Positions 1 to 64,000 of a DNA stretch of 64,000 bases are shown piece by piece. The stretch covers positions 3,162,001 through 3,226,000 of the forward strand of contig CM114271.1 in assembly GCA_050084515.1 (NCBI GenBank), given 5' to 3'. Both the position numbers and the translations under genes were made by a program. This DNA is from Blasia pusilla. Its lineage: Eukaryota. The notes beneath the pieces are model-generated. The model saw only the letters and a list, made by a program, of their open reading frames with translations, was not told the origin of the DNA and ran no database searches. Position 1 is the first letter of the stretch; each line of letters begins with the position of its first letter.

Positions 1-1839
1 CTTGTTTGGATATACCCTATGTCTAATTCCTTGTAGTACGGGTCCTTTTTCCTCACAATGTCTTAAAAAGACTTAAGTTTGTCTTTGTTCTTATGTTGTC
101 TTCTTAGGGCCTCAACTATAAATGGTCTTTACAAGGATTTCCTTTCATAAAGGCTCTTTAATAAACACTTCTTCCTAAACAACTTTCCTACTTTCTAAAC
201 ATGGTTTCGCAGAAATGGACTTATCCTAAACATGGCCAATAGGTCCCCTATGCTAATACATTTGGTACCCCGATTGTCCACGCAGGCTCGGGACACAAGA
301 ACAGGTATGGCCTCATATTTTAGGAAGGCATGCAAGGATTGAATGGATGTGTGAGCTTCGAGACCACACACGCTCTATGCGGGCCTCTATGAGTGAGGCA
401 TGGGCTTGATGTGGGCTACAAAATGGGTGGCAAGAACGGATGACAGGTCTTTGGACTGGGTGCAAGTTGACAAATCCTAGCTCTACCTTGCAAGTATGGC
501 AGACCGCGAGAATCTGGGTCTACACGGACATGTTCGTTCGAAGGACAAGCATAAGTCCACATACATAGACTTGTCCATGTGCATATGCAACCTTGTCTTT
601 AAAGTACATCTTACTAAGGTACTCTCCTACACTACTTTTGACTAACAATAGATGTTTCTTCTCTTATGTATAGACCAAAATGCAACTTCTCGATGCCATA
701 CGTCCATTATTATATTATAATATCTGATTAACAAATGAAAAGGCACCTTGGGTATTTTTCAATCGTGATTTTTAGAAAATTTGGAAGAAAATTTAAGGGA
801 GTGGTGGATAGAAGTACACAAAAATATCTCACCAAGTTTCAACCCTCATAGATTAATAATTTTATTATGAAAAATCAAAGAGTCTATTTTTATAATAAAA
901 GATCTCATAACCAAGGGGTCAAAACTTGAATTGGAAGAAATACATAGGATAGAGAAATAAATGAATAATAAGGATATAAATGAATAAAATTTTAGTTAGG
1001 CAGAAAGTAAGAGGATAAAATATGTCATATATTTGAGTAAAACATATCTATTCAAGATACTCTTTAAAAGAACTTGCAGTTTAATAGGTCAATAAGATCA
1101 AATGGATAGAAATAATATAAAACCATATGGACCAATAAAGGGAGACCTCATGGTTTCTTGAAGGAGATTTTCTCCAACTTGAGCTCATAAAGGGGTAGTG
1201 GTTTCTTGAAGCCTATCTCACATTCTTGAAGCAATTTTATTGTATATGTAAGATAGTTTCAATCTATATTTTTAAGGGAGGAGCGCCTCTCATGACAATA
1301 TCTCGCTTACTGACACATGGTTGTAATGATATCCTCACAATATGTAAATCTCTAAAATATAAAAAAATTTATCCTGCAAAATGAAAAAAGGAAAGGAAAG
1401 TTTTTAATTTAAAGGAGGGATTATGCATAGCACAAGCCTTTATGGGCAACTTATTAGTAATTGCAAGAGAAAATTTTTTTACAAGTATATGCTACTTCAA
1501 AGAGGATGGATTTTCTCTCTTTAGAAATATTCTCAGATTTCCTTATATGAAGATGAATTTATCTATTTTTCGAGGGATGCAATAAGATATCTTAGCTTGC
1601 GACATACGTTTTCCATCTTTCGCTAAAAAAGAAAGATACAAAATTTTCATACAAGACCTTATTAATTCTAATTAAGTAAAAGATGAATATGAGGATTAAA
1701 CATGATTGATGGATAGAAGATGATTTTCACCACTTTCTTGCATTGAATTTGTTAATACAAGCATGATAAATCATTAGATGTATAGCTATTAGATGTTACT
1801 CTATCATTTTGGGGTATAGTTCATGGGTGTACTAGAGGA

Positions 1840-3922
1840 AAGAATAAATCCTTAACATCGATAAAGATGGATACAAGGAAAGACTTCTGGAAAAGGCATA
1901 TGTTGAAAGGGAAGGCATTCACTTCGAGGATATTTTCTCACTAGTGATAGAGATTACATCCATTTTCATATTTCTAGGCACAATAGCTCTCTATGACCCA
2001 AAGTTGGATGTTACAAACAACTTTTTGCATGGACATCCAGAGGAGGAGATGTACTTACACCAACCAAAGGGATTCAAAGTAAAGGGGAAGAAGAACTTTC
2101 TATACAAACTAAAGAAGTACTTCTACGAATTGAAGCAAAGTCCAAGAGACTAGTATGAGAGGTTTGATACCATTATGAAAATACATGGATATACTTGCTA
2201 CAACTATGACTATTATATGCATCTTAAGAAGGCACACAAAGGTTTATTTTGGTAACATTTTTTGGTATTATACGCTGATGATATACTCATCGCTCTTGAG
2301 AACATGAGAGATATTTCTCACTTAAAGAGAAAATTGAGTAAGAAGGATCGGGGTCCTTCAAAGGGGTTTCTCAAGATTCGAAGAGTATAGAATTATAGAT
2401 ATCCTATAGGAAGTACGTTGAGAAGGTACTTTTTCCGTTTTGGTATGGAGGATGCCAAATTTGTGAGTACTTATTTAGATGGTCCTTTTACACTTTCTTT
2501 GGTGGATTGCCCAATAAGTGAAGATGAAAGGAGAGAAATATCAGAGGCCCCATATGAGAGTGCAAGCAAAAGTTGTATGTATGCAATGACATGTACTCGA
2601 TCGACCATCTCATAAGTTGTAGTTGTGGTTAATATATTTATATTAAATCCATGGAAGCAACATTGGTAAGTAGTGAAATGGATTCTTCACTACTTGAAGG
2701 GAAGAGTGGATATGGAAATTGCCTTTGATAGTAGAGTAAACTGAGTTGGAGCTATAGTTGGTTGTGTGCATATTGATTTTGGAGGATATTTGGACAGAAA
2801 GAGGTCTACCACAAGTCTTGTGTACATATTGATGGGTGGACCAATTAGCTAGAAGTCAACATTACATGATTTTGTATCTATATGTACCATGGAGATCGAG
2901 TATATGGTTGCATAAGAGGATGTTGTTTAATTTGGCTATGGAGATTTATAGTTGAGTTTGGCTTGTTGAAAGATAAAGTTCTAGCTCCTACTTTGTGGTT
3001 TTAAAAGTGCTATACATTTGGCTGAAAACCAAGTCCATCATGTGAGGAAAAGGCACATTAGTGTTCGATATCATTTTATTTCAAAGGCATTGATGAGGAT
3101 GTGATCACCTCATAAAGATAGGAATTAAGGAGAATGCAACAGATGTGGATAAATTCCGTTATAGTGGAGAAGTTCAACCACTGTGTGGACTCAGTGCATG
3201 TTCTGTATTCCTAAGCTTGATATTAGGAGTATTCTAACGGTTTTCCTTATTGCAGTAAGTAGAATATAATACAAGATGGATTTTTTTTAAGTATCTTGTA
3301 TTCTATCAATTATCAAAGTGGCACCATTTGGACCCTTTAATGGCGAGCTTGCTCCACGGCTATAATTATTGAGATGGGATGAGATGGATTGGGAGGTGGA
3401 GATGGGGGTGGTTTCTTAGTCCCACCTTCTAGCAAGAGTGCAAGGGTTAGCCCCGGTTGTATGATAAGTTTGCTATTTTTTTGGCTTTATGGCTACATCG
3501 ACATCAATATTTAGCGTGGAATATTTAGGCTTGAGGAGAGAGTCTTGGAAAGCTCATGATCTAAAATTTGTGTAGATTAAAGTTTTTGATTGCGGATGTA
3601 GCTTCAAAATGGAATATGAACCATGAATATTAAATTTCATTTATTTGAATGATTGTCGAACTTCTTCCAACAACTTCATATGCCTTTTGGATGTCTTTCC
3701 AAACACCTCGATCCATTATTACTTTAGAGTGGCATTATTATTTAAGGTATATACTCATCCACATGTTTTTTGCAATCTATATTATTACATTAGAGTGGCA
3801 CTCTCCAATAATAATATAGATTGCAAAAAACATGTGGATGAGTATATACCTTAAATAGCTCAATTATATTGTAATTTATCAACTAACCCTTCTATTTATC
3901 CTTTTCCTCTTGTCTATCAACA
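1840..3922 (+). mobile_element. Degenerate Ty1/copia LTR retrotransposon 3' half (RT, RNase H, probable 3' LTR)
   Basis: Copia RT motifs LDVTNNFLHG..EEEMYLHQPKGF..KLKKYFYELKQSPR (1944-2153) and LVLYADDILI (~2262-2291). PYES..SCMYAMTCTRSTIS and RNase H-like text run to a stop at ~3214, with many stops and frameshifts. An LTR-like tail from ~3290 ends in TATCAACA at 3922. Confidence 0.85.
3739..3857. repeat. Near-perfect 119-bp palindrome (49-bp perfect arms)
   Basis: 3739-3787 is the exact reverse complement of 3809-3857; the inner AGAGTG/CACTCT also pairs. Confidence 0.95.
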
Positions 3923-5971
3923 ATTTGCAAAAATTCCTCCACTCATAGGCCTCTTCCAATATAGAGTCTAGATGCAAGTCTTTGATGTGATTATTTGAGT
4001 TTTTGCATTAGTTCTCGAAGATTTGAGTACTTGCAGAATTTTTTGTGCTATGCTATGGAGAAAATGATTTTGTGTTCCTCCCACAATGTCTACTTCGACA
4101 CAAGGAATATAAAAGAAAAATTTGTTTTTCTCTCTTCGTGCAATCTTTTTTCCAACATATAGAAAGTTTTCCATTACTCAAGTCTTGTTCTCCTTAGCGA
4201 TCTCCCACTTGCGGAATGATCCTTCATCCTTATCAAAGATCTTAGATCTCACACCATGTAGAAACTTCTAAACGTACAAGATAAACATTCATACATGAAG
4301 AGATATTATCTAGCATACGATGGAAGAATAGGTACCATCTCCCACTCTATATATAAGCTAAGATAAATAGTCTTTGCCCTGTAAATTTACACCAAAGAGC
4401 CTATCACCTTATCCTAGATAGTAACCTTTGCACACACATCCCTTTCTTACTACTCTCAATATCATGGTATTAATTTTTGAGAGTTGACTTGAGTTTGGAC
4501 ATATATCACCTTTTAACAAAATACAAAATTAGCACAAATACATTTCATTATTTAAGGAAGTGGGATGTTAGAATACAAAGAGTGAAACATACAAATTGAG
4601 TAAAGTTAATAGTAAATGAGACCAAATCACTTACATATAGATACAAAAATGTTCAGACGCCCAAGTTTTTAAAAATTTTATTTGAAGATTAACTTAAGAA
4701 TGATATATTCCTTAGTATGGTTATAGCTAAGATTTTGCACCAATACCTTAGCTCTAACCATACTATTGTAAATATTATCACTACTATTTTGGTAAGGCAA
4801 CAAATATAGTAAGAATTGTGATCTTTCCACAAAATTTGGTATATTTAATAGCCTAGATAGATTTTTCTTCCATCCATGTAATAATTTGTATTTGATAAAG
4901 CATAAAGCCCAAAATTCGAGTAGCCTTTAAGCACTAATCAATTTCGAGTCTCCCAAGCTACATAACGTTTCCTTAGAAAGCCTCAACTAATCCCCCCAAT
5001 CCGCTCGCTTAAACTAAAGTGCATCGGTTATTTTCTCAAGTCGCATATCAAATGGTTCCTTAGCTCAAAAGTGAAACATGGCCAAACTTGCATCCCAATT
5101 AATCCCTTGTTAATGGACATGAGCAAGTAGGGAGGGAGAGAATTTGGGGTTTCTAGTTTAGGAACCTAAAGTCGGTCTTAAGGCGCACATGCATGTCTCA
5201 ACTAGAGATAGTCCTACGGCTGGTTATGCTTCGCTTACTAGTCTAGGTTTGGACTTTGGTGGGTAATACCAAGGTCTCTCCTACTTAGACCCACGATCAT
5301 GGCTCACTTATCCGGTCCTTGTTGGTGTGAGCGCCAAAGACTACACTACTTGTGACAATGTCCTATGTGAAAAGTCTTCGTCAATCCATGCCATGCTTAG
5401 TACGTGGTCTTAGGGAAGGGATCATAGGCTAGGGCCACGTTCAAAGTCCTAATCCAATCAAACAAGATAGGCCTAAAACAAGGACAAGAATTGTCAACCA
5501 ACTTAAATCCGCACCATAGTGAGTTCAAGCATAAAATTACAAAGGATTTCAAGATCCCATTTCCTGGAAATGTCATTAACCAACACAAAGCAAGTCCTTA
5601 ATTTTAGATTGTCCTATTGAATCCAGTTAGAACAAGAGAATTCCTTTCCCCACTCCCATGGCCATAGAGTGCCAAGAGGTAGCCCTAAAGCCCCATCCAA
5701 TCCAATGGCAGCTTACATTGCATTATTGTTGCTAGCTTATTGCTCAAACTGCCATGACCCATTGGGCATTGTTTTATGGCTTTAGTAGTAAACTACTATC
5801 CCATCTTCAAAGAGAGAGAAAAAAAATAGAAAGAGAGAAAAAATACAAAGAACGAGAGGGGAAATATATACAAAGAAAGAGAGAGTAAGTAGATTTTTAG
5901 TCTACGGGAAGCCAATCTGGCTTATGGGACCCCTTTCATATATATGTGAAATTGATATCGCATCCGACATG

Positions 5972-6026
5972 ACACCTCCCGTTCGACCCAAGACCATGGC
6001 GAGTGCAATGTGATCCAAACCCCTGC
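5972..6026 (-). repeat. Inverted degenerate copy of the PMS2 5'UTR/start-codon region
   Basis: The reverse complement ggggtttggatcacattgcactcgccatggtcttgggtcgaacgggagg matches ~6386-6437 ggggtttggatcacattgcactggcagccatggcctcgggtcgaacgggagg. Confidence 0.85.
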
Positions 6027-6414
6027 GAGCATAATCAAGGCACACAAGAGAGAAGGAGAGAGATATAATGATGTGATCATGGGAGAATTTTGCAATTCGT
6101 GGTTTGAAATTGCAGGGCATTGCATTCGTTCAAACAAACAAACAGTAACGGAGTGGAGGTGGGAGAGGTCTCAGTGCGCAAACGCAAAGATGTGACACAG
6201 ATGAACACATGGAGGGCTTAAGCGGTCGATTGGCTGGAGGTTGGGTTGTGGAGTGGAAGTTTTAAAGATAGAGTCTGGCGCAACTGCTGCGCGGGAATTC
6301 AACGAGTCCAGCACTTGAGGAGTGCGGATTTTGGCAGTGGGGAGGGAGATGGATGCGGAGCTTCAGTCGTGGTCGCATCCTTAGCGGGGTTTGGATCACA
6401 TTGCACTGGCAGCC

Positions 6415-9400
6415 ATGGCCTCGGGTCGAACGGGAGGGGTGATCAAGCCGATTGACAGAGGTGCGGTTCACAGGATCTGCTCTGGTCAGGTTGTTCTGGA
6501 CCTAGCCACTGCTGTGAAAGAGCTTGTGGAAAACAGCCTCGACGCTGGAGCCAGCAGCGTGGAAATCCGTCTGAAGGACTATGGCATGGAGCTCATCGAA
6601 GTGGCTGACAATGGTGCGGGTGTCGCTCCGGAGAATTACCAGGTGGGTGGGTGGGTGGATAGATTCATTGCACAGCCTGTCAGTGGAATTCTAGCAGTGT
6701 GCCCGCTATCGACGCAGGAGCTAGGAATTGAATGAGACCTCTACCCTCAGGGCCACGCAGCGAGTCGTGGAATTGGTTTCATCGAGCAGACGGTAGAGAT
6801 AGAGAATCCTTGTGTTTGAGACAGATGGAGTCCATGTAGTGACTGACCTGTTGTTGAGTCTCAAGTGAACCTGAGCTCTGGGATTCATGGAGAGTGTAGA
6901 GGGAAGAACCTAAAAGTTCTTCAGTCGATCATCGCCTCGCACACACCTTTTTCTTCGAAGTCTCGATCCGATGAGAGATGGATGCCCCTAGAGTCACTCT
7001 GAAGAAACATCTACTGGGTACCTTCGTTGCTGGTCATTGCAATGCAGGTCTTCCCAGTGCTGTTGCTTCTCGAGAATCACTCAAATGAAAATTCTCGAAG
7101 ATGTGATGTGAATTGAATGAGGGTGGAACTGAATTGAATTAGGGGTCTAGCCCATTTTCTATAGAAGTGAAATATCCGACTTGATTGATTCCTCGAGTGC
7201 CCTTTGTTTTTATCATTTGGTGGGTTCTATCATCCTCTATGCTCCCCTTGTTTTTATCATTTGATGGGTTATCCCATCCTCTTCCATCCTTGCTGTCTCC
7301 TCTTCAAAAGGGAAGAAAATTGACACCCAAGATCTTCTTGAGTGTGGGTGGGTTCCCCATCCGAGAGCCTATTTTCTTCAGAGGTGAATTGATGCCCAAG
7401 TGTGGAAGGGTTCCCCATCCGAGTGAGCGAATCTGGAGATCAGGAGGAGGATAGCTTGCATTTCTCATTGGAGTGGACTTAGTTTCAAGAGCTGGGCTGA
7501 AGTCGATGAAGAAGTCGCGACAACATAGATGGGCTTGGAGCTTAGGCTGGAGAGTTGATCACGAGTTGATGTGTTTGCAGGGTTTAACTCTGAAGTACCA
7601 CACGTCAAAGATATCGGAGTTCGCTGACTTGCAGACGCTGTGTTCCTTCGGATTTCGAGGAGAGGCGCTGAGCTCTCTGTGCGCCTTGGCAAATATGAGC
7701 ATTGTGACGAGAACCAAGGATGAGCCAATCGCATCGCGTCTGGTTTATGATCACTCTGGGGTTCTCATCTCACAGGAAAGAGTGGCACGCGCTGTTGGGA
7801 CGACTGTGGCTGTTGCGAAGCTGTTCTCACCTCTGCCCGTTCGCTTCAAGGAGTTCAGTCGCAACATTCGGCGAGAGTACAGTCGTCTATTGTCGATACT
7901 CCAAGTAAAGTCCTTGCACATACAAGTGCTTACTGTTTTCATCGACTTCCCTACTTCTACTTTGGGACACTGGTTCTCGAGATACTTTCACTATAGCTCT
8001 ACTAGGCTTTGAAATCTACATTGTTTGAGTTTTTTCTTGCTCTGACCTCACGAACTGGACAAGTCGGTGATCTACTGACAGTAGAGTATCTTCTTCAGGG
8101 AGGTCTGGAATTTCTGATCGACTGCATTTTATTTTCTTACACTTAGCTACTGGGACTTCTCTCGTTTTCCATGTCTTTGAAAATCACATCTCCCAAACTC
8201 TGTGGAGCTGTTTGATTGTTTGGCCCAATGACATGTTTCCATCCTCCCCCATCTGAGAAGAAAGTTGGTGGTTTCAGGCATATGCATTGATTGCAAAAGG
8301 CGTCAAGCTTTTATGCAGCAATCAAACCGGTCGTGCAGGGCGAACCACTGTCGTGCAAACTCAGTGCAATTCAACCATGAAGGATAATATTGTTACTGTC
8401 TTTGGAACAAAGACAGCAGCGTGTATGGAACAGTTGGATCTTGCTGTGTCGGATGGTATTCGTGTAGAAGGATTTGTTTCAAAGCCAGGTGCTGGCTGTG
8501 GTCGCGCTTCCGGAGATCGACAATTTTTCTACATCAATGGCCGACCTGTGGATATGCCAAAAGTGGCAAAGTTGCTCAATGAGCTTTACAGGTCCTTCAA
8601 CTCACTGCAGTACCCCATGCTGGTTCTCAACTTCATTCTTCCAACCACAGCTTATGATGTCAATGTGACCCCAGACAAGCGGAAGGTCTTCATACATGCT
8701 GAAGGAGCACTGATGGTGTCTCTGAGAGAGGCTTTGGAAAAAGTTTATGCCCCTAATAAGTACCAGTATACTCTCAATAAGCTGGATGGTGGATCTGTGT
8801 TTGAGAAAGGTGAACTTTCAGTGAAGAAAACTAGTGGACAGGCTGGCTCAAATGCAGAATCAGATAGAGAAGATGCATCTGACGGGGAGGAATATGAAGA
8901 GAACAGTGAGGACTTTGTAAACAAACCCAGGGAGGTCGGTCAAACCGGAACCGGTCTTCCAGGCAGATTTTCCATGGATCTTCTTTCTTTTGAACGTAAG
9001 TCTACAAGTGGGCTGAGTAGCAAGACTTCCAACACTAAAATTGTTCAGAAACCTGTGTCTTCTAACAAGGTTCTGGCTGACAAACAGTCTGTAAAATATG
9101 TTCAACCCACACTCACTGCCTGTATATCCAAAAGAAAAAGAAGTGTAGAGGAAGCAGGTGGTGGTCTCCTAAGTGAAGAGCCTCTTCTGAAGAGGTGGGC
9201 AATGGGAAACCCAGCAAACAAACCTTCCAGTGATACATGTAGCGAGAGTGTTCAACCAAGCCTTCATCACTCTGAAGTGGAGGTTGGCGATGCAGGAGGT
9301 CATGATTCCTTGGGAACAACTATTGGAAGTGAATGTGCGACATCTGTGTCGGAGAGTGGTCCATGCCCTATCAATGGCATGGCAAGTTGTGGTCCGGTGC

Positions 9401-12400
9401 CTGGATCTGATGGGGAGGTAAAGGCCCTTAGTACTTGGATTAAGCTGTGCACATGATCCATGAAGGTTAGCAAGTTCTTGCACCAATTTTATATGGTACT
9501 GATACATCTGAACTTCTGGTGATGCAGATGCAGACCCAACTCATGAAGTTGCCGAGCTTTTCTTTGTCAGAACCAGTACTCCACAATCTGACATCTGAGA
9601 AGTGCAGGGATGATATTGAAGGCCTGTCTTCCAGGCTAAAGTGTACGGTGGATGATGAAAATGGAGCGGGAGCCAAACTGTCAGAGCGAGTAACCGAGCC
9701 ACCTGAACTAGGCTTAGCTTCCGAATCAAGGAAAACTAGACCTCTAGAAGCCACAACCATCAAAGGTATCTTTGATCCAACAGGGAAGATGATGATGCCT
9801 TGTACGAAGTCTAGAGGAAAGGATTTCCTAGAGACCTCAAATGTTGAAGGAACAAAAGGTCAAACACAGCCAAGCAGTGAATTAGGAAGATCAAACACAT
9901 TTTCAGGGGCATCAGAGTTTGCAGATGAACCTTGTGATACATCGGGCAAAGGTGATAAAGCCAGAGCATCATCAACACTCTTCTCATCCAGGGCAACCAA
10001 TGCAGATGGTCACAAGACTACAGCAGGACATGAGGATGAGATGAACCCTGTCATCGAGAATCCAACTGTTCAATTTGATATTCAGAAGTTGAGGAAGAAC
10101 TTTCGGCGCGGCTTGCTCCTTCGTCAAATGAATGAAAATATGAATAGAAGAGTCAGGAGTTCCAAAAGAGCCAGGTGAGGGACAATAGTTGCTCCCAGCT
10201 TTGCCTTCATAAAAATGGATCATCACCTTAAGATTTTGGATCTTTGTGTGGCATCTGTTTCCTTCTAAAGCTCTGAGTATCCCCTCATAAATAAGATGTC
10301 AGTATTTCTGGAGAACCAGTTCCCAAATCTTTAAACAGATAGACGAAATACTGAATCAATCTACTGGTAGTTTCATTAGAGCCACAAAAAAACATGACCT
10401 GACCTAAAAACTGTGTTGTGCCACGAGTGGAAAATCTCACAACTTCTGCGATTCAATTTTGTTACATCTTTTAATTCCTCACACTGACATAGCTTTTGTT
10501 ACGATGGCAACAGTTGTTTCACAGCTGCAACTTTACTCAGAAGCGACATTCAGAGTGAAGGGATAGAGAAAGAGGCAGCACTAGCCGCAGCAACAAAGGA
10601 GCTGGACCGGAGTTTTAATAAAGCCGACTTCAAGCAAATGCAGGTCACTACCAATCTGGTTTAACACTTTATCATGTTTGCCAAGAGATCAGTATGAAAG
10701 GAAGAATTGATTTATTGTCCATGGGAAAACCCCAGAGTGCCATGGGACTTGAAATTACAAAAATCCTTGGAGTGTTTAGGTAGACCGCACCATGCAAGAA
10801 AAGGGAAATGAAACCATAGAAACCAGAAGCTACCATTCCTATATACTTCACTCTTATCACCCCATACACTGATGTAACAACTTAGTTATCTAAACCTGAT
10901 TGCTATTGGACGTGAAAGAGATCACAAGTGCAAAGGAAGTTCCCTGGAACAGTTCAGGGAACTTGCCTCGAATTTTCTCACAGAAGCTGCAATTGAAGGG
11001 GTACCATTCTTCAGGGTCAATATCATGTGGAGGGATACCCACTCTCAGGAACTTAGAGAGCTACTTCCTGCCTTCAGTGGTTGCTGGAGTTGGGCCTCTT
11101 GCCTCATAAGAAGACGTACTCTGCATGGAAGACCTCTTGTGAAAGTCACAACCCATCAAGTTTCCTTGTGTTTGCTGACTCTATGTCTCTTTGGTTTTTC
11201 AAGATTAGATGGAGTTGTGAGCCTGACAAGAATTCCTTTGACAGGTGCTGGGACAGTTCAACTTAGGCTTCATATTGGCCAAAATCAATCAAGACATATT
11301 TATTGTTGACCAGGTTTGGCCCACCAACCAATTTGGTCCCGTTAATTGTATAATGAGAGAGGGATATCCACTCTCTGGAAGGTAGAGAGTTACTTGCTAC
11401 CTGTGGAGATGCGAAGGAACCAAATTTCTAGCTACCAGCTAGTCTTGAAGATGGAAACATTATCATACTACAGAACTTGGTAGTGACTAAAACTGCTTGA
11501 GGTCAAGTGTGATTTCTCTGTTCTTGCAGCATGCTTCGGATGAGAAATACAATTTTGAACGACTCACAAAAACCACAGTGCTGAATCGACAACCTCTCCT
11601 CAGGTCTATATCGACTAATAATCCTTCTTACTAGTGAAAATGTGTCGTTTTGCACGTTTTTCCAAGTAACTCTGGATCTTGTTGCAGATTTGTGAATATA
11701 ATTCTTGATACTCAAAACTGATAGGACTAAAGATTCTAAAGGGTTGCTTTTCCTTTGACAGCCTATGACATTCAACTTGCCATCTACACAGGCCATTGCC
11801 CTTGGAGCTTTCTGCAGCAGATGAAATTACTGTAACAACACACTTGGAGACTTTCAGGTGAGACATGGGACTCTCAAGAATAACAAAAATGAACAAGATA
11901 GTTGTTACAGAGATTCTCTTGCACCTACATTCACAGCCCCTTCATTGCCTTCGAACTCTTTCTGCTTAACCCTAAAAGACATCATTGAGAGTCTCTCCAT
12001 CCACCAAGATCTGTTCTTGTCAAGAATCTGGGCAGAAAACCATATGTTTTGCTTTCACTGAATCAGAAATTGAATTGTACTCACTTTGTAACTTTGCAAC
12101 TTCATTTGAGGTTGTGACCTGTGCTATTTTCAAAAAAGATTTTTCCATTTTTTTTTTAATTGTGATCCCCGATGCTCTCTCATCAGAAAAAATGGCTTCG
12201 ATTTTGTTGAGGCTGAAGATGCGCCAGCAGGTCAGAGACTAAGACTGTCAGCTGTGCCATTCAGCAAGAATATGACCTTTGGTGTTGGAGGTATGCACCC
12301 TGTTCCGAAAAGAACAAAATTCATTCAATGGTGTTGTTACCACAAGTCGTACTGCGGTCTTGCAAGGAACTCGATGTGGATGACTGAAAGAAGAGAATTT

Positions 12401-12967
12401 ATTTATTTTTTGACTAAACCTTGTGCTGATACTCTGCAATATTTATATAATACCCTTCCTACCCCTACAATTTCCTGCAGATGTGCAGGAATTGATCTCC
12501 CTACTAGCGGACGAGCCTGTCATGTCTTTCAGCAGTGCCAATGAACAGTGCGAAGAACTATCCAATCATAGTTGCCATGTCAGAAGACCTGGACACTCAA
12601 GTTGGTTACCACGCCCATCACGAGTAAGAGGAATGTTTGCATCACGAGCTTGCAGGTCATCTATCATGATTGGGGATCCTCTCAGCAAGAAAGAAATGGA
12701 GCGGGTAACGCTTTCTACTGCTTTTCAATGTCTTACTCCTGTAGTTCTACACCCACACCCAATACGTCTACATTGAACTCCGTTCATCTTCTTCAATTTC
12801 CAGTGTTAAATTTCTGGTGGAAACTTGCAACTTTTTGCATGCAGATAGTCTCCCACCTAGCAGAGTTAGATTCTCCTTGGAATTGTCCACATGGGCGGCC
12901 CACCATGCGACACTTGGTAGACATGAGTTCTATTGGCAAGCAATACCCTCCATCTTCATCCAGGTAG
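6415..12967 (+). CDS. PMS1: DNA mismatch-repair MutL homologue, PMS2 type (plant PMS1), about 11 exons
   Basis: GHKL ATPase motifs ([45 protein letters not shown]), endonuclease motif [15 protein letters not shown] and CPHGRP motifs. Inferred GT-AG exons: 6415-6642, 7581-7904, 8278-9417, 9528-10174, 10514-10643, 11245-11313, 11530-11603, 11792-11857, 12187-12290, 12481-12704, 12845-12967. Confidence 0.96.
6733..7467. mobile_element. Probable solo LTR in PMS2 intron 1
   Basis: Termini TGAGA...TCTCA. Flanks TTGAA/TTGGA form a 5-bp TSD with one mismatch. Internal short direct repeats at ~7200/7244 and ~7341/7398. Confidence 0.6.
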
Positions 12968-15221
12968 ACCACTGTCTTCACCGCGCACACGTTTTCATCT
13001 CTGCCATAAGTTTTCATCACTAATGTTCTCTGATTCACTTTATTGAGTATATAATTAATCTCTCCTGATTTCCTGCAGACCTTGAAAATGGACGCCCATG
13101 TCCTCTGCTGAGTGTCAACCCTGAATACTCGTTTTTCCACTCATGTAAATTCTTCAGAACCCACCCTTCCATTTGCTGGGAATTCTCTGTATGATTTATG
13201 AAGTTGCCTTAACCTTTCATGCATTGCTTCTAGTTAAGGCACGAAGCACTTTAAGGCTATCAAAAAAACGTATGCTGACCAATATTTGTATGGGTGATGA
13301 CTTGGAATGGTACCAGTCTCATGAGAAATCAGACTGCTAATTGTCCTCAGAACAGTCTTTGTTATTTGCCAACCAGGAAGGTGATTGATGGCAGCCCCTC
13401 TCTAAAATGTAATCGAGCTATTCATCAATGCACACAATCTCACTCAATGCAAGTGTCCCTGGCATCCAGATGGAACCACATGCCATTAACGCCAACACAG
13501 TGTACATTCATGTATGTGAGTACAGCTAAGGCAACTTTCCAAACTTCATGTCTGACATAAAAGACTCTGCAAGTCTTGCATGAATTCATATCAGTAGAAG
13601 AGGGATTCAGGTAGTTTTACAGGGTTTATCTCATTTTGTAAGTGGTTAGAGGGAAATGTCTTGAGCATTGCCCTTAAATTCTAAGGTCTCAATCATTTTT
13701 ACCTTTAATAATTGTCATGCCCTCTAACCTAGATATGAAGTTTTCAGATTGTACCAACTCATAGACGTTTTTGCACATTGTATTATCAAGTGTTCCTCAC
13801 CTTGGTTGACGTGGGTGTAGTAAAATGTCAGAAATGCTTGCTTTATGAACAATGCTTGTTACTTCTTGAAATCAAATTTTACAATGTTCTCTCACAGTGA
13901 AGATGAATTTGAGAGTTCTTACTAGCTTGATACACCATCTGACTGAGATTTACTCATTATTCATCACCTCTTACTGGTTTGAAATATTACTTGTAGAGAA
14001 TATAAAAAAACCCATGATTGGCCAGAGAAGAACTTTCACATTTCACTTTCCCCTTTACCTGATTTCCATTCCCAAACCTCAGTACTGGAATTGACCAGAA
14101 TTGATCTACGAGTGTAACATCTATAGATCATATGGTTCATTTTTTTTTATACTCTGTTCTGAATTGCTGTGAATCGCAATAGTGGACAACATACATAGTA
14201 AACTTTTCAGGGTGAACATGAGGGTGACTTGAGGGTGAATGACTTCCTTCAATTTATAGGGATTTTGAGGATAAATTATGAAGACTGATTGTCAGATATT
14301 TAACAGGACAAATTAACAGATTGATGCAAAATGATCATTATCAAATAAATTGGCGAATTTCAGGATCTGCTGGGCCATGGTTACAGCCTCATAGTAGAAA
14401 CTACATTAGAAGGTGGAAAAGACCAAAATTATGAATGATACTGATCATGATAAGGATTGGAAATTGGATTCCTCAATTTGGCTTTTTCCTTGTTGATTGT
14501 CCTCTCAATGGTCATAACCACCATAGCCCACTCTTCACCACCATTACCACAGGACAGTGGAGCTATCACCCAGCTCTTCTGAGTCCCTCATCAGTGTCTG
14601 AGGACTCTGAAAAGCTGGGTGATTGTTCCAATGTGGTCGAACAATCACCCAACATGACAATGAAAGGATTGCTAACATTGACTTCCAACTTCTGAACTGC
14701 CAATAATGTTTCCAGTTAATGTAATCCATAAAAGTAAGCAGAGGACATAAAACATCACAAAAGTGTTGGGATGGAACTTGGAAAATGGTTAGATTGCTTG
14801 CACTTAGGCATGATTGCCTGGGCTTAAGGGTTTAAGATACAACAAGGTAATGTGAAGCCCTATGAAGCACTGGTGCTCAACTCGGCCCTTGCAGTGAATC
14901 CCACGATATACAACGCTTATTCAAAACCTCTGTTCTTGTTAGTCAATCAGAGATTGACATCAGTCTACAAAATATAGTTCTGTACAACATAGATATTTCT
15001 TTACAATACAAGGTTTCCCCCATCACTGCAATGGCAAACACCCACAAACTTCCACTCAAGAAATTTCGCACTCCACTGTAGGACCCTCAGAGATATATGC
15101 AACAATAGAAGGTAAACTTTCTTTGATTCACAAGATATCGGTCCTGTTTAATTGTTGACTGGTGTGGCACTGGGAAGTTGGGTGTTGGGCCTGATTAAGT
15201 TCATGATATAGCTCTCCTCCT

Positions 15222-16807
15222 TTACAAGGAATCTGTCATGAGAAATGCTCTTATGCGTTGCAGCAGTTCAGCCTTGACGTTGTCCGGCACCATAGCTGCA
15301 ACCCAGTGACAGAAACATGTAAATCCCAACCATGCTTCATTGAAAGTATGAATATTGATACAATGGCAACCACCACAATAATGATCGGGCGCCTCAAGCT
15401 CTGCTTATGCAGATTCACCGTGAACAATCATATATTCAGAATGGCATCTATTGGGTAATATTGGCAGTAGGAACTTAGAAATTCCACGCTCCACGTCCAT
15501 AAGATGAGTGAGAAATGAGATGAGTGAGAAGTTGATCTAGATACCTCGACCTTTGGGGGTGATGTTGCGTACAATCTCGTCTACTGTGATATTCCCTCTA
15601 CCCTTTTTCCTAGTAAACGCCCGACACTGGGCTTTCAGCTCGTCCCTCCATCCACATTCAATTAGTCTTTCTCGCAGAAGCTCCTTTAATCGCTCCTTTT
15701 CTCCACTTTCTATCAACTGCCGATGAGCAAGTGGTACCAAATTTCAGCAATTCTGCAATTGCTGACCCTGTCACTTCTTTTACAAGCTTCAAGCCCATCC
15801 TTATGCACTAGGGCAGAAAGTAGATTCGTGATTTCGGACACGCTTTGGTAGTAACATGAGTAGAGGTCAACTGAACAGCCAAGTCACCTTAATATTTATA
15901 ATTTCTTGAAGAGTTGGCTCAGCCTCCTTGTCTTCGTCCGCGTCAGGAGTTGGTGGCCGATTGATTGATGCCCTCCTACAAATCCAGTGACATTAAGCCA
16001 AAGTCATTCAACTAGGACATTTGACAAATTACCACCCTACAAACTCCACAACATCACGGATGGCTCGGGTACACCCGACTGCCTTGGCCAGAAATAGGAA
16101 TTCTAATCAAGCATTCCACATCTGCAGATCACTTGACAGACTTACGCAACAATAAAACCATCAAAGACACTATTCCCTCTCCCGAACTTCTCACGCTCAC
16201 GGAATCACGCAACAAATTCTTGAGGACGTGGACATGGTAAGTCTAGCGAGGCATGATCACGTTCCCGCCCCATGGAAAACATCCTCCACAGAAACCTCGC
16301 CACACACAGCCCTAAGCTGTTCCATACCCCATACTTTCTCGAATATCTCTGTCACGCTTTCTCCTGACTACGCATTCTCCTGTAAGCGACCTTCTCATAA
16401 ACGGGAGATCAAAGAAAGAAACAAATACAAAAAACCGGGAGAACCGCACCCTAAACCCTGAGAAGTTCCAGGCCCCGTATCTTATCAGACATCTCCACTC
16501 TTTCTCCAAACTCAGCATCCTTCCCTAAGCGACCTTCTCATGAACGGGCCCATAGAGGAAGGCGAAAAAAACGCAGACAGAGAATCGCCAAACAGTACCG
16601 CACCCTAAAACCTAAGCAGTTCCAGGCCCCAGACTTCCTCAACCGTCTCGTCACGCTTTCTCCCCAAGCCTAGAATCCTCCCGCAAGCGACCTTCTCGTG
16701 AACGAAACAAAGCAAACAGCAGACGGAGAACGGCCACACACACACACACACAGAATCCCACCCAACCAGACGGACGTGGCCCACAGGTCGAGATTTCGAG
16801 CTTACAT
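15222..16807 (-). CDS. ENY2: ENY2/SUS1 transcription and mRNA-export factor (SAGA DUB module/TREX-2), 4 coding exons
   Basis: Spliced product MRASINRPPTPDADEDKEAEPTLQEIINIK LIESGEKERLKELLRERLIECGWRDELKAQCR...ITPKGR AMVPDNVKAELLQRIRAFLMTDSL*. Exons 16807-16806 (AT), 15975-15888, 15716-15545, 15295-15222. Confidence 0.93.
16295..16710. repeat. Three diverged tandem units of ~145-160 bp in ENY2 intron 1
   Basis: Core AAGCGACCTTCTCRTRAACG at ~16384, ~16527 and ~16685. ACCGCACCCTAAA..CCT..GTTCCAGGCCCC at ~16443 and ~16597. Confidence 0.85.
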
Positions 16808-17721
16808 AGCTGCTTATGATTTCAACACGACGCCAGTGCGGGGCCTGTGACCCTATCTGCTCTTCGGTATCAGGATCTCGCAGTGTTGGACATCGTCCGC
16901 ACCTTTCACTGCATCGTGGCGTCTTCGTAGTACAATCCCTGCATTCCGCGTACAGTCCTTAGCGTTCGGTACACAGAGAGCCAAATTATGTTGGCACTCT
17001 AAACTTTCATTAGAGAAACGTCGAAGCTTTGGACGACCAAACCCTCGCGAACGCGAAAACAGTCACCTTTGACAACTCGGACTTCCTTCGAAGGGCCGGA
17101 CTTATGGACATGCTTCACATCTTCGATTTATTTATTTATTTATTTATTCCCTTGCTATGTATGGATGGATTATAGGGGTATTCTAAATCGCTTGGGGTAA
17201 GGAATTAAATTAAAGAAGTATTTAACTAATCCTCGAAAAAATTTAATTGGCCTTTCAGATTAATTCTGGATAATCTTATTGGCTGAAATATTGAATCATC
17301 CTATTGGTTAAAAAGGTGGAGTGTGAAGAGGAGAGGTATTTGAAATTCCAAGGGGCACTCTCCAATAATAATGGGCATGAATTGCATCTTCTAATTTATT
17401 TATTCCCTTGCTATGGATTATAGGGATATTCTCTATTTTTTTTATAGTTAATTGTATGGGGAAAATAGAATCATTGTTGTTTGTAGTTGTGAGTATTCTT
17501 TGGGGCATGAATGAAAGATTATTTATTTCCTCCTTTTGGGAAAAGTTTGCTAGCTTTTTGGTTTCTCCTTTTCGGTTTGTTCTTTTTTCTTTTCTTTTCG
17601 AAAGGTCACCATATGGTTCCCTCCATTTGGAAAATCATACTCCCTACCTCCTAGTTTTCCAAAACAAACAAAAAATCTCCATCCTCTCTTTACCGTTATG
17701 AAAGAAAAAGTTACCCTTCCA

Positions 17722-18043
17722 TCTATATTATAATTTGAGAAGCGTTTATGAAATGACAACTTCAAAATTAAACACTTGTCTTTTTGAATTTAGGATTTTT
17801 ATCACACCTGGCACTTTTCTTACTAACCTGGCGTGTAAATCTTTGCTATAATTTGAGGAGCGCTTTTGACATGGGGATAGCTTCAAAGTTAGACACATGT
17901 CTTTTAGAGTTAGGAATTTATGACACATGGCACTTTCTTTTACTAACTGGGCCCGAATATGTGTATAACTACAGGACCGGGCGAGTATATATGTACATGA
18001 TTGCGCACAATGCATCGCATGGTTCCTCACGGGTCCTAACTAG
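17722..18043 (+). mobile_element. Non-autonomous mini-Helitron (probable)
   Basis: 5' end A|TCTATATTA, 3' end CTAG|T preceded by a degenerate hairpin, and an internal ~120-bp tandem duplication (17728/17847). Confidence 0.6.
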
Positions 18044-18080
18044 TTCTTCATTATTATTTTTGAGTATGTGTTGTACATGG

Positions 18081-18217
18081 TGTCGTGCCCATACACATCG
18101 CTACACAACATACATCGTTGGTCACATCCACACCACACAACACCGATCTTCCCCACATACGGGTACATCCACACATGTACAGAAATCAACTCATACATAT
18201 ACTTGGAGATCACACAA
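18081..18217 (-). repeat. Terminal repeat Y, copy 2 (3' end of element, ends ...CACGACA)
   Basis: Aligns with 18702-18820. Confidence 0.9.
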
Positions 18218-18699
18218 CAAAAATCAAGAGTAGAAAAAATGGCACACCCGGCCTAAAACTCCACTCCTCAATCTACATCGGCATATCGAGCCTCGTCCAC
18301 CCTATGCTATCAAGGAATCTAGACGCTAGCACCTAGTCTTAACTCACACACACGAGCAAGAATGGTACTCCAACGGCCCAACGTGAGAAAGATGCCTTGG
18401 AAAAGCCATCTTCCTCCCTCATATAAGTTTGGGAAGAGCCAAAAGGCTCTTCCCCTAAAAATAGCTATCCTCTTGGTAACCTGCGCGCACAGGTTACCAA
18501 GGGTGGATGACCTGCTCAACAAGTCACCCGATAATGAAAGACCTCATTAGGAAAGTTCTTAGACACAATGTTTCTAACACAACAGACCTATCTTCAACCT
18601 CATCCGATACTTCGGGACAAAGTTACACTCAAGACAGTCCGCTAGCTCCTATGCCTTATCCACAATAGATCTCGGCCTTTCGGCTACTCAGATGTGACA
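18218..18699 (-). repeat. Terminal repeat X, copy 2 (starts TGTCACATCT on the minus strand)
   Basis: Aligns end to end with 27081-27564, roughly 85-90% identity by eye over the ~120 bp compared base by base. Confidence 0.92.
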
Positions 18700-18701
18700 A
18701 T

Positions 18702-18820
18702 TATCGTGCGCATACAGATCGCTGGTCACATCCACACCGCACAACACCGATCTTCCCCACACACAAGTAGATCCACATATGTACAGAAATGAACTCATAC
18801 ATATACCTGGAGATCACACA
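18702..18820 (-). repeat. Terminal repeat Y, copy 1, directly after the polypurine tract
   Basis: Aligns with 18081-18217. The minus strand reads AGGGGGATGAT|TGTGTGATCTCC (PPT-like tract 18822-18831). Confidence 0.88.
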
Positions 18821-18898
18821 ATCATCCCCCTAGATGGCAATTGGATCCCCCTAACTCCAGATAGAAAATATCACATCTCCTTGACATGACCTACAACC

Positions 18899-19040
18899 CT
18901 ATACATATCTCGGACATATCCATCGTCCTGTGGGAACTACATCAAGAGGGGGGTCATACATGACATATGCCACCCTCAAGAACAACCAACACATACCAAC
19001 ATGGTGGCTGCACCCCTCGTAGATCCGCACAACATACACC
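18899..19040 (-). pseudogene. PHD finger at the C-terminus of the retrotransposon integrase
   Basis: CMLCGSTRGAATMLVCVGCS*GWHMSCMT / PPLDVVPTGRWICPRY, a C4-H-C3 pattern with one stop, one frameshift and the last Cys changed to Tyr. Confidence 0.88.
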
Positions 19041-19049
19041 TCAAGCTTG

Positions 19050-21980
19050 CGGGTACCACTTCCAAGCTCGGATCCGTTGTCTCGTCCACGTTTGGAAGGT
19101 GACATGGCAAACAGTTGCACACCTAATCCTTCCAAACCATACCATCCCGTCCCTCCAACATGAGGACTCTGGTCGATAATACCTCACGCATCCATAGGAT
19201 CGTGCGCCCTGCAGTGACATCTAGCGTCATGGATACCACCTGTTGTAAAAACACGTAATCTCTAGAATGAAACCTCCTAATCCCTGGACGATAACCTCCT
19301 CGACCAATGGTTGCGTAGCTCAATGTATCCCTATGTTGAGCAATAGCTAAGTTCTCAAAGGCCATGGGCATAACTCTACGAAAAATCTCCGCCCTTGAGA
19401 ACATGCTTGAACCCACACATCTGGATCATCAAGATCTAATACCTCTGCCATGTCACGTCAAGTAGCTGTAGGTAAATCTGGCTCTCTCCCAAAGAGCAAA
19501 AAGTATGGTGAAAATGACATCAAGGATGTCTGCCGATTAAAGCGATAATCCATAGCAAACCATAGCAACTGTAGATCCCACTCCCTCAACTGTCCCCGCT
19601 GCAAGCCATACTTGCGCAATCCTCTCATCACCGTTTGTACTACTCTCTCCACCAACCCATCTGCCTCAGGATGATCTCTGGATGTGGTGCGGTGATCTAT
19701 CAGCGTCTGGTCATACAAGGCCTGAAACTCTCCCCTGAACTCGGTACCCTAGTCAATCAACACCTCCGCCTGTGCACCAAAGTGACTAAGCACACGATCT
19801 AGAAATGCAAAAGTTTTTCCCTTGCTTGCCTTTTCCGGGAGTGCCACCAACTCTATCCACTTGGAGAAATGCTCCACCATGACCAACACGTACTTGTGAT
19901 GATGCTCCGTCACTGTCAAAGGTCCCGCGAAGTCTAAACTCCACCGATAACCTAAACCCATAATCGGTAAAGGATGTAACTACGGAGTGGGAGCATTGAA
20001 GGATGCTCGAACTTTGTCATATATCATACATCTGGCCACAAATTGTTGTACCCGAATATGCATGCCACACCACCAATACTGAACATAGAGTAAGCTGTAA
20101 GTACGCTTTACTCCAACATGCCCCAACTCCTCATGGGCATGTCGCACTACACGTGCTTGCTATGAAGGATGAGGTGCCACTCGTATCCTACCATCTCCCC
20201 ATACCCGCAAAATGTGAGTCCCCTCCCACCTGAACCTCCTAGCTCTCTATAGGATATGATCCCGTTGCCTAGCACTCACAGTGCTCGCTATGATGCCAGT
20301 ACGCAAGAACTCCACCACCTCCACGTCGACATGGATATCTCTACCACGTGTTACCTCCTCACCGACCTATGGATCCAAAGACTCATTATCCGACCCCACC
20401 ACTAGAGCCACCGCCTGCGGTTGACCTGCTATAGTCAACCAACAAAGATAGGCAGATGCATGCCAACCGAGCACCATCTCCCCATCACTCTCTCCGTGCC
20501 ATCGAGCTCCTGTGTCGTCTCTCTAACTCAAACATGGGTTACGACTCAACCCATACGCATCTTGGTTCAACCAACCTGGCATGTGAACCACCTCAAACTC
20601 ATACTCTTGTAGTAATATAGCCTGCCTGGCAAGCTTTCCCGCAAGCTTGTCGGACTCCATCAACCACCTTAACGGCTGATGATCAATGATAAGTGTGAAA
20701 GGGTTGTCGGATAAATAGCACCTGAAATGTGCCACGGCCCACATTGTAGCCAAGCACTCTCCCTCATAGGAGTTGTACTTTGCCTCTTCAATGTTGTTCG
20801 ATCACCTAGCGTAAGCCACAACGAACTCCCTCTCCTCATCATCCTTGTGAGTAAGCACTGCTCCTAGACCCAACATCCTCCAATCCGTATGTAGCTCGAA
20901 TGGGCGACCTCTTACCGGTCTCTGTAAAATGGGTGAGGATGTCAACATGTCCTTGAGCTTCTAAAATGCTTGCTCTTGATCATCTCCCCACAACCAAACT
21001 TGATCAAGTCTCGTCAACAAGATCAAAGACTTCGCGATCGCACTAAACCCCTTGACATACCGTCCATAGAAGTTCACCAGTCCTAGAAACACTCGGACTT
21101 GACTCACATCTGTAGGGCGTGGAATCTTCGAAATAGCCTCCACCTTCAACTGTTGAATACCTAACCCACTCGGGTATATGGTGTGTCCCAAATACTCAAT
21201 CTGCTCCTGAAAGAATCTGCACATGTCTTGATGTAACTTCAATCCATGTAATTGCAATCGCCGGAACACCTCCTCCAGGAGTCGCTCATGCTCCTCAACC
21301 GTGGAACTGAAGATAAGAATATCATGTATGTAACACCATACAAAATCCAAGCCAGCCATAATCCTATCCATCACTCTCTAAAACTTTGCAAGCGCGTTCT
21401 TCAACCCAAATGATAAGAACCGCCAGTGATACAGAGAATCTCTCCCAAATCGATCTATCCCCTATAATATTGTCTTCTCCTTGTCCTCCAACCTGATAGG
21501 AAGTTGATGATATCCAACACGGAGATCTAAAGTACCAAAGATCTTTGCATGCCCTACCGCATCAAAAATCTCCTCATGAGTAGGCATGGCGTATCGATTT
21601 GACCTCGTCTAACGCTTGATATGACAATAATTTCCACACATCCGCCTATCCGTCCAATTGCCATACATATCCTTCTTTGCCGGCATGACTGTGGCAGATG
21701 CATACTCCCCATGTGATAACTCCACAAGTCCTTCCTCCAACAAGTCTTGACTCCTACTATGAATCAAGGCTCGCTTCATCTCACAATACCTGTAGGATCG
21801 ACGAAAGATCGGTGTATCACTAGCCAACTGAATTCGTATGTTGGGACCCTTTAGTGTACCCAAGTCTCTCATACTAAAGGCAAAACAACTGAAATGCCCT
21901 CTCAAAAACCTATGAATCCGTCGTCGCTCTCCTCTTGTCAACTTAAGACCTATCACAAGCTCCCAAGTCTCCATCATGAC
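19050..21980 (-). pseudogene. Gypsy pol remnant: RT, RNase H, integrase
   Basis: ORF pieces 21609-21977, 20961-21374, 20523-20753, 19749-19961, 19458-19718 and 19123-19416 carry canonical motifs, broken by stops. Confidence 0.93.
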
Positions 21981-22284
21981 CTCACTCAGAGAGGACGCAA
22001 CCTCCGGCTTTGGTTGCTATATAGCAACCCTAGCCACCTTCGCAATAGCCACTCCTCTCAGACCTCCTACACCATGCTCCACATCCAAAAAATGAACATG
22101 TGTTGCTCTGACCATCTTCGCACTCTCCACTCAAACGACGTCCCAGGAAGTCCATGGGTGCTTATCTCACCTCGTCCCGCCCCTAGCCAATGCCTCTACA
22201 GACCTTGTAAGCAATGCTCCAACTTGTGGAAGTGACGGCATGGATGACACTCGCATCCGTCTCTACTTAGCCATACCTAGGCTG

Positions 22285-22899
22285 ATTATTCATGTGAGAC
22301 AGTTGAGGTCCATCGCTTGCCCCAACACCTATCTCCGGGATGCCTCACTCATACTTGGCACCGCTGTAGTACCCGTAGCAAACCCCATGGCGCGCTCGCG
22401 CTCATTTTCCATAGGGTCCTCCAATGCTCGAGTCACCTCATCCCAAATCATGTGTGGCCTCTCCGTGACGAAAGGCATGGGATGTTGGGAAGCTCACCAA
22501 CGGAGATAAGGGTGTCCTCAACTCCCCCACCCTATTGGCTATCGCCAACGGTGGTCTATCATCCCACGTCACCACTTGAGATTGGCGCCTTGAGCCCAAA
22601 ATAGCATCCACTGTGAGATGTGGTGCTCTATGAACCAAATGAATGGTGCCAACTCTATCGAGATCTTGCGCCCCTACCAAAGAGATGTCAGCGGGTAGTG
22701 TATCCTCATACCCCTGTACTACAGATACCAACAACAACTCAGAGTACCTTTGGACCAATCTCGCCATGTGACGTAATGATACTTGCCCTAGGGTCTCATC
22801 TCTCTCCACATAAGGGTATTGATGCACCCATATGCCTACCTGCAATATCATAGCTAATCCGGTGCTAATCCCTCCAAAGAGATCTAACACCCTAACACC
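22285..22899 (-). pseudogene. DNMT3/DRM-like C5 cytosine DNA methyltransferase domain inside the retrotransposon polyprotein region
   Basis: Motifs I-III: GVRVLDLFGGISTGLAMILQVGIWVHQYPYVE...DISLVGAQDLDRVGTIHLV. After a frameshift, motifs IX-X: ERERAMGFATGTTAVPSMSEASRR*VLGQAMDLNCLT. Motifs IV-VIII are not found. Confidence 0.85.
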
Positions 22900-23279
22900 C
22901 TCCTCTGGACAGTGCCACACAATAGATGTGTTATCCAGTGGTGTCAACGTCTCCACTCCAAGAGCCCCATTTTCACCTAACTCTCGCTGCTCTAGGATAA
23001 AGGCATGACTCCACGCCTACCTCACAAGGTCGTTGACACTCCTCTGTAGCTCTCGAGTCGTTCGTACCCCACAATGGTGAAGAGGTCTTGCCAACATGGG
23101 AAGAGACACTCGCCATGGCCTGTCTCTCTGTGGGACTATCCGCTACTAGGACATCCACCGCATGTGCGTTCCTCTCCAACAATTCTCCTCTCCAGATAAC
23201 ACTACCTGTGAAAGTTTCCAACGTGGTCACAGACTCGTCTCGTGATCAACCACCTTGTCCCGCAAACTGCACCGGTAAT

Positions 23280-25800
23280 TGATTCATCCGCCTTCCACCT
23301 TACAACCACCCTGGCTCATAAGCAACACTCTCCTCCTAGAAGTCAAGGATGAATCCTAGGGGATATAGCCTTGTACTCCCCACCAACACATCGTACGACT
23401 CAGTCAGTGTCGTAATTGCACGTGTGTGCACCATAGCAGTATCTGTCGCATGCTCTGGTTGGACTCTAACAGCTATCTCTTGTTGAGTCATATACTACAT
23501 TGGTGACATGTCCCCAATCGAGGTCTGTATCTGGAAGGAACAAGGCTCAATGTTGACCTTCGGTAACCCCAACGCTAAACACGTCGCCTTCCCTAACATC
23601 AAGGGATGCGCTCCCGAATCAAGTAGGACGCGTTGCGGGTGATACACTGTCCTTGTCGGACTAACCAAGCGAAATACTCCAACTCGATTATCCAATAACA
23701 TCACGCAAGGTGTCAGCATGGCCCGCTCTATGGCCGGTTGAGCTGGCGTATCTACCAACTTCGCCGCCGCCGCATGCCATGACTCTATGGGGGACGTCCC
23801 GAGCACTTGCTTCGAGGGAAAGTCCACCACCTCCTCAACTACCTTTGAACGAGAGCCAGTCACCTCTCCACGCTCACACAATGTGGCAGCCAACCGGAAC
23901 ACCTCAGCTGGTCTAACTCCCGATGTCACCAACTCTATGGCAGAAAATAATGGAGCCTGGCTCACCATGGTAGCCACCTCCAACACTATGGTCGATAGTG
24001 ACTCCACTCGAGCCGGCATAGGAGCTTCCACTCCAACTCCTTATGACGTCGATGCACCCGCCTGACCTGTAGGCACTACTGGTTGTCGAGACACTATCAA
24101 TGGTGTGTGAAGTGCCTCTGACAACGTGAACGATTGTGGAACCGTGGCTTGCCACCCATCGGTCCCCTCGGTGGGTCAATCTCAACTCCACCTCTCGATG
24201 GCTCAGTGCCTCTCGCAGCACCCTGAGTCATCGCCGCAGCAGCCTCAACATGTGTTGCACTACACATTAGCCCCATACTAGCGATATCCTCACCCGGGTC
24301 ATGGTAAGAGGTAGAAGGTGGAGCCACACTAGCTACTCGCGGCTCTGTGCCTTCCCTGAGCTGCATCATCGTCATGGCAGCAATCCTCTACTCCAACTGA
24401 TCGATGCACGAGTGAAGCGCCGTCTCTAGTGCTCCCACTCCATCTCCTCTGGCACATGGTGGTCCTCTACCACCACGTCGAGGAAACAACTCCTCGACCT
24501 CCTTCAGGAAGCGCCCCTAAGCCTTCGGCCTACCTCTAGACGTGCCTCTCGACGAAGGTCAAAACTTCTATCCCTAATGTGACCATATCTGTGGCAATAG
24601 TCACATTGGTACTATGGTGGAGCCATCCTCTACGGCTCCTGAATAATCGGAGGTGCTCGTGGTCCCCTCCCATGCTGTGGGCAGTCTCTCTGCCTATGGG
24701 CCTCTCCACACGTCCAACAAGACAACATCAGTACCTGCTGGGCAACATATGTAGGTACGGGTCGTTGCCTCATAGGCTCACAGTACCCGCCCTGCTCTTT
24801 AGGCACACAGGCCGGCTCCCATGGTACTGGTGCTCGTTGTGGCACATGTGGGGTCACGGTCGCTCGTGGACCCGTCGACTCTCGAGAAAATCCAGTGGTC
24901 ACTACCTGCTCCTCATTCATGTTGAGCTCAATACGCTCAGACAACTCAAAGATCACCTTCAATGTGGGCTTCGCTATGTGAATCAGCACCGCATCTCAAA
25001 CTCTCCTCCGTAGTTCTTGGTCCAGAGTCCCGTACCAATAGCAATACTGGATTGATTGCGCCTTAGTCACCCCTTAAGTAGCAATGATCAGCCTCCTCAT
25101 GCGCGTGAATGCCTCTCTCAGACTCTCACCCGATCCTCACTGAAAATCTCAGAGACTCTTGACTTTTGTCGTGCACGCCCTGGTAGCTCTTCCCCAATTG
25201 TCGAAAGAACTCCACTGTGGGACTGAAACTGGGTGGCCCTCTACCACCAGAGGTCTTTGCCACATTGCCTTTCTCATTGCCCTCCTCTCCATCTAGTCTC
25301 CGGGCTGATGGTGTGGGTCTCTCTCCTCTCACGATCCCATCATATGCCTCGCGACCACTAGTGGACACATACCCTCGAGCCCAATACATCCTTTAGGCAT
25401 CAATCTCTCATAGATATAGTGATTGAAACTCCATGTAATCATCCATCGGAAGACCCTCTAAGTGCTAGAACAACCCCTTCCATACCATGAAAGGGTTGAA
25501 CCGTGTCGGGGCCTGTATCTCCTAGAAATTGCAACATGTGTCAAACTCTTGGATAAAGTCATCTAAGACAATGGTGTGGATTGCACCCAAAAAATGATGC
25601 ATGCCCCGGTGGCCCATATCGTCCATCTCCTGCCAAATGACATTGCCTCCGTCTGCGATCTCGTCACCACACCTGTTGTCTAGTAATGACGATCCAGCCA
25701 CGGAAAGATGTCGAGCTAGCTCCTCACTCGTAACCCCTCGGTATCTCACTCCACTCCGTGTCACACCACTTCTACTACTCGTACAACCCCGTTCTTTCAA
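23280..25800 (-). pseudogene. Gypsy gag and aspartic protease remnant
   Basis: CX2CX3HX4C knuckle and VLLDSGAHPLML, in fragmented ORFs. Confidence 0.8.
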
Positions 25801-27080
25801 ACGTGGGAAGAACGCCGTGATAAAAACCCTGTCTCACCCGCTCAAGCACTCAGACTCACCAAGAGTCTCCCATACTCCTCACTAGCTCACCGACACTAAT
25901 GGTAATCTGGTGACGACATGCACACTCAACACTCGGGCTCACCATGAGCTTCCCAACTAAATCACCTAAACCACTGACACTCTCGGGTCATACACGTGAT
26001 ACCTACTCGGCAACCGCCCTATATCCACATACATGCTACACATGCATGGAGACTACACTCGTCATCATCGCTACACCCGTCTGGCCCCAAAAACTACCCG
26101 ACACCCAACACTCTCAATCACATAAGACAAGTGCGGGAAAAGGGACTCGAATGAATAACCTTATCACGCCCTCCAACCTATGGCACAGTCAACACTCACT
26201 CCTCCCTGTGATATGACAACCTCCGCACCCCGACACTCCCCTTGAACCAACACGTCGAACCTCCCATCAACATCGGAGTATATGTCTCCATCAGAATCCT
26301 CGCAAATCCCAGCCACGCCTGCAACATATCACGTGCAAAAAAATCTCTCCGCCCTCCCCCAGACGCGCCTCGTAATCTCAACTCAACCCGGGACGAACTC
26401 AACCATGTCGACCCGTTTATCACGTCACTCGTGCCTCTGCCACGTCGCCCTACTACGTCCATCTTGGCCCCTACTACATCAATCCGCCGCCCTGCCCCTA
26501 CCACATCCGCTCCTCCACATTGCCTTACTACGTTCACTCCATTGACCACGTCGAGAAGGTGCCGACTACAGCACTCCCAACCACTTAAGGGGAAAAAAGG
26601 GGGGCAAATGGCTTGGCTTGCGTACCTATGGGCCTTAATGGCCCTTGGGGGGGGAGGGGTACGTGGAAGGGAAGGGTCGTGGCCAAGGGCCACGGCTTCG
26701 CAGCTCGCTGCCTCCGGCTCTGTTACCTGCAACCTAACCCTAGCCCTAGGCGGCTACGCCCTAGCTTGGACGTCCTCACGGCGGCTATGGTGCCCCGACC
26801 TAAGCTTCTCCTTCCGATTTCCGGACACTTACCGCTACTCACTTGCGACCGTCCTTGATACACTCTGCGCTACACCGGAACACTGCACTCTGCTGCTGCC
26901 TCCAGTCAGTTTGCACCCACAAAAACGTGAGAAAATATACATCGCTTCCGCCCACAACCTTCTGAACGAAAAAATGACAACAAAAATACCAACCAGGGTC
27001 TCCACGGACTTCCCACCGAGGCAACTTGCTTGCCTACTTGGTAACAACGAATTCCCACCAGCCCCATGACATCTTTTTCA

Positions 27081-27564
27081 TGTAAAAACAAAGAGTAGTA
27101 AAAATGGCACACCCCGCCTAAAACTCCACTCCTCAATCTACATCCGCACATGGAGCCTCGTCCACCTTGTGCTTTCAAGGAATCCAGACGGTAGCACCTA
27201 GTCCTAACTCACACACACGAGCCATAATGGTACTCCAACGGCCCAACATGAGAAAGATGCCTTGGGAAAGCCATCTTCCTCCCTTATATAGTGTTGGGAA
27301 GAGCCAAAAGGCTTTTCCCCTAAAAGTAGCTATCCTCCTGGTAACCTGCACGCATAGGTTACCAAGAGCGGATCACCTGCTCAAGAAGTCACCCAATTGT
27401 GAAAGACCTCAACAGGACTCTTGTCAGAAACGATGTTCCTGACACAACGGACCTATCCCCAACCTCGTCCAACACCTCGAGACAAAGTTGCACTCGAGAC
27501 AGTCCGCTAGCTCCTATGCCCTATGCACGATAGATCTCGGCCTATCGGCTACTGAGATGTGAAA
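27081..27564 (-). repeat. Terminal repeat X, copy 1 (5' end of element; putative promoter)
   Basis: Aligns with 18218-18699. TATATAA on the minus strand at ~27284-27290 is conserved in the copy at ~53117. Confidence 0.9.
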
Positions 27565-29367
27565 ATGGAGTTAATAAGGCTCTCAAAGTAAAAAGGGTTC
27601 ATCAAAATTGGCCATGTATGGAGGAAATATTCCAAAATTTTCCCTAATGCATTGTTAGACAAATATTTATTTGTAGTTGGAATGACATATGTCAAACATT
27701 GGAGGATAAGGAAAATAAAAAAGGTGTCCTCCCTTACTAGCATTTTTTTTTAAAAATCATTTACTTTCTTATTTGTTTATGTTTTTGTTTATTTATGGGT
27801 GGGGGGGAGTACCCCTTTATTCCCCACTTCAAAAATATGAAAATCCTCTCTTCCTCCCTCCTTCCCTTAATTCCCTCTTTTAAAACTTTCATCTATTTTT
27901 CTCTCCCTATCCTTGCTTACTCTATCAAAGTTTTCAATTCCTTTTTAGAATATAGACTTACACCATTTGGCTTGTTAGTATTCTTAGGTATCCCTTCATC
28001 ATCGAATACGATCACATGAGTTCGCCTCTTACCACCATTGTTATCCATAACTTCTACCATTGAATGTGAGTGGTAACAAGTGTACTACCACTAACAATGG
28101 CTTTTCCCAAAAAAATTTAACAAGGGATTCTCTTCTTGGTTGTTTCATAAGGGCTTTCACTACTACATTTACTGCTAGTTTGTGATTCTTTGTAGTCTTA
28201 GATTATTCACAAAGCAATTGCAAATAATTCACAAAGTATAAGTTTTGTACTCACAAATTATGACAACTTTACAAATGAAAAGACTTATTTTGTTACACTT
28301 ATATTGCTCTCACAAACCACTCACGAAGTGCTCAAAAGGTTACGTTTTCTAGAGTTTATGAGTAGATTGGATGATAGATGTATAATAGTGCAACTAACTT
28401 GCAATGGACTCAAAAATTAATCGTTCTGTTACATAGTAAAAAGGCCTTGCCCTACACAGAATTTGATCAAGTTTGACTCTTGCATAGCACCACGCGCCTA
28501 GTTTCTGCAGACTACCTAGGAAAGGCTTGTTGCTTGTTGGCCTCTAAGGCCCTTTAGTTGTTAGGAGATGAAGGAAAGGGCATGGATAACACTAGAATAC
28601 ATAGGCCGCTACGCGTCTGCTGCTTATGCGCCTTGTTATCCGGAATTTTGGTGACACTACTTCAAACATTCTATTATGAATTGAAAAACTGTAGTAAAGC
28701 TATTTCATCTCACACTCTTATTTACCTCCCTATATTTGTCCCTCTTACATCAATTTCATCCATTCTAAAGCTTTATAGCTCCCATGAGTAGTTTTCTTGA
28801 AGCAACTATTTAATTTTTTGAGTTTGATCTATATCGGTCACAAATTTAAGTGATTTAAACCCCCATTAGTAGTTTGTTCTCTTCTCATCCTAGCTTTGGT
28901 TTTGGTCGTCTCTTATAATTTGGTGTTTTACACTTTGTATGAGTAGGTCCATTGGACTTCATTGCCAAGGATGTGATTGGCATGTCTATTGAAGTTGAGT
29001 GTCCTCCTTGCCTAGAATCTTGCCTATAGAAGAAGCCATAAGATAACTTTTCCAATCTCCTTTGAATCCCATGCAACATTATGAGTGTCGTAGATATCCT
29101 CCAAAACAAATCTACTCTAAAGAGAGGTGCAACATTAGCAAAAGTACAATGGACTTGGTATTAAGAGTCCAAATACATCTAAAGTTGGCAAGAAAGGCAC
29201 AAAAGGAAATCTAGAAATTTGGAAAGATATAAGTAAAGTACAATGTGGGTTGAATACGTAGGAGCGGATTTCCTAAGCCTTACAATTAAGGCTAAGAACC
29301 CCAATATGTTCAATGGGGAAATCATATATTTAAACATCAAGGATGGCCATTTCCATCTCTATCCCTT

Positions 29368-29650
29368 TGTCACATCTGGTCTCAATGTATGTGCGTGAGT
29401 TTGTTTGGTTTATGGATGGATCGACCCGTGTGTTATGAAGATCGGTGTTGTGTGGTGTGTAGATGTGATCAATGATGTGGGTTGTATAGCAATGTGTATG
29501 CGTACTACAACGTTGTAGGGTCTCGATGTATATGCATGAGTTTGTTTGGTTTATGGATGGATCAATCCGTGTGTTGGGAAGATCGGTGTTGTGTGGTGAG
29601 TAGATGTGACCAACGATGTGGTTTGTGGAGCGATGTGTATGCGCATCACA
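29368..29650 (+). mobile_element. 283-bp deletion derivative of the same retrotransposon family
   Basis: Begins TGTCACATCT (X start), contains two tandem Y-like units, ends ...GCATCACA, and is flanked by a perfect 4-bp TSD CCTT (29364-29367 / 29651-29654). Confidence 0.85.
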
Positions 29651-30096
29651 CCTTGTTTTTATCCATGATCTTTTTATATTCCTAATATTTTTAAGACAAT
29701 TATGATTTTTGATTTTTTTAAGTTTAAGAACATTAGTGACCCAATAAATTTTTATTGGAAATGCCCTCTTTGAGCTCTATTGAATCCTCGTTAAAAGTTT
29801 TTTTTGGTCTCATATTATCCATAATGCCTTTTGCTTTGCCTCTAAATATATATTTTCTTGTTTATATGTCTGATATCGTTCTTCCCCTTTGCCCTAACAT
29901 TTTCCTTGTATATCTTTTTGTCAACATCATTCATCCATCTATCCTTGTTCTCTTGCTAAGGAGATAGGAAAAAAGTGTACGCATATATATGTACCACTGT
30001 CATGCGCATACTCATCAATGTATAACATACATCTTTGTCACCGAAGACACACATGATCCCATGCTAACTCATGGCATCCAAACATCCTAAATCCAT

Positions 30097-30097
<1 letters not shown>

Positions 30098-30153
<56 letters not shown>

Positions 30154-30272
30154 GTCAAAACAAACCCTCTCTCCTAATTAGAGCCTTGGGTTAGGGTTAC
30201 ACAGAAAAGGCAAGGAGAACCATAGCTCCTCTACCTCATGTTGAAAGGCTCAACAGAAAGATAATGAACTCT

Positions 30273-30351
<79 letters not shown>
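30098..30351. repeat. Two (CT)n microsatellites (~30098-30151, ~30277-30351)
   Basis: Visible directly. Confidence 0.98.
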
Positions 30352-30354
<3 letters not shown>

Positions 30355-32029
30355 GATCATTTATGCTCGCAAGTTATCTCCTTGGCTCTTGACATGTTGT
30401 AGGAAGTAAAGGCCCACTTTCCAAAGTGAAAATTCAACTATGATCAAAATGGAAACTTACCCAAAATAGTAAGTTTATCTATATGGCTCTAAATGAACCA
30501 AAATGAATGGGGAACTTGCTCTCTCAAGTTACCTGTGGCCTCAAAAGGTCATCCTCAACCTCATCAGGTTGTCATCCACTATCCTCGAAAGCGCTCTACT
30601 AGATCTTGTTAATCTATCCTATAAGACCTGACAACTTGTTTGGGAACTGCCCACCTAAATTAGGATCCTCGTCATTTAGGGCATGTAGTTATATTTTTCC
30701 ATACTATATTTTTTTGGAAGTTTTCAATTGGCTAGGATCATCAAGTAATTTTTTCCAATCTAACATTTATGTAGTTCACAAGAAGGATCTTAGTAGAATG
30801 ATGATAGTATATACTTGAAGGGATCATATCCAGATTTATTCTTTTGAGTATGAAGCTATTTTCTAGCATTGAGACATCAAGGCCTTCATCCAAGGTTGCA
30901 TATAGACAAAGTCTATATGCGTAGACATGTCAATGTTCGTGGTCTTACGTCCATCTTATAGAAGGACTTGTCTATGTGGGTCCCATCTTTCCCATATTTT
31001 CTCATCCCCCCACTTGCATTTGTGACCCGCACTTTCTTGTTTCTTCCTCCTCCCATTTATGTTTGTGGACATGTCCAAACTTGTTCATCCATGTCCGTTT
31101 TTTTGAAATAACACCTTCATCCCATGTATGTTCTCACTATGAAAATCAATTCACGCTTTATTTGATATAATGATAGAGATCCCAAAAACAATTTTTTGAG
31201 GTTTCAATTCCTTTTCTAGTTAAAATTTAAGGTGCATGATTATGTACGTGTGTGTTTGATCATCATGATTTAATATATATATTATTATTTTTATACCTAG
31301 CACATGTAAAATATTAAATTTTATCCTCATGCTAGATTTACTAGGCTTCACGAGTAATTAATTAAGATTTTTTTTGTTTTCTTTTTTGGCAGGGTAGAAA
31401 TAAACTTTTGTATGGGAAAAGAGGAATTCATAAGCAACTTTTTCCTAAAAATTTTATTTTCAACATGGAAGAGGAAGAGAGAAATAAATCAATTTTAAAC
31501 AAGGAAAGACTTGATCGAAGAGATCGGAATATGTGCCATTTACGGCTCCTAAAATACTGGACTCCGAGTGCAAAGCTTGCAGAATGCAAGTTATTTTGAG
31601 GGTTCTCTATCCTCCGGTATGAATTTTTTACTGGTTTTTATACGTGCGAAGAGAATATAAAGTTGGATTTTGAGGGAAAGAGAGTATTTTGAATTTTCAA
31701 TAAGCTCGCTAGAGAGTATCTTATAGGATTTTTCCAAAATTTCTATTTCATTATTTGAATTAAAAAATAATATTATTTAATCATCAATATGGGATATTTC
31801 AATAAAAGAAAATAGTTGGTGCACGGTTTTATAATTTTAAATTATCCCTCCTAAGTGTATAATTAAATTTGAGCAATCCTATTGGGCTAGATAGTGAGCG
31901 ATTCCATTGGCTAAAAAGGACAAGTGTCAAAAGGAGAGGTGATATCAAAATGAAGAGGCACTTTCCAATAATAATATAGATCATGAGAAATAAGGAATAA
32001 AACTTCATTAGGGCAGAGAGATAGGATAG

Positions 32030-35000
32030 GGCTACACTCCTCGTAGATCCACACAACATACACCTCAAGCTCACAAGTACCACTGCCAAGCTTGGACCCA
32101 TCATCTCATCTACGTTCAAAAGATGGCGTGGCACACAATAATGCACATAATCCTTCCAAACCATACCATCCCATCACTCCAACTTTGAGCGATAACACCT
32201 CAAAATCATGCATCCCGTAGTGACATCTAGCTTCGTGGGTACCACATATTGTAAGTGCACATAATCTCCAAGATGGAACCTCCTTATCTTTGGACAATAA
32301 CCTCCTCCACGAATGATTATGCACCTCGATGTATCCCTATGCTAAGCAATAGCTAAGTTCTCAAATGCCATGGGGATAACTTTACAAGATATCTTTGCCC
32401 TCTAAGAACATGCTTGTCCCCATACATCCGGATCATCAAGTTCCAACACCCTTGCGATGTCACAGCCAATAATTGTAGGTGAGTATATCTCTCTCCCATA
32501 GAGAAAAAAGTACAGTGAAAATGACCTTAAGGACGCCTGCCAATTGAAGGGATATCCCATACCCAACCATAGCAAGTGTAGCTTCCACTCCCTCAAATGT
32601 CCCCATTGCAAGTCATACTTGCGTAACCCTCTCTTTATTGAATATAGTACTCTCTCCGCCAATCCATCTGCCTGCAGATAATCTATGGACGTGGTGCGAT
32701 TATTTATCAATGTCTGATCACACAAAGTCGAAAACTCTCCCTTGAACTCCATACCCTGGTCAATCAACATCTTTCTCGGTCTACCAAAATGAATAAGTAC
32801 TTGATCTAAAGACTCACAAGTTGCTCCCTCACTCACCTTGTCCGATAGCACCACCAACTTTATCCACTTGGATAAATGCTGCACCATAACCAACACACAC
32901 TTATGATGACGGATCGTCAATGGCGAAGGTTTCGCAAAGTCTAGACTCCACTGATAATCTAATCCCATAATCAACAAAGGATGCAACTGTGGAGTATGAG
33001 CATTTAAAGATGCTCATACTCAACGAGACACCATACACCTGGCTACAAAGTATTAAACCTCAATATTCATGCCATGCCACCAATAACGAACTTGGAATAA
33101 GCTATAAGTACACTTTATTCCAATGCATCCCAATTTTTTGTAGGCACGTTGCACAACACGTACTCGTAGGGAAGGACGAGATACTATTTTCATCCTCCCA
33201 TTCCCCACACCCGTAAAATGTATGTCCCCTTCCACATGAGGCTCTTGGCTCTCCATGGGATTTCATCCCATTCCCTAACACTCATAATGCTTGCTATGAC
33301 GCCATTGCGTAGGAACCGTAGAACCCCCACATTATCATGGATATATGTGATTTTACTATATATTGTTGTTATATAGTAAAATCACCCGCTAAGTAAACTC
33401 CTTTATCATTAAGTTTAAGAAAGAGTTTTATGCGTATTAAGTAAATTAGCCTAGGAAAATGAAATTCTCATGTTTAAACTTCTTTTATGTGACTCATTTG
33501 CGCCGGCCCAACTTCAAGAAAATAGATAATAATTAAAAGATGGGATTAGAAAAGTAAAGTAGTGGGATTGGTCTTTTAATAAAACAAAAGTAAAAATAGT
33601 GTTGGTTGGTCGCTAGGGTTGGTGGGGTAGTTTGGAAGATATGAAGGAAGTAAAAGAGGATATTTTGGAAGAGATAAGAGGTAATCTACTTGTGTCAAAA
33701 TGTGATTGGCTAAGCCTTGAGAGGAAGCCATGTGGCACAAGATAAGATTTTATACTCTTGTGAATCCCTTGTGAGTATATAAAGAGCATGGACCTTCAAG
33801 GGTTCATCACTTTCTACTTCACATATTAAGTCTCTTATGTCATTCTTGAATGTATGGCTTTGGGATTGTTTGCTCTTCCAATGAGAGTGGATTACCCCTT
33901 TTGGGAAAGTAACTTGACCTTGCTCTATTATTCGAGAGTTTTCTAGAGTGTGGTATGTGTGGAGATGAGAGTCCTGTCATCTTAGATGAGTTTAGTCATG
34001 CTAGAAATAGGTGATGGTTTGGCTTGTTATTTTTCGAATGAGAGTGGATTATCCCTCTTGGGAGAGCAACTCCGCCAAATCCTATTTTAGAGGAGAGTAG
34101 AGGATGCTTGTCAAGTATGGATAGGGATGGAGCACGAGTTGTGCCGGATTTTCCTTTCTTTAACCTGTACCACATCAAGATTCTCTTTGTAGATAGGCAC
34201 TAGTTCACTCGCTATCTAGTTTATCACTTTGGGGATGCGTTCATGAACCAAGTCATACAATCTCCAACTCCGGTGATTCTTCCTATAGTCACGTACAGAA
34301 GGACATGGAATTGCACTTTGTATGTCCTTATATAGCTATCCATGGACGTCAATAGGCATGTTTGAGTAGGATTTAACACTAGTTGTGTTATTTTCCTTGT
34401 GTACAAACGTAAAGTAGTTTACAGGGATTTCATAGTTAGAATTTTTGGGATTCCATGTTATGAAGAAGTGATAATCTCGGCACTACCATTCGTGATTCCT
34501 GTCGTGAGAGAATGGAGAGTTTACACAATAATTTTATACTGAAAAAGGAGAAATTATTATAGAGTTTGACTTGCATCAACCACGTCTGCTTCAGCTAGAA
34601 GGTCCGCCCTTACTCGAAGAAAGGACTTTCGACACGACATCGTTGCCTCCTCACTAACCTCTAAATCTGAAGACTCATTGTCTAAATCCACCACTATAGT
34701 CGCTATATGTTGTTGATCTAACATAGTCAACCAACAAAGGAAGGTTGATGCATGCTTACTGAGCACCTTCTTCTCATCACTCTCTTCGTGCCATCAAGCT
34801 CTTGTCTTGTCTCTATTACCCGAGCAAGGGTTACAACTCAACCCATCTGCATCCACATTCACCCAACCCAGCCTATGAACCACCTCAAACTTGTACTCGC
34901 ATAGTAGTAGAGCCCACTTGGCAAGCTTCGATGCAAGCTTGTTAAACTCCATCAACCACCTCAATGATGGATGATTAGTGATAAGTGTGAAAGGATTGCC

Positions 35001-37072
35001 ATATAGATAGCATAAAAATGTGCCACGACCCACATTGTAGCCAAGAACACTTCCTCATAGGACCTATAATTTTCCCCTACAATGTTGTTCAATTGGCTTG
35101 CATAAGCCACAACGAACTTCCTCTTCTTATCATCTCTATGAGTGAGCGTCGCGCCTAGACTAAACATGCTCCAATTTGTAATTAGAAAGAACTACCCCTC
35201 ATAAATCTTTGTAGGATGTCATTCTATCGTTGAGCTCCTGAAATATTGGCTTCTAATCATCTCCACAAAGCCATATATGATCAATTCTCTTAAGGTCAAA
35301 GATTTCACAATCATACTAAAACCCTTAATACACCATTCACAGAAGTTTGCAAGTCCTATAAATGCTCAAACTCAACTTGCATCTAAAGGGCATGGAATAT
35401 GTACAATAGCCTCTACCTTTGTTTGTAGAATATCTAACCAAACTGGATATATGGTGTGCCCTAAATACTTGATTTTCCCATGGAAGAATCAGCATTTGCT
35501 TCGGTGTAACTTTTGTCCATGTAGTTGCAATCGCCGGAACACCTTCTCCAAGTGTAACTCGTGCTCCATAATCGTGGAATTGAAAATAAGAATTTTATCA
35601 TTGTAATACTGTACAAAATTCAAGCAAGGTAGAATCGTGTCCACAACTCTTTGGAAGTACGCAAGGGCGTTCTTCGACCCAAATAGTACGAACCGCCGTT
35701 GATACAAATAATATCTCCCAAAAAGTCTATCGCCCAAAATATTGTCTTCTTATTGTCCTCCACCCTCATAGGAAGCTGATGGCAGTCATCATGGAGATCT
35801 AAAGTAATAAAGGTTTTGGTATGCACAACCGCATCGAAGATTTTCTCAGAATTGGACATGGCGTATCCATTTGACCTTGTCTATCGATTGACAAGGAAAT
35901 AATCTCCACACATCCACCTATTCATCCAATTGTCATACACATCCTTCTTCATCGGCATGACCATGGCATATTCATACTCTCCATGCTATAACTCCACAAG
36001 TCCTACCTCCCACAAGTCTTGACTCCTACTATGAATCAATGCTCCCTTCATGTTGGACTTCCTATAGGATTGACGTAAGATTAGCGTATCACTAGCCAAC
36101 TCTGTCCGTATATCAAGATCCTTCAAAGTACCTAAGTCCCTCATACTCAAGGTGAAACAACCCACATACCTTTTGAAGAATCTTTATATCCGCCGTCTTT
36201 CTTCTCCTATCAACTCAAGACCTATCACATACTTCCAATTCTCCATTGGACCTCACTTAGAGGAGAAGAGACCTATGAATTTGGTTATTATGTAGCAACC
36301 CTAGCCACCTCCGCTACAACCACCCCACTCTCACCTCCTATATCATGCTCTAAATCTGAAAAATGAGCATGTGCTTCTTTGGCCGCCTCTGCACTCTCTA
36401 CTTACACAACATCCTTGGAAGTCCATGTGTGCCTATCTCTCCTCATCTCATCCCCCGCCACTGCCTCTACATACCATGTAAGAAATTTGCCAACTTATGG
36501 ATACGACAATATGGATGACATTCACATCTGATGTTGCTCAACCAAACCTAGGTTGACTATCCATGTGAGACATGTTAGGTCCATCTTTCTTGTGTAAAAT
36601 CGAAGTAAAAACAACTCACACGTCCAACTCCACACATGAATCCACACGTGATATCGAGCCACATCCACCCTTTGCCATGAGGGAGCCCATACTCTAAAAG
36701 TCAAGCTACTACCACACATTAAGCAAGAGAATTGCTCCAAAATCTCTATATGAGAAAGATGGCTCACGAAAGCCCTCTTTCCCTCTTTCCCTCTTTGATA
36801 CCCTTGGGAAGAGGAAAAAGCTCTTCCCCCAAAAAGATCCCTCTAAATAGTAACCTACATGTACAAGTTACTCCGTGACCCTTGACTTGGTCAACATGTT
36901 ACCGAGCCGAAAAAATAACGAAAGAGAGACTTTAAAAAAAATGATGATCCTGACACACCAAACCCGTCACCAACCTCATCCGACACCTCAAGAAAAAATT
37001 ACGCCCAATCAGCGAGTTAACCCTCTAGCTGACACGATAGAACTCTACATGTCAACTAACTAAGATGTGACA
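32030..37072 (-). mobile_element. Second, older and internally deleted copy of the Gypsy-MTase-PHD family
   Basis: Homologous integrase (WSLDFAKP..ADGLAER), PHD start (LRCMLCGSTR), RNase H, RT, MTase tail MDLTCLTWIV (~36550-36584) and repeat X (~36590-37072, ending AGATGTGACA). Interrupted at ~33346-34630. Confidence 0.88.
33346..34630. mobile_element. Unrelated LTR-like insertion inside the second Gypsy copy
   Basis: Homology to the first copy stops at ~33345 and resumes at ~34630. The insert is AT-rich with TATATAAA (~33776) and an internal duplication (33860/34018). Termini are not resolved. Confidence 0.55.
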
Positions 37073-40000
37073 ATTTGTTTTTCATAGTGTTCTTATTGAA
37101 ATATATAAAAGATCATACATTCTTAACTATGTCTTTGAGAGCATCTCACATATTATCCTAGGATCGTATGTGAGACGCTCTAATAAATATAGTTACGACT
37201 TGGATGACTTCAACCATATTCCTATGGCATAAGATCTACACATCCAAGAAATAATCTATTTTATGATATATGGGTATAGAGAGTGCAAGATGCTACATGA
37301 GATATACACATGTAAAAATAGTTTTTTGAGGAAAAACAAGGAAAGAAATGGATCATGTAGAGGAGTTTGACACATGCATCTCTATGGATCATTTATCTAT
37401 GGATAAAGTTAGTTGTCTTGATCCCAACTAAATCCCATGCGTTATACCAATTCTGAGAATACGAGTTTGATGTGTTATGCTTGCGTACATTGAAGCTCTG
37501 TTTCACTTAAGGTCAATCTTACCAAGGAATTCAATGCCCTTGCAAAAAAAAACCTCAATCATAAATAACAAAGTGTGGAAGAACGAAGACGCTACAAAGC
37601 TAAGAGAGGAGAAAGAATGTAGGTCCTTGTGTAGTAAACTCATAGTCAAAAGAAAAAGCATGCTTATTCCCACTAAACTAATAGTGATATCAAAACTTTT
37701 GAGTTGTTCGTTTATTTTGTTAATTCTTATTTCATGATCGAGCATCGAGAAAATAATCATGCATTTACTCCCTTGAACTCGAGTGTTGTGTGTCACACTA
37801 GGTAGTGTTTAAAAAGGTCATACTCTCAATATTGATCTACACGCAAACACACTTGTATTAGCCATATTTTGGATCGTTTTGTTATAAGAAAAAAAAATGT
37901 GAAGAAAATACAAAATATCTATTTCTCTTGAAAATACAAAGTGGCCTTTCCGTTCGCGACAAAGCTTTGATGGAACCTGAACATGCAAAAACTCAATATA
38001 CGCTACAATTGCACTTTACTACTTATTTCACCACTCGGGAAACTAGGATATTCGACCTTATTTCTTTTGATTCTCTAAAATATTTTCTAGTTATCATAAT
38101 TTAATGGAATAAATCCTATTTTTAGAAAATTTTAATGAAAATTTATTTATACATTTTATTATTGGATTATACCCATTTTTTCTCATCAACAAATTCCCCT
38201 TGTTTTTTTCCTCTAAAAATCATATTTATATCACTATATTATATGTTTCCAACGTAGATATAAATTAGTTTAAATTCATCATCTGAGATGTAAAATATAG
38301 TCACCGTATGAACCTATACAATTTTATTAACATTTTGTGCTCTGTATCATAATACATTCAATAAAAGGTCCTAACGTTTTGGAAGAGATGTTCTACAAAT
38401 AGACTTAAGAAATTGTTTGAGTATATTTGTATGAATTTTTTTGCAAGTTTTTTTTGGTATTGTAGAGTACGTTTTCTACTTGCCCCTCGAGATTGTTACT
38501 CTACTCAATCATGTTTACTTCCATATTTATTTTGAAGTCCCCTTAAATATTTTCTAAAAAATATTTTTTAAATTTATCAAAAAAATTAACCTTGTAAAGA
38601 ATGAGAATATTCTTCATGAATAATCATCCCCTCTTTTTAGAAGAAGAAGAAGAAGTCCCTAGCATCTCTACCTAAGAAAAGGATGGAGGCGCTTATTAAG
38701 GAAGACAACATACTTAATTAGATGGTTAAAAAAAGGATACACCATGTATAAAAGAGGTTAGTTTAATTTTCTCGCATAAGAAAAGAAAAGAAAAGAAAAA
38801 ACTATATTATGAGCAAAGGATATTATTTCTCATTGGTAAGAACCTCTAATATGTGACATTTATCATTTTAAGAAGTAATGACATCTATTTTCAACATAAG
38901 AATGTAATTACATAATTAAGTGTAATTAAGCTAATGGGGTCTTAAGAAGAATATATTTCAAAATTTAGATGTATCGGCTTGATAAGATTCGTATAGAACA
39001 ATTATTTTTAGAGGTTATTTTAAAATTTTGCAATTATTAGTTCGGTAGTTTTATAAAGGCCTCAAAGCTTTTCTCCTGTAGGCTCTAGTAAGCACTAATG
39101 TTTTACTATTGCCTTACTATGATAATTTGTTTAAGACTAAACAAGAATAAATTGATGTATTCAATATGTGATACATGCCTTCTATCACTTTAAAAATTTG
39201 AAGAAAAAATAGAGATATATTTTATTATTTGTGTCATTATTATTGGAGAGTGCGGCTTTAAATTTCAAACATCTTCTCTCTTTATACCTAGCCCTTTCAG
39301 CCAATTGGATAGCTCGCCCTCTCAGCCAACATGATAGTTCGGTTTCTTGGCCAGTAAGATTATTAAGAATCGATTTAAGAAGTGAATCAAAATTTTGGAA
39401 GATTCACTAAGTCTTTCATCGAGGATTATTTTATGTTGTTGATTTAAATAACCTGTGCATTGAATGAGCATCTTTTAGGACCTTAGATGATAAGAAAATG
39501 TTGAAGTTTTATATCGCGAAACTTACAATATCTTACATGATGACACATTATTTAATATTTGATTCTAAGTAAAAGAAGGGAAGAGAGAAGAAGACAATTT
39601 ATTAACCAAAGAAAATTTTAAATCTTTTTTAGCCAAAGGGTATCACTTTCCATGAGATTCAGGAGTTGATTTCAAAATAGAGAAAGGGATAAAATTTCAA
39701 GAAGCAAGGGCTTCATAAGAATCTTCTTGAAAATTCATTTTTTTATATATTAAAATCATGAGAGATAATGTTTAATTTTCAATAAGGTAGGGCAGAGAGA
39801 AAGAAGCACACTTGAACCAGAGACCTTCAAACGTGAAAATTATCAAAATATTTTATGACAAGAGATCAGATAAGAAAGTAATCAACGAGTTTAATTTTCT
39901 ATAAGAGAGGAGAAGTGAAAAATGGGAAATTCTCAATAGGAGAGGGTTTAATAAAGATTTTTGGAAGAGTCATCTATTTGTTTAGATGAAGGGAAGAAAG

Positions 40001-40313
40001 ATAATGTTGGATTTTCAATGGGGAAGAGAAAGAGATAATTTTATCGCAGCAAAGTAGAGTATTGCAAAGAATTTTCTTTTTAGTTTTGATAATGAGTTTG
40101 GATTTTGGGCAAGGGAGAGGAAGAGGAAAACATAAAGAATAATTATTCAACAAGGAAAGGGTTTACTCAGGATTTTTTTAAAATGCCAAATTTCAACCTG
40201 ATACAAGAGGAGAAATAGAACAAAATTTAAACAAGAGAGGTGGCCCTTAAAAAAGGAAAGGCTAAGTAGTGGAGGAGGAGATATTCCAACAAATACGAAT
40301 GGATTTTTCCCTT

Positions 40314-40580
40314 GCGCCTATTCATCCTCGGGTTAGGTCAAGGAGGGCAAGAATCGGGTTAAGGAGGCAGGCGCACTTGAGCAAAACTTAAGGGAGATGG
40401 CCGAATCGGAACTCACGACTAGGTGGCTAAGAGGGGAAGACTTTCCTTTGTGCTAGAGCCTCCTGGACATTGCTTAGTGGACCATACAAATTTTACTCTT
40501 TCTACCAAAGAGAATCCTAGGGAGGGGTCAAGGATTACTGATTGGACCTCGGGTCATAAAACTCGAGGATGAATAGGCGC
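40314..40580. mobile_element. MITE-like element with 21-bp terminal inverted repeats
   Basis: GCGCCTATTCATCCTCGGGTT (40314-40334) and AACTCGAGGATGAATAGGCGC (40560-40580), one mismatch. TSD unclear. Confidence 0.75.
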
Positions 40581-42228
40581 TTCCCACCCATCCCCACGAA
40601 ATGTTTTCTTTCATGTGGTAATGTTTCCCGCTTGAAAGAAAACTTTCCGCACGCTATTATAAAGTGTCCATATTATAGGAAAAATATGACTAAGAATTTA
40701 ATCAAGTCCCAAATCTGTTCATAAACCTCTTAAATCAGATTCAAGTGTGACTATTCTCAAAGTAATATAGATTAAAAAATTATATAAAATATTTGAAACA
40801 AAGTAGTCGAAAATATCCATTCTCTTCCACGTGGCAAGTGCCCAAAGTGTGTGAAAAGAATCGTTGGACAGCGTTCGAGAAGATGCAAGTGGTTTTCGTC
40901 GACCCGGTCACCCGGTCTCTTCTCCAACGGATCTCAATCATCATTGAACCGAACCTCCTCCAACATCCCGTGCACAGGACAGGAATGGATGTAAGTAAGT
41001 TCGCGAAAGCACAAGGCTCCGCTAAGATAGCTGTGCTCTACATCTGGAGTCCCGTTCATCCTCTAGTTTAGGGCGCTGGGTAACTTGGCGGCACGCTCCC
41101 CGCGTGCGCTCGTTTGAATTCGACCGTTGCCATTCAAACACCTCCGCTCGCCCTTCCCTTCCCTCCCAACGTCTCTCTCGCGTCTCCTCCTCTCTCCTCC
41201 TCTCTGTGCTGTCTGGGTCGGTCTGTCCGTCCGTCCCCTGCGGCTCTGCTTCCCCTCTCTTCTCTTCACGACATCAATGGCTCTTCTGATTAGAGGACGC
41301 CGGGAGGGGTCGGAGAGTAGTGTGGATTTGCTGTTGAACGAGCTTCGGTTGCCTGCGAAATCTTCAGGAAAGAGTCTGGGAGAGGAAGGAGGAGGAGGTA
41401 CTGAGCGACGCCGATTATGAGAGTTGATTGATTGATTGACTGGTATCGATGAGAGGAACGTTGCACGAGTGTGCGGGAATTAGATTTGCTGTAGAAGCGA
41501 TGTGAGAAGCAGGTTTGTTGTTGTAAGAGCTGTTGGAGAAGTGAACTGGTTTTGGTGCAAGAGCTGTACAAGAACTTAGATATGTTGCGCGATTCGTGCA
41601 GGAAGTGAAAGTAGATTTGATTTAAGAGCTTTGTGAGGACCAGATTGTTTGCAAGAATTCAAGAATGAGAGGGCCGCCAATCAAACTTTCGCGGGGAGGA
41701 ATGGTAGAGAAGCGGCCTGGGGACTAGATTTGTTTGGAGAGCTGTGTGAGGACTAGGTAGGTTTGTTGCAAGAGCCGTGTGAACTGAATTTGTTGCTCGA
41801 GAGCTACGCCTTTGATGGGAGGAACATTGCTGGGGACTCTGCGAGAACTAGTGTTTTTAGCAAGAACTTCCTGAGAACTAGATTTGTTGCCCGAGTTAAA
41901 AAAATGCGAGAGTCGTCAACCAGGTTTTTGATATGCAGAAATCGGTTTGCAGGACGGTAAAGGGAAGGACAATACAACTTCTTTGCGTTGTTGTAAGATT
42001 TGTTAAATTCTTACGCTGATTGATGGGAGTGGAGTTCGACAAATCAAGAGGAGATAGACACATCTGGGAAAGCTGATTGGATGGATGTTGGTTGAGGGGA
42101 GGCTTGAAGAAACATGTGGGAAGTTTCCGCTCAATTCTAGCGGCGGGTGAAGAGAAATTTGATGTGTTGAAGTTCTAACAGGCATAAGAATTTACTGGAA
42201 TTCTGCGGCATTTTGCTAACAAGCAAAA

Positions 42229-45200
42229 ATGCCGCCTCTGAATCGGTCTCGCTCAGTACGGGGCAGCTCCTCACCCGCAGACTCGCCTGTCAGAGAGAAG
42301 GAGCCATTTTGTTTGGGGCCTTTTCGTCAGCCGAAAAGCTACCCTGTCTCGGGTACGCCGGGTCGAAGATCACGGGCAAATGGTGAAAATGTGCCTCCGG
42401 ATAACACTCATACTGCTGCTTATGTCAAAGCTAATACTCAGAGTCAAGACTCTGGATCTCCTGCCCAGTGCAAGTCAGTCACTAAGGGACGCAACGGAGG
42501 CGCCACACCTTTGCCTGGTAGCCCGGCTTTGCTGCCCCGACCTCCGTCATCGAAGCCGTCTCCTGCAGTCACAGGTCGTAAGAATGATCCTCCGTGTGCA
42601 CAAACGCAAGACGCTCTCGTACCTACCAAGAGGAAGCTCAGCTGGGATGTTAGCAGCGCTGGTGCGGTAGAAACTGTCGCGATTTCAGCAGTTGCTGAAA
42701 TCAGCGGTTCTGATTCGGGAGTGAAGGTTAGTGCTGATTGCAGCTTGTTCTAAACGAAGTATCTAATGCTAGTCAACGTTGTCATTGACTCTTTCTGTCT
42801 ATGTCATCGCAGTTGTGTACCTGTAGAGCAGATAATAAGTGAGATCGTCAAGATGAAATAGTAACACGGGGTCGTGACTGATTAAACATGGTTCATGACG
42901 TAGTCATAGGCAAGAGATGGCTGGACATTCTGTGAACTTCGGTATCGATTCGTTCCATGTGCTCGATTCCTGCCTAGATCTTCAAATTGGTTGAAGGGAA
43001 TTCGGCCGAGTTGCAGACCTCTCAAGCAGATCTCTGCTGTGGACGATGCTTTCATGTACGACAAGGGTAACCATGTCCTCGCTGCATGTTCGATAGTTTG
43101 CTTTGATCGACGCGTCCACTCCAATATGATTACCACTGGCACCTAATGGTATTCATGGATGATAATATGTACTATCATGGTACTCGAGGTCTCGCAAGAA
43201 TGGTGGTAATGAATGGTATCTGTACAGATCAGACATCCATGCTGGAATGTCTCTGCAGTCGATTTTGTATTTGCATGGGGCAGAGAGTGCTATGGAGCTC
43301 CAAGTCGAATGGAGTAGAGCTACACAAACTGCCTGGAGCAAAGCTTAAGTGTTGACCTGCGTAGCTATGGTTTTGCGTTGGAAACAGCACTATTTGTGTA
43401 CGCTTGAACCGGATGATGTGACCATGACATGTACTTCGATGTCATGGAAAGGATTTGCTTTGTCTCATGTCAGCGCTCAATATTAGTCATACTTGCGTGC
43501 AGGTGATCGTGAGAATGCGACCTTTGAACAACAGAGAAGAGCAAGAGGAAGCGATTCAGATAGTTCAGAAAATATCAGTCAATGCTGTTGCTCTTGGTGA
43601 TCAGCAATTTACTTACGATGCCATCGCAGGCGAGAGCGCTTCTCAGGTGAGTTGGCCATTCTACGTTGGGTGTTCCCTTGAAACCTTTTTTGTCATGCAA
43701 ATATATGTTACGCCTGTTCTTTGAATTTCTTCAAACATCCTGTCTATGTCTGAATTATGAGTCGACAAGTACGTGTTTGCGGGATCATCCTACCCTAACT
43801 GAACAAGTCTATTTCAACAACAGTATTGCGTCTACTTCAAATGTCGAGCTATCATGTACTGAACACTTTGGTATTCTGACCGTCTTGACGTTCCAGCAAG
43901 AGGTGTTCGAAATGGTGGGGTTGCCCATGGTGGAGAACTGTCTCGCGGGGTTCAACAGTTCGATATTTGCGTACGGACAGGTATAGTTCCAATCGTAGGA
44001 CAGTTTGTTTGGGTGAATTGATTTGAGCTTGTTGAAGTTGGAAACAGTTTTAAGAAATTGTTCCAAATCGATTTTCTTAATCGTTCGCGATGTGATCGCT
44101 TGAACAGACAGGAAGCGGGAAAACACACACTATGTGGGGCTCAACCAATGATCCGGGTGCCGATTTACCCCCCAATGAAGAGAGAGGTGTTTCTCCAAGA
44201 GTATTCGAGAAACTCTTTGCTCGTATACAGCAGGTGCGAAGCAATTTCGTGTTGTGCAGGCAATATTGGGTGATGTAGCTCTCAGCTGGTACTTGTTTAC
44301 ATGTAATCCTGTAATCAGTTTTACTCACTCCGACGCCAAGAATATTCGTATGTCTTTCGCACCTAATCAGCGAGATCGCGTTCGCAGGAGGAAAAACTCA
44401 ACAGTGACAGACAGTTGCGGTACCAATGCCGTTGCTCCTTTTTAGAGGTGACAATCTGCTCTATACCCAAACTACTCTTCAACTCGTTTTCAGGCTCCTT
44501 CCCCCCTTGTGAATGTTACGACGTAACGGAATTTACCTATAATCTGGGCCATAGGTAGGTCCCGGAAGACGATGCAGCCGCGCAAGATCACTCAAGTGAG
44601 CCTTATTGAACATTGTGCTTGCCTCTGGACTTAACGTGAATTGTGCACTGTGACAGATCTACAACGAGCAGATCACAGATTTATTGGAACCGACTCTGAA
44701 GAATCTTCAGGTTTTGCCCAAGTTACTCGGTTGTTATTGTCTCGCACTAAGAGTCTTGCATTAACCAGGATGATCTTCAGCTCGAATTCGGAGGGTTATG
44801 ATGTTGGAGCTTTGTAGGTTGCGTTTTTAGCTTGCAAATACTAAACCTCGAACCATTGTCCCAGTGTCTTGTTACGTTATTATTACCTTAGATTGTTACC
44901 GGAGTTTTATATGCGGTGGTCTGTCGATGCAGATCAGAGAAGACACGAAAACAGGAGTATACGTCGACAGTCTATCCGAGGAATACGTATGCAATGTGGA
45001 TGATGTCACTCGTCTGCTTTTAAAGGTAACTTTTCGGTTACCTTAGAAAGTGGTTTGCAATCATGCATGCAACGAGGTGGAACTATAGAGACTTGAAGAT
45101 TAAATAGCTCAAGATGCTCATATTTGTTCTGTTTACCATTTTCGTCAGACGCCCTTGGAATATTGTTAAATCCAGTAAAGATCTGTGTTTTCTACGACGT

Positions 45201-48200
45201 GAGTCACTCAGGGTCTTCATAATATTCTGCAGGGGCTTTCAAATAGGAGGACGAGCTCAACTGCTATGAATAATGAGAGTTCTCGCTCGCACAGTGTTTT
45301 TACTTGTGTCATTGAGTCTCGATTTAAGGTAAAGCCTCCCTCGAAGTCTCTAAATGTCGCAGATCCTCCGGCATCATTTACGTTGTATGTCAGGATGCAA
45401 CTTGAACAGTTTAAGGGGATCGATCCTCCGCCTCGACGTGTTCCGATTCTAGGAATTGACTTGCTCTCTTCTGGTAATTGTCCTTCCCAGAATTTGGCCG
45501 ATGGGGTGAACTGTGTTAGAAGCAGCCGCATGAACCTTGTAGACCTTGCCGGGTCAGAGCGCCAAAAACAAACTGGGGCTGCTGGTGAAAGACTCAAAGA
45601 GGCTGGGAACATTAACAAATCTCTGTCACAACTCGGGTAAGTTTTCACCCCAGACGGCATGTCATCTTGCGGGGTAAACAAGTAGGAAAGCCCTAGAGTT
45701 TCAGTAGGCTGGTCTAGAAAGCAGTGTTCACCTCTTTATACCCAGTGTTGTGGTCGCCCCTCATTACTTGTTGAATTGATAATGACGGGTGCATTGTTCT
45801 TGACATATTTGTGAATTATGACGTTAGATTTCACCATGTATCGGCATTTTCCAATACCGTGCTGATAGTTCATCTTGCATGGCAGGAATGTTATCAACAT
45901 CCTGGCAGAAGTGGCTCAAACTGGAAAGCAACGGCACATACCTTACCGTGACTCTCGTCTAACATTTCTGTTGCAAGAATCGCTAGGAGGGAATGCCAAA
46001 TTGGCAATGATATGTGCCATATCCCCAGCTAGCAGGTATGCTTCTTAGCTTCTTCGGTCCAATCAGCTGGGATCATTTCTGGGCCTTCCTTGAACATCAC
46101 GATATCAGTGCTATTCTTCGTGCCCAAGCACTGAGTTGATATACTTTCCTGTGCACAGGTCTTGCTTGAGATTTCGTGCAATAATTTGTAAATTTTACGA
46201 ATTCTAAGGACTTTCATAGCTAATTAGGAACAATTTACATGACAGCTGCAGGAGCGAGACATTGAGCACCCTCAGGTTTGCTCAAAGGGCCAAGGCTATT
46301 CAAAACAAAGCGGTTGTGAATGAAGAAACCGCAAACGATGTGAATCTTCTCAGAGAACAGATCCGTCAACTGAAGGTTTGGATATTATCACGTGATCTCT
46401 GCTGATTCGTGTTTTTCCGGAGTACTACAACGACACTAAGTATCTTTGTATCAGTATGGATCCTCTCCTCGAAACTTCCAAATAGGACCAAACTCAACAA
46501 TCACTAATTGGTATCTTGCTATTGGTTGGAACGTGTGTCGACAGGATGAACTCATGCGGATGAAAACCAATGGTCAGCAAGAGCCAGGCACAGGAAGCTA
46601 TTCTACTGGGTGGAATGCACGTCGAAGCTACAATCTCCTGCGGCTTAGTCTGAGTCATCCAATGACAATATCAGCTGCAGACCTTGAGTCAGACAATGAT
46701 TTGGAGATGGAGATTGACGAAGATGATAGCGAGCGTGACCCATCGTCTCAGTCATCAAATTCGGAAACCAAAGACGGTGCGAGAGTTGGACGTGGGAAGC
46801 TTGAGGCTATTGAGGAAAGAGAATGGATGCAAGATGATACTCCAATGGAGATGGAGAGTCCAGCAGAGGACAGGGGTTTGGTCATGCCCACGAATGCGGC
46901 CGGCAGTACGGTGGAGGTTGAGCTCACGGTGCCAGATTCTAGCGCAGACAAGGACGAACCCAACATGGATTTGGAATTTGAATCACCAAACTTCGATGAC
47001 ATTGATGCGCCAAATTTAGTTCCCGAGATGAGAACTCCTGAATTGTTGAGACTTCCCGAATTGAAGCTTCCGACGCTGCATTCACCTCCTCTGAGTGTCT
47101 CCCCAAGGCTGAAAGGAAGCCAAAAACGAGGTCTCTCGGGATCTCCACTGGCTCCCCGAGCCGAACTGTCAGTCTTAACTCATCTTCCTGAAAACTCAGT
47201 TTGTGATGAGATTTACCATTCCACACAAGAGAGATTTTGCGACGGCAGTAGTGTATCTCAGTCTCAGCAGCCGAAAAATCAATCTTTGGTGCGATCCTCT
47301 CTTCGTGCCAGTGTATCTGGAACAAGACCAACAGAGAGGCTGGCTGCGTGTCTGCATCGTGGTTTACAAATTCTTGACAATCAGCAGAAGACCTCCATGG
47401 CTGCTGTTCGCAGGTCGACTGGAGTACGATTCTCTGTCCAGAATCCCGACTTCAGCATGCCCAAAATCGTCGATAAAGTTGACAAGTCTGTGCAAACATC
47501 CCCACCGGTGCTTGTAACCACCAGTACATCCCCGCTGACGGTACCGAGCGCATTCTCCTCAAAACCGGAAGAGGTTTCGAGCTGTAAGCTTGCCTTGGCA
47601 CTCACAGAAACTTTTCTTCCCAACGAAGTGGGTACATCTACGCAGTCACTCTTCGAACAGGTTCAGGAGTTCAGAGAGAGTAATCTCCAACTGAGCTGTT
47701 CACCGTTACCGACACCAGAGGCTGATTGTGATGTCCTGATCTGCGAGAATTCACCTGCGAGAACCCAAGACGATCATCTCCAGATGACGTGCACACAATC
47801 ACTCCAGCAATTTGTGCAGGAAGCACCGCAGTTAGAGCCTCCAAACAACCTTCCGGTGAAGAGCCACGACATGTCTCAGTGGCAGCTAGTGACCATGGAT
47901 GCTCCAAAGTCGAGTCCTGCTAGTACCGGCCAAGGAAGTTTACTCCAGCTCACTCAGGTATACAACGCTATGGCTTGCAGAGTTTTTTTAATTTGATCCC
48001 TGACCTGCTAATCGAAACCTTAGAACAGAAGCGTGTTCAATCTTTTGTTCGATGGAGACGTTACAGAGATCTTTCCTTTTGAGGCTGGTTTAGAGGATTA
48101 ATCAGTCAAGGAGATTTGGTCATCTGTATGCTGTTGTGATGATGGATTTTTAAACCTTATATATCCATGTATGTGTTGTCTAGGCTGTGGAGGCATTGCT

Positions 48201-50542
48201 GACCGGAGCTATCCGAAGGGAACGTGTAGCTGAAGAAGAGATGGGAAGACAAGCTGCAGAGATTGAGCAGTTAAACCGTTTGGTAAGATGTGCAGGAATT
48301 CTCCCGTCCATCAACGCAATTATCACTGAGAATTAAGCCTTCAGAACCGTTTTTCAAGTTCTTGAATCTAAGCATGGGATTTCCCAGGAATATTTGGAAT
48401 GCTTGTTGATGGATATTTGGGTTGCTCTTGCAGGTGCGTCAGTACAAACATGAGCGTGAATGCAACGCAATCATAACCCAAACCCGCGAGGACAAGATTG
48501 CTCGACTGGAATCCCTTATGGACAATGTTATTCCCACTGATGAGTATCTCAACGAAGAGTGGTCAGCTCTGGTTCTGGAGCATCAGGTCAGTTGTCAGTA
48601 GTAAACAGGGTAACTTATAACATTTCTCGAGTGTACACCAGTGACTCGTTCAGATCTTAAGTATGAAATATGATTTTGTAGCCTCTGTTAGTAATTGTAT
48701 TGAGGAGTATCCATCCTGCGTATGTTGATTGCCATTCTTGCACATGGAAGTGTATGTGACTGCCGCTGGTTCTTTGGATATCTTATGTTTTCTGTGATGG
48801 CAGTTACTTCAAGAGAAGTTCGACAATCATCCTGAAGTCACGCACTCCAACGTAGAACAACAGCGTCTGCTCGAGGAACTGCAGCAGTATCGAAACTTTT
48901 TCGATTTGGGAGAACGAGATGTCTTGTTAGAAGAAATCACACTCTTACGAAACCAGCTGCAAAACCTTCTGGATCACTCTGGTACCCCTTCATCTGTGAA
49001 GCACAGGCGCCTATCCCTAACGCGTAAATCCATCCAAGCCACGATGATTCCTCCCCGAGAAGTAGCATCTGAATGTTCAAGCCCCTCTTCTCTTGCCTTC
49101 CCTGTTCCCCATGATCGAGAATCCGAAGGAAACCTTGGAACAACTATGATAGTGGCTGATACAAAGAGGAGTGAGGAGCTGCGGTGGGAGGAAGAGAAAA
49201 GAGAATGGGAGGAAAGAGAAAGAGATTGGATGTCTGCTCTGGAAGAGATGCGAGAGGAGGTTCAATCGTACAGACGCCAAGCAGAGAAGAGAAAGCAGGA
49301 GTTTGAGTGTGAGAAAAGATGCTCTGAGGAACTCCAAGAGGCACTGCAGATGGCCATGACCGGTCATGCGAGGCTTTTGGAGCAGTACGCAGAACTGCAG
49401 GAGAAGCACATTGGGTTGCTTGCTAGACAAAGGAAAATACGTGAGGGGTAAGTCTCCCGCGTTTCTTGAATGGACTAAAGGTTTTGAACAAGGAGATTCG
49501 GAAATCTTCTTCTGCCACTGCAAGCCAGTAATTAAGTTGGCGATTGCACGGGCTCGTTCCCACGAGGCAATCTTCTGCTAGGTGTAATAGTAGCGTGTAC
49601 TCTTAGATCGTAATCTCCACAATGCGTGTGTCATTGTTGTAACACTTGGGTGCTTACATTTGCAGAACCTCCGACGTGAAGAAGATGGCGAAGAAAGCAG
49701 GGGTGACTTCTACGGAATCCAGATGGCTGGAGGCCCAAGCCTCACAGATGGCTGGTTTGAGAGTCGAGTTAGAGGAACAAAGGAAAGCTGCAAAGGAGGA
49801 AATACAAGGCTTGCAAGCACAACTTCGAGATACTGCAGACGCAGTGCAAGCTGCTGGTGAACTACTTGTGCGTCTCAGGGAGGCAGAGGAGTCCGTGATG
49901 ATAGCTCAAGTAAGTCGATACAGTGCTATCCTCAGTAAAAACCTGTCCTTAATATAGGAGCGTATGAAAGAGATTTCCTCTAGTCTCGTTGCTGGCTGGA
50001 GTAAGTCGAATGATGGAGTGGAGTCTGCCGAAATTCTGTTTCTTTGCAGTTTTGTTTTACTTTATCTGACCCTGGGTTACTTGAAAATATAGGATGCTGC
50101 AGTGATAGCGGAGCAGGATGCGAGTGGAACGCGTCGAGACCTGGAGAAGTTTCGAAGAAGGCATGCCACCGAAATCGCCACTCTTCAACAACGTTTGCTA
50201 GAATCACGTTTGCAGAAAACTGCTGTGTGCCCAATGTGTGTGATGGCGGAAAGAGTGAAGTTCCAATTCACCGAAGTAGATGCGGAGACTGCGCAAGCCA
50301 CACTTGAGGCGGAAGCTCGTGTGATGGCTCTGAAGCAGGAGAAGGAATGGATGGCCGCACAGAGGCAGAAGGCAGCGGCCGAAGAAAGAAATTACAGGGA
50401 AGATGGAGAGGCATTCGAGACGGTTCTTACTGGAGAGCTCGAAGATCAAGGGTATGATTCAGAAGGATTACACTTGGATGAGTTCGACGATCTCGACCAT
50501 CTATTTATGGCAGAAGTGGATGATTCCCCGGGACCCAAGTGA
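42229..50542 (+). CDS. Kinesin-12 family motor, PAKRP1/KIN12A-B-like (phragmoplast kinesin), about 17 exons
   Basis: Motor motifs VIVRMRP, FAYGQ|TGSGKT (split by intron 43981-44107), [39 protein letters not shown]. The C-terminal coiled coil [49 protein letters not shown] is typical of KIN12A/B. Confidence 0.93.
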
Positions 50543-51880
50543 GGACAGGTTCCCATCATTTTGATGAACGAACACGTTTCATTAACGCCCTCGGATTCAG
50601 TCGCTCCCCTTGTACCACCACAACGACCGTGACAAAATACAAAGCTTTCGAAACGTTCCGAAACCCACTCAGTGCCGTACGTTATATATAGGTATTCTCC
50701 AGGTCCGTCAAATATTATTCAACTGTCCTCACAAAGGTCCGCGAGGTGGTGGAATCCTGCCAGAGTGGTCGGATTCGAATTCTAGGACGTGGTGCAGGTT
50801 GGTGCTGCGCTTCAAGCACAAGCCGGACACTCGAAACCACCTCCGGAACCCACCTAGTTCTACTAATTAATATGTCACTCAGTACAAACCGAGAAGACGA
50901 TCGACCTTCCCGTCGAAAGTAGCAGTGTATCCCCTGTAAATGTATTAAATGGTTATTATGGTTTCTCAAGAATGGTAGCGCACCATTCTGAGAATTTCAT
51001 TGATTCTTGTAAGCTTGGTTTTCCAATAAATGATGGAAAGTGACCACCTCTTTCGTCGACGTGAACTCATCGACGAAGGATAAGCTCGCGACAGGGGACA
51101 ACGAATATGTTCCCAACAATGTCGTTTCATTTGTCGTATCATGAACTCGAAGCCTAATTCGAACCCAATTTCCGTGAATAGCGGTGCATTACGGGTCTCT
51201 CCTCCCTCCTCCCCCCGACCCGCGTGTAGATATCGTTTGATATGCTGTTCGGAAGCTTTATTGCTGCTCCACACTATATAGCGCTATGGTGAGAGGGGAT
51301 GAGGGGGTGCCGTCTCTTGAAGCGAATGAAGGAAACGAGAACAAAGTTGCGTGGCCCTTTTTCGCTCTTCCTGCACAACCTGTAGCTGAGAGCTCTGCCA
51401 CAGTTCCGACCACAGCTTTTTCCCACATACACCAGCGCACACCTCGAAACCTAGAGAATCATGAATGTGGGTCACAAGCACTCACATAATGGTCCTTCTC
51501 TCCAGTCACTCCTTGTAGGGCCGATCTGCTGTCATCAGAGAGAAAGTGAACACATCATGCGACGAGAGGCAGCATCATCAGACAGCTACAGTTCGTCAGC
51601 ATAGCGGTAGACCCGGGTACCGACTCCTCCACTGGACTCTAAAGCCCTAAACTCGCGCTTCTCGCGGTGGACTCGGTCTCCACTCCCCCCGAAAACCTGA
51701 GGATGAATAGGCCCACACACTTCGTCGGAGAAGGCAGATCATGCTACATTGCAACAACGAAGACGCATCATCGGACAGCTGAAGTTTGTCTGTCGGCATT
51801 GCGGTAGACCCGGACACTCGAGTCCTCTCATGAACCGCTCACAAGAATCCTCCTCACACTTCACTTTCACAACAGCTTCT

Positions 51881-51943
51881 GTTGAGGGCCTTGAGGGAAG
51901 GGGCCCTCAAGAAGCTGAGGGCCTTGAGGGAAGGGGCCCTCAA
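51881..51943. repeat. Tandem duplication of a 33-bp hairpin-forming unit
   Basis: TGAGGGCCTTGAGGGAAGGGGCCCTCAA occurs twice; TGAGGGCC pairs with GGCCCTCA. Confidence 0.9.
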
Positions 51944-52338
51944 CAGACGACGATTCTTGCGGTCAACTTCCAGATTCGGGTCCGCGGGAAGCGTGCCTTT
52001 CGAAGTCTCAGGACGTGGATCATTAGGGCGTTCCTTAGGATGGAGGAGATCCTATTCTAACGATATGACGTTCAAGTCTTTGATTTTTACATTCCGGATG
52101 GGTTTTTTCACCCGTGAGTACTCTTTTCCTTTTAGGTTCGGACGTGTAACCACATTTCCCGTTTATTTAGTATCATGTAAAAGATCTAACTGTTCCTAGT
52201 GTGACGAATGTAGTTAGATTTTTCTCAAAATTATTTTGGTCATAAACCGATTGGTAAGGAGAATACAATTGAGACGTAAATGATTAATAAGGGATCCTTA
52301 TGATTAATATTGGGTCCTTATGGGTTTTAACTAATATA

Positions 52339-52499
52339 TCTATATTATTATTCGAGAGTGTTTTTTTTATTTCAAACATCTCTTTGCTTGATGTGTGACA
52401 ATCGGAATTTTTTTTTTCTCAGAATGCAGCAAGAACAAGATGTTGTGTTTAGTATGATTACTACATTCACTTCCGTGCATGGCACGAGCTACCCACTAG
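52339..52499 (+). mobile_element. 161-bp non-autonomous Helitron
   Basis: A|TCTATATTATTATT...CCGTGCATGGCACG (hairpin) AGCTACCCA CTAG|T, i.e. classical Helitron termini in an AT target. Confidence 0.8.
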
Positions 52500-52844
52500 T
52501 AGAATTAAAAGACAATGGGTTTTGAATAACTTCAAATCCCATCCTCCGTTGTCGACACTTGTACTTTTTGCCTCTCTCCGATGTTGGCAAGTGTTGTGTT
52601 TAACCAAAATAATTAAAATAACATATCATGACTTAACAAACGTCTCTTTCTTTCATATGGATTTTCACCCTTCTATAGCATGAGCATTATGCTAATTTCT
52701 TAAAATGAAATATTTTATAATCTAACCCTAATATATTCCATACCTATTCCTAATCTATATTCTAATTGGAGTATGGAGTTTTCTTAAGTGCTCCTTTGTT
52801 TGTCACTAAACTTCTCTTGAAATACTTTTAACACTTTACGAGGG

Positions 52845-53520
52845 TGTCCCATCTTAATAATCGATAGGTAGAGATCTATCACGGCAACAACATAGATAGC
52901 CAATGGACTCTCGTGAGAACTATTTCGTCCCGAGGTGTCGGATGAGGTTGAGGATAGGTCCGTTGTATCAAGAATGTCATTTCTGACAACTATCCTATTG
53001 TGGTCTTTATAGTCGGTGACTTGTTGAGTTGGTAACCGCCCCTTGTAACCTGTGCACGCAAGATACAAGGAGGATTGCTATTTTTAAAGGAAAATCTTTT
53101 TGGCTCTTCGCAAACTTATATAACGGAGGAAGATGACTTTTTTCTCGTGTTGGGCCATTGGAGCACCTCTCTTGCTCGTGTGTGAGGTAGGATCAGGCTG
53201 GTAGCGTCTGGATTCCCTCATAGCAAAGGGTGGACAAGGCTCGATATGCCGATGTAGATTCAGGAGTTTTAGGCCGAGTGTGTCATTTTTATTCTGATTT
53301 TTATATGATAAAGAAGCGAGGGGCAGGGGGAATTCGTTGGTTGCAGATAAGGCAAGCGAGTTGCCTCGGTGGAGATCCCCTGGAGACGTGTGTGTGACGG
53401 GTGTTTTATCATTTTTTGTACGGAAGACCATACGCGGAAGTAGTGTTTGTTTTCCGGAGAATTCGTTGGCATAGCTGGACGGGAGAGAACAATAAAGTGT
53501 AGCGGCAAGAACGCTTGACG
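52845..53520 (+). mobile_element. 5' remnant (repeat X plus leader) of the same Gypsy family, opposite orientation
   Basis: Begins TGTCCCATCT and aligns with the reverse complement of ~27564-26860, including GAATTCGTTG..AGGCAAGC.AGTTGCCTCGGTGG. Confidence 0.85.
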
Positions 53521-54865
53521 TGTTAAACGATAATAATAATGCCGCTTTAATTTCCAATTTCCACATACCTCTCCTTTTGATACCTAATCTTCCTAATCCT
53601 GCATATGAGGATTCGATCTTTCATCCCATAAAATCAATAAAGATTCATTTGAAAACTCAATGAATTTTTTAAAAAACCATCAAAACCATTAGCCACTAGA
53701 TAATTACCTATTATTAATTTAAACCACCTCGTAACAATGCAAATGAGAACATCTACCTATAGTAAGATAGTGGCTACCGTGAGGCGACGTCCCATCTACG
53801 CACGCCTCCACATATAGCGATCGGCGGTAGTTGGATCCACTACCGCCTCTCCGGAGAGTCCAGGGCACCACACAAGAGTCGACTGTATCGCCGTCAAGTC
53901 CGCAAGACCAGAGCCGAAGGTGGGGACGGCGGGAGCTTGAGGGGTGGTCGCCGGAGACGGCGGAGCCCGAGGGTACTAGATACGCTCGCCGGATACGAGA
54001 AGTCCCGCGGGTCGGGCTGTGTTGTTCGTAGGAGCGGCAGCCGCGTCTTTGGTGTGGACGGGGGAATAGTCGTCCGCGAGCTTCACTTCGCGATGCATGT
54101 ACGGTGAGATGGCGGACTGCCGAGTGCGAAGGCGAAGGCGCTTTGGATTCGATTGCCGCATTTTGGCGTTTGGGTGTTGATTGTTGGCTGTTGTGGAGAG
54201 AGAGAGGGAGCAAAGATGCACTTCGATAAAAACGAGTGATGGAACGAGAGAGAGAGAGAGGGTAGCGAGAGAGTGAGGGACGGGGTGAGAATTGGGGGTG
54301 ATTCTGTGATGCGTGGGAGGTCCGAGGAGCGCGAGAGGGGTTTGATTGACTGTTGGGGTTGGGGTTGGGTTTTGGATCGAGTCTGCGTACGGGTGGACAG
54401 GAAAAAGTCTCGCGCGGGATGCGTGAGAGTTGGGGGCGTCTATAGAGCTTTGTGGTCGCGGACAGTGTGATGAGAGGCGATTGATGTCTGTCCATTGGCG
54501 ATGGTGGTGAGAGGGGAACGCTCGGTTTAGAGCGAGGCTAGGTCGTTCTGATGGGTGGGTAGTAGGTCTGCGATGTGGAGTTTGCTTCTGGAGGAGTTTG
54601 AATCTTGAAGCGACTTCGGGCGTCGCAGTGGAAGCTGATTGTTGCCCTCAATTGTTCCAGGGCCTCAAGTGTGCGGCGAGTTTCTGCCGCGATTGGATCG
54701 CGTGGCCGTAGATCGGAGCAGCTCTCGCTTCCGAGTGAGATCTCCGTGCGGTGGGAGAGCGATTCTTCTCGACTCCGCCGCTCCTGTGCTCGGGAGTTTG
54801 CCGAGTATGTGGTGACTGTTGCTGGAGTCTGGTAGTAAATCTGTCTTCGGTTGGAGGCGGGCGCG

Positions 54866-56257
54866 ATGGTTCAGGTCGCACAGGAAAATGGTCGGGTCGG
54901 GCTTTCCTTGAGGCGGGGAGTGATGGTAGCAGTGATTGTGTATACTGCGATCAGTGCGATTCTTCTGGGGAGATCTTATATGAATGGGCCGATTCAGGTC
55001 ACGCACAAGTCGTCGAAGTTTCTCGTCAGTGTACATGGAAACGTTGCGAATTCTCTTCTGGACGAGAATTCTTACGATCTGGCGTCGGACGAGACGGCTA
55101 ATTCGTCGGAGGATGGGTTGAACTCGTCGGGGATTCGGATGGGGCGTGGAGGTGTCAGCGACGATGCGCAGGGTGCTGAAGACGAGCGTTACGATGAGTT
55201 GCGGAACAGTCTCTACCATTCCTCGCTGGTGTTCGGGCTGAACTACGAAGAGATGCTGTCGAAGTTCAAAGTTTATGTGTATCCCGGAGAGGATTACGTA
55301 TTCGACGGTGCATCTGGAATCGCTTCCAATCGCGACGTTCGCTTCACAGATGACTTTTTCATGCGCAGTCTCTACCAGAGTGATTTCGTCACGCTGGATG
55401 CCGAGAAAGCGCACATATTCCTCATACCTGTTTCACTCCGAGCCTTGCTCGCTGATGCACACATAGGCCCATCGAAGATCGGACGCTTTCTTAACAAGTA
55501 CGTTCAGGGCATCAGAGACGATTACCCTTACTGGCAGAGGACGCTTGGAGCAGACCATGCTTTCGTGACCTGCAAGGACTACAGAGAAGATGGATCTAGA
55601 AACGGGCTGGAGCTGAAAAAGAACGTGATTCAGATCGCTTGCTTTCCTCCTGACGGTGAAATCCAGTCTTTCTACCCTCACAAAGATGTTTCAATGCCCG
55701 AGTTCCAGCCGAATCGTGAGTATGAGGTGCGACGAGGTGTGCATGTCGAACGCACGAAATTGGCTTACTATTGCGGAGGGCCGATTGATGGATCGTCTGC
55801 GTTGGCGTCAATCGAGGACTCGTGGAAGAGTGATCCGGACTTCGTTGTGGACGCTCCTGACGTCGAAGAGGATGTGTACGAGAGTGGCCTACGAAGCAGC
55901 AAGTTCTGTGTGATCGTATTGCCCAAGAATAGCGCGATGATTGTGGATGCTCTGCGCCTCGGCTGCGTCCCTGTGCTCATCTCGACCGGCCGGCTGCACG
56001 ACTTGCCATTCCAGGATGTTCTCAACTGGAAACAGTTCGCACTCGTCATCAGCCAGAAGAAAGCCAAGAATCTGAAGAATGTGTTGGCGCAAATATCGGA
56101 GGAGAAGTACTCCACCATGCAGTTCCTGGCGAAGGAAGCCAGCAAGCATGTGGCATGGCACTTCCCTCCGCAGGATCAGGATGCATTTTTCATGGTTCTG
56201 TATGATCTGTGGATCCGTCGCCACTCCATTAGGTACGTGCGCAGAGATGATCTGTAA
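54866..56257 (+). CDS. Exostosin-family (GT47) glycosyltransferase, type II membrane protein, single coding exon
   Basis: N-terminal TM segment (GVMVAVIVYTAISAILLG), FKVYVY, YPYWQRTLGADHAFVTCKD, PHKDVSMP, SSKFC..IVDALRLGCVPVLIS..LPFQDVLNW, DAFFMVLYDLW. First ATG at 54866. Confidence 0.93.
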   Translation: MVQVAQENGRVGLSLRRGVMVAVIVYTAISAILLGRSYMNGPIQVTHKSSKFLVSVHGNVANSLLDENSYDLASDETANSSEDGLNSSGIRMGRGGVSDDAQGAEDERYDELRNSLYHSSLVFGLNYEEMLSKFKVYVYPGEDYVFDGASGIASNRDVRFTDDFFMRSLYQSDFVTLDAEKAHIFLIPVSLRALLADAHIGPSKIGRFLNKYVQGIRDDYPYWQRTLGADHAFVTCKDYREDGSRNGLELKKNVIQIACFPPDGEIQSFYPHKDVSMPEFQPNREYEVRRGVHVERTKLAYYCGGPIDGSSALASIEDSWKSDPDFVVDAPDVEEDVYESGLRSSKFCVIVLPKNSAMIVDALRLGCVPVLISTGRLHDLPFQDVLNWKQFALVISQKKAKNLKNVLAQISEEKYSTMQFLAKEASKHVAWHFPPQDQDAFFMVLYDLWIRRHSIRYVRRDDL

Positions 56258-56950
56258 ACGGGCGTGCCAGAAATCGTCGCTTCTTCAATGTGCGTCCAGA
56301 GATGACCTTCACTGAGCCACGGCGCCGTCCGACGAGTTGTACATAGAGAGAAGTAGTTGCTGTGTCCATAGCCTTGTGATGTCTAGACTGAGATCGGCGG
56401 AATGGGGGGGAGATGAGGGCTTCCTGCCGACTCGAAGACTTTGAGGATGGTGGCTGCGAAAGCACCGGCGTCCACCAACGATGTTGCAATGGTCACCTTT
56501 GAAAAGAGAGGTACACCTGTGCAGATTTGGAAAAGCATCTGCAATAGACATTCGCGGCATTATTATTTCGGGCCTGCCATGTTCATGCTCAATTCATCGT
56601 GTCTTGATTTGTTTCTTACCGATTTGACTGTCGTGTACTTCTTCAGTCCTTCCAGCAGCACGAATATGATCCAATCGGCAAGCCATCGTGTCTTGATTTG
56701 TTTCTCTTGATCCACTATCCCGAGTCTTTCGGTCAGATCGGCGCGTTGAGATTCCGTAATCTGTGCTCTGACGCCGCACATGCCCATGAATCACGAGCAT
56801 GACAAGCCGGTTCTCTCCTCTCGTTCCAGTTATGTTACCAGAGTGCGGGGAATCTGGTAATGAAGTGAGCAATGTATTTCCCCTTGAGACCTTCCGATGT
56901 GTGCGAGAAGGAATGAGTTTTTGCTGCATTGTCCCGTTCTGCGCTGCCTT

Positions 56951-57001
56951 AAGAGCTAGCCTTCCGAGTGACTTGCAGCGGCACTCGGAAGGCTAGCTCT
57001 T
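56951..57001. repeat. Perfect 20-bp stem-loop
   Basis: AAGAGCTAGCCTTCCGAGTG, 11-nt loop, CACTCGGAAGGCTAGCTCTT. Confidence 0.97.
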
Positions 57002-57264
57002 GAAGAACATCTTTACCGATTCTGAGATTCTTGGTGTGCAGCGATGTCGGAACTCAATTGTCCAGAAAACGACCCTTTCAATCGATCTTGAGCTCCCCTG
57101 TTCCACCTAATTTGACAGTGTTCCGCTAGGTCGTGTTGTTTCTCGCGGTCGCTGACATGGGCTGAATGGATCCACCCTGACAGAAGTCGGAATGAAATGC
57201 GTGATTGCCTTTCAGAGGTGGGGTTAGACGGCACAAAGCGGTTCTGTAGTCGTGAGTGTTGTAA

Positions 57265-57420
57265 CTACAGTTTGTGTGAAATGCCTCCCTCCAGTCCTCA
57301 TCAAATGTGGTTTCTCCAGAAGCAGACTCTCGTTTCATGCACTGTAGTTTGTGTGAAATGCCTGCCTTACTCTAGGCACCATCAAATGTGGTTTCTCCAG
57401 CGGCTGGCACTCGTTCCAGT
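57265..57420. repeat. ~76-bp diverged tandem duplication
   Basis: AGTTTGTGTGAAATGCCT...CATCAAATGTGGTTTCTCCAG occurs twice. Confidence 0.85.
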
Positions 57421-58870
57421 TCACCAGCGCTTCCACTGGAGTTCAATCGAAGCGGGGTGCTGCTGCAAGTGAGCGCAATCAAAGCTTCGCATGTGCCGGA
57501 GTCGAGGGGCTGAGATGAGAATCTGCATATCCCCTAGCCGCATTTCAATGCAGAAGGAAGGACATGTGACCGTGAAAGGCAGGACGACCAGAATACAGAG
57601 CTCCTCCAAATCAAAGGCTATGAGAGGGAGGGTGTAGCCCTGAGAATCTTTGGGTACCTCATGCTGGCGCGTTGCTTGTCCACCGCATCTGCCCCTCCGC
57701 GATGTTTGTCGAAACTTGCAGATGGACTGGAATGGTTGAATCTGTCGGCCGAGCAACTGCGGAAACTGCACTGCGAATTGCACTGAGCATGGATTTCTGC
57801 GATTCGCAGTTCCTGAAGTTGTAATTAGAAATTGTTGAACGTACTGGCCTACACCTTCATTCCACTAATTCAAACATTCGCAGCCAAACGGCATCCGAAA
57901 CTCAGGGCTGTTAGCGATTTTGTTCGGGTTGAAATGGTGGAATCTGTTGCTCTACCATTGCCGTGCCCCTCATCGTCTTCAACTCTCCGGGCCCGTGTTT
58001 GGGCAATCACCTTAACTTCCAGCGGTCTTGACATTCTGCGGAGGTAAACGTCAAATTCGACGAACGCACGAAACGTAAGCCATGTTGGAATTGAGGTCAA
58101 TGGTGGCCGGGGAAGCTCATGGAAGAGCGTGCTACATCATACCACGCTGTTTGAGAAATTCAGTTCGTCACAGCACAGGATATGTCGACATCGGAGTGTC
58201 TGCGCCGACGTAGGTTCTCATGGCTTTTTCCACGAATTGGAACTATGAAACCTGAGTTGGGAACGGGTGATACGGACGAGGAGAATGTTATGTGCGATCG
58301 ATTCACATCCACAGCGCACGCAGAGACAGATCCCGCCATAGATTCTCGACCAACGAGACGAAAGAACCGCGCAAACTTTTCTCCCATATCCGAATAGAAG
58401 CACATGCTCAAGATCCTGTTGTCTCTTTAGAATTTTCATTCCCACCCTCCGCTCTCTACTAACGCAGGTACCAGTTCTCATCGCTCGACGTCGGAACTCG
58501 CGGACAATCCATTCCATGGAAGTCTCAAGTAGAAGACGAGAGCTGCGAGGTAAACTTTCTACTCAAAACAGAAGTGTCCGATCCTTACAAAATACAAGAC
58601 GACGCTTCCGGCGCCCGTTCCTTCCTGATGATTAATATACAACGAAACGGCAACAGCCTCTTGCCTGGCTTTCCACGGACGACGGGACCATCAAGCTAGT
58701 TGCCAGATCATTCGCCTGCTACAAAAGCTAATAGTAGAGCCATGACATCTGAATCAAGCTATCTCTTATTGTATATCGTGATTTCTCCTGCTGTTGTACA
58801 ACATATCTAAGAAATTGGAAATCCAAACCTTACAAGCTTTGGGAAGGTACTTGCTTTACATCTCCGGTTG

Positions 58871-61800
58871 CTACTTTTGTTCCTTGGAAGCGCCTAGTAG
58901 ACTAGAAATGGCGTTGACGGTCCATCGTAAGTCGTTCTGCAAGATAGCCACTGGAAATGACCTTTCTGCAGGCTCAGCGCTCGCATCAAGTGGCCCACTG
59001 CTGACATCGACCTGCAGTCCAGGAGCGGGAAGCATGTAAGTGAAAAATGACTTGAGACTGGTTTTTCAAATCATTGCCCGGTTCTTCAGAATCACTTTAT
59101 TTTCTAGAGTGATTCTGCGTCGCTCTTCGTCGACGTAAGAGTCAGGTTCACACAATATGCGCGCAGTTGACAAATCCGGAACAGGTTTTTCTTGCAAGAG
59201 AGACGATGAAGAAAGACTCCAACCACACAAACCTGCAAAATGATTTTCTTTCACGTTCAAATCACCTCTATAACTCTGCGGCGGTCGTATCTTCAACTTC
59301 TCCGCTCACCTCCGCATCAGTTGAGATCACAGCTGCTGCCTCTACAAAGGGAATTTCAGCACTTCGTTCATCAGCTCCCACTTGTCTGTCCTCATTACCG
59401 TCTGAGGCCGTAGGGCCTTGTTCGGCAGTGTTTTCTCCACGTCCGCGGCTGCTTCTGATATGAACTCGACCGCCGCGGAAACTGCTCCCTCCGACTCCTT
59501 TCCGACGGATGTCCCAAGACCATTAGTAGTTCGTCCTTCGTTCACCTGTGGCTCTTCTCCAAAAGCTTGTAATTCTCCTTCCGCGAAGTCTGATGGACCC
59601 CAATCTCCTGCTACAAGCAAATGACTCTCATCCTTCACAACCAGAACTTGGTTATCTCCTTGTTGCCATTCCAATTCCCCTGCCTTTCCGGTCAGGAGAA
59701 ACTTATACTCGACGGTCCGACCGATTGGGACAGCCTGCAAATAATCCGAAAAGCAGAGGGAAAAAGACCACTGCGACTTGAGAAACTCGGGAGTAGAGAG
59801 ATGGAGTTTCGTAGGATGTAAATCACAACTTCTAATGGGCAGAATAATGATTTAGAACTTCAGCGCATACAGCTGGCTTTGAAGGCTAAAACAAGGCTAT
59901 GATTCTCATTTTGCAGAATCAGCAACAGGGATCCACAAGAGAATTTCGCAAATCACCGGTTGGTCCCGTGGTGTTTGTAACCTACTGAAAATTAACGTGA
60001 GAATTGCGTATGCAGTCATGGGAATGATTTAATTTCTTCAAGTACCTCCGCGAGTTTAACTGATGGAGGAGAGCAATGCACGGATTTCGTGTTTAGGCAT
60101 TTTTCAGAAATGAAGGGAACTTGAACGCGAAAACCAGGCACTTACAACTTCTCCTTCCCACAGGTGTCCTTTTGACCACTCTAGAGGAACAGCAGCAGCA
60201 GGATCCCAGTTCCCCAGTTCGTCTATGGCACCCACAACGTTGAACTGCTGACCGAAGTAGCACTGTTGCTGCAGAGTAAAGTTCACCTTCGCCTTGGGAG
60301 TCAAGTCTGTCATTCAGAAAGAAGTCAGTGCAATCCATATGACGTACCGGCCGCAGCCCCGCACGCACATCCTCTTGAAATTCAGATTCCGTGGCAAGTG
60401 AACCATAAAGTATATGAATAGGTAAAGAATGCAGGGAATGATGGTGAAGACGAGGTTTCCATGGGCGGCAACGAGATACAAATCACAACTCGTTCGATCT
60501 TACGTAGTCAAGCACGAAACTGATGACAAACAAGTACCTTCTTCAACGACATTCTCCTCCTCAAGCACTGGTTCCGTATCGACTTCTAACTCCTTACCCA
60601 ACGTCAAAACCTCTCCAACCTGCTCTCCCTGTAAGAAAAATGGAAGAATGTCTTAAATGTGTCCTGATTGTTTAATAACGATATCACGTCTACCTGATGG
60701 AGCATTAGGGGCCCAGTCGCGGACACCTCAAGGGAACCCGATTTAAAGGGACCGGAGACTTGTGTCTGTACTGCCTCACCAAACAAGGATGAACTATTGC
60801 CGACATAACTCCTTTTTAAAATAAAAATAAAGAAATACACATGGAGTTGACAAAATCCAGAATCATGTCAGAATTCGGAATTTCCGATCCCTTCAGGATC
60901 TCTAGGCCAAACTATGTGTAAAAGCTTTGGTACGGATACGACTAATGCTCTAGAAATAGACACAAAATAAGTATACGAGCCCGTAAGGTTTTCATCCTCA
61001 GGTCAGAAGCGGCAGACGTGATAGATCTCTCAACTGATCGGCAAACGCTACTCTAAATACGTATGTCTGCTCGCGAAGATTACTGGTTTGACGAGGGGAT
61101 ATGAACACCAAATCTTTGGCACTTCCAGAACACTTTATTTAGTACAGCAGCCAAGATCAGTGCACAAGGAATCGACCAAGAGTAGGAAAGGAGGCAGAAA
61201 GGCTTATCCCAAATCCGGAAGCTGCGAACAAGACGACACGACAGGTCTCTCAAGAGTTAATGGTGAAAATATACGTCCTCACAAAGATTGTGGTATTACG
61301 ATCGGGAAGAAACACGCACGTGTTCGTCCTTCCAAAGTGTGTCTTCCGGTGACTACTGGGAAAATTTCGGCAGAACATTTGGAAAAGCAGAGGATCTGCA
61401 AGGATAGTTACAGGAATGCTACAAAGTAAGCGACTTCTTGACCAGCGAATGCCACAGTTCAAATCCCCACGGTTTTTCTCTCATCGAGAAGGCACAATGA
61501 TGAGTGACAGCAGCACTGCCTTCTTCCCTATAATTCACATCAAATTACACTGCACAAACCAGAAGCCTATGTCCCAGTTCAGTCAAAGAGATGGAACCTT
61601 GGACAGAACTCGAATGCAGTGGCCGTGATGTTAACGGAGTCAGCTAGCTACTCCTTGTTTGATAACAACGACGCTTAAATCCTTGCCAAGATCTGAGAGG
61701 GTTTCTTCGTTCAAACGCAAGACTGTTACCAGAAATTGAACTCTTCGGTAAATCTAAGCACAAGATGAACGTGCTCTAAATCCTCCCACGCACAAGGACA

Positions 61801-62434
61801 GTATATGCTAAGCTGCAAAGAAAAAATGTGGTGAGAGGCGGATTGCGGAATGAAAGATAACTAAAAATTTCTCTTCGAGAGGAAATTTGATCAGGAGGTT
61901 CACTGGCGATCTCTACAAGAAAAGACTCCACAGAATTAATTTCAGAGAGCTTCTTCTCTTCAAGGTAGTCTTCCTGTTCGTGAAGGCAGAGCTCCTCGGG
62001 AACAGAGCGCATGTAGATAAGGTACGCTGGATTCATCGGATAACTCGAAAATTCTTTCTCGTCATCCGGAATCCACGACATGACTATTTGGAAATTCTGA
62101 TGCGGAAAGGACTTCGATCTCATGTACAAGAACGCCAACAATGGCACAAAACGCGGCTCTGTATACCACAGTACCTCAGGCGTAGCGCGAGTTCTGAACT
62201 TGGGGGCAGCCTTCCAGCAGGCAAGTCCAGTAAAGCGCCATGCATGCCACCACTGCTTCTTAAAAAACTCGCATGAGAAGAGCGTTTCGAGAATTTCGCT
62301 CCCGACAATGCTACAGCCACTGTCGCATTCCTCACGGTAGTCTTCCTCGTGAGATCACTGGCACGCGCGCCATCACCGGCAGCAACCAGAGCTTGCGGGC
62401 ACCGGGCTCCCGCCAGAGCAGCGAGAGGTTGCAT
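58871..62434 (-). CDS. CBM20 starch-binding-domain protein with transit-peptide-like N-terminus; probable frameshift near 59435
   Basis: CBM20: VNFTLQQQCYFGQQFNVVGAIDELGNWDP..PLEWSKGHLW|AVPIGRTVEYKFLL..EWQQGDN. Inferred exons 62434-62175, ~60811-60694, ~60628-60538, ~60306-60146, 59734-59310, 59011-58871. Confidence 0.8.
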
Positions 62435-64000
62435 CTTCGCTCCCAACCTCGACTCCCTCCTTCTCTACCGCACCACAATCTTCTTCCCAAGTCACTCCCA
62501 CGCTCCTCCCTTCTCCTCCCCTGCACTCGAAAACTAGCTTCCCAACATCCAACTCCACATTTCACCACCCCGCCCCTTCTTCTGCCTTCCACAATCGGTG
62601 CATGCAATCTACAATGCCTCGGGAGAGCACACTGTCTGTCACCAGCGTCGCATGCCCAGCGAACACCGCCGCCGTCGCGTCGTCCTAAAACTCAAAAGCG
62701 ATCTCGTGCCACTGCGGCATCACAAACCCATCCCCCCGCGCCCCCAACCTCCTCCAGCGCGAGGACGCGAGTTCGCAAAAGCGGGCATCCAAAATATCTG
62801 CGGCCAGCGATCTTCGACGCATGGGTTCCTGCGACTTCTTTCTTTTCATGTTTCGTCTTTCCCTTCCCGTCCCGTTCGTGGGTTGAACTCCGGGCACTCT
62901 GGCTCTGTAAGAAAATAAAAGAGTGGTTTTTCGACACTTTCATCGGATTACACGAATCATGGGTAAAATATTAGGGGAGAAGGCTTTTTCGATATTTGGG
63001 TAGAAGATTTTTCTTTTCATTTAGAGCATAGAACATCCTTATGGGAGTAACGAAGACTTTTTATTTTTTTTCCATTTGTGTGAAGTTTGATTATTCTCGT
63101 GGCTATACATTAGTCCTGATTAATATGCTAGGTGATATGTCTAGGGTATTAAAAAAAAATTGAAGTCTTAAATTGAGGGATTTGTAGATGTGAGAGGAAG
63201 TGGCCATTAAAACCCCCAAAATCATAAGACTAAAGCTCAACCAGTGTATTTATCACTTGGGACCCCTTCATACCCTAAGAGCCCGTCCCTCTCCGACGGT
63301 CCTACCAATTTCCAGGTATGATCACAAATGGTTTCGACGTTTGATTATAAAAGAATTAAAAAGACAACCGGCTACCGTCCTTTGATTTTCCGAGGATCGT
63401 CCCTAGTATTTCTGCGCCGTAAATTTCACGTCATGGAAGGACAAGCGACCCGCCCATGGTCCGTGGATTGATAGTCGTCGATTTAGCATTCGGAGGATCC
63501 TGCGACCATGGAATCTCACGATTATTCATATATTTAATCAAAAATTTATCTTCATTATTTGTTGCAATTTTATAATTTCAACATGAATATATTTAAGGAT
63601 TTCATTATATTTTCCATTTGTAAAATATACTGATTTTTATCCATCCGACCCAAGATATTACTAGTTCCATTAAAACGCAATAAAACAATGACTAACTATG
63701 GACAATTTATATTTCCCTTTTAAACCCCACATGAATGCTTACTCGTGTTTGGGAAAAAAATATCTTAAAATAAAAAAGAGTTCTCCTGTAATAATGACCC
63801 TCTCCTTATAACACGGGGATTACAAACTAATCACCTGCACTCTCGGTAATTCTTGCTGCGTACCTTTCACCTGCCATCAACATGGGCCGTGCTGCACGCC
63901 GTGAATTCTCAGCGGTCCTCCACGGCGTTAACGGGGACCTCCACACGTCGCAGGACACGGACGGACGGACGGGGCGGGAGGGGAGGGAGTCGACTCTCTT

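Follow-up and report, generated by a model that had tools for sequence, protein, structure and literature searches.

The closest described system is KnitGypsy-Dnmt3 of the freshwater alga Klebsormidium nitens (de Mendoza et al. 2018, Nat Commun 9:1341, PMC5890265), whose "DIRS-like" layout is given as "A-coding region-B-A-B". Enzymes that write, or domains that read, marks on DNA or chromatin are also described in other retrotransposons, among them the arthropod Copia-MBD, a case of epigenetic capture (PMC6673714), and the DAM-LTR or "EpiLTR" elements, in which methyltransferases are combined with a chromodomain (bioRxiv 10.64898/2026.05.21.726589). In the same preprint, "streptophytes (Gypsy-DNMT3)" is named among the cases described before it. 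By their descriptions, the domains of Copia-MBD and EpiLTR (MBD; adenine methyltransferase; DNMT4-like) and their hosts differ from those of the family analysed here.

The window, the 64-kb stretch of DNA that we analysed, contains at 18081-27564 on the minus strand what is very probably a dead, old Ty3/gypsy-type insertion of this "Gypsy-DNMT3" kind. It resembles KnitGypsy-Dnmt3, as that element is described, in its Ty3/gypsy domains, a non-rearranged DNMT3-type methyltransferase within the coding region, the A-coding-B-A-B layout, and a streptophyte host. The kind is therefore not new, since both the domain capture and the non-canonical ends have been published for Klebsormidium (PMC5890265). 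An earlier sequence-only reading of this locus was right about the structure (a DNMT3-like Gypsy element with a C-terminal PHD finger, non-canonical ends, and a target-site duplication) and left open whether gag-pol is a single open reading frame (ORF), which it is not; by its own refuting condition, the published precedent takes away much of the novelty. What may remain new is the land-plant (liverwort-like) host, the PHD finger, and a TAG stop codon after the methyltransferase. The main text of PMC5890265 mentions neither of the latter two (PHD occurs 0 times), and its main-text passages and figure legends contain no mention of a conserved TAG-CAACC or of a B/A joint equal to the joined ends. 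Our literature search found no explicit land-plant report of such an element.

Anatomy and decay of the insertion

In coding orientation, the minus strand encodes gag, protease (PR), a DNMT3-like methyltransferase (MT), reverse transcriptase (RT), RNase H (RH), integrase (IN), and PHD, the order that had been proposed from the sequence. A Pfam search of the translation, read through with X at stops, recovers RT-RH-IN-PHD, and alignment to relatives places gag, PR, and MT; the whole minus strand of the element aligns to Marchantia gag-PR-MT proteins and RT-IN-PHD proteins. A long leader (25627-27083), in which no primer-binding site was recognised, runs from the 5' A repeat to gag (24546-25626), whose CCHC knuckle at 24681-24719 is accompanied by a decayed second one at 24564-24605; relative P0057 has a zf-CCHC Pfam match. 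The aspartic protease region (23063-24175), with LLDSGA at 23609-23626, aligns to relatives, two of which (P0004 and P0057) have aspartyl-protease Pfam matches. The methyltransferase remnant (22071-23049) retains motif I (22855-22887) as well as motifs IX/X (22302-22403), and about 110 codons covering motifs IV-VI, the catalytic core, have been lost in frame at 22615-22644. The Pol domains follow, all on the same strand: RT at 21177-21962 (RVT_1 at 21177-21578, E=1.7e-19, with the N-terminal part reaching back to 21962), a Ty3/gypsy-type RNase H at 20601-20990 (PF17917 and PF17919, E about 1e-25; RT_RNaseH E=1.1e-25), and an integrase at 19668-20168, made up of an H2C2 zinc domain at 20007-20168 (Integrase_H2C2, E=9e-12) and the DDE core rve at 19668-19949 (E=3.6e-10).

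The PHD finger (18940-19038, minus strand) is decayed, with two stops in or just past it. It nevertheless matches PF00628 (E=6e-6; 26.6 bits, where the cut-off is 24) and shares 71% identity with Mp_7g09570 (P0064) of Marchantia, a protein whose own PHD matches at E=4e-9. The nearest solved relatives of the PHD are those of CHD4, PHF12, DPF2/3, ATXR5, KDM5, and PHF21A. In chromoviruses, which are Ty3/gypsy elements, the integrase ends in a C-terminal chromodomain. The present family may resemble them in having a histone reader fused to the integrase C-terminus, presumably steering integration, although its reader is a PHD finger rather than a chromodomain. Like the chromodomain of chromoviruses, the PHD of intact relatives would most likely act as a tether, in its case between the integrase and histone H3 tails.

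No fewer than 37 stop codons and 6 frame changes interrupt this copy. It is dead and unable to perform any of the life-cycle steps proposed below; with its catalytic core gone, claims about function rest on its relatives.

The methyltransferase and its relatives

The methyltransferase pieces of this copy have no Pfam match of their own. They match proteins carrying PF00145 (E=6e-49, 57% identity) and reach only E=0.024 against DNMT3A. The best structure match of these PF00145 relatives is in turn DNMT3A; for P0001, E-values are 6e-12 for DNMT3A, 1e-9 for DNMT3B, 1e-8 for tobacco DRM, and 3.5e-4 for HaeIII, and the motif order of the relatives is not rearranged. Of the two Pfam domains expected in the element, PF00628 is thus present in the copy itself and PF00145 in its matched relatives.

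The methyltransferase is a family feature rather than a copy-specific insertion, the latter being a possibility that had been raised for this locus: it is common to more than 100 related loci and to many database proteins. Metagenome contigs yielded 113 tblastn-confirmed stretches, from which 80 loci were kept (about 68% identical in nucleotide sequence to the window element over RT-IN), and in 48 of these 80 the methyltransferase C-terminus is followed by the RT N-terminus within 600 nt. Single proteins join the domains as MT-RT-RH-IN-PHD (P0072) and as CCHC-PR-MT (P0057, from Closterium). Database relatives come from Marchantia polymorpha, Calypogeia, Sphagnum, Closterium, and Scenedesmus.

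Across the wider family the methyltransferase occupies two places, after PR (type 1) or between RH and IN (type 2), so rearrangement or recapture has occurred. The bryophyte elements could accordingly descend from a separate, convergent DNMT3 capture and lie outside the KnitGypsy-Dnmt3 lineage, the more so as DNMT capture is described as recurrent (PMC5890265) and Klebsormidium is missing from our 67 protein matches. Its absence is weak evidence, since the search covered only proteins of 518-1651 aa and the 8000 candidates sharing most words. The bryophyte elements and KnitGypsy-Dnmt3, as the latter is described, share a rare combination, in which Gypsy domains occur together with a DNMT3-type enzyme that is not rearranged and with A-coding-B-A-B repeats, and the family ranges from streptophyte algae (Closterium) to liverworts and mosses. 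We therefore consider convergence unlikely and favor a shared lineage.

The domain may alternatively not act as a DNA methyltransferase in the element life cycle, serving instead as a structural or nucleic-acid-binding module or as an RNA methyltransferase, an activity raised by de Mendoza et al. 2018 for a LINE-borne enzyme (PMC5890265). Many type-2 relatives have ECQ at motif IV in place of the canonical PCQ, and regular expressions for four methyltransferase motifs are all matched in just 30 of the 52 type-1 relatives. Taken singly, however, the PC motif is kept in 40/52 and ENV in 45/52, and most type-1 relatives, from Closterium, Sphagnum, Marchantia, and Calypogeia, retain the catalytic Cys, ENV, and motif I. 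In Klebsormidium, the methyltransferase domain is also reported to be under purifying selection, and retrotransposon DNMTs are reported to methylate CG sites de novo (PMC5890265). We regard a noncatalytic or RNA-directed role as quite unlikely. On the preferred reading, a working DNA methyltransferase, the DNMT3-type enzyme of intact relatives would most likely methylate the element's own new DNA, after the proposal of de Mendoza 2018. Paired with the PHD, it could make up the "self-contained chromatin read/write module" suggested in the sequence-only reading.

The in-frame stop codon and expression of the downstream domains

Whether gag-pol is one ORF had been put forward as a check. It is not: a conserved in-frame TAG (22017-22019, minus strand), followed by CAACCA, separates gag-PR-MT from RT-RH-IN-PHD, in the frame common to the methyltransferase C-terminus and RT. 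Among related loci, the stop site with CAAC[CT][CA] is found in 50 of 53 (33 TAG, 15 TAA, 2 TAC). Intact ORFs from several lineages are 1150-1450 aa long and end 75-145 aa past the methyltransferase, with conserved C-termini. In the type-1 relatives P0185 and P0072 the methyltransferase runs into RT without a stop, which makes the stop a subclade feature.

Gammaretroviruses have the arrangement gag-UAG-pol. The window family resembles these viruses and tobamoviruses (PMC5382211) in having an in-frame UAG with the abundant product upstream and the polymerase downstream; its stop differs in lying after PR and the methyltransferase rather than after gag, and readthrough is a candidate mechanism. 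TAG CAA CCA in the window element exactly matches the leaky-stop motif of plant viruses, UAG + CARYYA, described as type I in tobamoviruses (PMC5382211).

The TAG could also be a true ORF boundary, with RT-RH-IN-PHD made by reinitiation, from a spliced or subgenomic RNA, or supplied in trans. Intact ORF1 proteins do occur on their own in databases, and no convincing conserved RNA structure was found 3' of the stop (consensus fold -16.9 kcal/mol, covariation term -1.4). The context in the related family is CAACCC in 48/50, off CARYYA at the last base, and an ATG lies two codons past the stop there, which leaves some room for a boundary. The window element, by contrast, has no conserved ATG-led ORF2 start at this point. 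Its ORF2 continues the frame of ORF1, and 35 of 48 loci likewise have their methyltransferase and RT matches in a single frame. In 47/53 the stop site shares the frame of the RT match, and a UAG with CAA after it is the context known to be leaky in plants (PMC5382211). A true boundary thus seems improbable to us, and we favor readthrough.

The stop assigns the methyltransferase to a gag-PR-MT product that precedes RT-RH-IN-PHD. In intact relatives, translation of the genomic RNA would yield Gag-PR-MT ending at the UAG, a step shown by the in-frame conservation of the stop and by where the ORFs of intact relatives end, and a minority of ribosomes, aided by the CAA-CCN context, would pass it to yield Gag-PR-MT-RT-RH-IN-PHD. 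The protease would then free the parts. Being encoded upstream of the UAG and freed by the protease, the DNMT3-type enzyme would be made at Gag-like abundance.

Split repeats and related pieces in the window

The insertion is a single element bounded by ATGG target-site duplications (TSDs; unstranded), directly outside its ends at 18077-18080 (left flank) and 27565-27568 (right flank), as first read. The X-internal-Y-X-Y termini recognised earlier correspond, in coding orientation, to A-internal-B-A-B, all on the minus strand. The 5' A repeat (27084-27564) starts the element with TTTCACATC where the 3'-proximal A copy (18219-18699) begins TGTCACATC; the two are 87.6% identical over about 480 bp. 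The internal B repeat (18702-18820) and the terminal one at the 3' end (18081-18216), which terminates ...GGGCACGACA, are 90% identical over 111 bp, with a 17-bp insertion in the terminal copy. At the internal B/A joint, a 2-nt spacer AT (18700-18701) gives ...CACGATA-AT-TGTCACATC, equivalent to two element ends joined. Related loci have ...CGCACGACA-GC-TGTCATGACC, containing the palindrome GACAGCTGTC; the joint corresponds to the two termini brought together in a CA-NN-TG palindrome.

A polypurine-like tract CTAGGGGGATGAT (18821-18833, minus strand) lies just upstream of internal B and is conserved relative to CTAGGGGGGYGAG of a related family, at the same site in both. From this position, standard reverse-transcription logic predicts B-A long terminal repeats, unlike the observed ends. 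Because the internal B/A joint copies the joined ends, it probably regenerates or defines them during replication. In intact relatives, the DDE integrase would insert linear DNA whose ends are the A start (TG...) and the B end (...CA), creating a 4-bp duplication, as shown by the TSDs of the window element and of four related insertion sites (CATA, TCTC, AAGG, and AATC).

Split repeats are also described in elements with different integration machinery. SymbioDIRS-Dnmt3 of Symbiodinium (PMC5890265) shares a retrotransposon-borne DNMT3-type enzyme and A-coding-B-A-B repeats with the window family; it uses a tyrosine recombinase, whereas the window family encodes a DDE integrase (rve, H2C2) and leaves 4-bp target duplications. 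PAT, Ngaro, and VIPER (A1-B1-A2-B2; PMC4157794) likewise have split direct repeats with an internal B-A joint mirroring the termini. They too are described as using a tyrosine recombinase, which the window family lacks, having instead the DDE integrase, TG...CA ends, TSDs, and the Ty3/gypsy Pol order.

Rearrangements do happen at this locus, as the window holds three other family fragments, which the sequence-only reading had also noticed. The largest (32030-37075, minus strand) is a second, older, 5'-deleted copy with an A-like repeat, the methyltransferase C-terminus, RT, RH, and IN, and without gag, PR, or the methyltransferase N-terminus; its stop site between methyltransferase and RT has decayed to TAA TAA CCA. 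Two tandem B-like repeats form a B-B dimer at 29377-29650 (plus strand, inverted relative to the main element), and an A-like repeat with 86 bp of leader is found at 52845-53387 (plus strand, opposite to the main element). Such fragments would be compatible with A-internal-B-A-B as an accident of this locus, in which an ordinary LTR element was misassembled, hit by a nested insertion, or reshaped by unequal recombination. This explanation is contradicted by related loci: the layout recurs in 7 of 19 loci examined, representing 6 independent insertion sites in another species, with matching junctions and, at four, perfect 4-bp TSDs, and canonical LTRs occur in none of the 19. Given also the A-coding-B-A-B layout published for Klebsormidium (PMC5890265), a locus accident is scarcely credible.

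The description of the host as liverwort-like draws on one gene elsewhere in the window, a GT47 gene (55130-56257) that shares 52-56% identity with proteins from the liverworts Marchantia paleacea, Calypogeia, and Riccia and 40-43% with proteins from lycophytes and one moss.

Domain order, decay and the methyltransferase family

The main element (18081-27564) is coded on the minus strand, where stop-to-stop ORFs are short and broken. Domains were called by translating this strand with X at stops, followed by a Pfam scan. On the minus strand, the scan returns RVT_1 (21177-21578, E=1.7e-19), RT_RNaseH and RT_RNaseH_2 (20601-20990, E about 1e-25), Integrase_H2C2 (20007-20168, E=9e-12), rve (19668-19949, E=3.6e-10), and a PHD finger (18940-19038, E=6e-6, 26.6 bits against a cut-off of 24), which is the order of a Ty3/gypsy Pol with a PHD finger added. 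Upstream of the RT, on the same strand, lie the DNMT motifs IX/X (22302-22403) and I (LDLFGGISTGL, 22855-22887) of the methyltransferase (MT), the protease motif LLDSGA (23609-23626; the PR is also backed by homology), and a gag knuckle, CX2CX4HX4C (24681-24719). Plain ORF pieces gave no Pfam match for MT, PR, or gag; these three are supported by homologues and by the X-read-through translation. The whole minus strand of the element aligns piecewise to gag-PR-MT proteins of Marchantia polymorpha (e.g., P0011, which is Mp_4g09160, 1278 aa), and also to proteins carrying RT-RH-IN-PHD.

Along the aligned pieces, 37 stops fall in frame, and the reading frame of the element changes at least six times. 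Residues 968-1078 of P0011 have no counterpart in the window, where the flanking alignments meet at 22633/22635; the missing segment contains the Pfam-matched MT core, including the PC and ENV motifs. This copy is dead, and only remnants of its MT are left, the catalytic core having been deleted. With no more than 87.6% identity between its A repeats, the insertion is old. Plus-strand GC skew is strongly negative (-0.12 to -0.28) over 16000-38000, across both minus-strand copies of the window; that is, the coding strand of the Gypsy-DNMT3 family here holds more G than C.

An MT inserted in this copy alone would have refuted the sequence-only reading, by its own criterion. This is not the case: the MT is common to the family, both in named relatives and in related loci of metagenome contigs. 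A 192-aa piece of the window MT matches PF00145 proteins at E=6e-49 with 57% identity, and scanning the contigs with an alignment of MT relatives gave 113 confirmed stretches, from which 80 loci were kept. The MT C-terminus is followed by the RT N-terminus within 600 nt in 48 of them. By blastn, the element has 60 matches to the 80 loci, the best 40 of which fall in 39 loci and span RT-RH-IN at about 67-70% nucleotide identity. A plus-strand ORF of at least 400 aa survives in only 5 of the 80 loci, so this related family has decayed in those contigs as well. Relatives named in the databases belong to Marchantia polymorpha (many gene models), Calypogeia fissa, Sphagnum, and Closterium, and a "pol" protein of the chlorophyte Scenedesmus sp. 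PABB004 is a further member; no Klebsormidium protein was among the matches of the length- and candidate-limited protein search. The kind is thus not restricted to one charophyte alga and extends to liverworts, mosses, Closterium, and a chlorophyte.

A phmmer search with the MT-only protein P0001 against 1.84 billion representative proteins returned 4268 matches at E<=0.001 and 965 at E<=1e-10, with 269 protein clusters at E<=1e-30. Among solved structures, P0001 matches DNMT3A (E=6e-12), DNMT3B (E about 1e-9), DNMT3C (E=6e-9), tobacco DRM (E=1e-8), DRM2 (E=1.6e-4), and HaeIII (E=3.5e-4). The MT motif order is unrearranged. This ranking of structure matches, rather than a tree, supports describing the MT as DNMT3-like.

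Domain probes placed on 216 family proteins distinguish two architectures: type 1, gag-PR-MT(-RT-RH-IN-PHD), which is that of the window element, and type 2, RT-RH-MT-IN-PHD. A PHD finger is seen in 47 of the 216. In a FastTree phylogeny of 173 MT domains, from which proteins with a split MT match or a match of fewer than 270 positions were left out, and in which 42 sequences with an MT match alone bear no type label, a single change suffices between the two types, and a clade holding all 79 type-2 sequences and no type-1 sequence has SH-like support of 99. Many type-2 MTs (P0054, P0182, P0189, P0193, and others) read G-W-E-C-Q at motif IV in place of the near-universal P-C, keeping the catalytic Cys with the Pro replaced; "PC" occurs in that stretch in only 28 of the 79.

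The 90%-identity cluster of P0011 has 18 sequences. Five of them are Marchantia polymorpha gene models, 1278-1281 aa long, with one on chromosome 4 and two each on chromosomes 5 and V; their annotation is just "hypothetical protein" or "CCHC-type domain-containing protein". Intact Marchantia copies include Mp_4g09160, Mp_5g06330, Mp_5g06860, Mp_Vg00370, and Mp_Vg00540. All five are near-identical gag-PR-MT models with an intact ORF1, which suggests that Gypsy-DNMT3 was recently active in this model liverwort. As Marchantia is genetically tractable, these copies make transposon self-methylation directly testable in a land plant. Transposons that carry their host's own silencing enzyme present a paradox of which few cases have been described, and in annotations of bryophyte genomes, ORFs of this sort can make DNMT3 genes seem more numerous than they are.

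Split repeats and element ends

In coding orientation, the layout is A-internal-B-A-B, with ATGG directly outside both element ends. Along the plus strand, the terminal B repeat (18081-18216) is followed by an A repeat (18219-18699), set off by 2-nt spacers from both B repeats, then by the internal B repeat (18702-18820), the internal region, and finally the A repeat that is 5' in coding orientation (27084-27564). The element starts with TTTCACATC, the other A copy with TGTCACATC, and the element ends in ...CACGACA. The termini, TGTCA...ACGACA, are thus of the TG...CA type and accompanied by a short target-site duplication (TSD), as in canonical LTR elements. Two identical LTRs at both ends are not found, as A stands at both ends and B only internally and at the 3' end. 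No primer binding site was recognised, no TGG-type site adjoining the 5' A repeat, and there are no tRNA genes within the 64-kb window. The purine tract CTAGGGGGATGAT lies immediately upstream of the internal B, a position at which such a tract is conserved between the window family and the related metagenome family. The internal B|A joint, ...CACGATA-AT-TGTCACATC, corresponds to both element ends joined with two extra bases. Pfam order, alignments, repeats, and ATGG flanks together confirm what had been noticed from the sequence alone, namely a TSD-bounded Gypsy element with MT, PHD, and non-canonical ends.

We compared 19 of the 80 related loci, picked for long flanks, with themselves. Seven show the A-int-B-A-B layout, with A of about 330 bp and B of about 115 bp. 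Two of these, L020 and L059, come from different metagenome assemblies and have common flanks and TSD (CATA); they represent one site sampled twice, so the seven loci amount to six independent insertions. The remaining 12 have no matching repeat pair of the canonical LTR type, and in L002 the contig breaks off within the second A. Element ends in the related loci are TGTCATGACC... and ...CGCACGACA, flanked by 4-bp TSDs (CATA, TCTC, AAGG, and AATC); one further site agrees at three of four bases, and one is 5'-truncated. Their internal joint reads ...CGCACGACA-GC-TGTCATGACC, with the palindrome GACAGCTGTC within it and transition variants of the GC spacer. The split repeats are therefore a feature of the family and come with real integrase footprints.

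Elsewhere, split direct repeats of the form A1-B1-A2-B2 characterise elements with a tyrosine recombinase (PMC4157794). Membership in DIRS, PAT, or Ngaro was rejected because this element family has a DDE integrase and TSDs; no phage-integrase match, as expected of a tyrosine recombinase, appeared in any Pfam scan of the window element or its relatives. Two other schemes were not adopted. The standard two-jump model, applied to the observed polypurine tract, would give B-A LTRs at both ends, which contradicts the observed layout. A 2-LTR circle opened randomly at either B|A palindrome would yield A-B-A-int-B about as frequently as A-int-B-A-B; no A-B-A-int-B copy is present in the window or in the seven loci showing the split layout.

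The stop between MT and RT, and the PHD finger

A TAG in the window (22019-22017, minus strand) is in frame with both the MT C-terminus and the RT, and is followed by CAA CCA. Among the 53 related loci in which an RT N-terminus is present, the stop site followed by CAAC[CT][CA] is present in 50 (33 TAG, 15 TAA, and 2 TAC) and the motif is absent from three; in 47 loci, the site is in frame with the RT match, and the MT and RT matches share a frame in 35 of 48. At the corresponding site, the second copy in the window reads TAA TAA CCA. Intact database ORFs from several lineages end 75-145 aa past the MT with conserved tails, and the C-terminus of P0011 maps to the window TAG. Plant viruses have a type I leaky-stop signal, UAG plus CARYYA (PMC5382211), which the window matches exactly and the related family at five of six bases. 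In our reading, gag-PR-MT would be the main product, with RT-RH-IN-PHD made by readthrough. RNAalifold on 32 sequences found no convincing conserved RNA fold after the stop, only a weak one with little covariation, so a structure-dependent readthrough signal is not supported. Some type-1 relatives (P0072 and P0185) have no stop at that site. At two related loci, L078 and L008, TAC (Tyr) replaces TAG/TAA, and the CAACCC context is retained.

The PHD finger sits at the C-terminal side of the integrase, the position of the chromodomain in chromoviruses. Pfam scans gave no chromo match and a PHD finger instead, and the element is accordingly not classed as a chromovirus. The intact PHD finger of a Marchantia relative (P0064) matches, at E=1e-15 to 1e-8, those of CHD4, PHF12, DPF2/3, ATXR5, KDM5A/B, PHF21A, and UHRF1, most of which read the unmodified H3 tail. 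As a lead, the element's PHD finger would fit targeting to silent chromatin. In Chlamydomonas, PHD fingers have been described as common accessory domains of transposons (PMC8557442).

Published precedent, a joint reading and other window features

A Gypsy-DNMT3 element whose catalytic residues are conserved and whose Ka/Ks is below 0.2 has been described in Klebsormidium (de Mendoza et al. 2018, PMC5890265). The legend of its Fig. 4c assigns the repeats of this element, KnitGypsy-Dnmt3, a DIRS structure, which the legend of Fig. 1e gives as "A-coding region-B-A-B", and the paper suggests that retrotransposon DNMTs could self-methylate cDNA. Neither "PHD" nor "Marchantia" occurs in its main text. 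Two later papers treat the kind as reported before: one speaks of retrotransposon DNMT3s "in streptophytes" (PMC12344493), and the other, a preprint, of "streptophytes (Gypsy-DNMT3)" (bioRxiv 10.64898/2026.05.21.726589). KnitGypsy-Dnmt3 and the present family have in common a Ty3/gypsy Pol (PR, RT, RNase H, and DDE integrase) and a non-rearranged DNMT3-type MT in the coding region, here present at the level of the family; the A-coding-B-A-B arrangement, a likeness of architecture and layout, is common to KnitGypsy-Dnmt3, the window element, and 7 of the 19 related loci. The sequence-only reading is supported in part: the Gypsy-MT-PHD structure it proposed holds, and much of the novelty falls away, the window element being a new but dead member of an already published kind. 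A literature search outside subscription journals, Repbase, and the PMC5890265 supplements, which may hold such a record, found no paper that places a Gypsy element with DNMT3 in liverworts or mosses, or that pairs one with a PHD finger. Useful additions are the occurrence in land plants, the PHD finger, the conserved candidate leaky-stop position, and the joined-ends palindrome.

These features could be combined in a joint reading, which we consider rather unlikely to be correct as a whole, in which Gypsy-DNMT3 elements would form a distinct replication class with leaky-UAG loading of DNMT3, cDNA methylation, and integrase-PHD targeting. LTR-type elements with a DDE integrase would here rebuild their ends from the internal palindromic site of joined ends, B|A (CA-NN-TG), via a DIRS/PAT-like route or a 2-LTR circle opened at that internal site, and not via the standard two-LTR scheme. 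The leaky UAG after the MT would load the particle with the DNMT3 enzyme at the level of Gag; the enzyme would then methylate new cDNA, and the integrase-PHD would pick H3K4-unmethylated chromatin. The candidate leaky-stop position and the palindrome offer testable clues to replication and enzyme dosage.

The second relative in the window (32030-37075, minus strand) is more decayed and shares about 75% identity with the main copy. An A-like repeat (36596-37075) directly abuts its MT C-terminus, so it lacks the leader, gag, PR, and the greater part of the MT, and its RH and IN are split by about 1.3 kb of unrelated sequence (33344-34642). A tandem pair of B-like repeats (29377-29650), inverted relative to the main element, has a 141-bp period with 88% match and no A between the units; it may be a recombination product or the remnant of another copy. 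Just outside the main element, a tandem repeat of three units of about 145-155 bp (families D4 and D5) occupies 16294-16706.

Host genes lie further along the plus strand. A kinesin motor exon (SSRSHSVF...LVDLAGSER) and long ORFs are found at 45203-45640, 46440-47996, and 48798-50542; the long ORFs look coiled-coil-rich and may be part of the kinesin gene. A single exon at 54839-56257 (plus strand) encodes a GT47 exostosin-type glycosyltransferase with its best matches in liverworts: 56% identity to the top hit, P0074, 55% to Marchantia paleacea, 53% to Calypogeia fissa, and 52-53% to two species of Riccia, followed by Gb_38509, lycophytes, and a moss at 40-43%. This one gene, which may be a paralogue, would fit a liverwort-like bryophyte host that the protein database does not include. 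The CpG observed/expected ratio is 1.13 in this exon; the element has 0.69, and window positions 1-17000 have 0.47.

Follow-up and report, generated by a model that had tools for sequence, protein, structure and literature searches.

Split direct repeats and an integrase-type insertion signature in a decayed Ty3/Gypsy-type retrotransposon of Blasia pusilla

Introduction

Split direct repeats count as a defining mark of tyrosine-recombinase retroelements, and software for finding long terminal repeats (LTRs) assumes two full LTRs. In the Ngaro, PAT and TOC types of tyrosine-recombinase retroelements, these repeats are arranged as A1...B1-A2-B2, as set out in passages of PMC4157794. A retrotransposon in the genome of Blasia pusilla has repeats in this order and a DDE-type integrase, raising the question of how a split layout can come to be inserted by an enzyme of this kind. 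Here, we describe a sequence analysis of the locus and of the 64,000 nucleotides of DNA that contain it, referred to as the window (assembly GCA_050084515.1, contig CM114271.1, forward-strand positions 3,162,001 to 3,226,000). The long and short repeats are designated X and Y.

Results

Repeat layout and insertion signature

The initial annotation of this DNA claimed an X...Y-X-Y order at 18081-27564, and we find it at the same coordinates. Read on the minus strand, the element consists of X1, the coding region, a purine tract, Y1, 2 nt, X2 and Y2 (Table 1). A repeat search of the window returned direct repeats at 18219-18518 and 27084-27383 (90% ungapped identity) and at 18114-18217 and 18718-18821 (91% identity). 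BLAST matched X2 to X1 at 87.6% over 483 nt and Y2 to Y1 at 90.1% over 111 nt, and global alignment gave 87.3% identity for X1/X2 over 482 aligned columns and 90.0% for Y1/Y2 over 120 columns, with a 17-nt deletion near the end of Y1. The reported absence of a Y next to X1 was borne out by BLAST and by inspection of the sequence, neither of which found Y-like sequence upstream of X1. The 5' end is X only and the 3' end is Y-X-Y, in place of the two complete LTRs of Ty3/Gypsy elements; the order is the A1...B1-A2-B2 of Ngaro/PAT/TOC elements. X2|Y2 departs from a clean CA|TG joint, X2 ending in TTTTTG where X1 has TTTTTACA. The X...Y-X-Y layout itself is real.

A 4-bp target-site duplication (TSD) had been described as enclosing the whole unit, and CCAT does lie directly outside X1 and directly outside Y2; the chance of a four-letter match at fixed borders is 1/256. 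The ends of the element, T(G>T)TCAC...CGACA with CCAT/CCAT, are the TG..CA-type termini with short TSD that characterize Ty3/Gypsy elements. Elements of the Ngaro/PAT/TOC type are not known to generate a TSD on insertion; here a 4-bp duplication is present both at the full copy and at a solo unit elsewhere in the window. TG..CA-type ends and a 4-bp TSD are the signature of a DDE integrase and not of a tyrosine recombinase, and establish that insertion was by ordinary integrase. Because the TSD is outside X1 and Y2, and because the divergence of Y1/Y2 (K2P 0.108, 120 sites) is near that of X1/X2 (K2P 0.140, 482 sites), the layout is older than the insertion or of the same age. Identities of 87% for X1/X2 and 90% for Y1/Y2 therefore make both pairs about as old as the insertion, and the layout was already present when the copy inserted.

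Table 1. Features of the element (copy 1) and of related units in the window, in element order
Feature	Position	Strand	Description
5' TSD	27565..27568	-	4 bp, CCAT on element strand; identical to 18080-18077
X1, 5' repeat	27081..27564	-	484 bp; begins TTTCAC (X2: TGTCAC), ends TTTTTACA; TATATAA inside; likely transcript start inside (predicted from TATA position)
Candidate self-priming primer-binding site	27070..27080	-	directly after X1; 10/11 complementary to X position 306-316, 31 nt after TATATA
Low-copy stretch in leader	26250..26941	-	read depth 5-28x vs ~740-1,710x for rest of element (internal bins 18984-26249, both mate orientations summed)
Protease-region homology	23270..23803	-	tblastn of P0002 residues 611-791; P0002 Asp_protease_2 at 663-711
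Decayed C5 cytosine-methyltransferase (DNMT) segment	22278..22962	-	tblastn: P0002 residues 928-1037 and 1152-1211 at 35-48% identity; P0001 residues 227-324
Reverse transcriptase (RVT_1)	21177..21578	-	Pfam E 1.3e-18 with stops read as X; E 6.6e-11 on open piece
RNase H (RT_RNaseH / RT_RNaseH_2)	20601..20990	-	Pfam E 5e-25 and 3e-25
Integrase: H2C2 zinc finger and rve catalytic core	19668..20168	-	Pfam Integrase_H2C2 E 5.2e-11, rve E 1.4e-9; rve E 1.2e-7 on open piece
PHD finger, integrase C-terminus	18914..19038	-	broken by stop and frameshift; Pfam PHD E 4.6e-4, 20.6 bits, under 24-bit cut-off
Candidate polypurine tract	18821..18834	-	directly upstream of Y1; 9/13 bases before Y1 purine, including GGGGG run
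Y1, internal copy of short repeat	18702..18820	-	90% identical to Y2; 17-nt deletion
Spacer, Y1 to X2	18700..18701	-	2 nt; read from sequence
X2, 3' copy of long repeat	18218..18699	-	repeat search, BLAST, alignment
Y2, terminal copy of short repeat	18081..18217	-	ends CGACA
3' TSD	18077..18080	-	4 bp, CCAT; read from sequence
Solo unit, related family	29368..29650	+	283 bp; first 11-12 nt of X, then two Y-like units; TG..CA ends; CCTT on both sides
Copy 2, related element	32030..37071	-	X 65%, internal region 75% identical; internal deletion; 3' truncation in PHD region; begins TGTCACATC; no Y upstream
Copy 3, related 5' repeat	52845..53490	+	76% identical to X2; same leader start, then truncated; begins TGTCCCATC; no Y upstream

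Coding region and relatives

The element is a decayed, ~9.5-kb copy of a high-copy Ty3/Gypsy-type retrotransposon, with the coding order gag, protease, decayed DNMT, reverse transcriptase, RNase H, integrase and PHD finger. It is old and heavily mutated, with 13% LTR divergence and 150 stops in one frame. RVT_1, RT_RNaseH(_2), Integrase_H2C2 and rve follow one another in one frame, the order typical of Ty3/Gypsy elements. The claim of a DDE-type integrase is upheld by Pfam domain matches in this decayed copy (rve E 1.4e-9, Integrase_H2C2 E 5e-11), as is the reported lack of a tyrosine recombinase: no Phage_integrase match was obtained in six frames at E <= 0.01, and none of the 62 listed relatives has a tyrosine recombinase domain in its Pfam set.

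The best protein relatives among the matches listed are P0001 (45% identity, E 3e-231) and P0002 (44%). Both carry DNA_methylase, PHD, reverse transcriptase, RNase H and integrase domains and are collinear with the element, as judged by Pfam and tblastn. The DNA_methylase domain of P0002 spans residues 953-1137; the Blasia copy itself gives no Pfam match to this domain, and its segment, known from tblastn alone, reads as a decayed remnant. By tblastn, the PHD region aligns to the PHD ends of P0001 and P0002, which score PHD E 3.8e-8 and 5.8e-11. Protein similarity thus suggests that the element belongs to a DNMT/PHD-bearing Gypsy group.

The low-copy stretch of the leader is specific either to copy 1 or to a small subfamily. 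Rfam and tRNA scans of 17000-38000 yielded no match to a ribozyme, a tRNA or another RNA family, apart from two sub-threshold miRNA matches, and a retrozyme-like reading was dropped for lack of a ribozyme match in that interval. The integrase piece of copy 2 fell only into generic rve clusters of animals and fungi in a protein atlas. Viral contigs scanned with P0002 alone gave no match; an alignment of 12 relatives found four loci (L002-L005), of which two have identical terminal overlaps, that is, repeats collapsed by assembly, and two are without direct repeats of at least 40 nt, so that the layout is not readable from any of them.

Related units and family reads

Three further units in the window bear on the layout. 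The Y units of the solo unit are 77-80% identical to Y2, its ends read TGTCAC...TCACA with CCTT/CCTT, and the junction of its two Y units is a 14-bp perfect palindrome (29505-29518); only six palindromes with arms of at least 7 exist in the 64,000 bases. All four independent left ends (copies 1-3 and the solo unit) are of the form TGTC(A/C)C with unrelated flanks, X1 of copy 1 itself reading TTTCAC. Both right ends present, those of copy 1 and the solo unit, have ACA after a Y unit, followed by the 4-bp duplication (CCAT, CCTT). The 3' ends of copies 2 and 3 are missing, and with X identities of 65-76% the two may come from families that have no Y.

Family-level data were obtained by matching raw reads of run X9 and contigs of run X1 (a sequencing run, distinct from the repeat X1) to the element, the family being defined at >= 82% identity. 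Unique flanks have a depth of ~1.5-2.5x and the internal bins of the element ~740-1,710x (both mate orientations summed), which indicates several hundred copy equivalents at this identity. From the bins we derive a depth ratio of roughly Y 2 : X 1.5-2 : internal 1. The stretch is covered in X9 by 151 reads at >= 99% identity, and X9 may be the source sample.

The Y|X border in family reads is a 10-bp palindrome, ..GACA-GC-TGTC... The joint 27562->18081 was crossed by 172 reads, 159 of them with four letters in between (77/35/32/15 by variant), and among the joints listed a Y end is joined to an X start in 172 + 22 reads. At the Y1|X2 border of copy 1 the palindrome is gone, the best arm being 3. 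Past the end of Y2, 2810 reads continue, with a consensus that resembles a diverged X start at an agreement of 0.49, against 0.80-0.88 at the five other top loose-end sites among those listed. This value fits a mix of Y-to-X borders and Y ends with unrelated flanks; it could also have been lowered by a mixture of subfamilies or by Y units that sit in other contexts. Joints of an X end to a Y start occur in four contigs of run X1, in at least three variants, at depths of 34, 18 and 14 vs ~3 on the unique flank. The corresponding split joint 18217->27083 is represented in X9 by one raw read, a count that leaves out reads crossing X2|Y2 contiguously. A pattern search of metagenomes for the Y|X border gave a single match (L001), rejected as chance, in a 57% GC contig without similarity to the element.

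The X...Y-X-Y copy is probably not a one-off, because the solo unit has the same end types and its own TSD, the family comprises several hundred copy equivalents, the X-to-Y junction occurs in other copies, Gypsy relatives with DNMT and PHD exist, and the legend for KnitGypsy-Dnmt3 (see Discussion) describes such repeats.

Borders set by reverse transcription

The 10/11 complementarity of the candidate primer site in copy 1 was reached by 8 of 2000 shuffles, with the transcript start predicted from the TATA position only; the homologous sites of copy 2 (9/11, 349/2000 shuffles) and copy 3 (8/11, 1139/2000) are not significant. The end of X coincides with the start of a conserved leader in all three related 5' ends of the window. 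For comparison with the candidate purine tract, the 13 nt before X2 (18719-18707, inside Y1 and ending 5 nt before its last base) contain six purines. Since X ends at the conserved leader and Y starts after a purine tract, the repeat set by reverse transcription would be Y-X, and the integrated form would therefore be a circular permutation of YX-internal-YX. An LTR of the form X-Y was rejected because the junction of X end and leader is conserved in three copies. An LTR consisting of X, with Y as ordinary 3'-UTR, is unlikely, as the depth of Y is about twice that of the internal region (an estimate from bins) and Y2 lies inside the TSD.

Discussion

A proposed route to the permuted layout

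The explanation that we favor, by a modest balance of the evidence, is a Gypsy copy with a Y-X LTR that was permuted when integrase opened the internal Y|X border of circular or concatemeric cDNA. The initial annotation had equated the layout with a YX-internal-YX circle opened at Y|X. The permutation is supported by the leader junction, the purine tract and the border palindrome; the circle as substrate and its opening by integrase are parts that we only infer. Reverse transcription would make a Y-X repeat, with Y starting after the purine tract and X ending at the primer site. X2|Y2 would then be the joint of two reverse-transcription ends, like the junction of a two-LTR circle or a head-to-tail array, and the outer ends of the element would derive from the Y|X border inside the LTR. 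Integrase may recognize this internal border, which resembles two integrase ends back to back (GACA-GC-TGTC), and may cut after each CA in circular or concatemeric cDNA, discarding the 2-nt spacer and inserting the opened molecule. A copy inserted in this way would still give a complete genomic RNA, from the X1 promoter through Y1 to the end of X2, so that the cycle could repeat. A circle cut at the Y|X site of the other LTR would give X-Y-X-internal-Y.

A wider version of this proposal, which we put forward tentatively and with less confidence than the route for the Blasia copy, is that a DNMT/PHD-bearing Gypsy lineage extending from streptophyte algae to Blasia normally inserts a circularly permuted genome, its integrase bypassing the reverse-transcription ends and opening circular or head-to-tail cDNA at the internal palindrome.

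Other explanations

The family could instead be an ordinary LTR family, with Y-X or X alone as its LTR, in which integration went astray on rare occasions, for instance with a two-LTR circle or head-to-tail dimer as substrate, and left the Blasia copy and the solo unit. We think this unlikely: none of the ends present in the window (two right, four left) is of the standard type, family reads show a conserved integrase-end palindrome at the Y|X border, the X-to-Y junction is found in several diverged contig variants, and the same layout is described for a distant Klebsormidium relative in the legends of PMC5890265. Its appeal is that just one full-length copy was seen, that the X-to-Y split joint amounts to one raw read outside contiguous crossings, and that the depth ratios (Y 2 : X 1.5-2 : internal 1) fit ordinary YX LTRs equally. 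We give about the same low credence to the idea that reverse transcription itself produces a linear split-repeat cDNA by template switching of the DIRS/Ngaro kind, whose ordinary linear ends, the start of X and the end of Y, are used by integrase with no circle. Tyrosine-recombinase retroelements do make the same A1...B1-A2-B2 layout (passages of PMC4157794), and the X-to-Y variants in contigs share a similar imprecise form, which fits inheritance by way of a template and not fresh end-joining in each cycle. However, with a primer site after X1 and a purine tract before Y1 the standard two-jump scheme gives YX...YX, no priming site was found after a Y that would set Y at the right end, and the Y|X palindrome would be left without a role.

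Far less probable is that a normal element was rearranged at its 3' LTR after insertion, received a tandem insertion there or was misassembled at that point. Repeats are difficult to assemble, and the age of this copy shows in its many mutations (13% divergence between LTRs, 150 stops in a single frame), but Y2 and X1 are both enclosed by the TSD; divergence is as great between Y1 and Y2 as between X1 and X2, so that the duplication of Y is not recent; and the Y lacking at the 5' end and the one added at the 3' end have exactly one common border. X-to-Y joints are found, moreover, in contigs of another run (run X1), and the X9 reads that match the stretch at >= 99% identity number 151, although X9 may be the source sample. 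We consider it nearly inconceivable that the element is a DIRS/PAT/Ngaro-type retroelement whose tyrosine recombinase has decayed past recognition. Such an origin would account for the split direct repeats, and a methyltransferase domain is also present in DIRS elements (passages of PMC4157794); set against these are the six frames free of a Phage_integrase match at E <= 0.01, an rve integrase with H2C2 finger in the Gypsy position, intact relatives whose listed Pfam sets include rve but no recombinase domain, and the TSD with TG..CA ends.

Comparison with known systems

In the legends of Figs. 1e and 4c of de Mendoza et al. (2018, PMC5890265), KnitGypsy-Dnmt3 of Klebsormidium nitens is given DIRS-type repeats (A-coding-B-A-B) with a Gypsy domain composition. 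Split repeats had been presented in the initial annotation as a trait of tyrosine-recombinase elements, and two full LTRs as that of Gypsy elements; the layout on a Gypsy copy of Blasia stands, but it is not unprecedented, since these legends attribute it to KnitGypsy-Dnmt3. The Blasia copy is another member of a barely described kind already known from one Klebsormidium mention. No other precedent for split repeats with an integrase, for permuted LTR elements or for plant two-LTR junctions was found in the literature searched. The two elements share a Gypsy domain composition and DIRS-type repeats, the C5 cytosine methyltransferase in Pol of KnitGypsy-Dnmt3 has a probable counterpart in the segment that reads as a decayed remnant in Blasia, and the Blasia copy combines DIRS-type repeats with Gypsy domains as in the Gypsy-DNMT3 group defined in passages of PMC5890265. 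The Blasia family differs in its far higher copy number and in its host, with a genome on the order of 1 Gb (an estimate from depths), and the element is only 44-45% identical to its nearest listed relatives, which may not be Klebsormidium copies. TSD, end motifs, border palindrome and a mechanism are given here for the Blasia copy and are not part of the passages of PMC5890265 drawn on for this comparison.

The Blasia copy resembles Ngaro/PAT/TOC elements in having a long repeat at the 5' end and a short-long-short group at the 3' end after the coding region (passages of PMC4157794). Those elements encode a tyrosine recombinase, whereas no recombinase is present in the Blasia copy, which has an rve integrase and ends of the TG..CA form and lies within a 4-bp TSD. 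With canonical plant Ty3/Gypsy elements it shares the reverse transcriptase-RNase H-integrase order, TG..CA ends, purine tract and short TSD; 4-bp TSDs, present in 6.2% of surveyed plant elements, are lineage-typical (PMC6317226). It differs from them in lacking two complete LTRs, in its extra DNMT and PHD domains, and in integrated ends that lie one Y unit (137 bp + 2 nt) away from the borders at primer site and purine tract.

Retroviral integrases are reported (PMC1905944, PMC1180852 and PMC4372172) to cut palindromic LTR-LTR junctions. The two-LTR circles of HIV-1 and foamy virus offer a palindromic ..CA-NN-TG.. site cut by integrase in a circle, as is proposed for Blasia, and the Blasia X2|Y2 joint is comparable to their U5|U3 circle junction. 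The retroviral cut is at the circle junction and restores normal ends, whereas the cut proposed for Blasia would lie inside U3 and give a permuted product. Self-priming, which is predicted in 12% of plant elements and notably in Tcn1 (PMC6317226), would link the Blasia element to Tf1/Sushi-type Gypsy elements, as the 11 nt after its 5' repeat could pair with the predicted transcript start at 10 of 11 positions; it differs in that copies 2 and 3 show no significant complementarity there and in having a PHD finger in place of the chromodomain.

Implications

The Blasia copy couples a split layout with signs of insertion by integrase, TG..CA ends and a 4-bp TSD, that are not reported in the passages drawn on from PMC5890265. 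The integration enzyme can therefore not be inferred from the layout. The internal palindromic site suggests, in concrete and testable form, how a split layout could be made by an integrase, and a family of several hundred copy equivalents built in this way would be mis-delimited or missed by standard annotation. Additionally, the DNMT and PHD modules enlarge the small set of retrotransposons with chromatin-modifying domains. If permuted insertion were indeed lineage-wide, DIRS-like split repeats would have arisen by convergence, and circular cDNA, instead of being a dead end, would serve as a productive intermediate of integration.

Results

Copy 1, the decayed Ty3/Gypsy-type element of about 9.5 kb, carries a long repeat, X, and a short repeat, Y, numbered in their order along the element (see table). 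A repeat search of the window returned direct repeats at 18219-18518 and 27084-27383 (90% identity) and at 18114-18217 and 18718-18821 (91%), and BLAST aligned X2 with X1 at 87.6% identity over 483 nt and Y2 with Y1 at 90.1% over 111 nt, confirming the repeats proposed in the initial annotation. Its claims that X1 has no flanking Y and that a 4-bp target-site duplication (TSD) encloses the whole unit also proved correct: no Y-like sequence was found upstream of X1, and CCAT lies outside both X1 and Y2. A survey of plant LTR elements reported 4-bp TSDs in 6.2% of them, and certain lineages typically have TSDs of this length (PMC6317226). X begins with TGTCAC (TTTCAC in X1) and Y with T(T)GTGTG. 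Global alignment gives a K2P of 0.140 over 482 sites for X1/X2 and of 0.108 over 120 sites for Y1/Y2; by these close values the Y duplication has about the age of the LTR pair, which makes it no recent rearrangement. Both X copies also contain a hairpin-forming inverted repeat of about 30 nt, GGTAACC..GGTTACC, upstream of the TATA box.

Features of copy 1, in element order by sequence reading, and of its surroundings
Feature	Position	Strand	Remarks
Flank, CCAT		-	
X1	27564-27081	-	ends TTTTTACA
Site complementary to the 11 nt after X1	about 27249-27259	-	X position 306-316
11 nt directly after X1	27070-27080	-	candidate primer site
Leader and coding region		-	
Methyltransferase remnant	22278-22962	-	between protease and RT
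PHD finger	18914-19038	-	3' of integrase
Purine-rich stretch		-	abuts Y1
Y1	18820-18702	-	
Spacer		-	2 nt
X2	18699-18218	-	ends TTTTTG
Y2	18217-18081	-	ends CGACA
CCAT, flank		-	
Inverted repeats in X	18472-18501; 27339-27368		
285-aa open frame	26212-27069	opposite	no Pfam match
Solo unit	29368-29650	+	283 bp
Palindrome in solo unit	29505-29518	+	14 bp
(CT)n microsatellites	30090-30150; 30270-30350		long; near solo unit
Tandem repeat	16294-16706		3 units, ~146-154 bp; 1.4 kb past 3' end of copy 1
Host gene, large exon	8257-9456	+	MutL-type mismatch-repair C-terminal domain, E 6.7e-25
Host gene	54839-56257	+	exostosin GT47 glycosyltransferase, E 5.9e-42; a short distance 3' of copy 3 fragment

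When stops were translated as X, Pfam placed RVT_1 (E 1.3e-18), RT_RNaseH and RT_RNaseH_2 (E about 1e-25), Integrase_H2C2 (E 5e-11) and rve (E 1.4e-9) in a single minus-strand frame; the RT, RNase H and rve matches recur when open pieces alone are searched. The copy is heavily decayed, with 150 stops within one frame. No Pfam family, hence no tyrosine recombinase, was matched on the opposite strand, and the three forward frames contain none either, extending to all six the earlier statement that none is visible. The 285-aa open frame on the opposite strand overlaps a leader stretch of low read depth. The PHD finger is broken and lies in a different frame from the integrase (Pfam E 4.6e-4, 20.6 bits, under the cut-off). 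Chromoviruses carry a chromodomain at this position of the integrase; no account of plant Gypsy integrases with a PHD finger was found in a literature search. Rfam and tRNA scans yielded nothing except two sub-threshold miRNA matches.

A protein search matched 62 longer proteins to the RT-to-integrase stretch of copy 1, the best being P0001 (45% identity, E 3e-231) and P0002 (44%), polyproteins that contain DNA_methylase (PF00145) and PHD (Pfam E 3.8e-8 and 5.8e-11, respectively) besides Gypsy domains. P0002, ordered protease (663-711), C5 cytosine methyltransferase (DNMT; 953-1137), RT, RNase H, integrase and PHD (2300-2344), is collinear with copy 1 from 23803 to 18914 by tblastn, PHD end included, and the flanks of its DNMT align at 22962-22462 with 35-48% identity. 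Since tblastn aligns the DNMT parts of the relatives and Pfam finds no DNMT in copy 1, this segment is read as a decayed remnant. Other relatives came from a green alga's protein set, and four from public sequence collections lie on contigs of a kind that cannot display repeat layout. A bacterial match to the Y|X border pattern in such a collection was dismissed as chance.

The element ends recur in the window. TGTC(A/C)C opens the related 5' ends of copy 1, copy 2 (37071) and copy 3 (52845), directly following flanks that are unrelated and AT-rich; a leader of the same kind begins at the X end of each, and copies 2 and 3 lack their 3' ends. The solo unit, of a related family, is built from the initial 11-12 nt of X followed by two Y-like units (77-80% identity to Y2), ends in TCACA and has CCTT at either side. 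Overall, all 4 left ends are X starts, and both right ends present consist of a Y end bordered by a 4-bp duplication. The solo's Y-like units meet in a perfect palindrome, CTACA-ACGT-TGTAG, one of 6 with arms of at least 7 in the 64,000 bases. From its sequence, this joint looks like a head-to-tail joining of two integrase-type ends and resembles the junction of an LTR-LTR circle, each end contributing 2 additional bases.

The 11 nt directly after X1 are complementary at 10/11 positions to a site within X that lies 31 nt downstream of TATATA, at the predicted transcript start, a match equalled in 8/2000 shuffles; the homologous sites score 9/11 in copy 2 and 8/11 in copy 3, neither significant. 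This pairing suggests Tf1-like self-priming and would make U5 end where X ends; self-priming has been predicted in 12% of surveyed plant LTR elements (PMC6317226). About 80 nt separate the end of the coding region from the purine-rich stretch downstream, and the bases just before X2 show no purine richness. A candidate primer site at the X end and a purine stretch at Y1 together imply that the LTR set by reverse transcription would be Y-X, so that X2|Y2 would match a U5|U3 joint, with the ends of the integrated element falling at the Y|X border within U3.

Raw reads of run X9, possibly the window's source sample (151 reads at least 99% identical), were aligned to 17600-27950. Unique flanks had about 2.5x and 1.5x depth and internal bins roughly 740-1,710x with the two mate orientations added together, indicating several hundred copy equivalents at at least 82% identity. 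The exception, 26250-26941 in the leader (5-28x), may represent an insertion or a segment specific to a subfamily. Depth over Y, estimated from the bins, is about twice the internal value and similar to X, which disfavours Y as a single-copy 3'-UTR piece. Among the joints listed, 172 reads join a Y end to an X start (27562->18081), with 4 letters between the sides in 159/172 (variants 77, 35, 32 and 15), the commonest reading ..GACA-GC-TGTC.. on the element strand, a 10-bp palindrome; another 22 join 18701->18081. Among the loose ends listed, 2810 reads extend past the Y2 end with a consensus resembling a diverged X start at an agreement of only 0.49, as against 0.80-0.88 at the five remaining top sites; we infer that Y-to-X borders are mixed with Y ends leading into unrelated sequence, and other mixtures could produce an equal value. 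The split form of the X-end-to-Y-start joint occurs in 1 read, a count that omits reads crossing X2|Y2 contiguously. In contigs of a second run, X1 (distinct from the repeat), this joint has at least 3 variants on 4 contigs, with depths of 34, 18 and 14 vs about 3 on the flank. Copy 1 differs from the family reads of run X9 by transitions at 1346 places and transversions at 539, the excess expected for long-methylated, decaying repeats.

Discussion

The layout of copy 1 has the topology obtained when YX-internal-YX, as a two-LTR circle or joined head to tail into a dimer, is opened at a single Y|X border. The initial annotation's proposal that such a circle had been so opened is supported in part: the permuted topology stands, as does the signature of an integrase, and the route is what we infer. 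Integrase would open the circle or dimer at the internal Y|X border, consistent with the TG..CA outer ends, the absence from these ends of the border's 2-nt spacer, the 4-bp duplication and a border that is a palindrome of two TG..CA-type ends. Retroviral integrases are reported to cleave palindromic LTR-LTR junctions (PMC1905944, PMC1180852, PMC4372172). A permuted inserted copy would still yield complete genomic RNA, so the cycle would close. Against this simple picture, X2|Y2 is no clean CA|TG joint, X2 ending in TTTTTG, and the contig variants have in common an X-to-Y joint that is imprecise in a similar way, which would also fit template inheritance. We therefore keep as a rival a reverse-transcription route that itself makes the split layout.

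A Gypsy retrotransposon with Dnmt3 inside Pol has been described in Klebsormidium nitens (de Mendoza et al. 2018, PMC5890265). The Fig. 4c legend of that article ascribes to this element DIRS-type repeats combined with a Gypsy domain composition, and the Fig. 1e legend defines the DIRS arrangement as 'A-coding region-B-A-B'; its available text makes a remark only on the layout of this group, giving no TSD, end motif or mechanism. A 2026 preprint speaks of 'streptophytes (Gypsy-DNMT3)'. Our literature search found the term Gypsy-DNMT3 only in these two sources, and no integrase-bearing element with split repeats beyond KnitGypsy-Dnmt3, the K. nitens element. The split-repeat layout is thus already known for the group, as a remark only, and copy 1 is a new high-copy member of this little-described kind. 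The present analysis adds the TSD and end motifs, the palindrome at the internal border, and the positions of the candidate primer site and purine tract, which together make the integration puzzle of these elements testable.

Follow-up and report, generated by a model that had tools for sequence, protein, structure and literature searches.

The 64-kb stretch of Blasia pusilla DNA analysed here as a whole (the window) carries what is very probably a fossil methyltransferase domain, once integral to a Ty3/Gypsy retrotransposon, and not a host gene. The window copy of this methyltransferase is dead, a non-functional relic. The element that holds it is of the Gypsy-DNMT3 kind, published in 2018 for a green alga and found here in a bryophyte lineage.

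The relic lies inside a decayed element (element 1, Table 1) whose parts run in the order gag-PR-DNMT-RT-RH-INT-PHD (PR, protease; RT, reverse transcriptase; RH, RNase H; INT, integrase), as read from Pfam and from tblastn with related proteins. In tblastn, a Marchantia protein (P0189) is collinear with the window over PR, DNMT and RT-RH. The original prediction, made from the DNA letters, had placed a DNMT3-type domain between protease and RT on the pol strand; the relic does sit between these two remnants and shares their minus strand. About 31 stop codons and several frameshifts are spread over the whole element. The gag remnant, with its 10-11 stops, is divided among two or more frames, one of which (24633-24995) still encodes a CCHC zinc knuckle; RT holds 7-8 stops (tblastn with P0045 and P0189) and an active-site box that reads YIHD, not YxDD. 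The protease piece had no match in a direct Pfam scan, and the protease of relatives matched Asp_protease_2 or gag-asp_proteas weakly, under the cut-off. Also under the cut-off was the match of the integrase to rve_3, at E 0.043. In P0045, the relative that served to trace the end of the coding region, Pfam places the PHD finger at residues 1497-1541.

Table 1. Features of element 1 and of the other copies of its family in the window.
Feature	Position	Strand	Evidence
Element 1, entire decayed copy of a Ty3/Gypsy-type retrotransposon (9,484 bp)	18081..27564	-	repeat pairs; termini and flanks; tblastn domain order with relatives
Candidate 4-bp target-site duplication CCAT flanking element 1	27568-27565 and 18080-18077	-	termini and flanks
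Repeat A1, 5' terminal repeat	27084..27564	-	self-comparison with A2
Gag remnant	24540..25788	-	tblastn with P0179 and P0176, 39-46% identity; ORF text
Aspartic protease remnant (DSG motif)	23498..24040	-	ORF text; tblastn with P0004, P0012, P0099, P0089, P0048
DNMT3-like C5-methyltransferase relic	22287..22950	-	phmmer, hhalign, tblastn, alignment to relatives
DNMT motifs I-III	~22633-22899	-	alignment to relatives
DNMT 110-residue in-frame deletion junction	~22633-22638	-	alignment to relatives, hhalign
DNMT target-recognition part	22465-22632	-	alignment to relatives
DNMT frameshift	~22457-22465	-	alignment/translation
DNMT motifs IX-X, with TAG 22331-22329 and TGA 22292-22290	22293-22457	-	next-frame translation, hhalign
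Reverse transcriptase remnant	20964..22016	-	Pfam RVT_1 E 6.6e-11 on 20964-21377; ORF text; tblastn with P0045 and P0189
RNase H remnant	20526..20801	-	Pfam RT_RNaseH E 4.9e-17
Integrase remnant (zinc-binding part and DDE core), 5 stops	19422..20342	-	tblastn with P0045, 42% identity
Integrase C-terminal extension and decayed PHD finger, 3 stops	18922..19395	-	tblastn, P0045 residues 1377-1535, 40% identity
Repeat B1, internal, immediately upstream of A2	18702..18821	-	90% identical to B2
Repeat A2	18219..18699	-	self-comparison with A1
Repeat B2, 3' terminal repeat	18081..18217	-	comparison with B1
Second copy of the family, 5'-deleted	32030..37075	-	76% identity to 19006-22314; translation
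Third, truncated copy: A-like repeat and ~200 bases of leader	52845..53502	+	72-76% identity to A1/A2 and 26883-27083

The methyltransferase relic is spread over two frames of the minus strand; its C5-methyltransferase motifs are numbered in the usual way. The motif I-III stretch begins at 22899, within a 192-aa stop-free frame (22441-23016), and the motif IX-X stretch stands in the next frame (22332-22493), where the original prediction had located it, and continues beyond the TAG just ahead of motif X; the three peptide strings quoted there are all present on this strand. The identification as a DNMT holds as well, but the same reading had overlooked a gap of 110 residues. This deletion falls between the motif IV lead-in and the target-recognition region, and it has removed motif IV (PCQ), which holds the catalytic Cys, as well as motif VI (ENV) and motif VIII. 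Motif I, the SAM-binding loop (FxGxG), is kept as FGGISTGL in the window frame, aligned to relatives and to DNMT3A, and motifs IX and X are both present in a C-terminal part that is broken by a frameshift and two stops. Given the deletion, the frameshift, the stops and the mutated RT box, the window copy is unable to do what intact members would. A search of the 64-kb window found no further DNMT copies.

Judged by homology to member proteins, the relic is a C5 cytosine methyltransferase. Searched by phmmer against 1.84 billion proteins, the 192-aa frame gave 222 matches at E<=1e-3, 36 of them at E<=1e-10, and the best reached E 1.4e-35 with 61% identity. The window also matched P0154, a protein that bears PF00145, at E 6.3e-49 and 57% identity, and hhalign joined both of its pieces to a 22-sequence family alignment (N piece, 99.9% probability, E 1.9e-35; C piece, 98.5%, E 2.1e-15). 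A chance Rossmann-fold resemblance is ruled out by the best phmmer match together with the hhalign probability of the N piece. A search against PF00145, proposed as a check on the earlier reading, gave a divided answer: in a direct Pfam scan, all three window pieces failed to match even at E<=1, and relatives passed the curated cut-off in 7 of 9 cases in one set and in 7 of 7 in another. The absence of motifs IV-VIII from the window copy accounts for the missing direct match. Thus, we assign membership through the relatives, which have the PF00145 match that the window pieces lack.

Ranking against solved structures supports a placement of the domain family as DNMT3-like. Our tree covers retrotransposon-borne domains only, so the term DNMT3-type rests on this ranking and not on a phylogeny with host DNMT3, DRM, DNMT1, CMT and bacterial enzymes. 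Of 58 distinct sequences that a profile of 22 intact relatives matched in the PDB, the 29 at the top were DNMT3A/B/C (E 4.6e-25 to 1e-18). DRM came next (E 1.7e-13 to 1.2e-11), M.HhaI (~6e-10), DNMT2 (~1e-4) and HaeIII were also matched, and no chain named DNMT1 or DNMT5 appeared at E<=1. The AlphaFold model of one relative (pLDDT 86.1) pointed in the same direction: the Foldseek matches listed (from within ranks 1-49) were all DNMT3A/B/C, the best at E 1.6e-18, with TM scores of 0.79-0.84 to crystallised DNMT3 catalytic-domain chains. The window frame alone matched the PDB weakly, and 29 of its 34 weak matches were DNMT3A/B/C, aligned on motif I at marginal E values (0.024 to 0.8); its top match (E 0.0066) went to a response regulator, which is unrelated.

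Mammalian DNMT3A/3B/3C (for example 2qrv, 6f57 and 8te1) are thus the best profile and fold matches of the family and are collinear with it over motifs I-X, although identity to the modelled relative is just 20-23% over ~325-335 aligned columns. Unlike them, the family domain has no PWWP or ADD, is embedded in a retrotransposon polyprotein and, in the profile alignment, carries a motif X of the form G-Q-A, not the DNMT3A form. Because the alignment of the family profile with DNMT3A falls into three stretches that are collinear, the motif order is non-permuted; the window pieces stand in this order too (alignment, hhalign). This bears out the earlier claim of an order from I to X unlike that of DRM, and we rejected a DRM-type permuted enzyme on the same PDB comparison. 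Plant DRM (4onj, 7l4c), which is DNMT3-related and the second-best group in the profile search, is circularly permuted: the motif I-IV part of the family profile matches DRM chains in their C-terminal portion, whereas the family runs straight from I to X.

On the evidence of protein and metagenome matches, the lineage of this element is widespread in mosses and liverworts. All 17 metagenome loci with a length of 12 kb or more read GAG-PR-DNMT-RT-RH(-INT-PHD), and PR-DNMT-RT recurs in proteins annotated for Marchantia, Calypogeia and Sphagnum; the relatives include 17 Marchantia polymorpha gene models. Among 65 loci covering at least 330 residues of the domain, 61 keep PCQ or ECQ and 50 keep ENV. 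Stops interrupt 60 of 65 related copies, so much of the family has decayed, and 5 are stop-free in one frame. There are signs of purifying selection on the DNMT in the deep branches of the family: among 29 related copies, the 28 pairs with dS>=1 have a median dN/dS of 0.17, and all 401 pairs one of 0.55.

A different domain arrangement is found in chlorophytes: 33 of 52 phmmer-matched proteins of at least 450 aa read RT-RH-DNMT-INT-PHD and 4 more show DNMT-INT. Elements of this kind are represented by proteins of Chlamydomonas eustigma, Haematococcus lacustris, Monoraphidium neglectum and Scenedesmus sp. PABB004 and by many metagenome contigs. The DNMT of these Gypsy-PHD elements is homologous to that of the window family over its full length, target-recognition block included, and so are their RT, RNase H, integrase and C-terminal PHD finger to those of the window lineage. 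What differs is the site of the DNMT, which lies at the RNase H/integrase junction in the chlorophyte elements and between PR and RT in the window and its bryophyte relatives. The two types of DNMT also separate with an SH-aLRT of 98 in a quick tree that has several long branches. Our literature search found no paper naming the chlorophyte DNMT-bearing Gypsy-PHD elements, nor any description of the bryophyte distribution and the alternative domain position. A PHD-bearing LTR element, REM1, is known from Chlamydomonas.

Element 1 is bounded by split direct repeats, laid out as A1-coding-B1-A2-B2. A1 and A2 are 87.5% identical over 481 aligned bases (K2P 0.138; blastn, 87.8% over 484), and B2 has a 17-base insertion relative to B1. 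With the A repeats 12.5% diverged, the insertion would be old, dating back roughly several million years. In blastn self-comparison of 19 related loci, the A..B-A-B layout was complete in four (L047, L065, L068, L079), an A pair alone was seen in three (L006, L039, L056), a B pair alone in one (L076) and neither pair in 11; a separate repeat-family search of 5 related loci found no families in L022, L024 and L035. The same A1-coding-B1-A2-B2 layout, in which the B1-A2 joint mimics a circle junction, belongs to the PAT-like and Ngaro elements of DIRS order. These use a tyrosine recombinase, whereas the integrase of element 1 is of the DDE type and includes a zinc-binding domain, and the element is flanked by the candidate 4-bp target-site duplication.

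Two more copies of the family lie in the window. The second lacks gag, PR and almost the entire DNMT: an A-like repeat (36596-37075, 65% match) abuts the last DNMT codons (~36585), and RT-RH-INT follow. The third is oriented opposite to element 1. As to the surroundings, a neighbouring gene belongs to the MutL/PMS-type mismatch-repair family (protein atlas). A look-up of sequencing runs with 20000-24500 returned 5 DNA runs, none of which shared more than 0.14 of the words; the matches listed included no RNA run.

The closest published counterpart is KnitGypsy-Dnmt3 of Klebsormidium nitens, in which a DNMT3-related domain lies within the Gypsy Pol polyprotein (de Mendoza et al. 2018, Nat Commun 9:1341, PMC5890265). 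The domain is non-permuted and intronless inside Gypsy Pol, as in the window family, and signs of purifying selection are described across its copies (PMC5890265); among the relatives of the window copy dN/dS is low for deep pairs but not overall, and in the window copy itself the catalytic residues are deleted. Its repeats have the DIRS retrotransposon layout (A-coding-B-A-B), which the window element shares, and its domains are Gypsy-typical (PMC5890265, Fig. 4c legend). The likeness lies in these features; the PR-DNMT-RT order is stated here for the window and its relatives. The two also differ: the host is another plant, the window copy is dead, and the closest relatives that carry a species name come from the bryophytes Marchantia, Calypogeia and Sphagnum, not from Klebsormidium. 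No Klebsormidium protein was among the named matches of our searches, which did include a protein of the charophyte Closterium (P0075).

Could the relic instead be a pseudogene fragment of a host DNMT3 or DRM, that became trapped in an unrelated retrotransposon, or came to lie beside one, through rearrangement or nested insertion? Bryophytes have host DNMT3 genes, as stated in PMC6453930, and the domain, itself broken, stands in a region rich in repeats, where the family has at least three copies. Yet a host fragment would hardly recur in the order gag-PR-DNMT-RT in 17 of 17 long related loci and in the annotated proteins of three bryophyte genera, and on this ground we rejected a host pseudogene. 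Moreover, the C-terminal piece of the DNMT and the start of RT share one frame in the window, and the motif order is not the permuted one of DRM. Together with the collinearity of P0189, the recurrence of the arrangement argues that the domain is part of the element and not a chance neighbour, and we regard a trapped host fragment as extremely unlikely.

Slightly less improbable, though still very unlikely, is a bacterial or viral C5-methyltransferase that was gained by horizontal transfer and resembles DNMT3 superficially. Pfam gives only the general PF00145 family, M.HhaI and HaeIII are matched too, and one family member (P0203) is annotated in a bacterial metagenome-assembled genome. However, the profile E value to DNMT3A is 15 orders better than that to M.HhaI, the match to DNMT3A extends over motifs I, IV-VIII and IX-X as against ~50 residues of M.HhaI, and the best fold matches are all DNMT3 among those listed. 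P0203 itself falls inside the eukaryotic retrotransposon clade of the tree, so its bacterial label more likely reflects contamination. Least probable of all, to the point of being barely credible, is that the remnant still functions, for example as a SAM- or DNA-binding polypeptide made from the 192-aa frame. This frame is indeed the longest stop-free one of the element and its SAM-binding loop is intact, but it lacks an upstream intact ORF or start context, the element around it is riddled with stops and frameshifts, and the fold core (motifs IV-VIII) is gone.

Thus, we retain the reading of a retrotransposon-borne methyltransferase. In intact members of the family, the DNMT3-like domain would be translated within the polyprotein and, released by the protease or still fused, would use S-adenosyl-methionine for de novo cytosine methylation. 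Its likely substrate would be the cDNA of the element itself or a fresh insertion, and the PHD finger of the integrase may read histone tails and so steer integration. Activity, substrate and biological role are in this sense a proposal. One Gypsy-DNMT3 enzyme has been tested in yeast, where activity was undetected, a result that the authors called inconclusive (PMC5890265).

Taking all relatives together, we tentatively suggest, as a possibility that we would not favour at present, that the window element represents an undescribed bryophyte-wide (land-plant) branch of an ancient green-lineage Gypsy-PHD split-repeat family with its own DNMT3-like enzyme, a module relocated between RNase H-integrase in chlorophytes and protease-RT in bryophytes. 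If this is true, the association of DNMT3 with retrotransposons would be an ancient one that extends widely through Viridiplantae, rather than the outcome of a capture in Klebsormidium alone. The second arrangement in green algae bears in any case on how modules move within polyproteins. A de novo methyltransferase encoded by a retrotransposon is a paradox, known from few lineages, because cytosine methylation is normally directed at such elements. The window adds no working enzyme to this picture, but it leads to many moss and liverwort relatives. DNMT gene counts in bryophyte genomes need care, since the transposon-borne copies carry the annotation 'DNA (cytosine-5)-methyltransferase' or pass for ordinary hypothetical proteins. 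Marchantia is a genetically tractable model plant, and near-intact copies in annotated genomes such as that of Marchantia polymorpha could make the role of a transposon-encoded de novo methyltransferase genetically testable there. These relatives may thus help in choosing a system in which to test the function of transposon-borne DNMT3.

The original prediction saw a DNMT3-type cytosine methyltransferase (DNMT) domain between protease and reverse transcriptase (RT); the stretch belongs to element 1, a decayed Ty3/Gypsy copy. We recovered the three peptide strings behind it on the minus strand, two in a single frame, with the motif I string beginning at 22899, and the third in the next frame. 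Since remnants of gag, protease, RT, RNase H, integrase and a PHD finger flank them on the same strand, the domain indeed sits within a Ty3/Gypsy-type element, between its protease and RT, and the observation is confirmed.

Features of element 1 in window positions (A and B are its split direct repeats)
Feature	Position	Strand	Remark
A1 repeat	27564-27084	minus	then coding region
gag remnant	24540-25788	minus	CCHC knuckle
Aspartic protease	23498-24040	minus	DSG motif
DNMT frame, motifs I-III	22441-23016	minus	192 aa, stop-free; first two strings
DNMT third string, motifs IX-X	22332-22493	minus	next frame; continues beyond TAG at 22331-22329
RT		minus	Pfam RVT_1, E 6.6e-11
RNase H		minus	Pfam RT_RNaseH, E 4.9e-17
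Integrase		minus
PHD finger		minus	decayed
B1 repeat	18821-18702	minus
A2 repeat	18699-18219	minus
B2 repeat	18217-18081	minus

None of the three window pieces matched PF00145 in a direct Pfam scan, even at E<=1. Against PDB sequences the window frame alone gave marginal matches throughout, headed by an unrelated response-regulator protein (E 0.0066); DNMT3A/B/C made up 29 of the 34 sequences listed, at E 0.024 to 0.8 and all on motif I. For the window pieces by themselves the comparison is negative with PF00145 and marginal with DNMT3 structures; it is positive through their relatives. A phmmer search of 1.84 billion representatives returned 222 matches at E<=1e-3; 36 of these reach E<=1e-10 and 3 reach E<=1e-30, the top one having E 1.4e-35 and 61% identity to the window frame. 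The related protein P0154, from a search among longer proteins (E 6.3e-49, 57% identity), carries PF00145, and this domain passes its curated cut-off in two sets of relatives, in 7 of 9 and 7 of 7 respectively. When two window pieces were compared by hhalign with an alignment of 22 intact relatives, they matched with probabilities of 99.9% (E 1.9e-35) and 98.5% (E 2.1e-15). It is these relatives, not the window pieces alone, that provide the decisive evidence of a match beyond chance.

Which methyltransferases does the family resemble most? Run against all PDB sequences, the profile of the 22-sequence alignment retrieved 58 distinct sequences at E<=1. The top 29 are DNMT3A, 3B or 3C (E 4.6e-25 to 1e-18), followed by six DRM chains (E 1.7e-13 to 1.2e-11) and, lower still, M.HhaI (~6e-10), HaeIII and DNMT2-type enzymes (~1e-4). 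DNMT3A aligns collinearly in three blocks (motif I, IV-VIII and IX-X), bearing out the predicted non-permuted I-to-X order; in DRM, by contrast, the C-terminal part of the chain aligns with the N-terminal part of the profile, as for a permuted enzyme. P0154 was also modelled with AlphaFold from the same alignment (mean pLDDT 86.1, pTM 0.88); among the Foldseek matches listed within ranks 1-49 the model retrieved DNMT3A/B/C chains throughout (best E 1.6e-18), with TM-scores of 0.79-0.84 relative to the crystallised catalytic-domain chains and 20-23% identity to the model. Profile and model comparisons show the family to be DNMT3-like in sequence and in predicted fold, and the DNMT3-type interpretation is supported, the term denoting a similarity ranking against solved structures and not a phylogenetic placement.

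The window copy itself cannot be active. Aligned with intact relatives, motif I (FGGISTGL) and the region downstream up to the motif IV lead-in are intact; the next 110 residues are missing, and with them the Pro-Cys motif, which reads PCQ in relatives, as well as ENV and the Arg-rich motif VIII. The deletion junction, at ~22633-22638, preserves the frame and is flanked by two similar Leu-Val dipeptides. The domain also carries a one-base frameshift at ~22457-22465, a TAG at 22331 in place of Gln and a TGA at 22292 in place of Trp, both residues being kept in 6/6 relatives compared. Over the whole element, 31 stop positions fall within alignments to relatives: 8 are TAG at majority-Gln sites, 4 are TGA at majority-Arg sites and 3 are stops at majority-Trp sites, a distribution that C-to-T and G-to-A transitions would be expected to produce. 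The active-site box of RT is YIHD.

Over 481 bases, A1 and A2 share 87.5% identity and differ by 36 transitions and 24 transversions (K2P 0.138). At the common plant-LTR rate of ~1.3e-8 substitutions per site per year, which may not be that of the host, the insertion would be roughly 5 million years old. B1 and B2 are 90% identical. The terminal bases of the element are T(T/G)TCAC at its start and CGACA at its end. CCAT on both flanks is a candidate 4-bp target-site duplication, a 4-base match alone being weak. The full A-coding-B-A-B layout recurs in 4 of 19 related loci examined (L047, L065, L068 and L079), with the A pair alone in 3, the B pair alone in 1 and nothing relevant in 11, several of these loci ending at contig edges. 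The Fig. 4c legend of PMC5890265 gives the same layout for KnitGypsy-Dnmt3, the DNMT3-bearing Gypsy element of Klebsormidium nitens.

Other traces of the family lie nearby. A second copy (32030-37075, minus) has an A-like repeat adjoining the last DNMT codons, then RT, RNase H and integrase; gag, protease and nearly all of DNMT are missing, as if by a single internal deletion. A third, in opposite orientation (52845-53502, plus), consists of an A-like repeat and ~200 bases of leader with no coding part after. Two tandem B-like units (29377-29656; period ~141, 87% alike) are inverted relative to element 1 and lie outside recognisable elements. A dispersed repeat of ~110 bases, 69-74% alike, occurs at 17259-17372, 31862-31975, 39235-39335 and 53556-53670, close to several family copies and outside the A and B repeats. 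The window also holds plus-strand exons of a MutL/PMS-type DNA mismatch-repair gene (6385-10175), whose 399-aa exon (8257-9453) falls in PF01119 clusters of the protein atlas (score 0.93). Plus-strand open frames at 45203-47993 resemble exons of a putative kinesin-type motor gene, as judged from an SSRSH-type motif.

Named close DNMT relatives among 64 matches comprise 17 Marchantia polymorpha gene models, 2 from Calypogeia fissa and 3 from Sphagnum; Sphagnum jensenii and S. troendelagicum proteins, P0004 (Calypogeia) and P0007 (Marchantia) are further close relatives, and the charophyte Closterium has one. In metagenome contigs 599 stretches matched, 489 of them encoding relatives, and 80 loci were retained. 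All 17 metagenome loci of at least 12 kb have the order GAG-PR-DNMT-RT-RH, most also with integrase and PHD, and Marchantia P0189 is collinear with the window from protease through DNMT into RT-RNase H. The phmmer match set contains 52 proteins of 450 aa or more: RT and/or RNase H lies upstream of DNMT in 33, DNMT is followed by integrase in 4 more, protease lies upstream in 4, DNMT stands alone in 9, and 2 are odd. The named carriers of RT-RH-DNMT-INT-PHD are the chlorophytes Scenedesmus sp. PABB004, Monoraphidium neglectum, Haematococcus lacustris and Chlamydomonas eustigma, where DNMT lies between RNase H and integrase, whereas in element 1 it lies between protease and RT. The window integrase and PHD region is 40-42% identical to this type, and the backbones of the two arrangements are therefore related. 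A quick tree built from 42 DNMT domains splits the two types (SH-aLRT 98) and places the window domain in a crown clade (support 99) beside Marchantia, Calypogeia and Sphagnum clades, nested in none, which makes a further bryophyte its probable host.

Chlorophyte Gypsy proteins of the RT-RH-DNMT-INT-PHD type include P0091, P0283, P0301/P0302, P0334 and many metagenome proteins. Precomputed Pfam lists give a few chlorophyte-type proteins extra domains: Tudor in P0034, chromo in P0324 and P0329, and G-patch in P0270, P0049, P0291 and P0306. P0203, a member of this eukaryotic retrotransposon DNMT family, is annotated 'DNA cytosine methyltransferase' under a metagenome-assembled genome labelled bacterial (Candidatus Obscuribacterales); it probably represents eukaryotic DNA that was assigned to that bin in error. 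Beside its main element, L047 has more divergent DNMT-like fragments (4124-4663, minus; 17576-17746, plus), which suggests that related elements inserted into one another or in clusters.

The DNMT domain forms an integral part of the polyprotein. Of 65 related loci spanning at least 330 of 368 DNMT residues, 5 keep a stop-free single frame and 60 have stops; PCQ/ECQ is kept in 61 and ENV in 50. For 29 single-segment copies, median pairwise dN/dS is 0.55 over all 401 pairs and 0.17 over the 28 pairs with dS>=1. Most relatives thus keep the catalytic motifs, with purifying selection on deep branches, which fits a domain that selection maintained as long as lineages were active and individual insertions that then decayed neutrally. 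We envision that in live elements the domain would act as a de novo cytosine methyltransferase, with the element's own cDNA or fresh insertion as the most plausible substrate, a role that de Mendoza et al. propose for retrotransposon DNMTs (PMC5890265). The integrase-linked PHD finger may read histone tails and so steer integration, a general suggestion for PHD-bearing retrotransposons in PMC6673714. In the yeast assay reported in PMC5890265, only dinoflagellate DIRS enzymes methylated CG; the Klebsormidium Gypsy enzyme had no activity, a result its authors call inconclusive.

Gypsy-DNMT3 elements are published for Klebsormidium (PMC5890265), and later work treats them as a streptophyte feature (PMC12344493; bioRxiv 10.64898/2026.05.21.726589). 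We found no paper describing them in bryophytes or liverworts, in a search without most subscription journals and supplements that is weak evidence of absence, and the chlorophyte DNMT-bearing type is unnamed in the literature found on PHD-bearing Chlamydomonas elements. In Marchantia polymorpha at least 17 'hypothetical' or 'DNA (cytosine-5)-methyltransferase' models (e.g. P0186, P0189, P0191, P0226) are retrotransposon pieces; such models could inflate DNMT gene counts. Element 1 belongs to a known kind of element, of which it is a dead copy, and comes from a new host group; its significance rests not on this copy but on the bryophyte-wide distribution of the family and the two alternative positions of its methyltransferase module.
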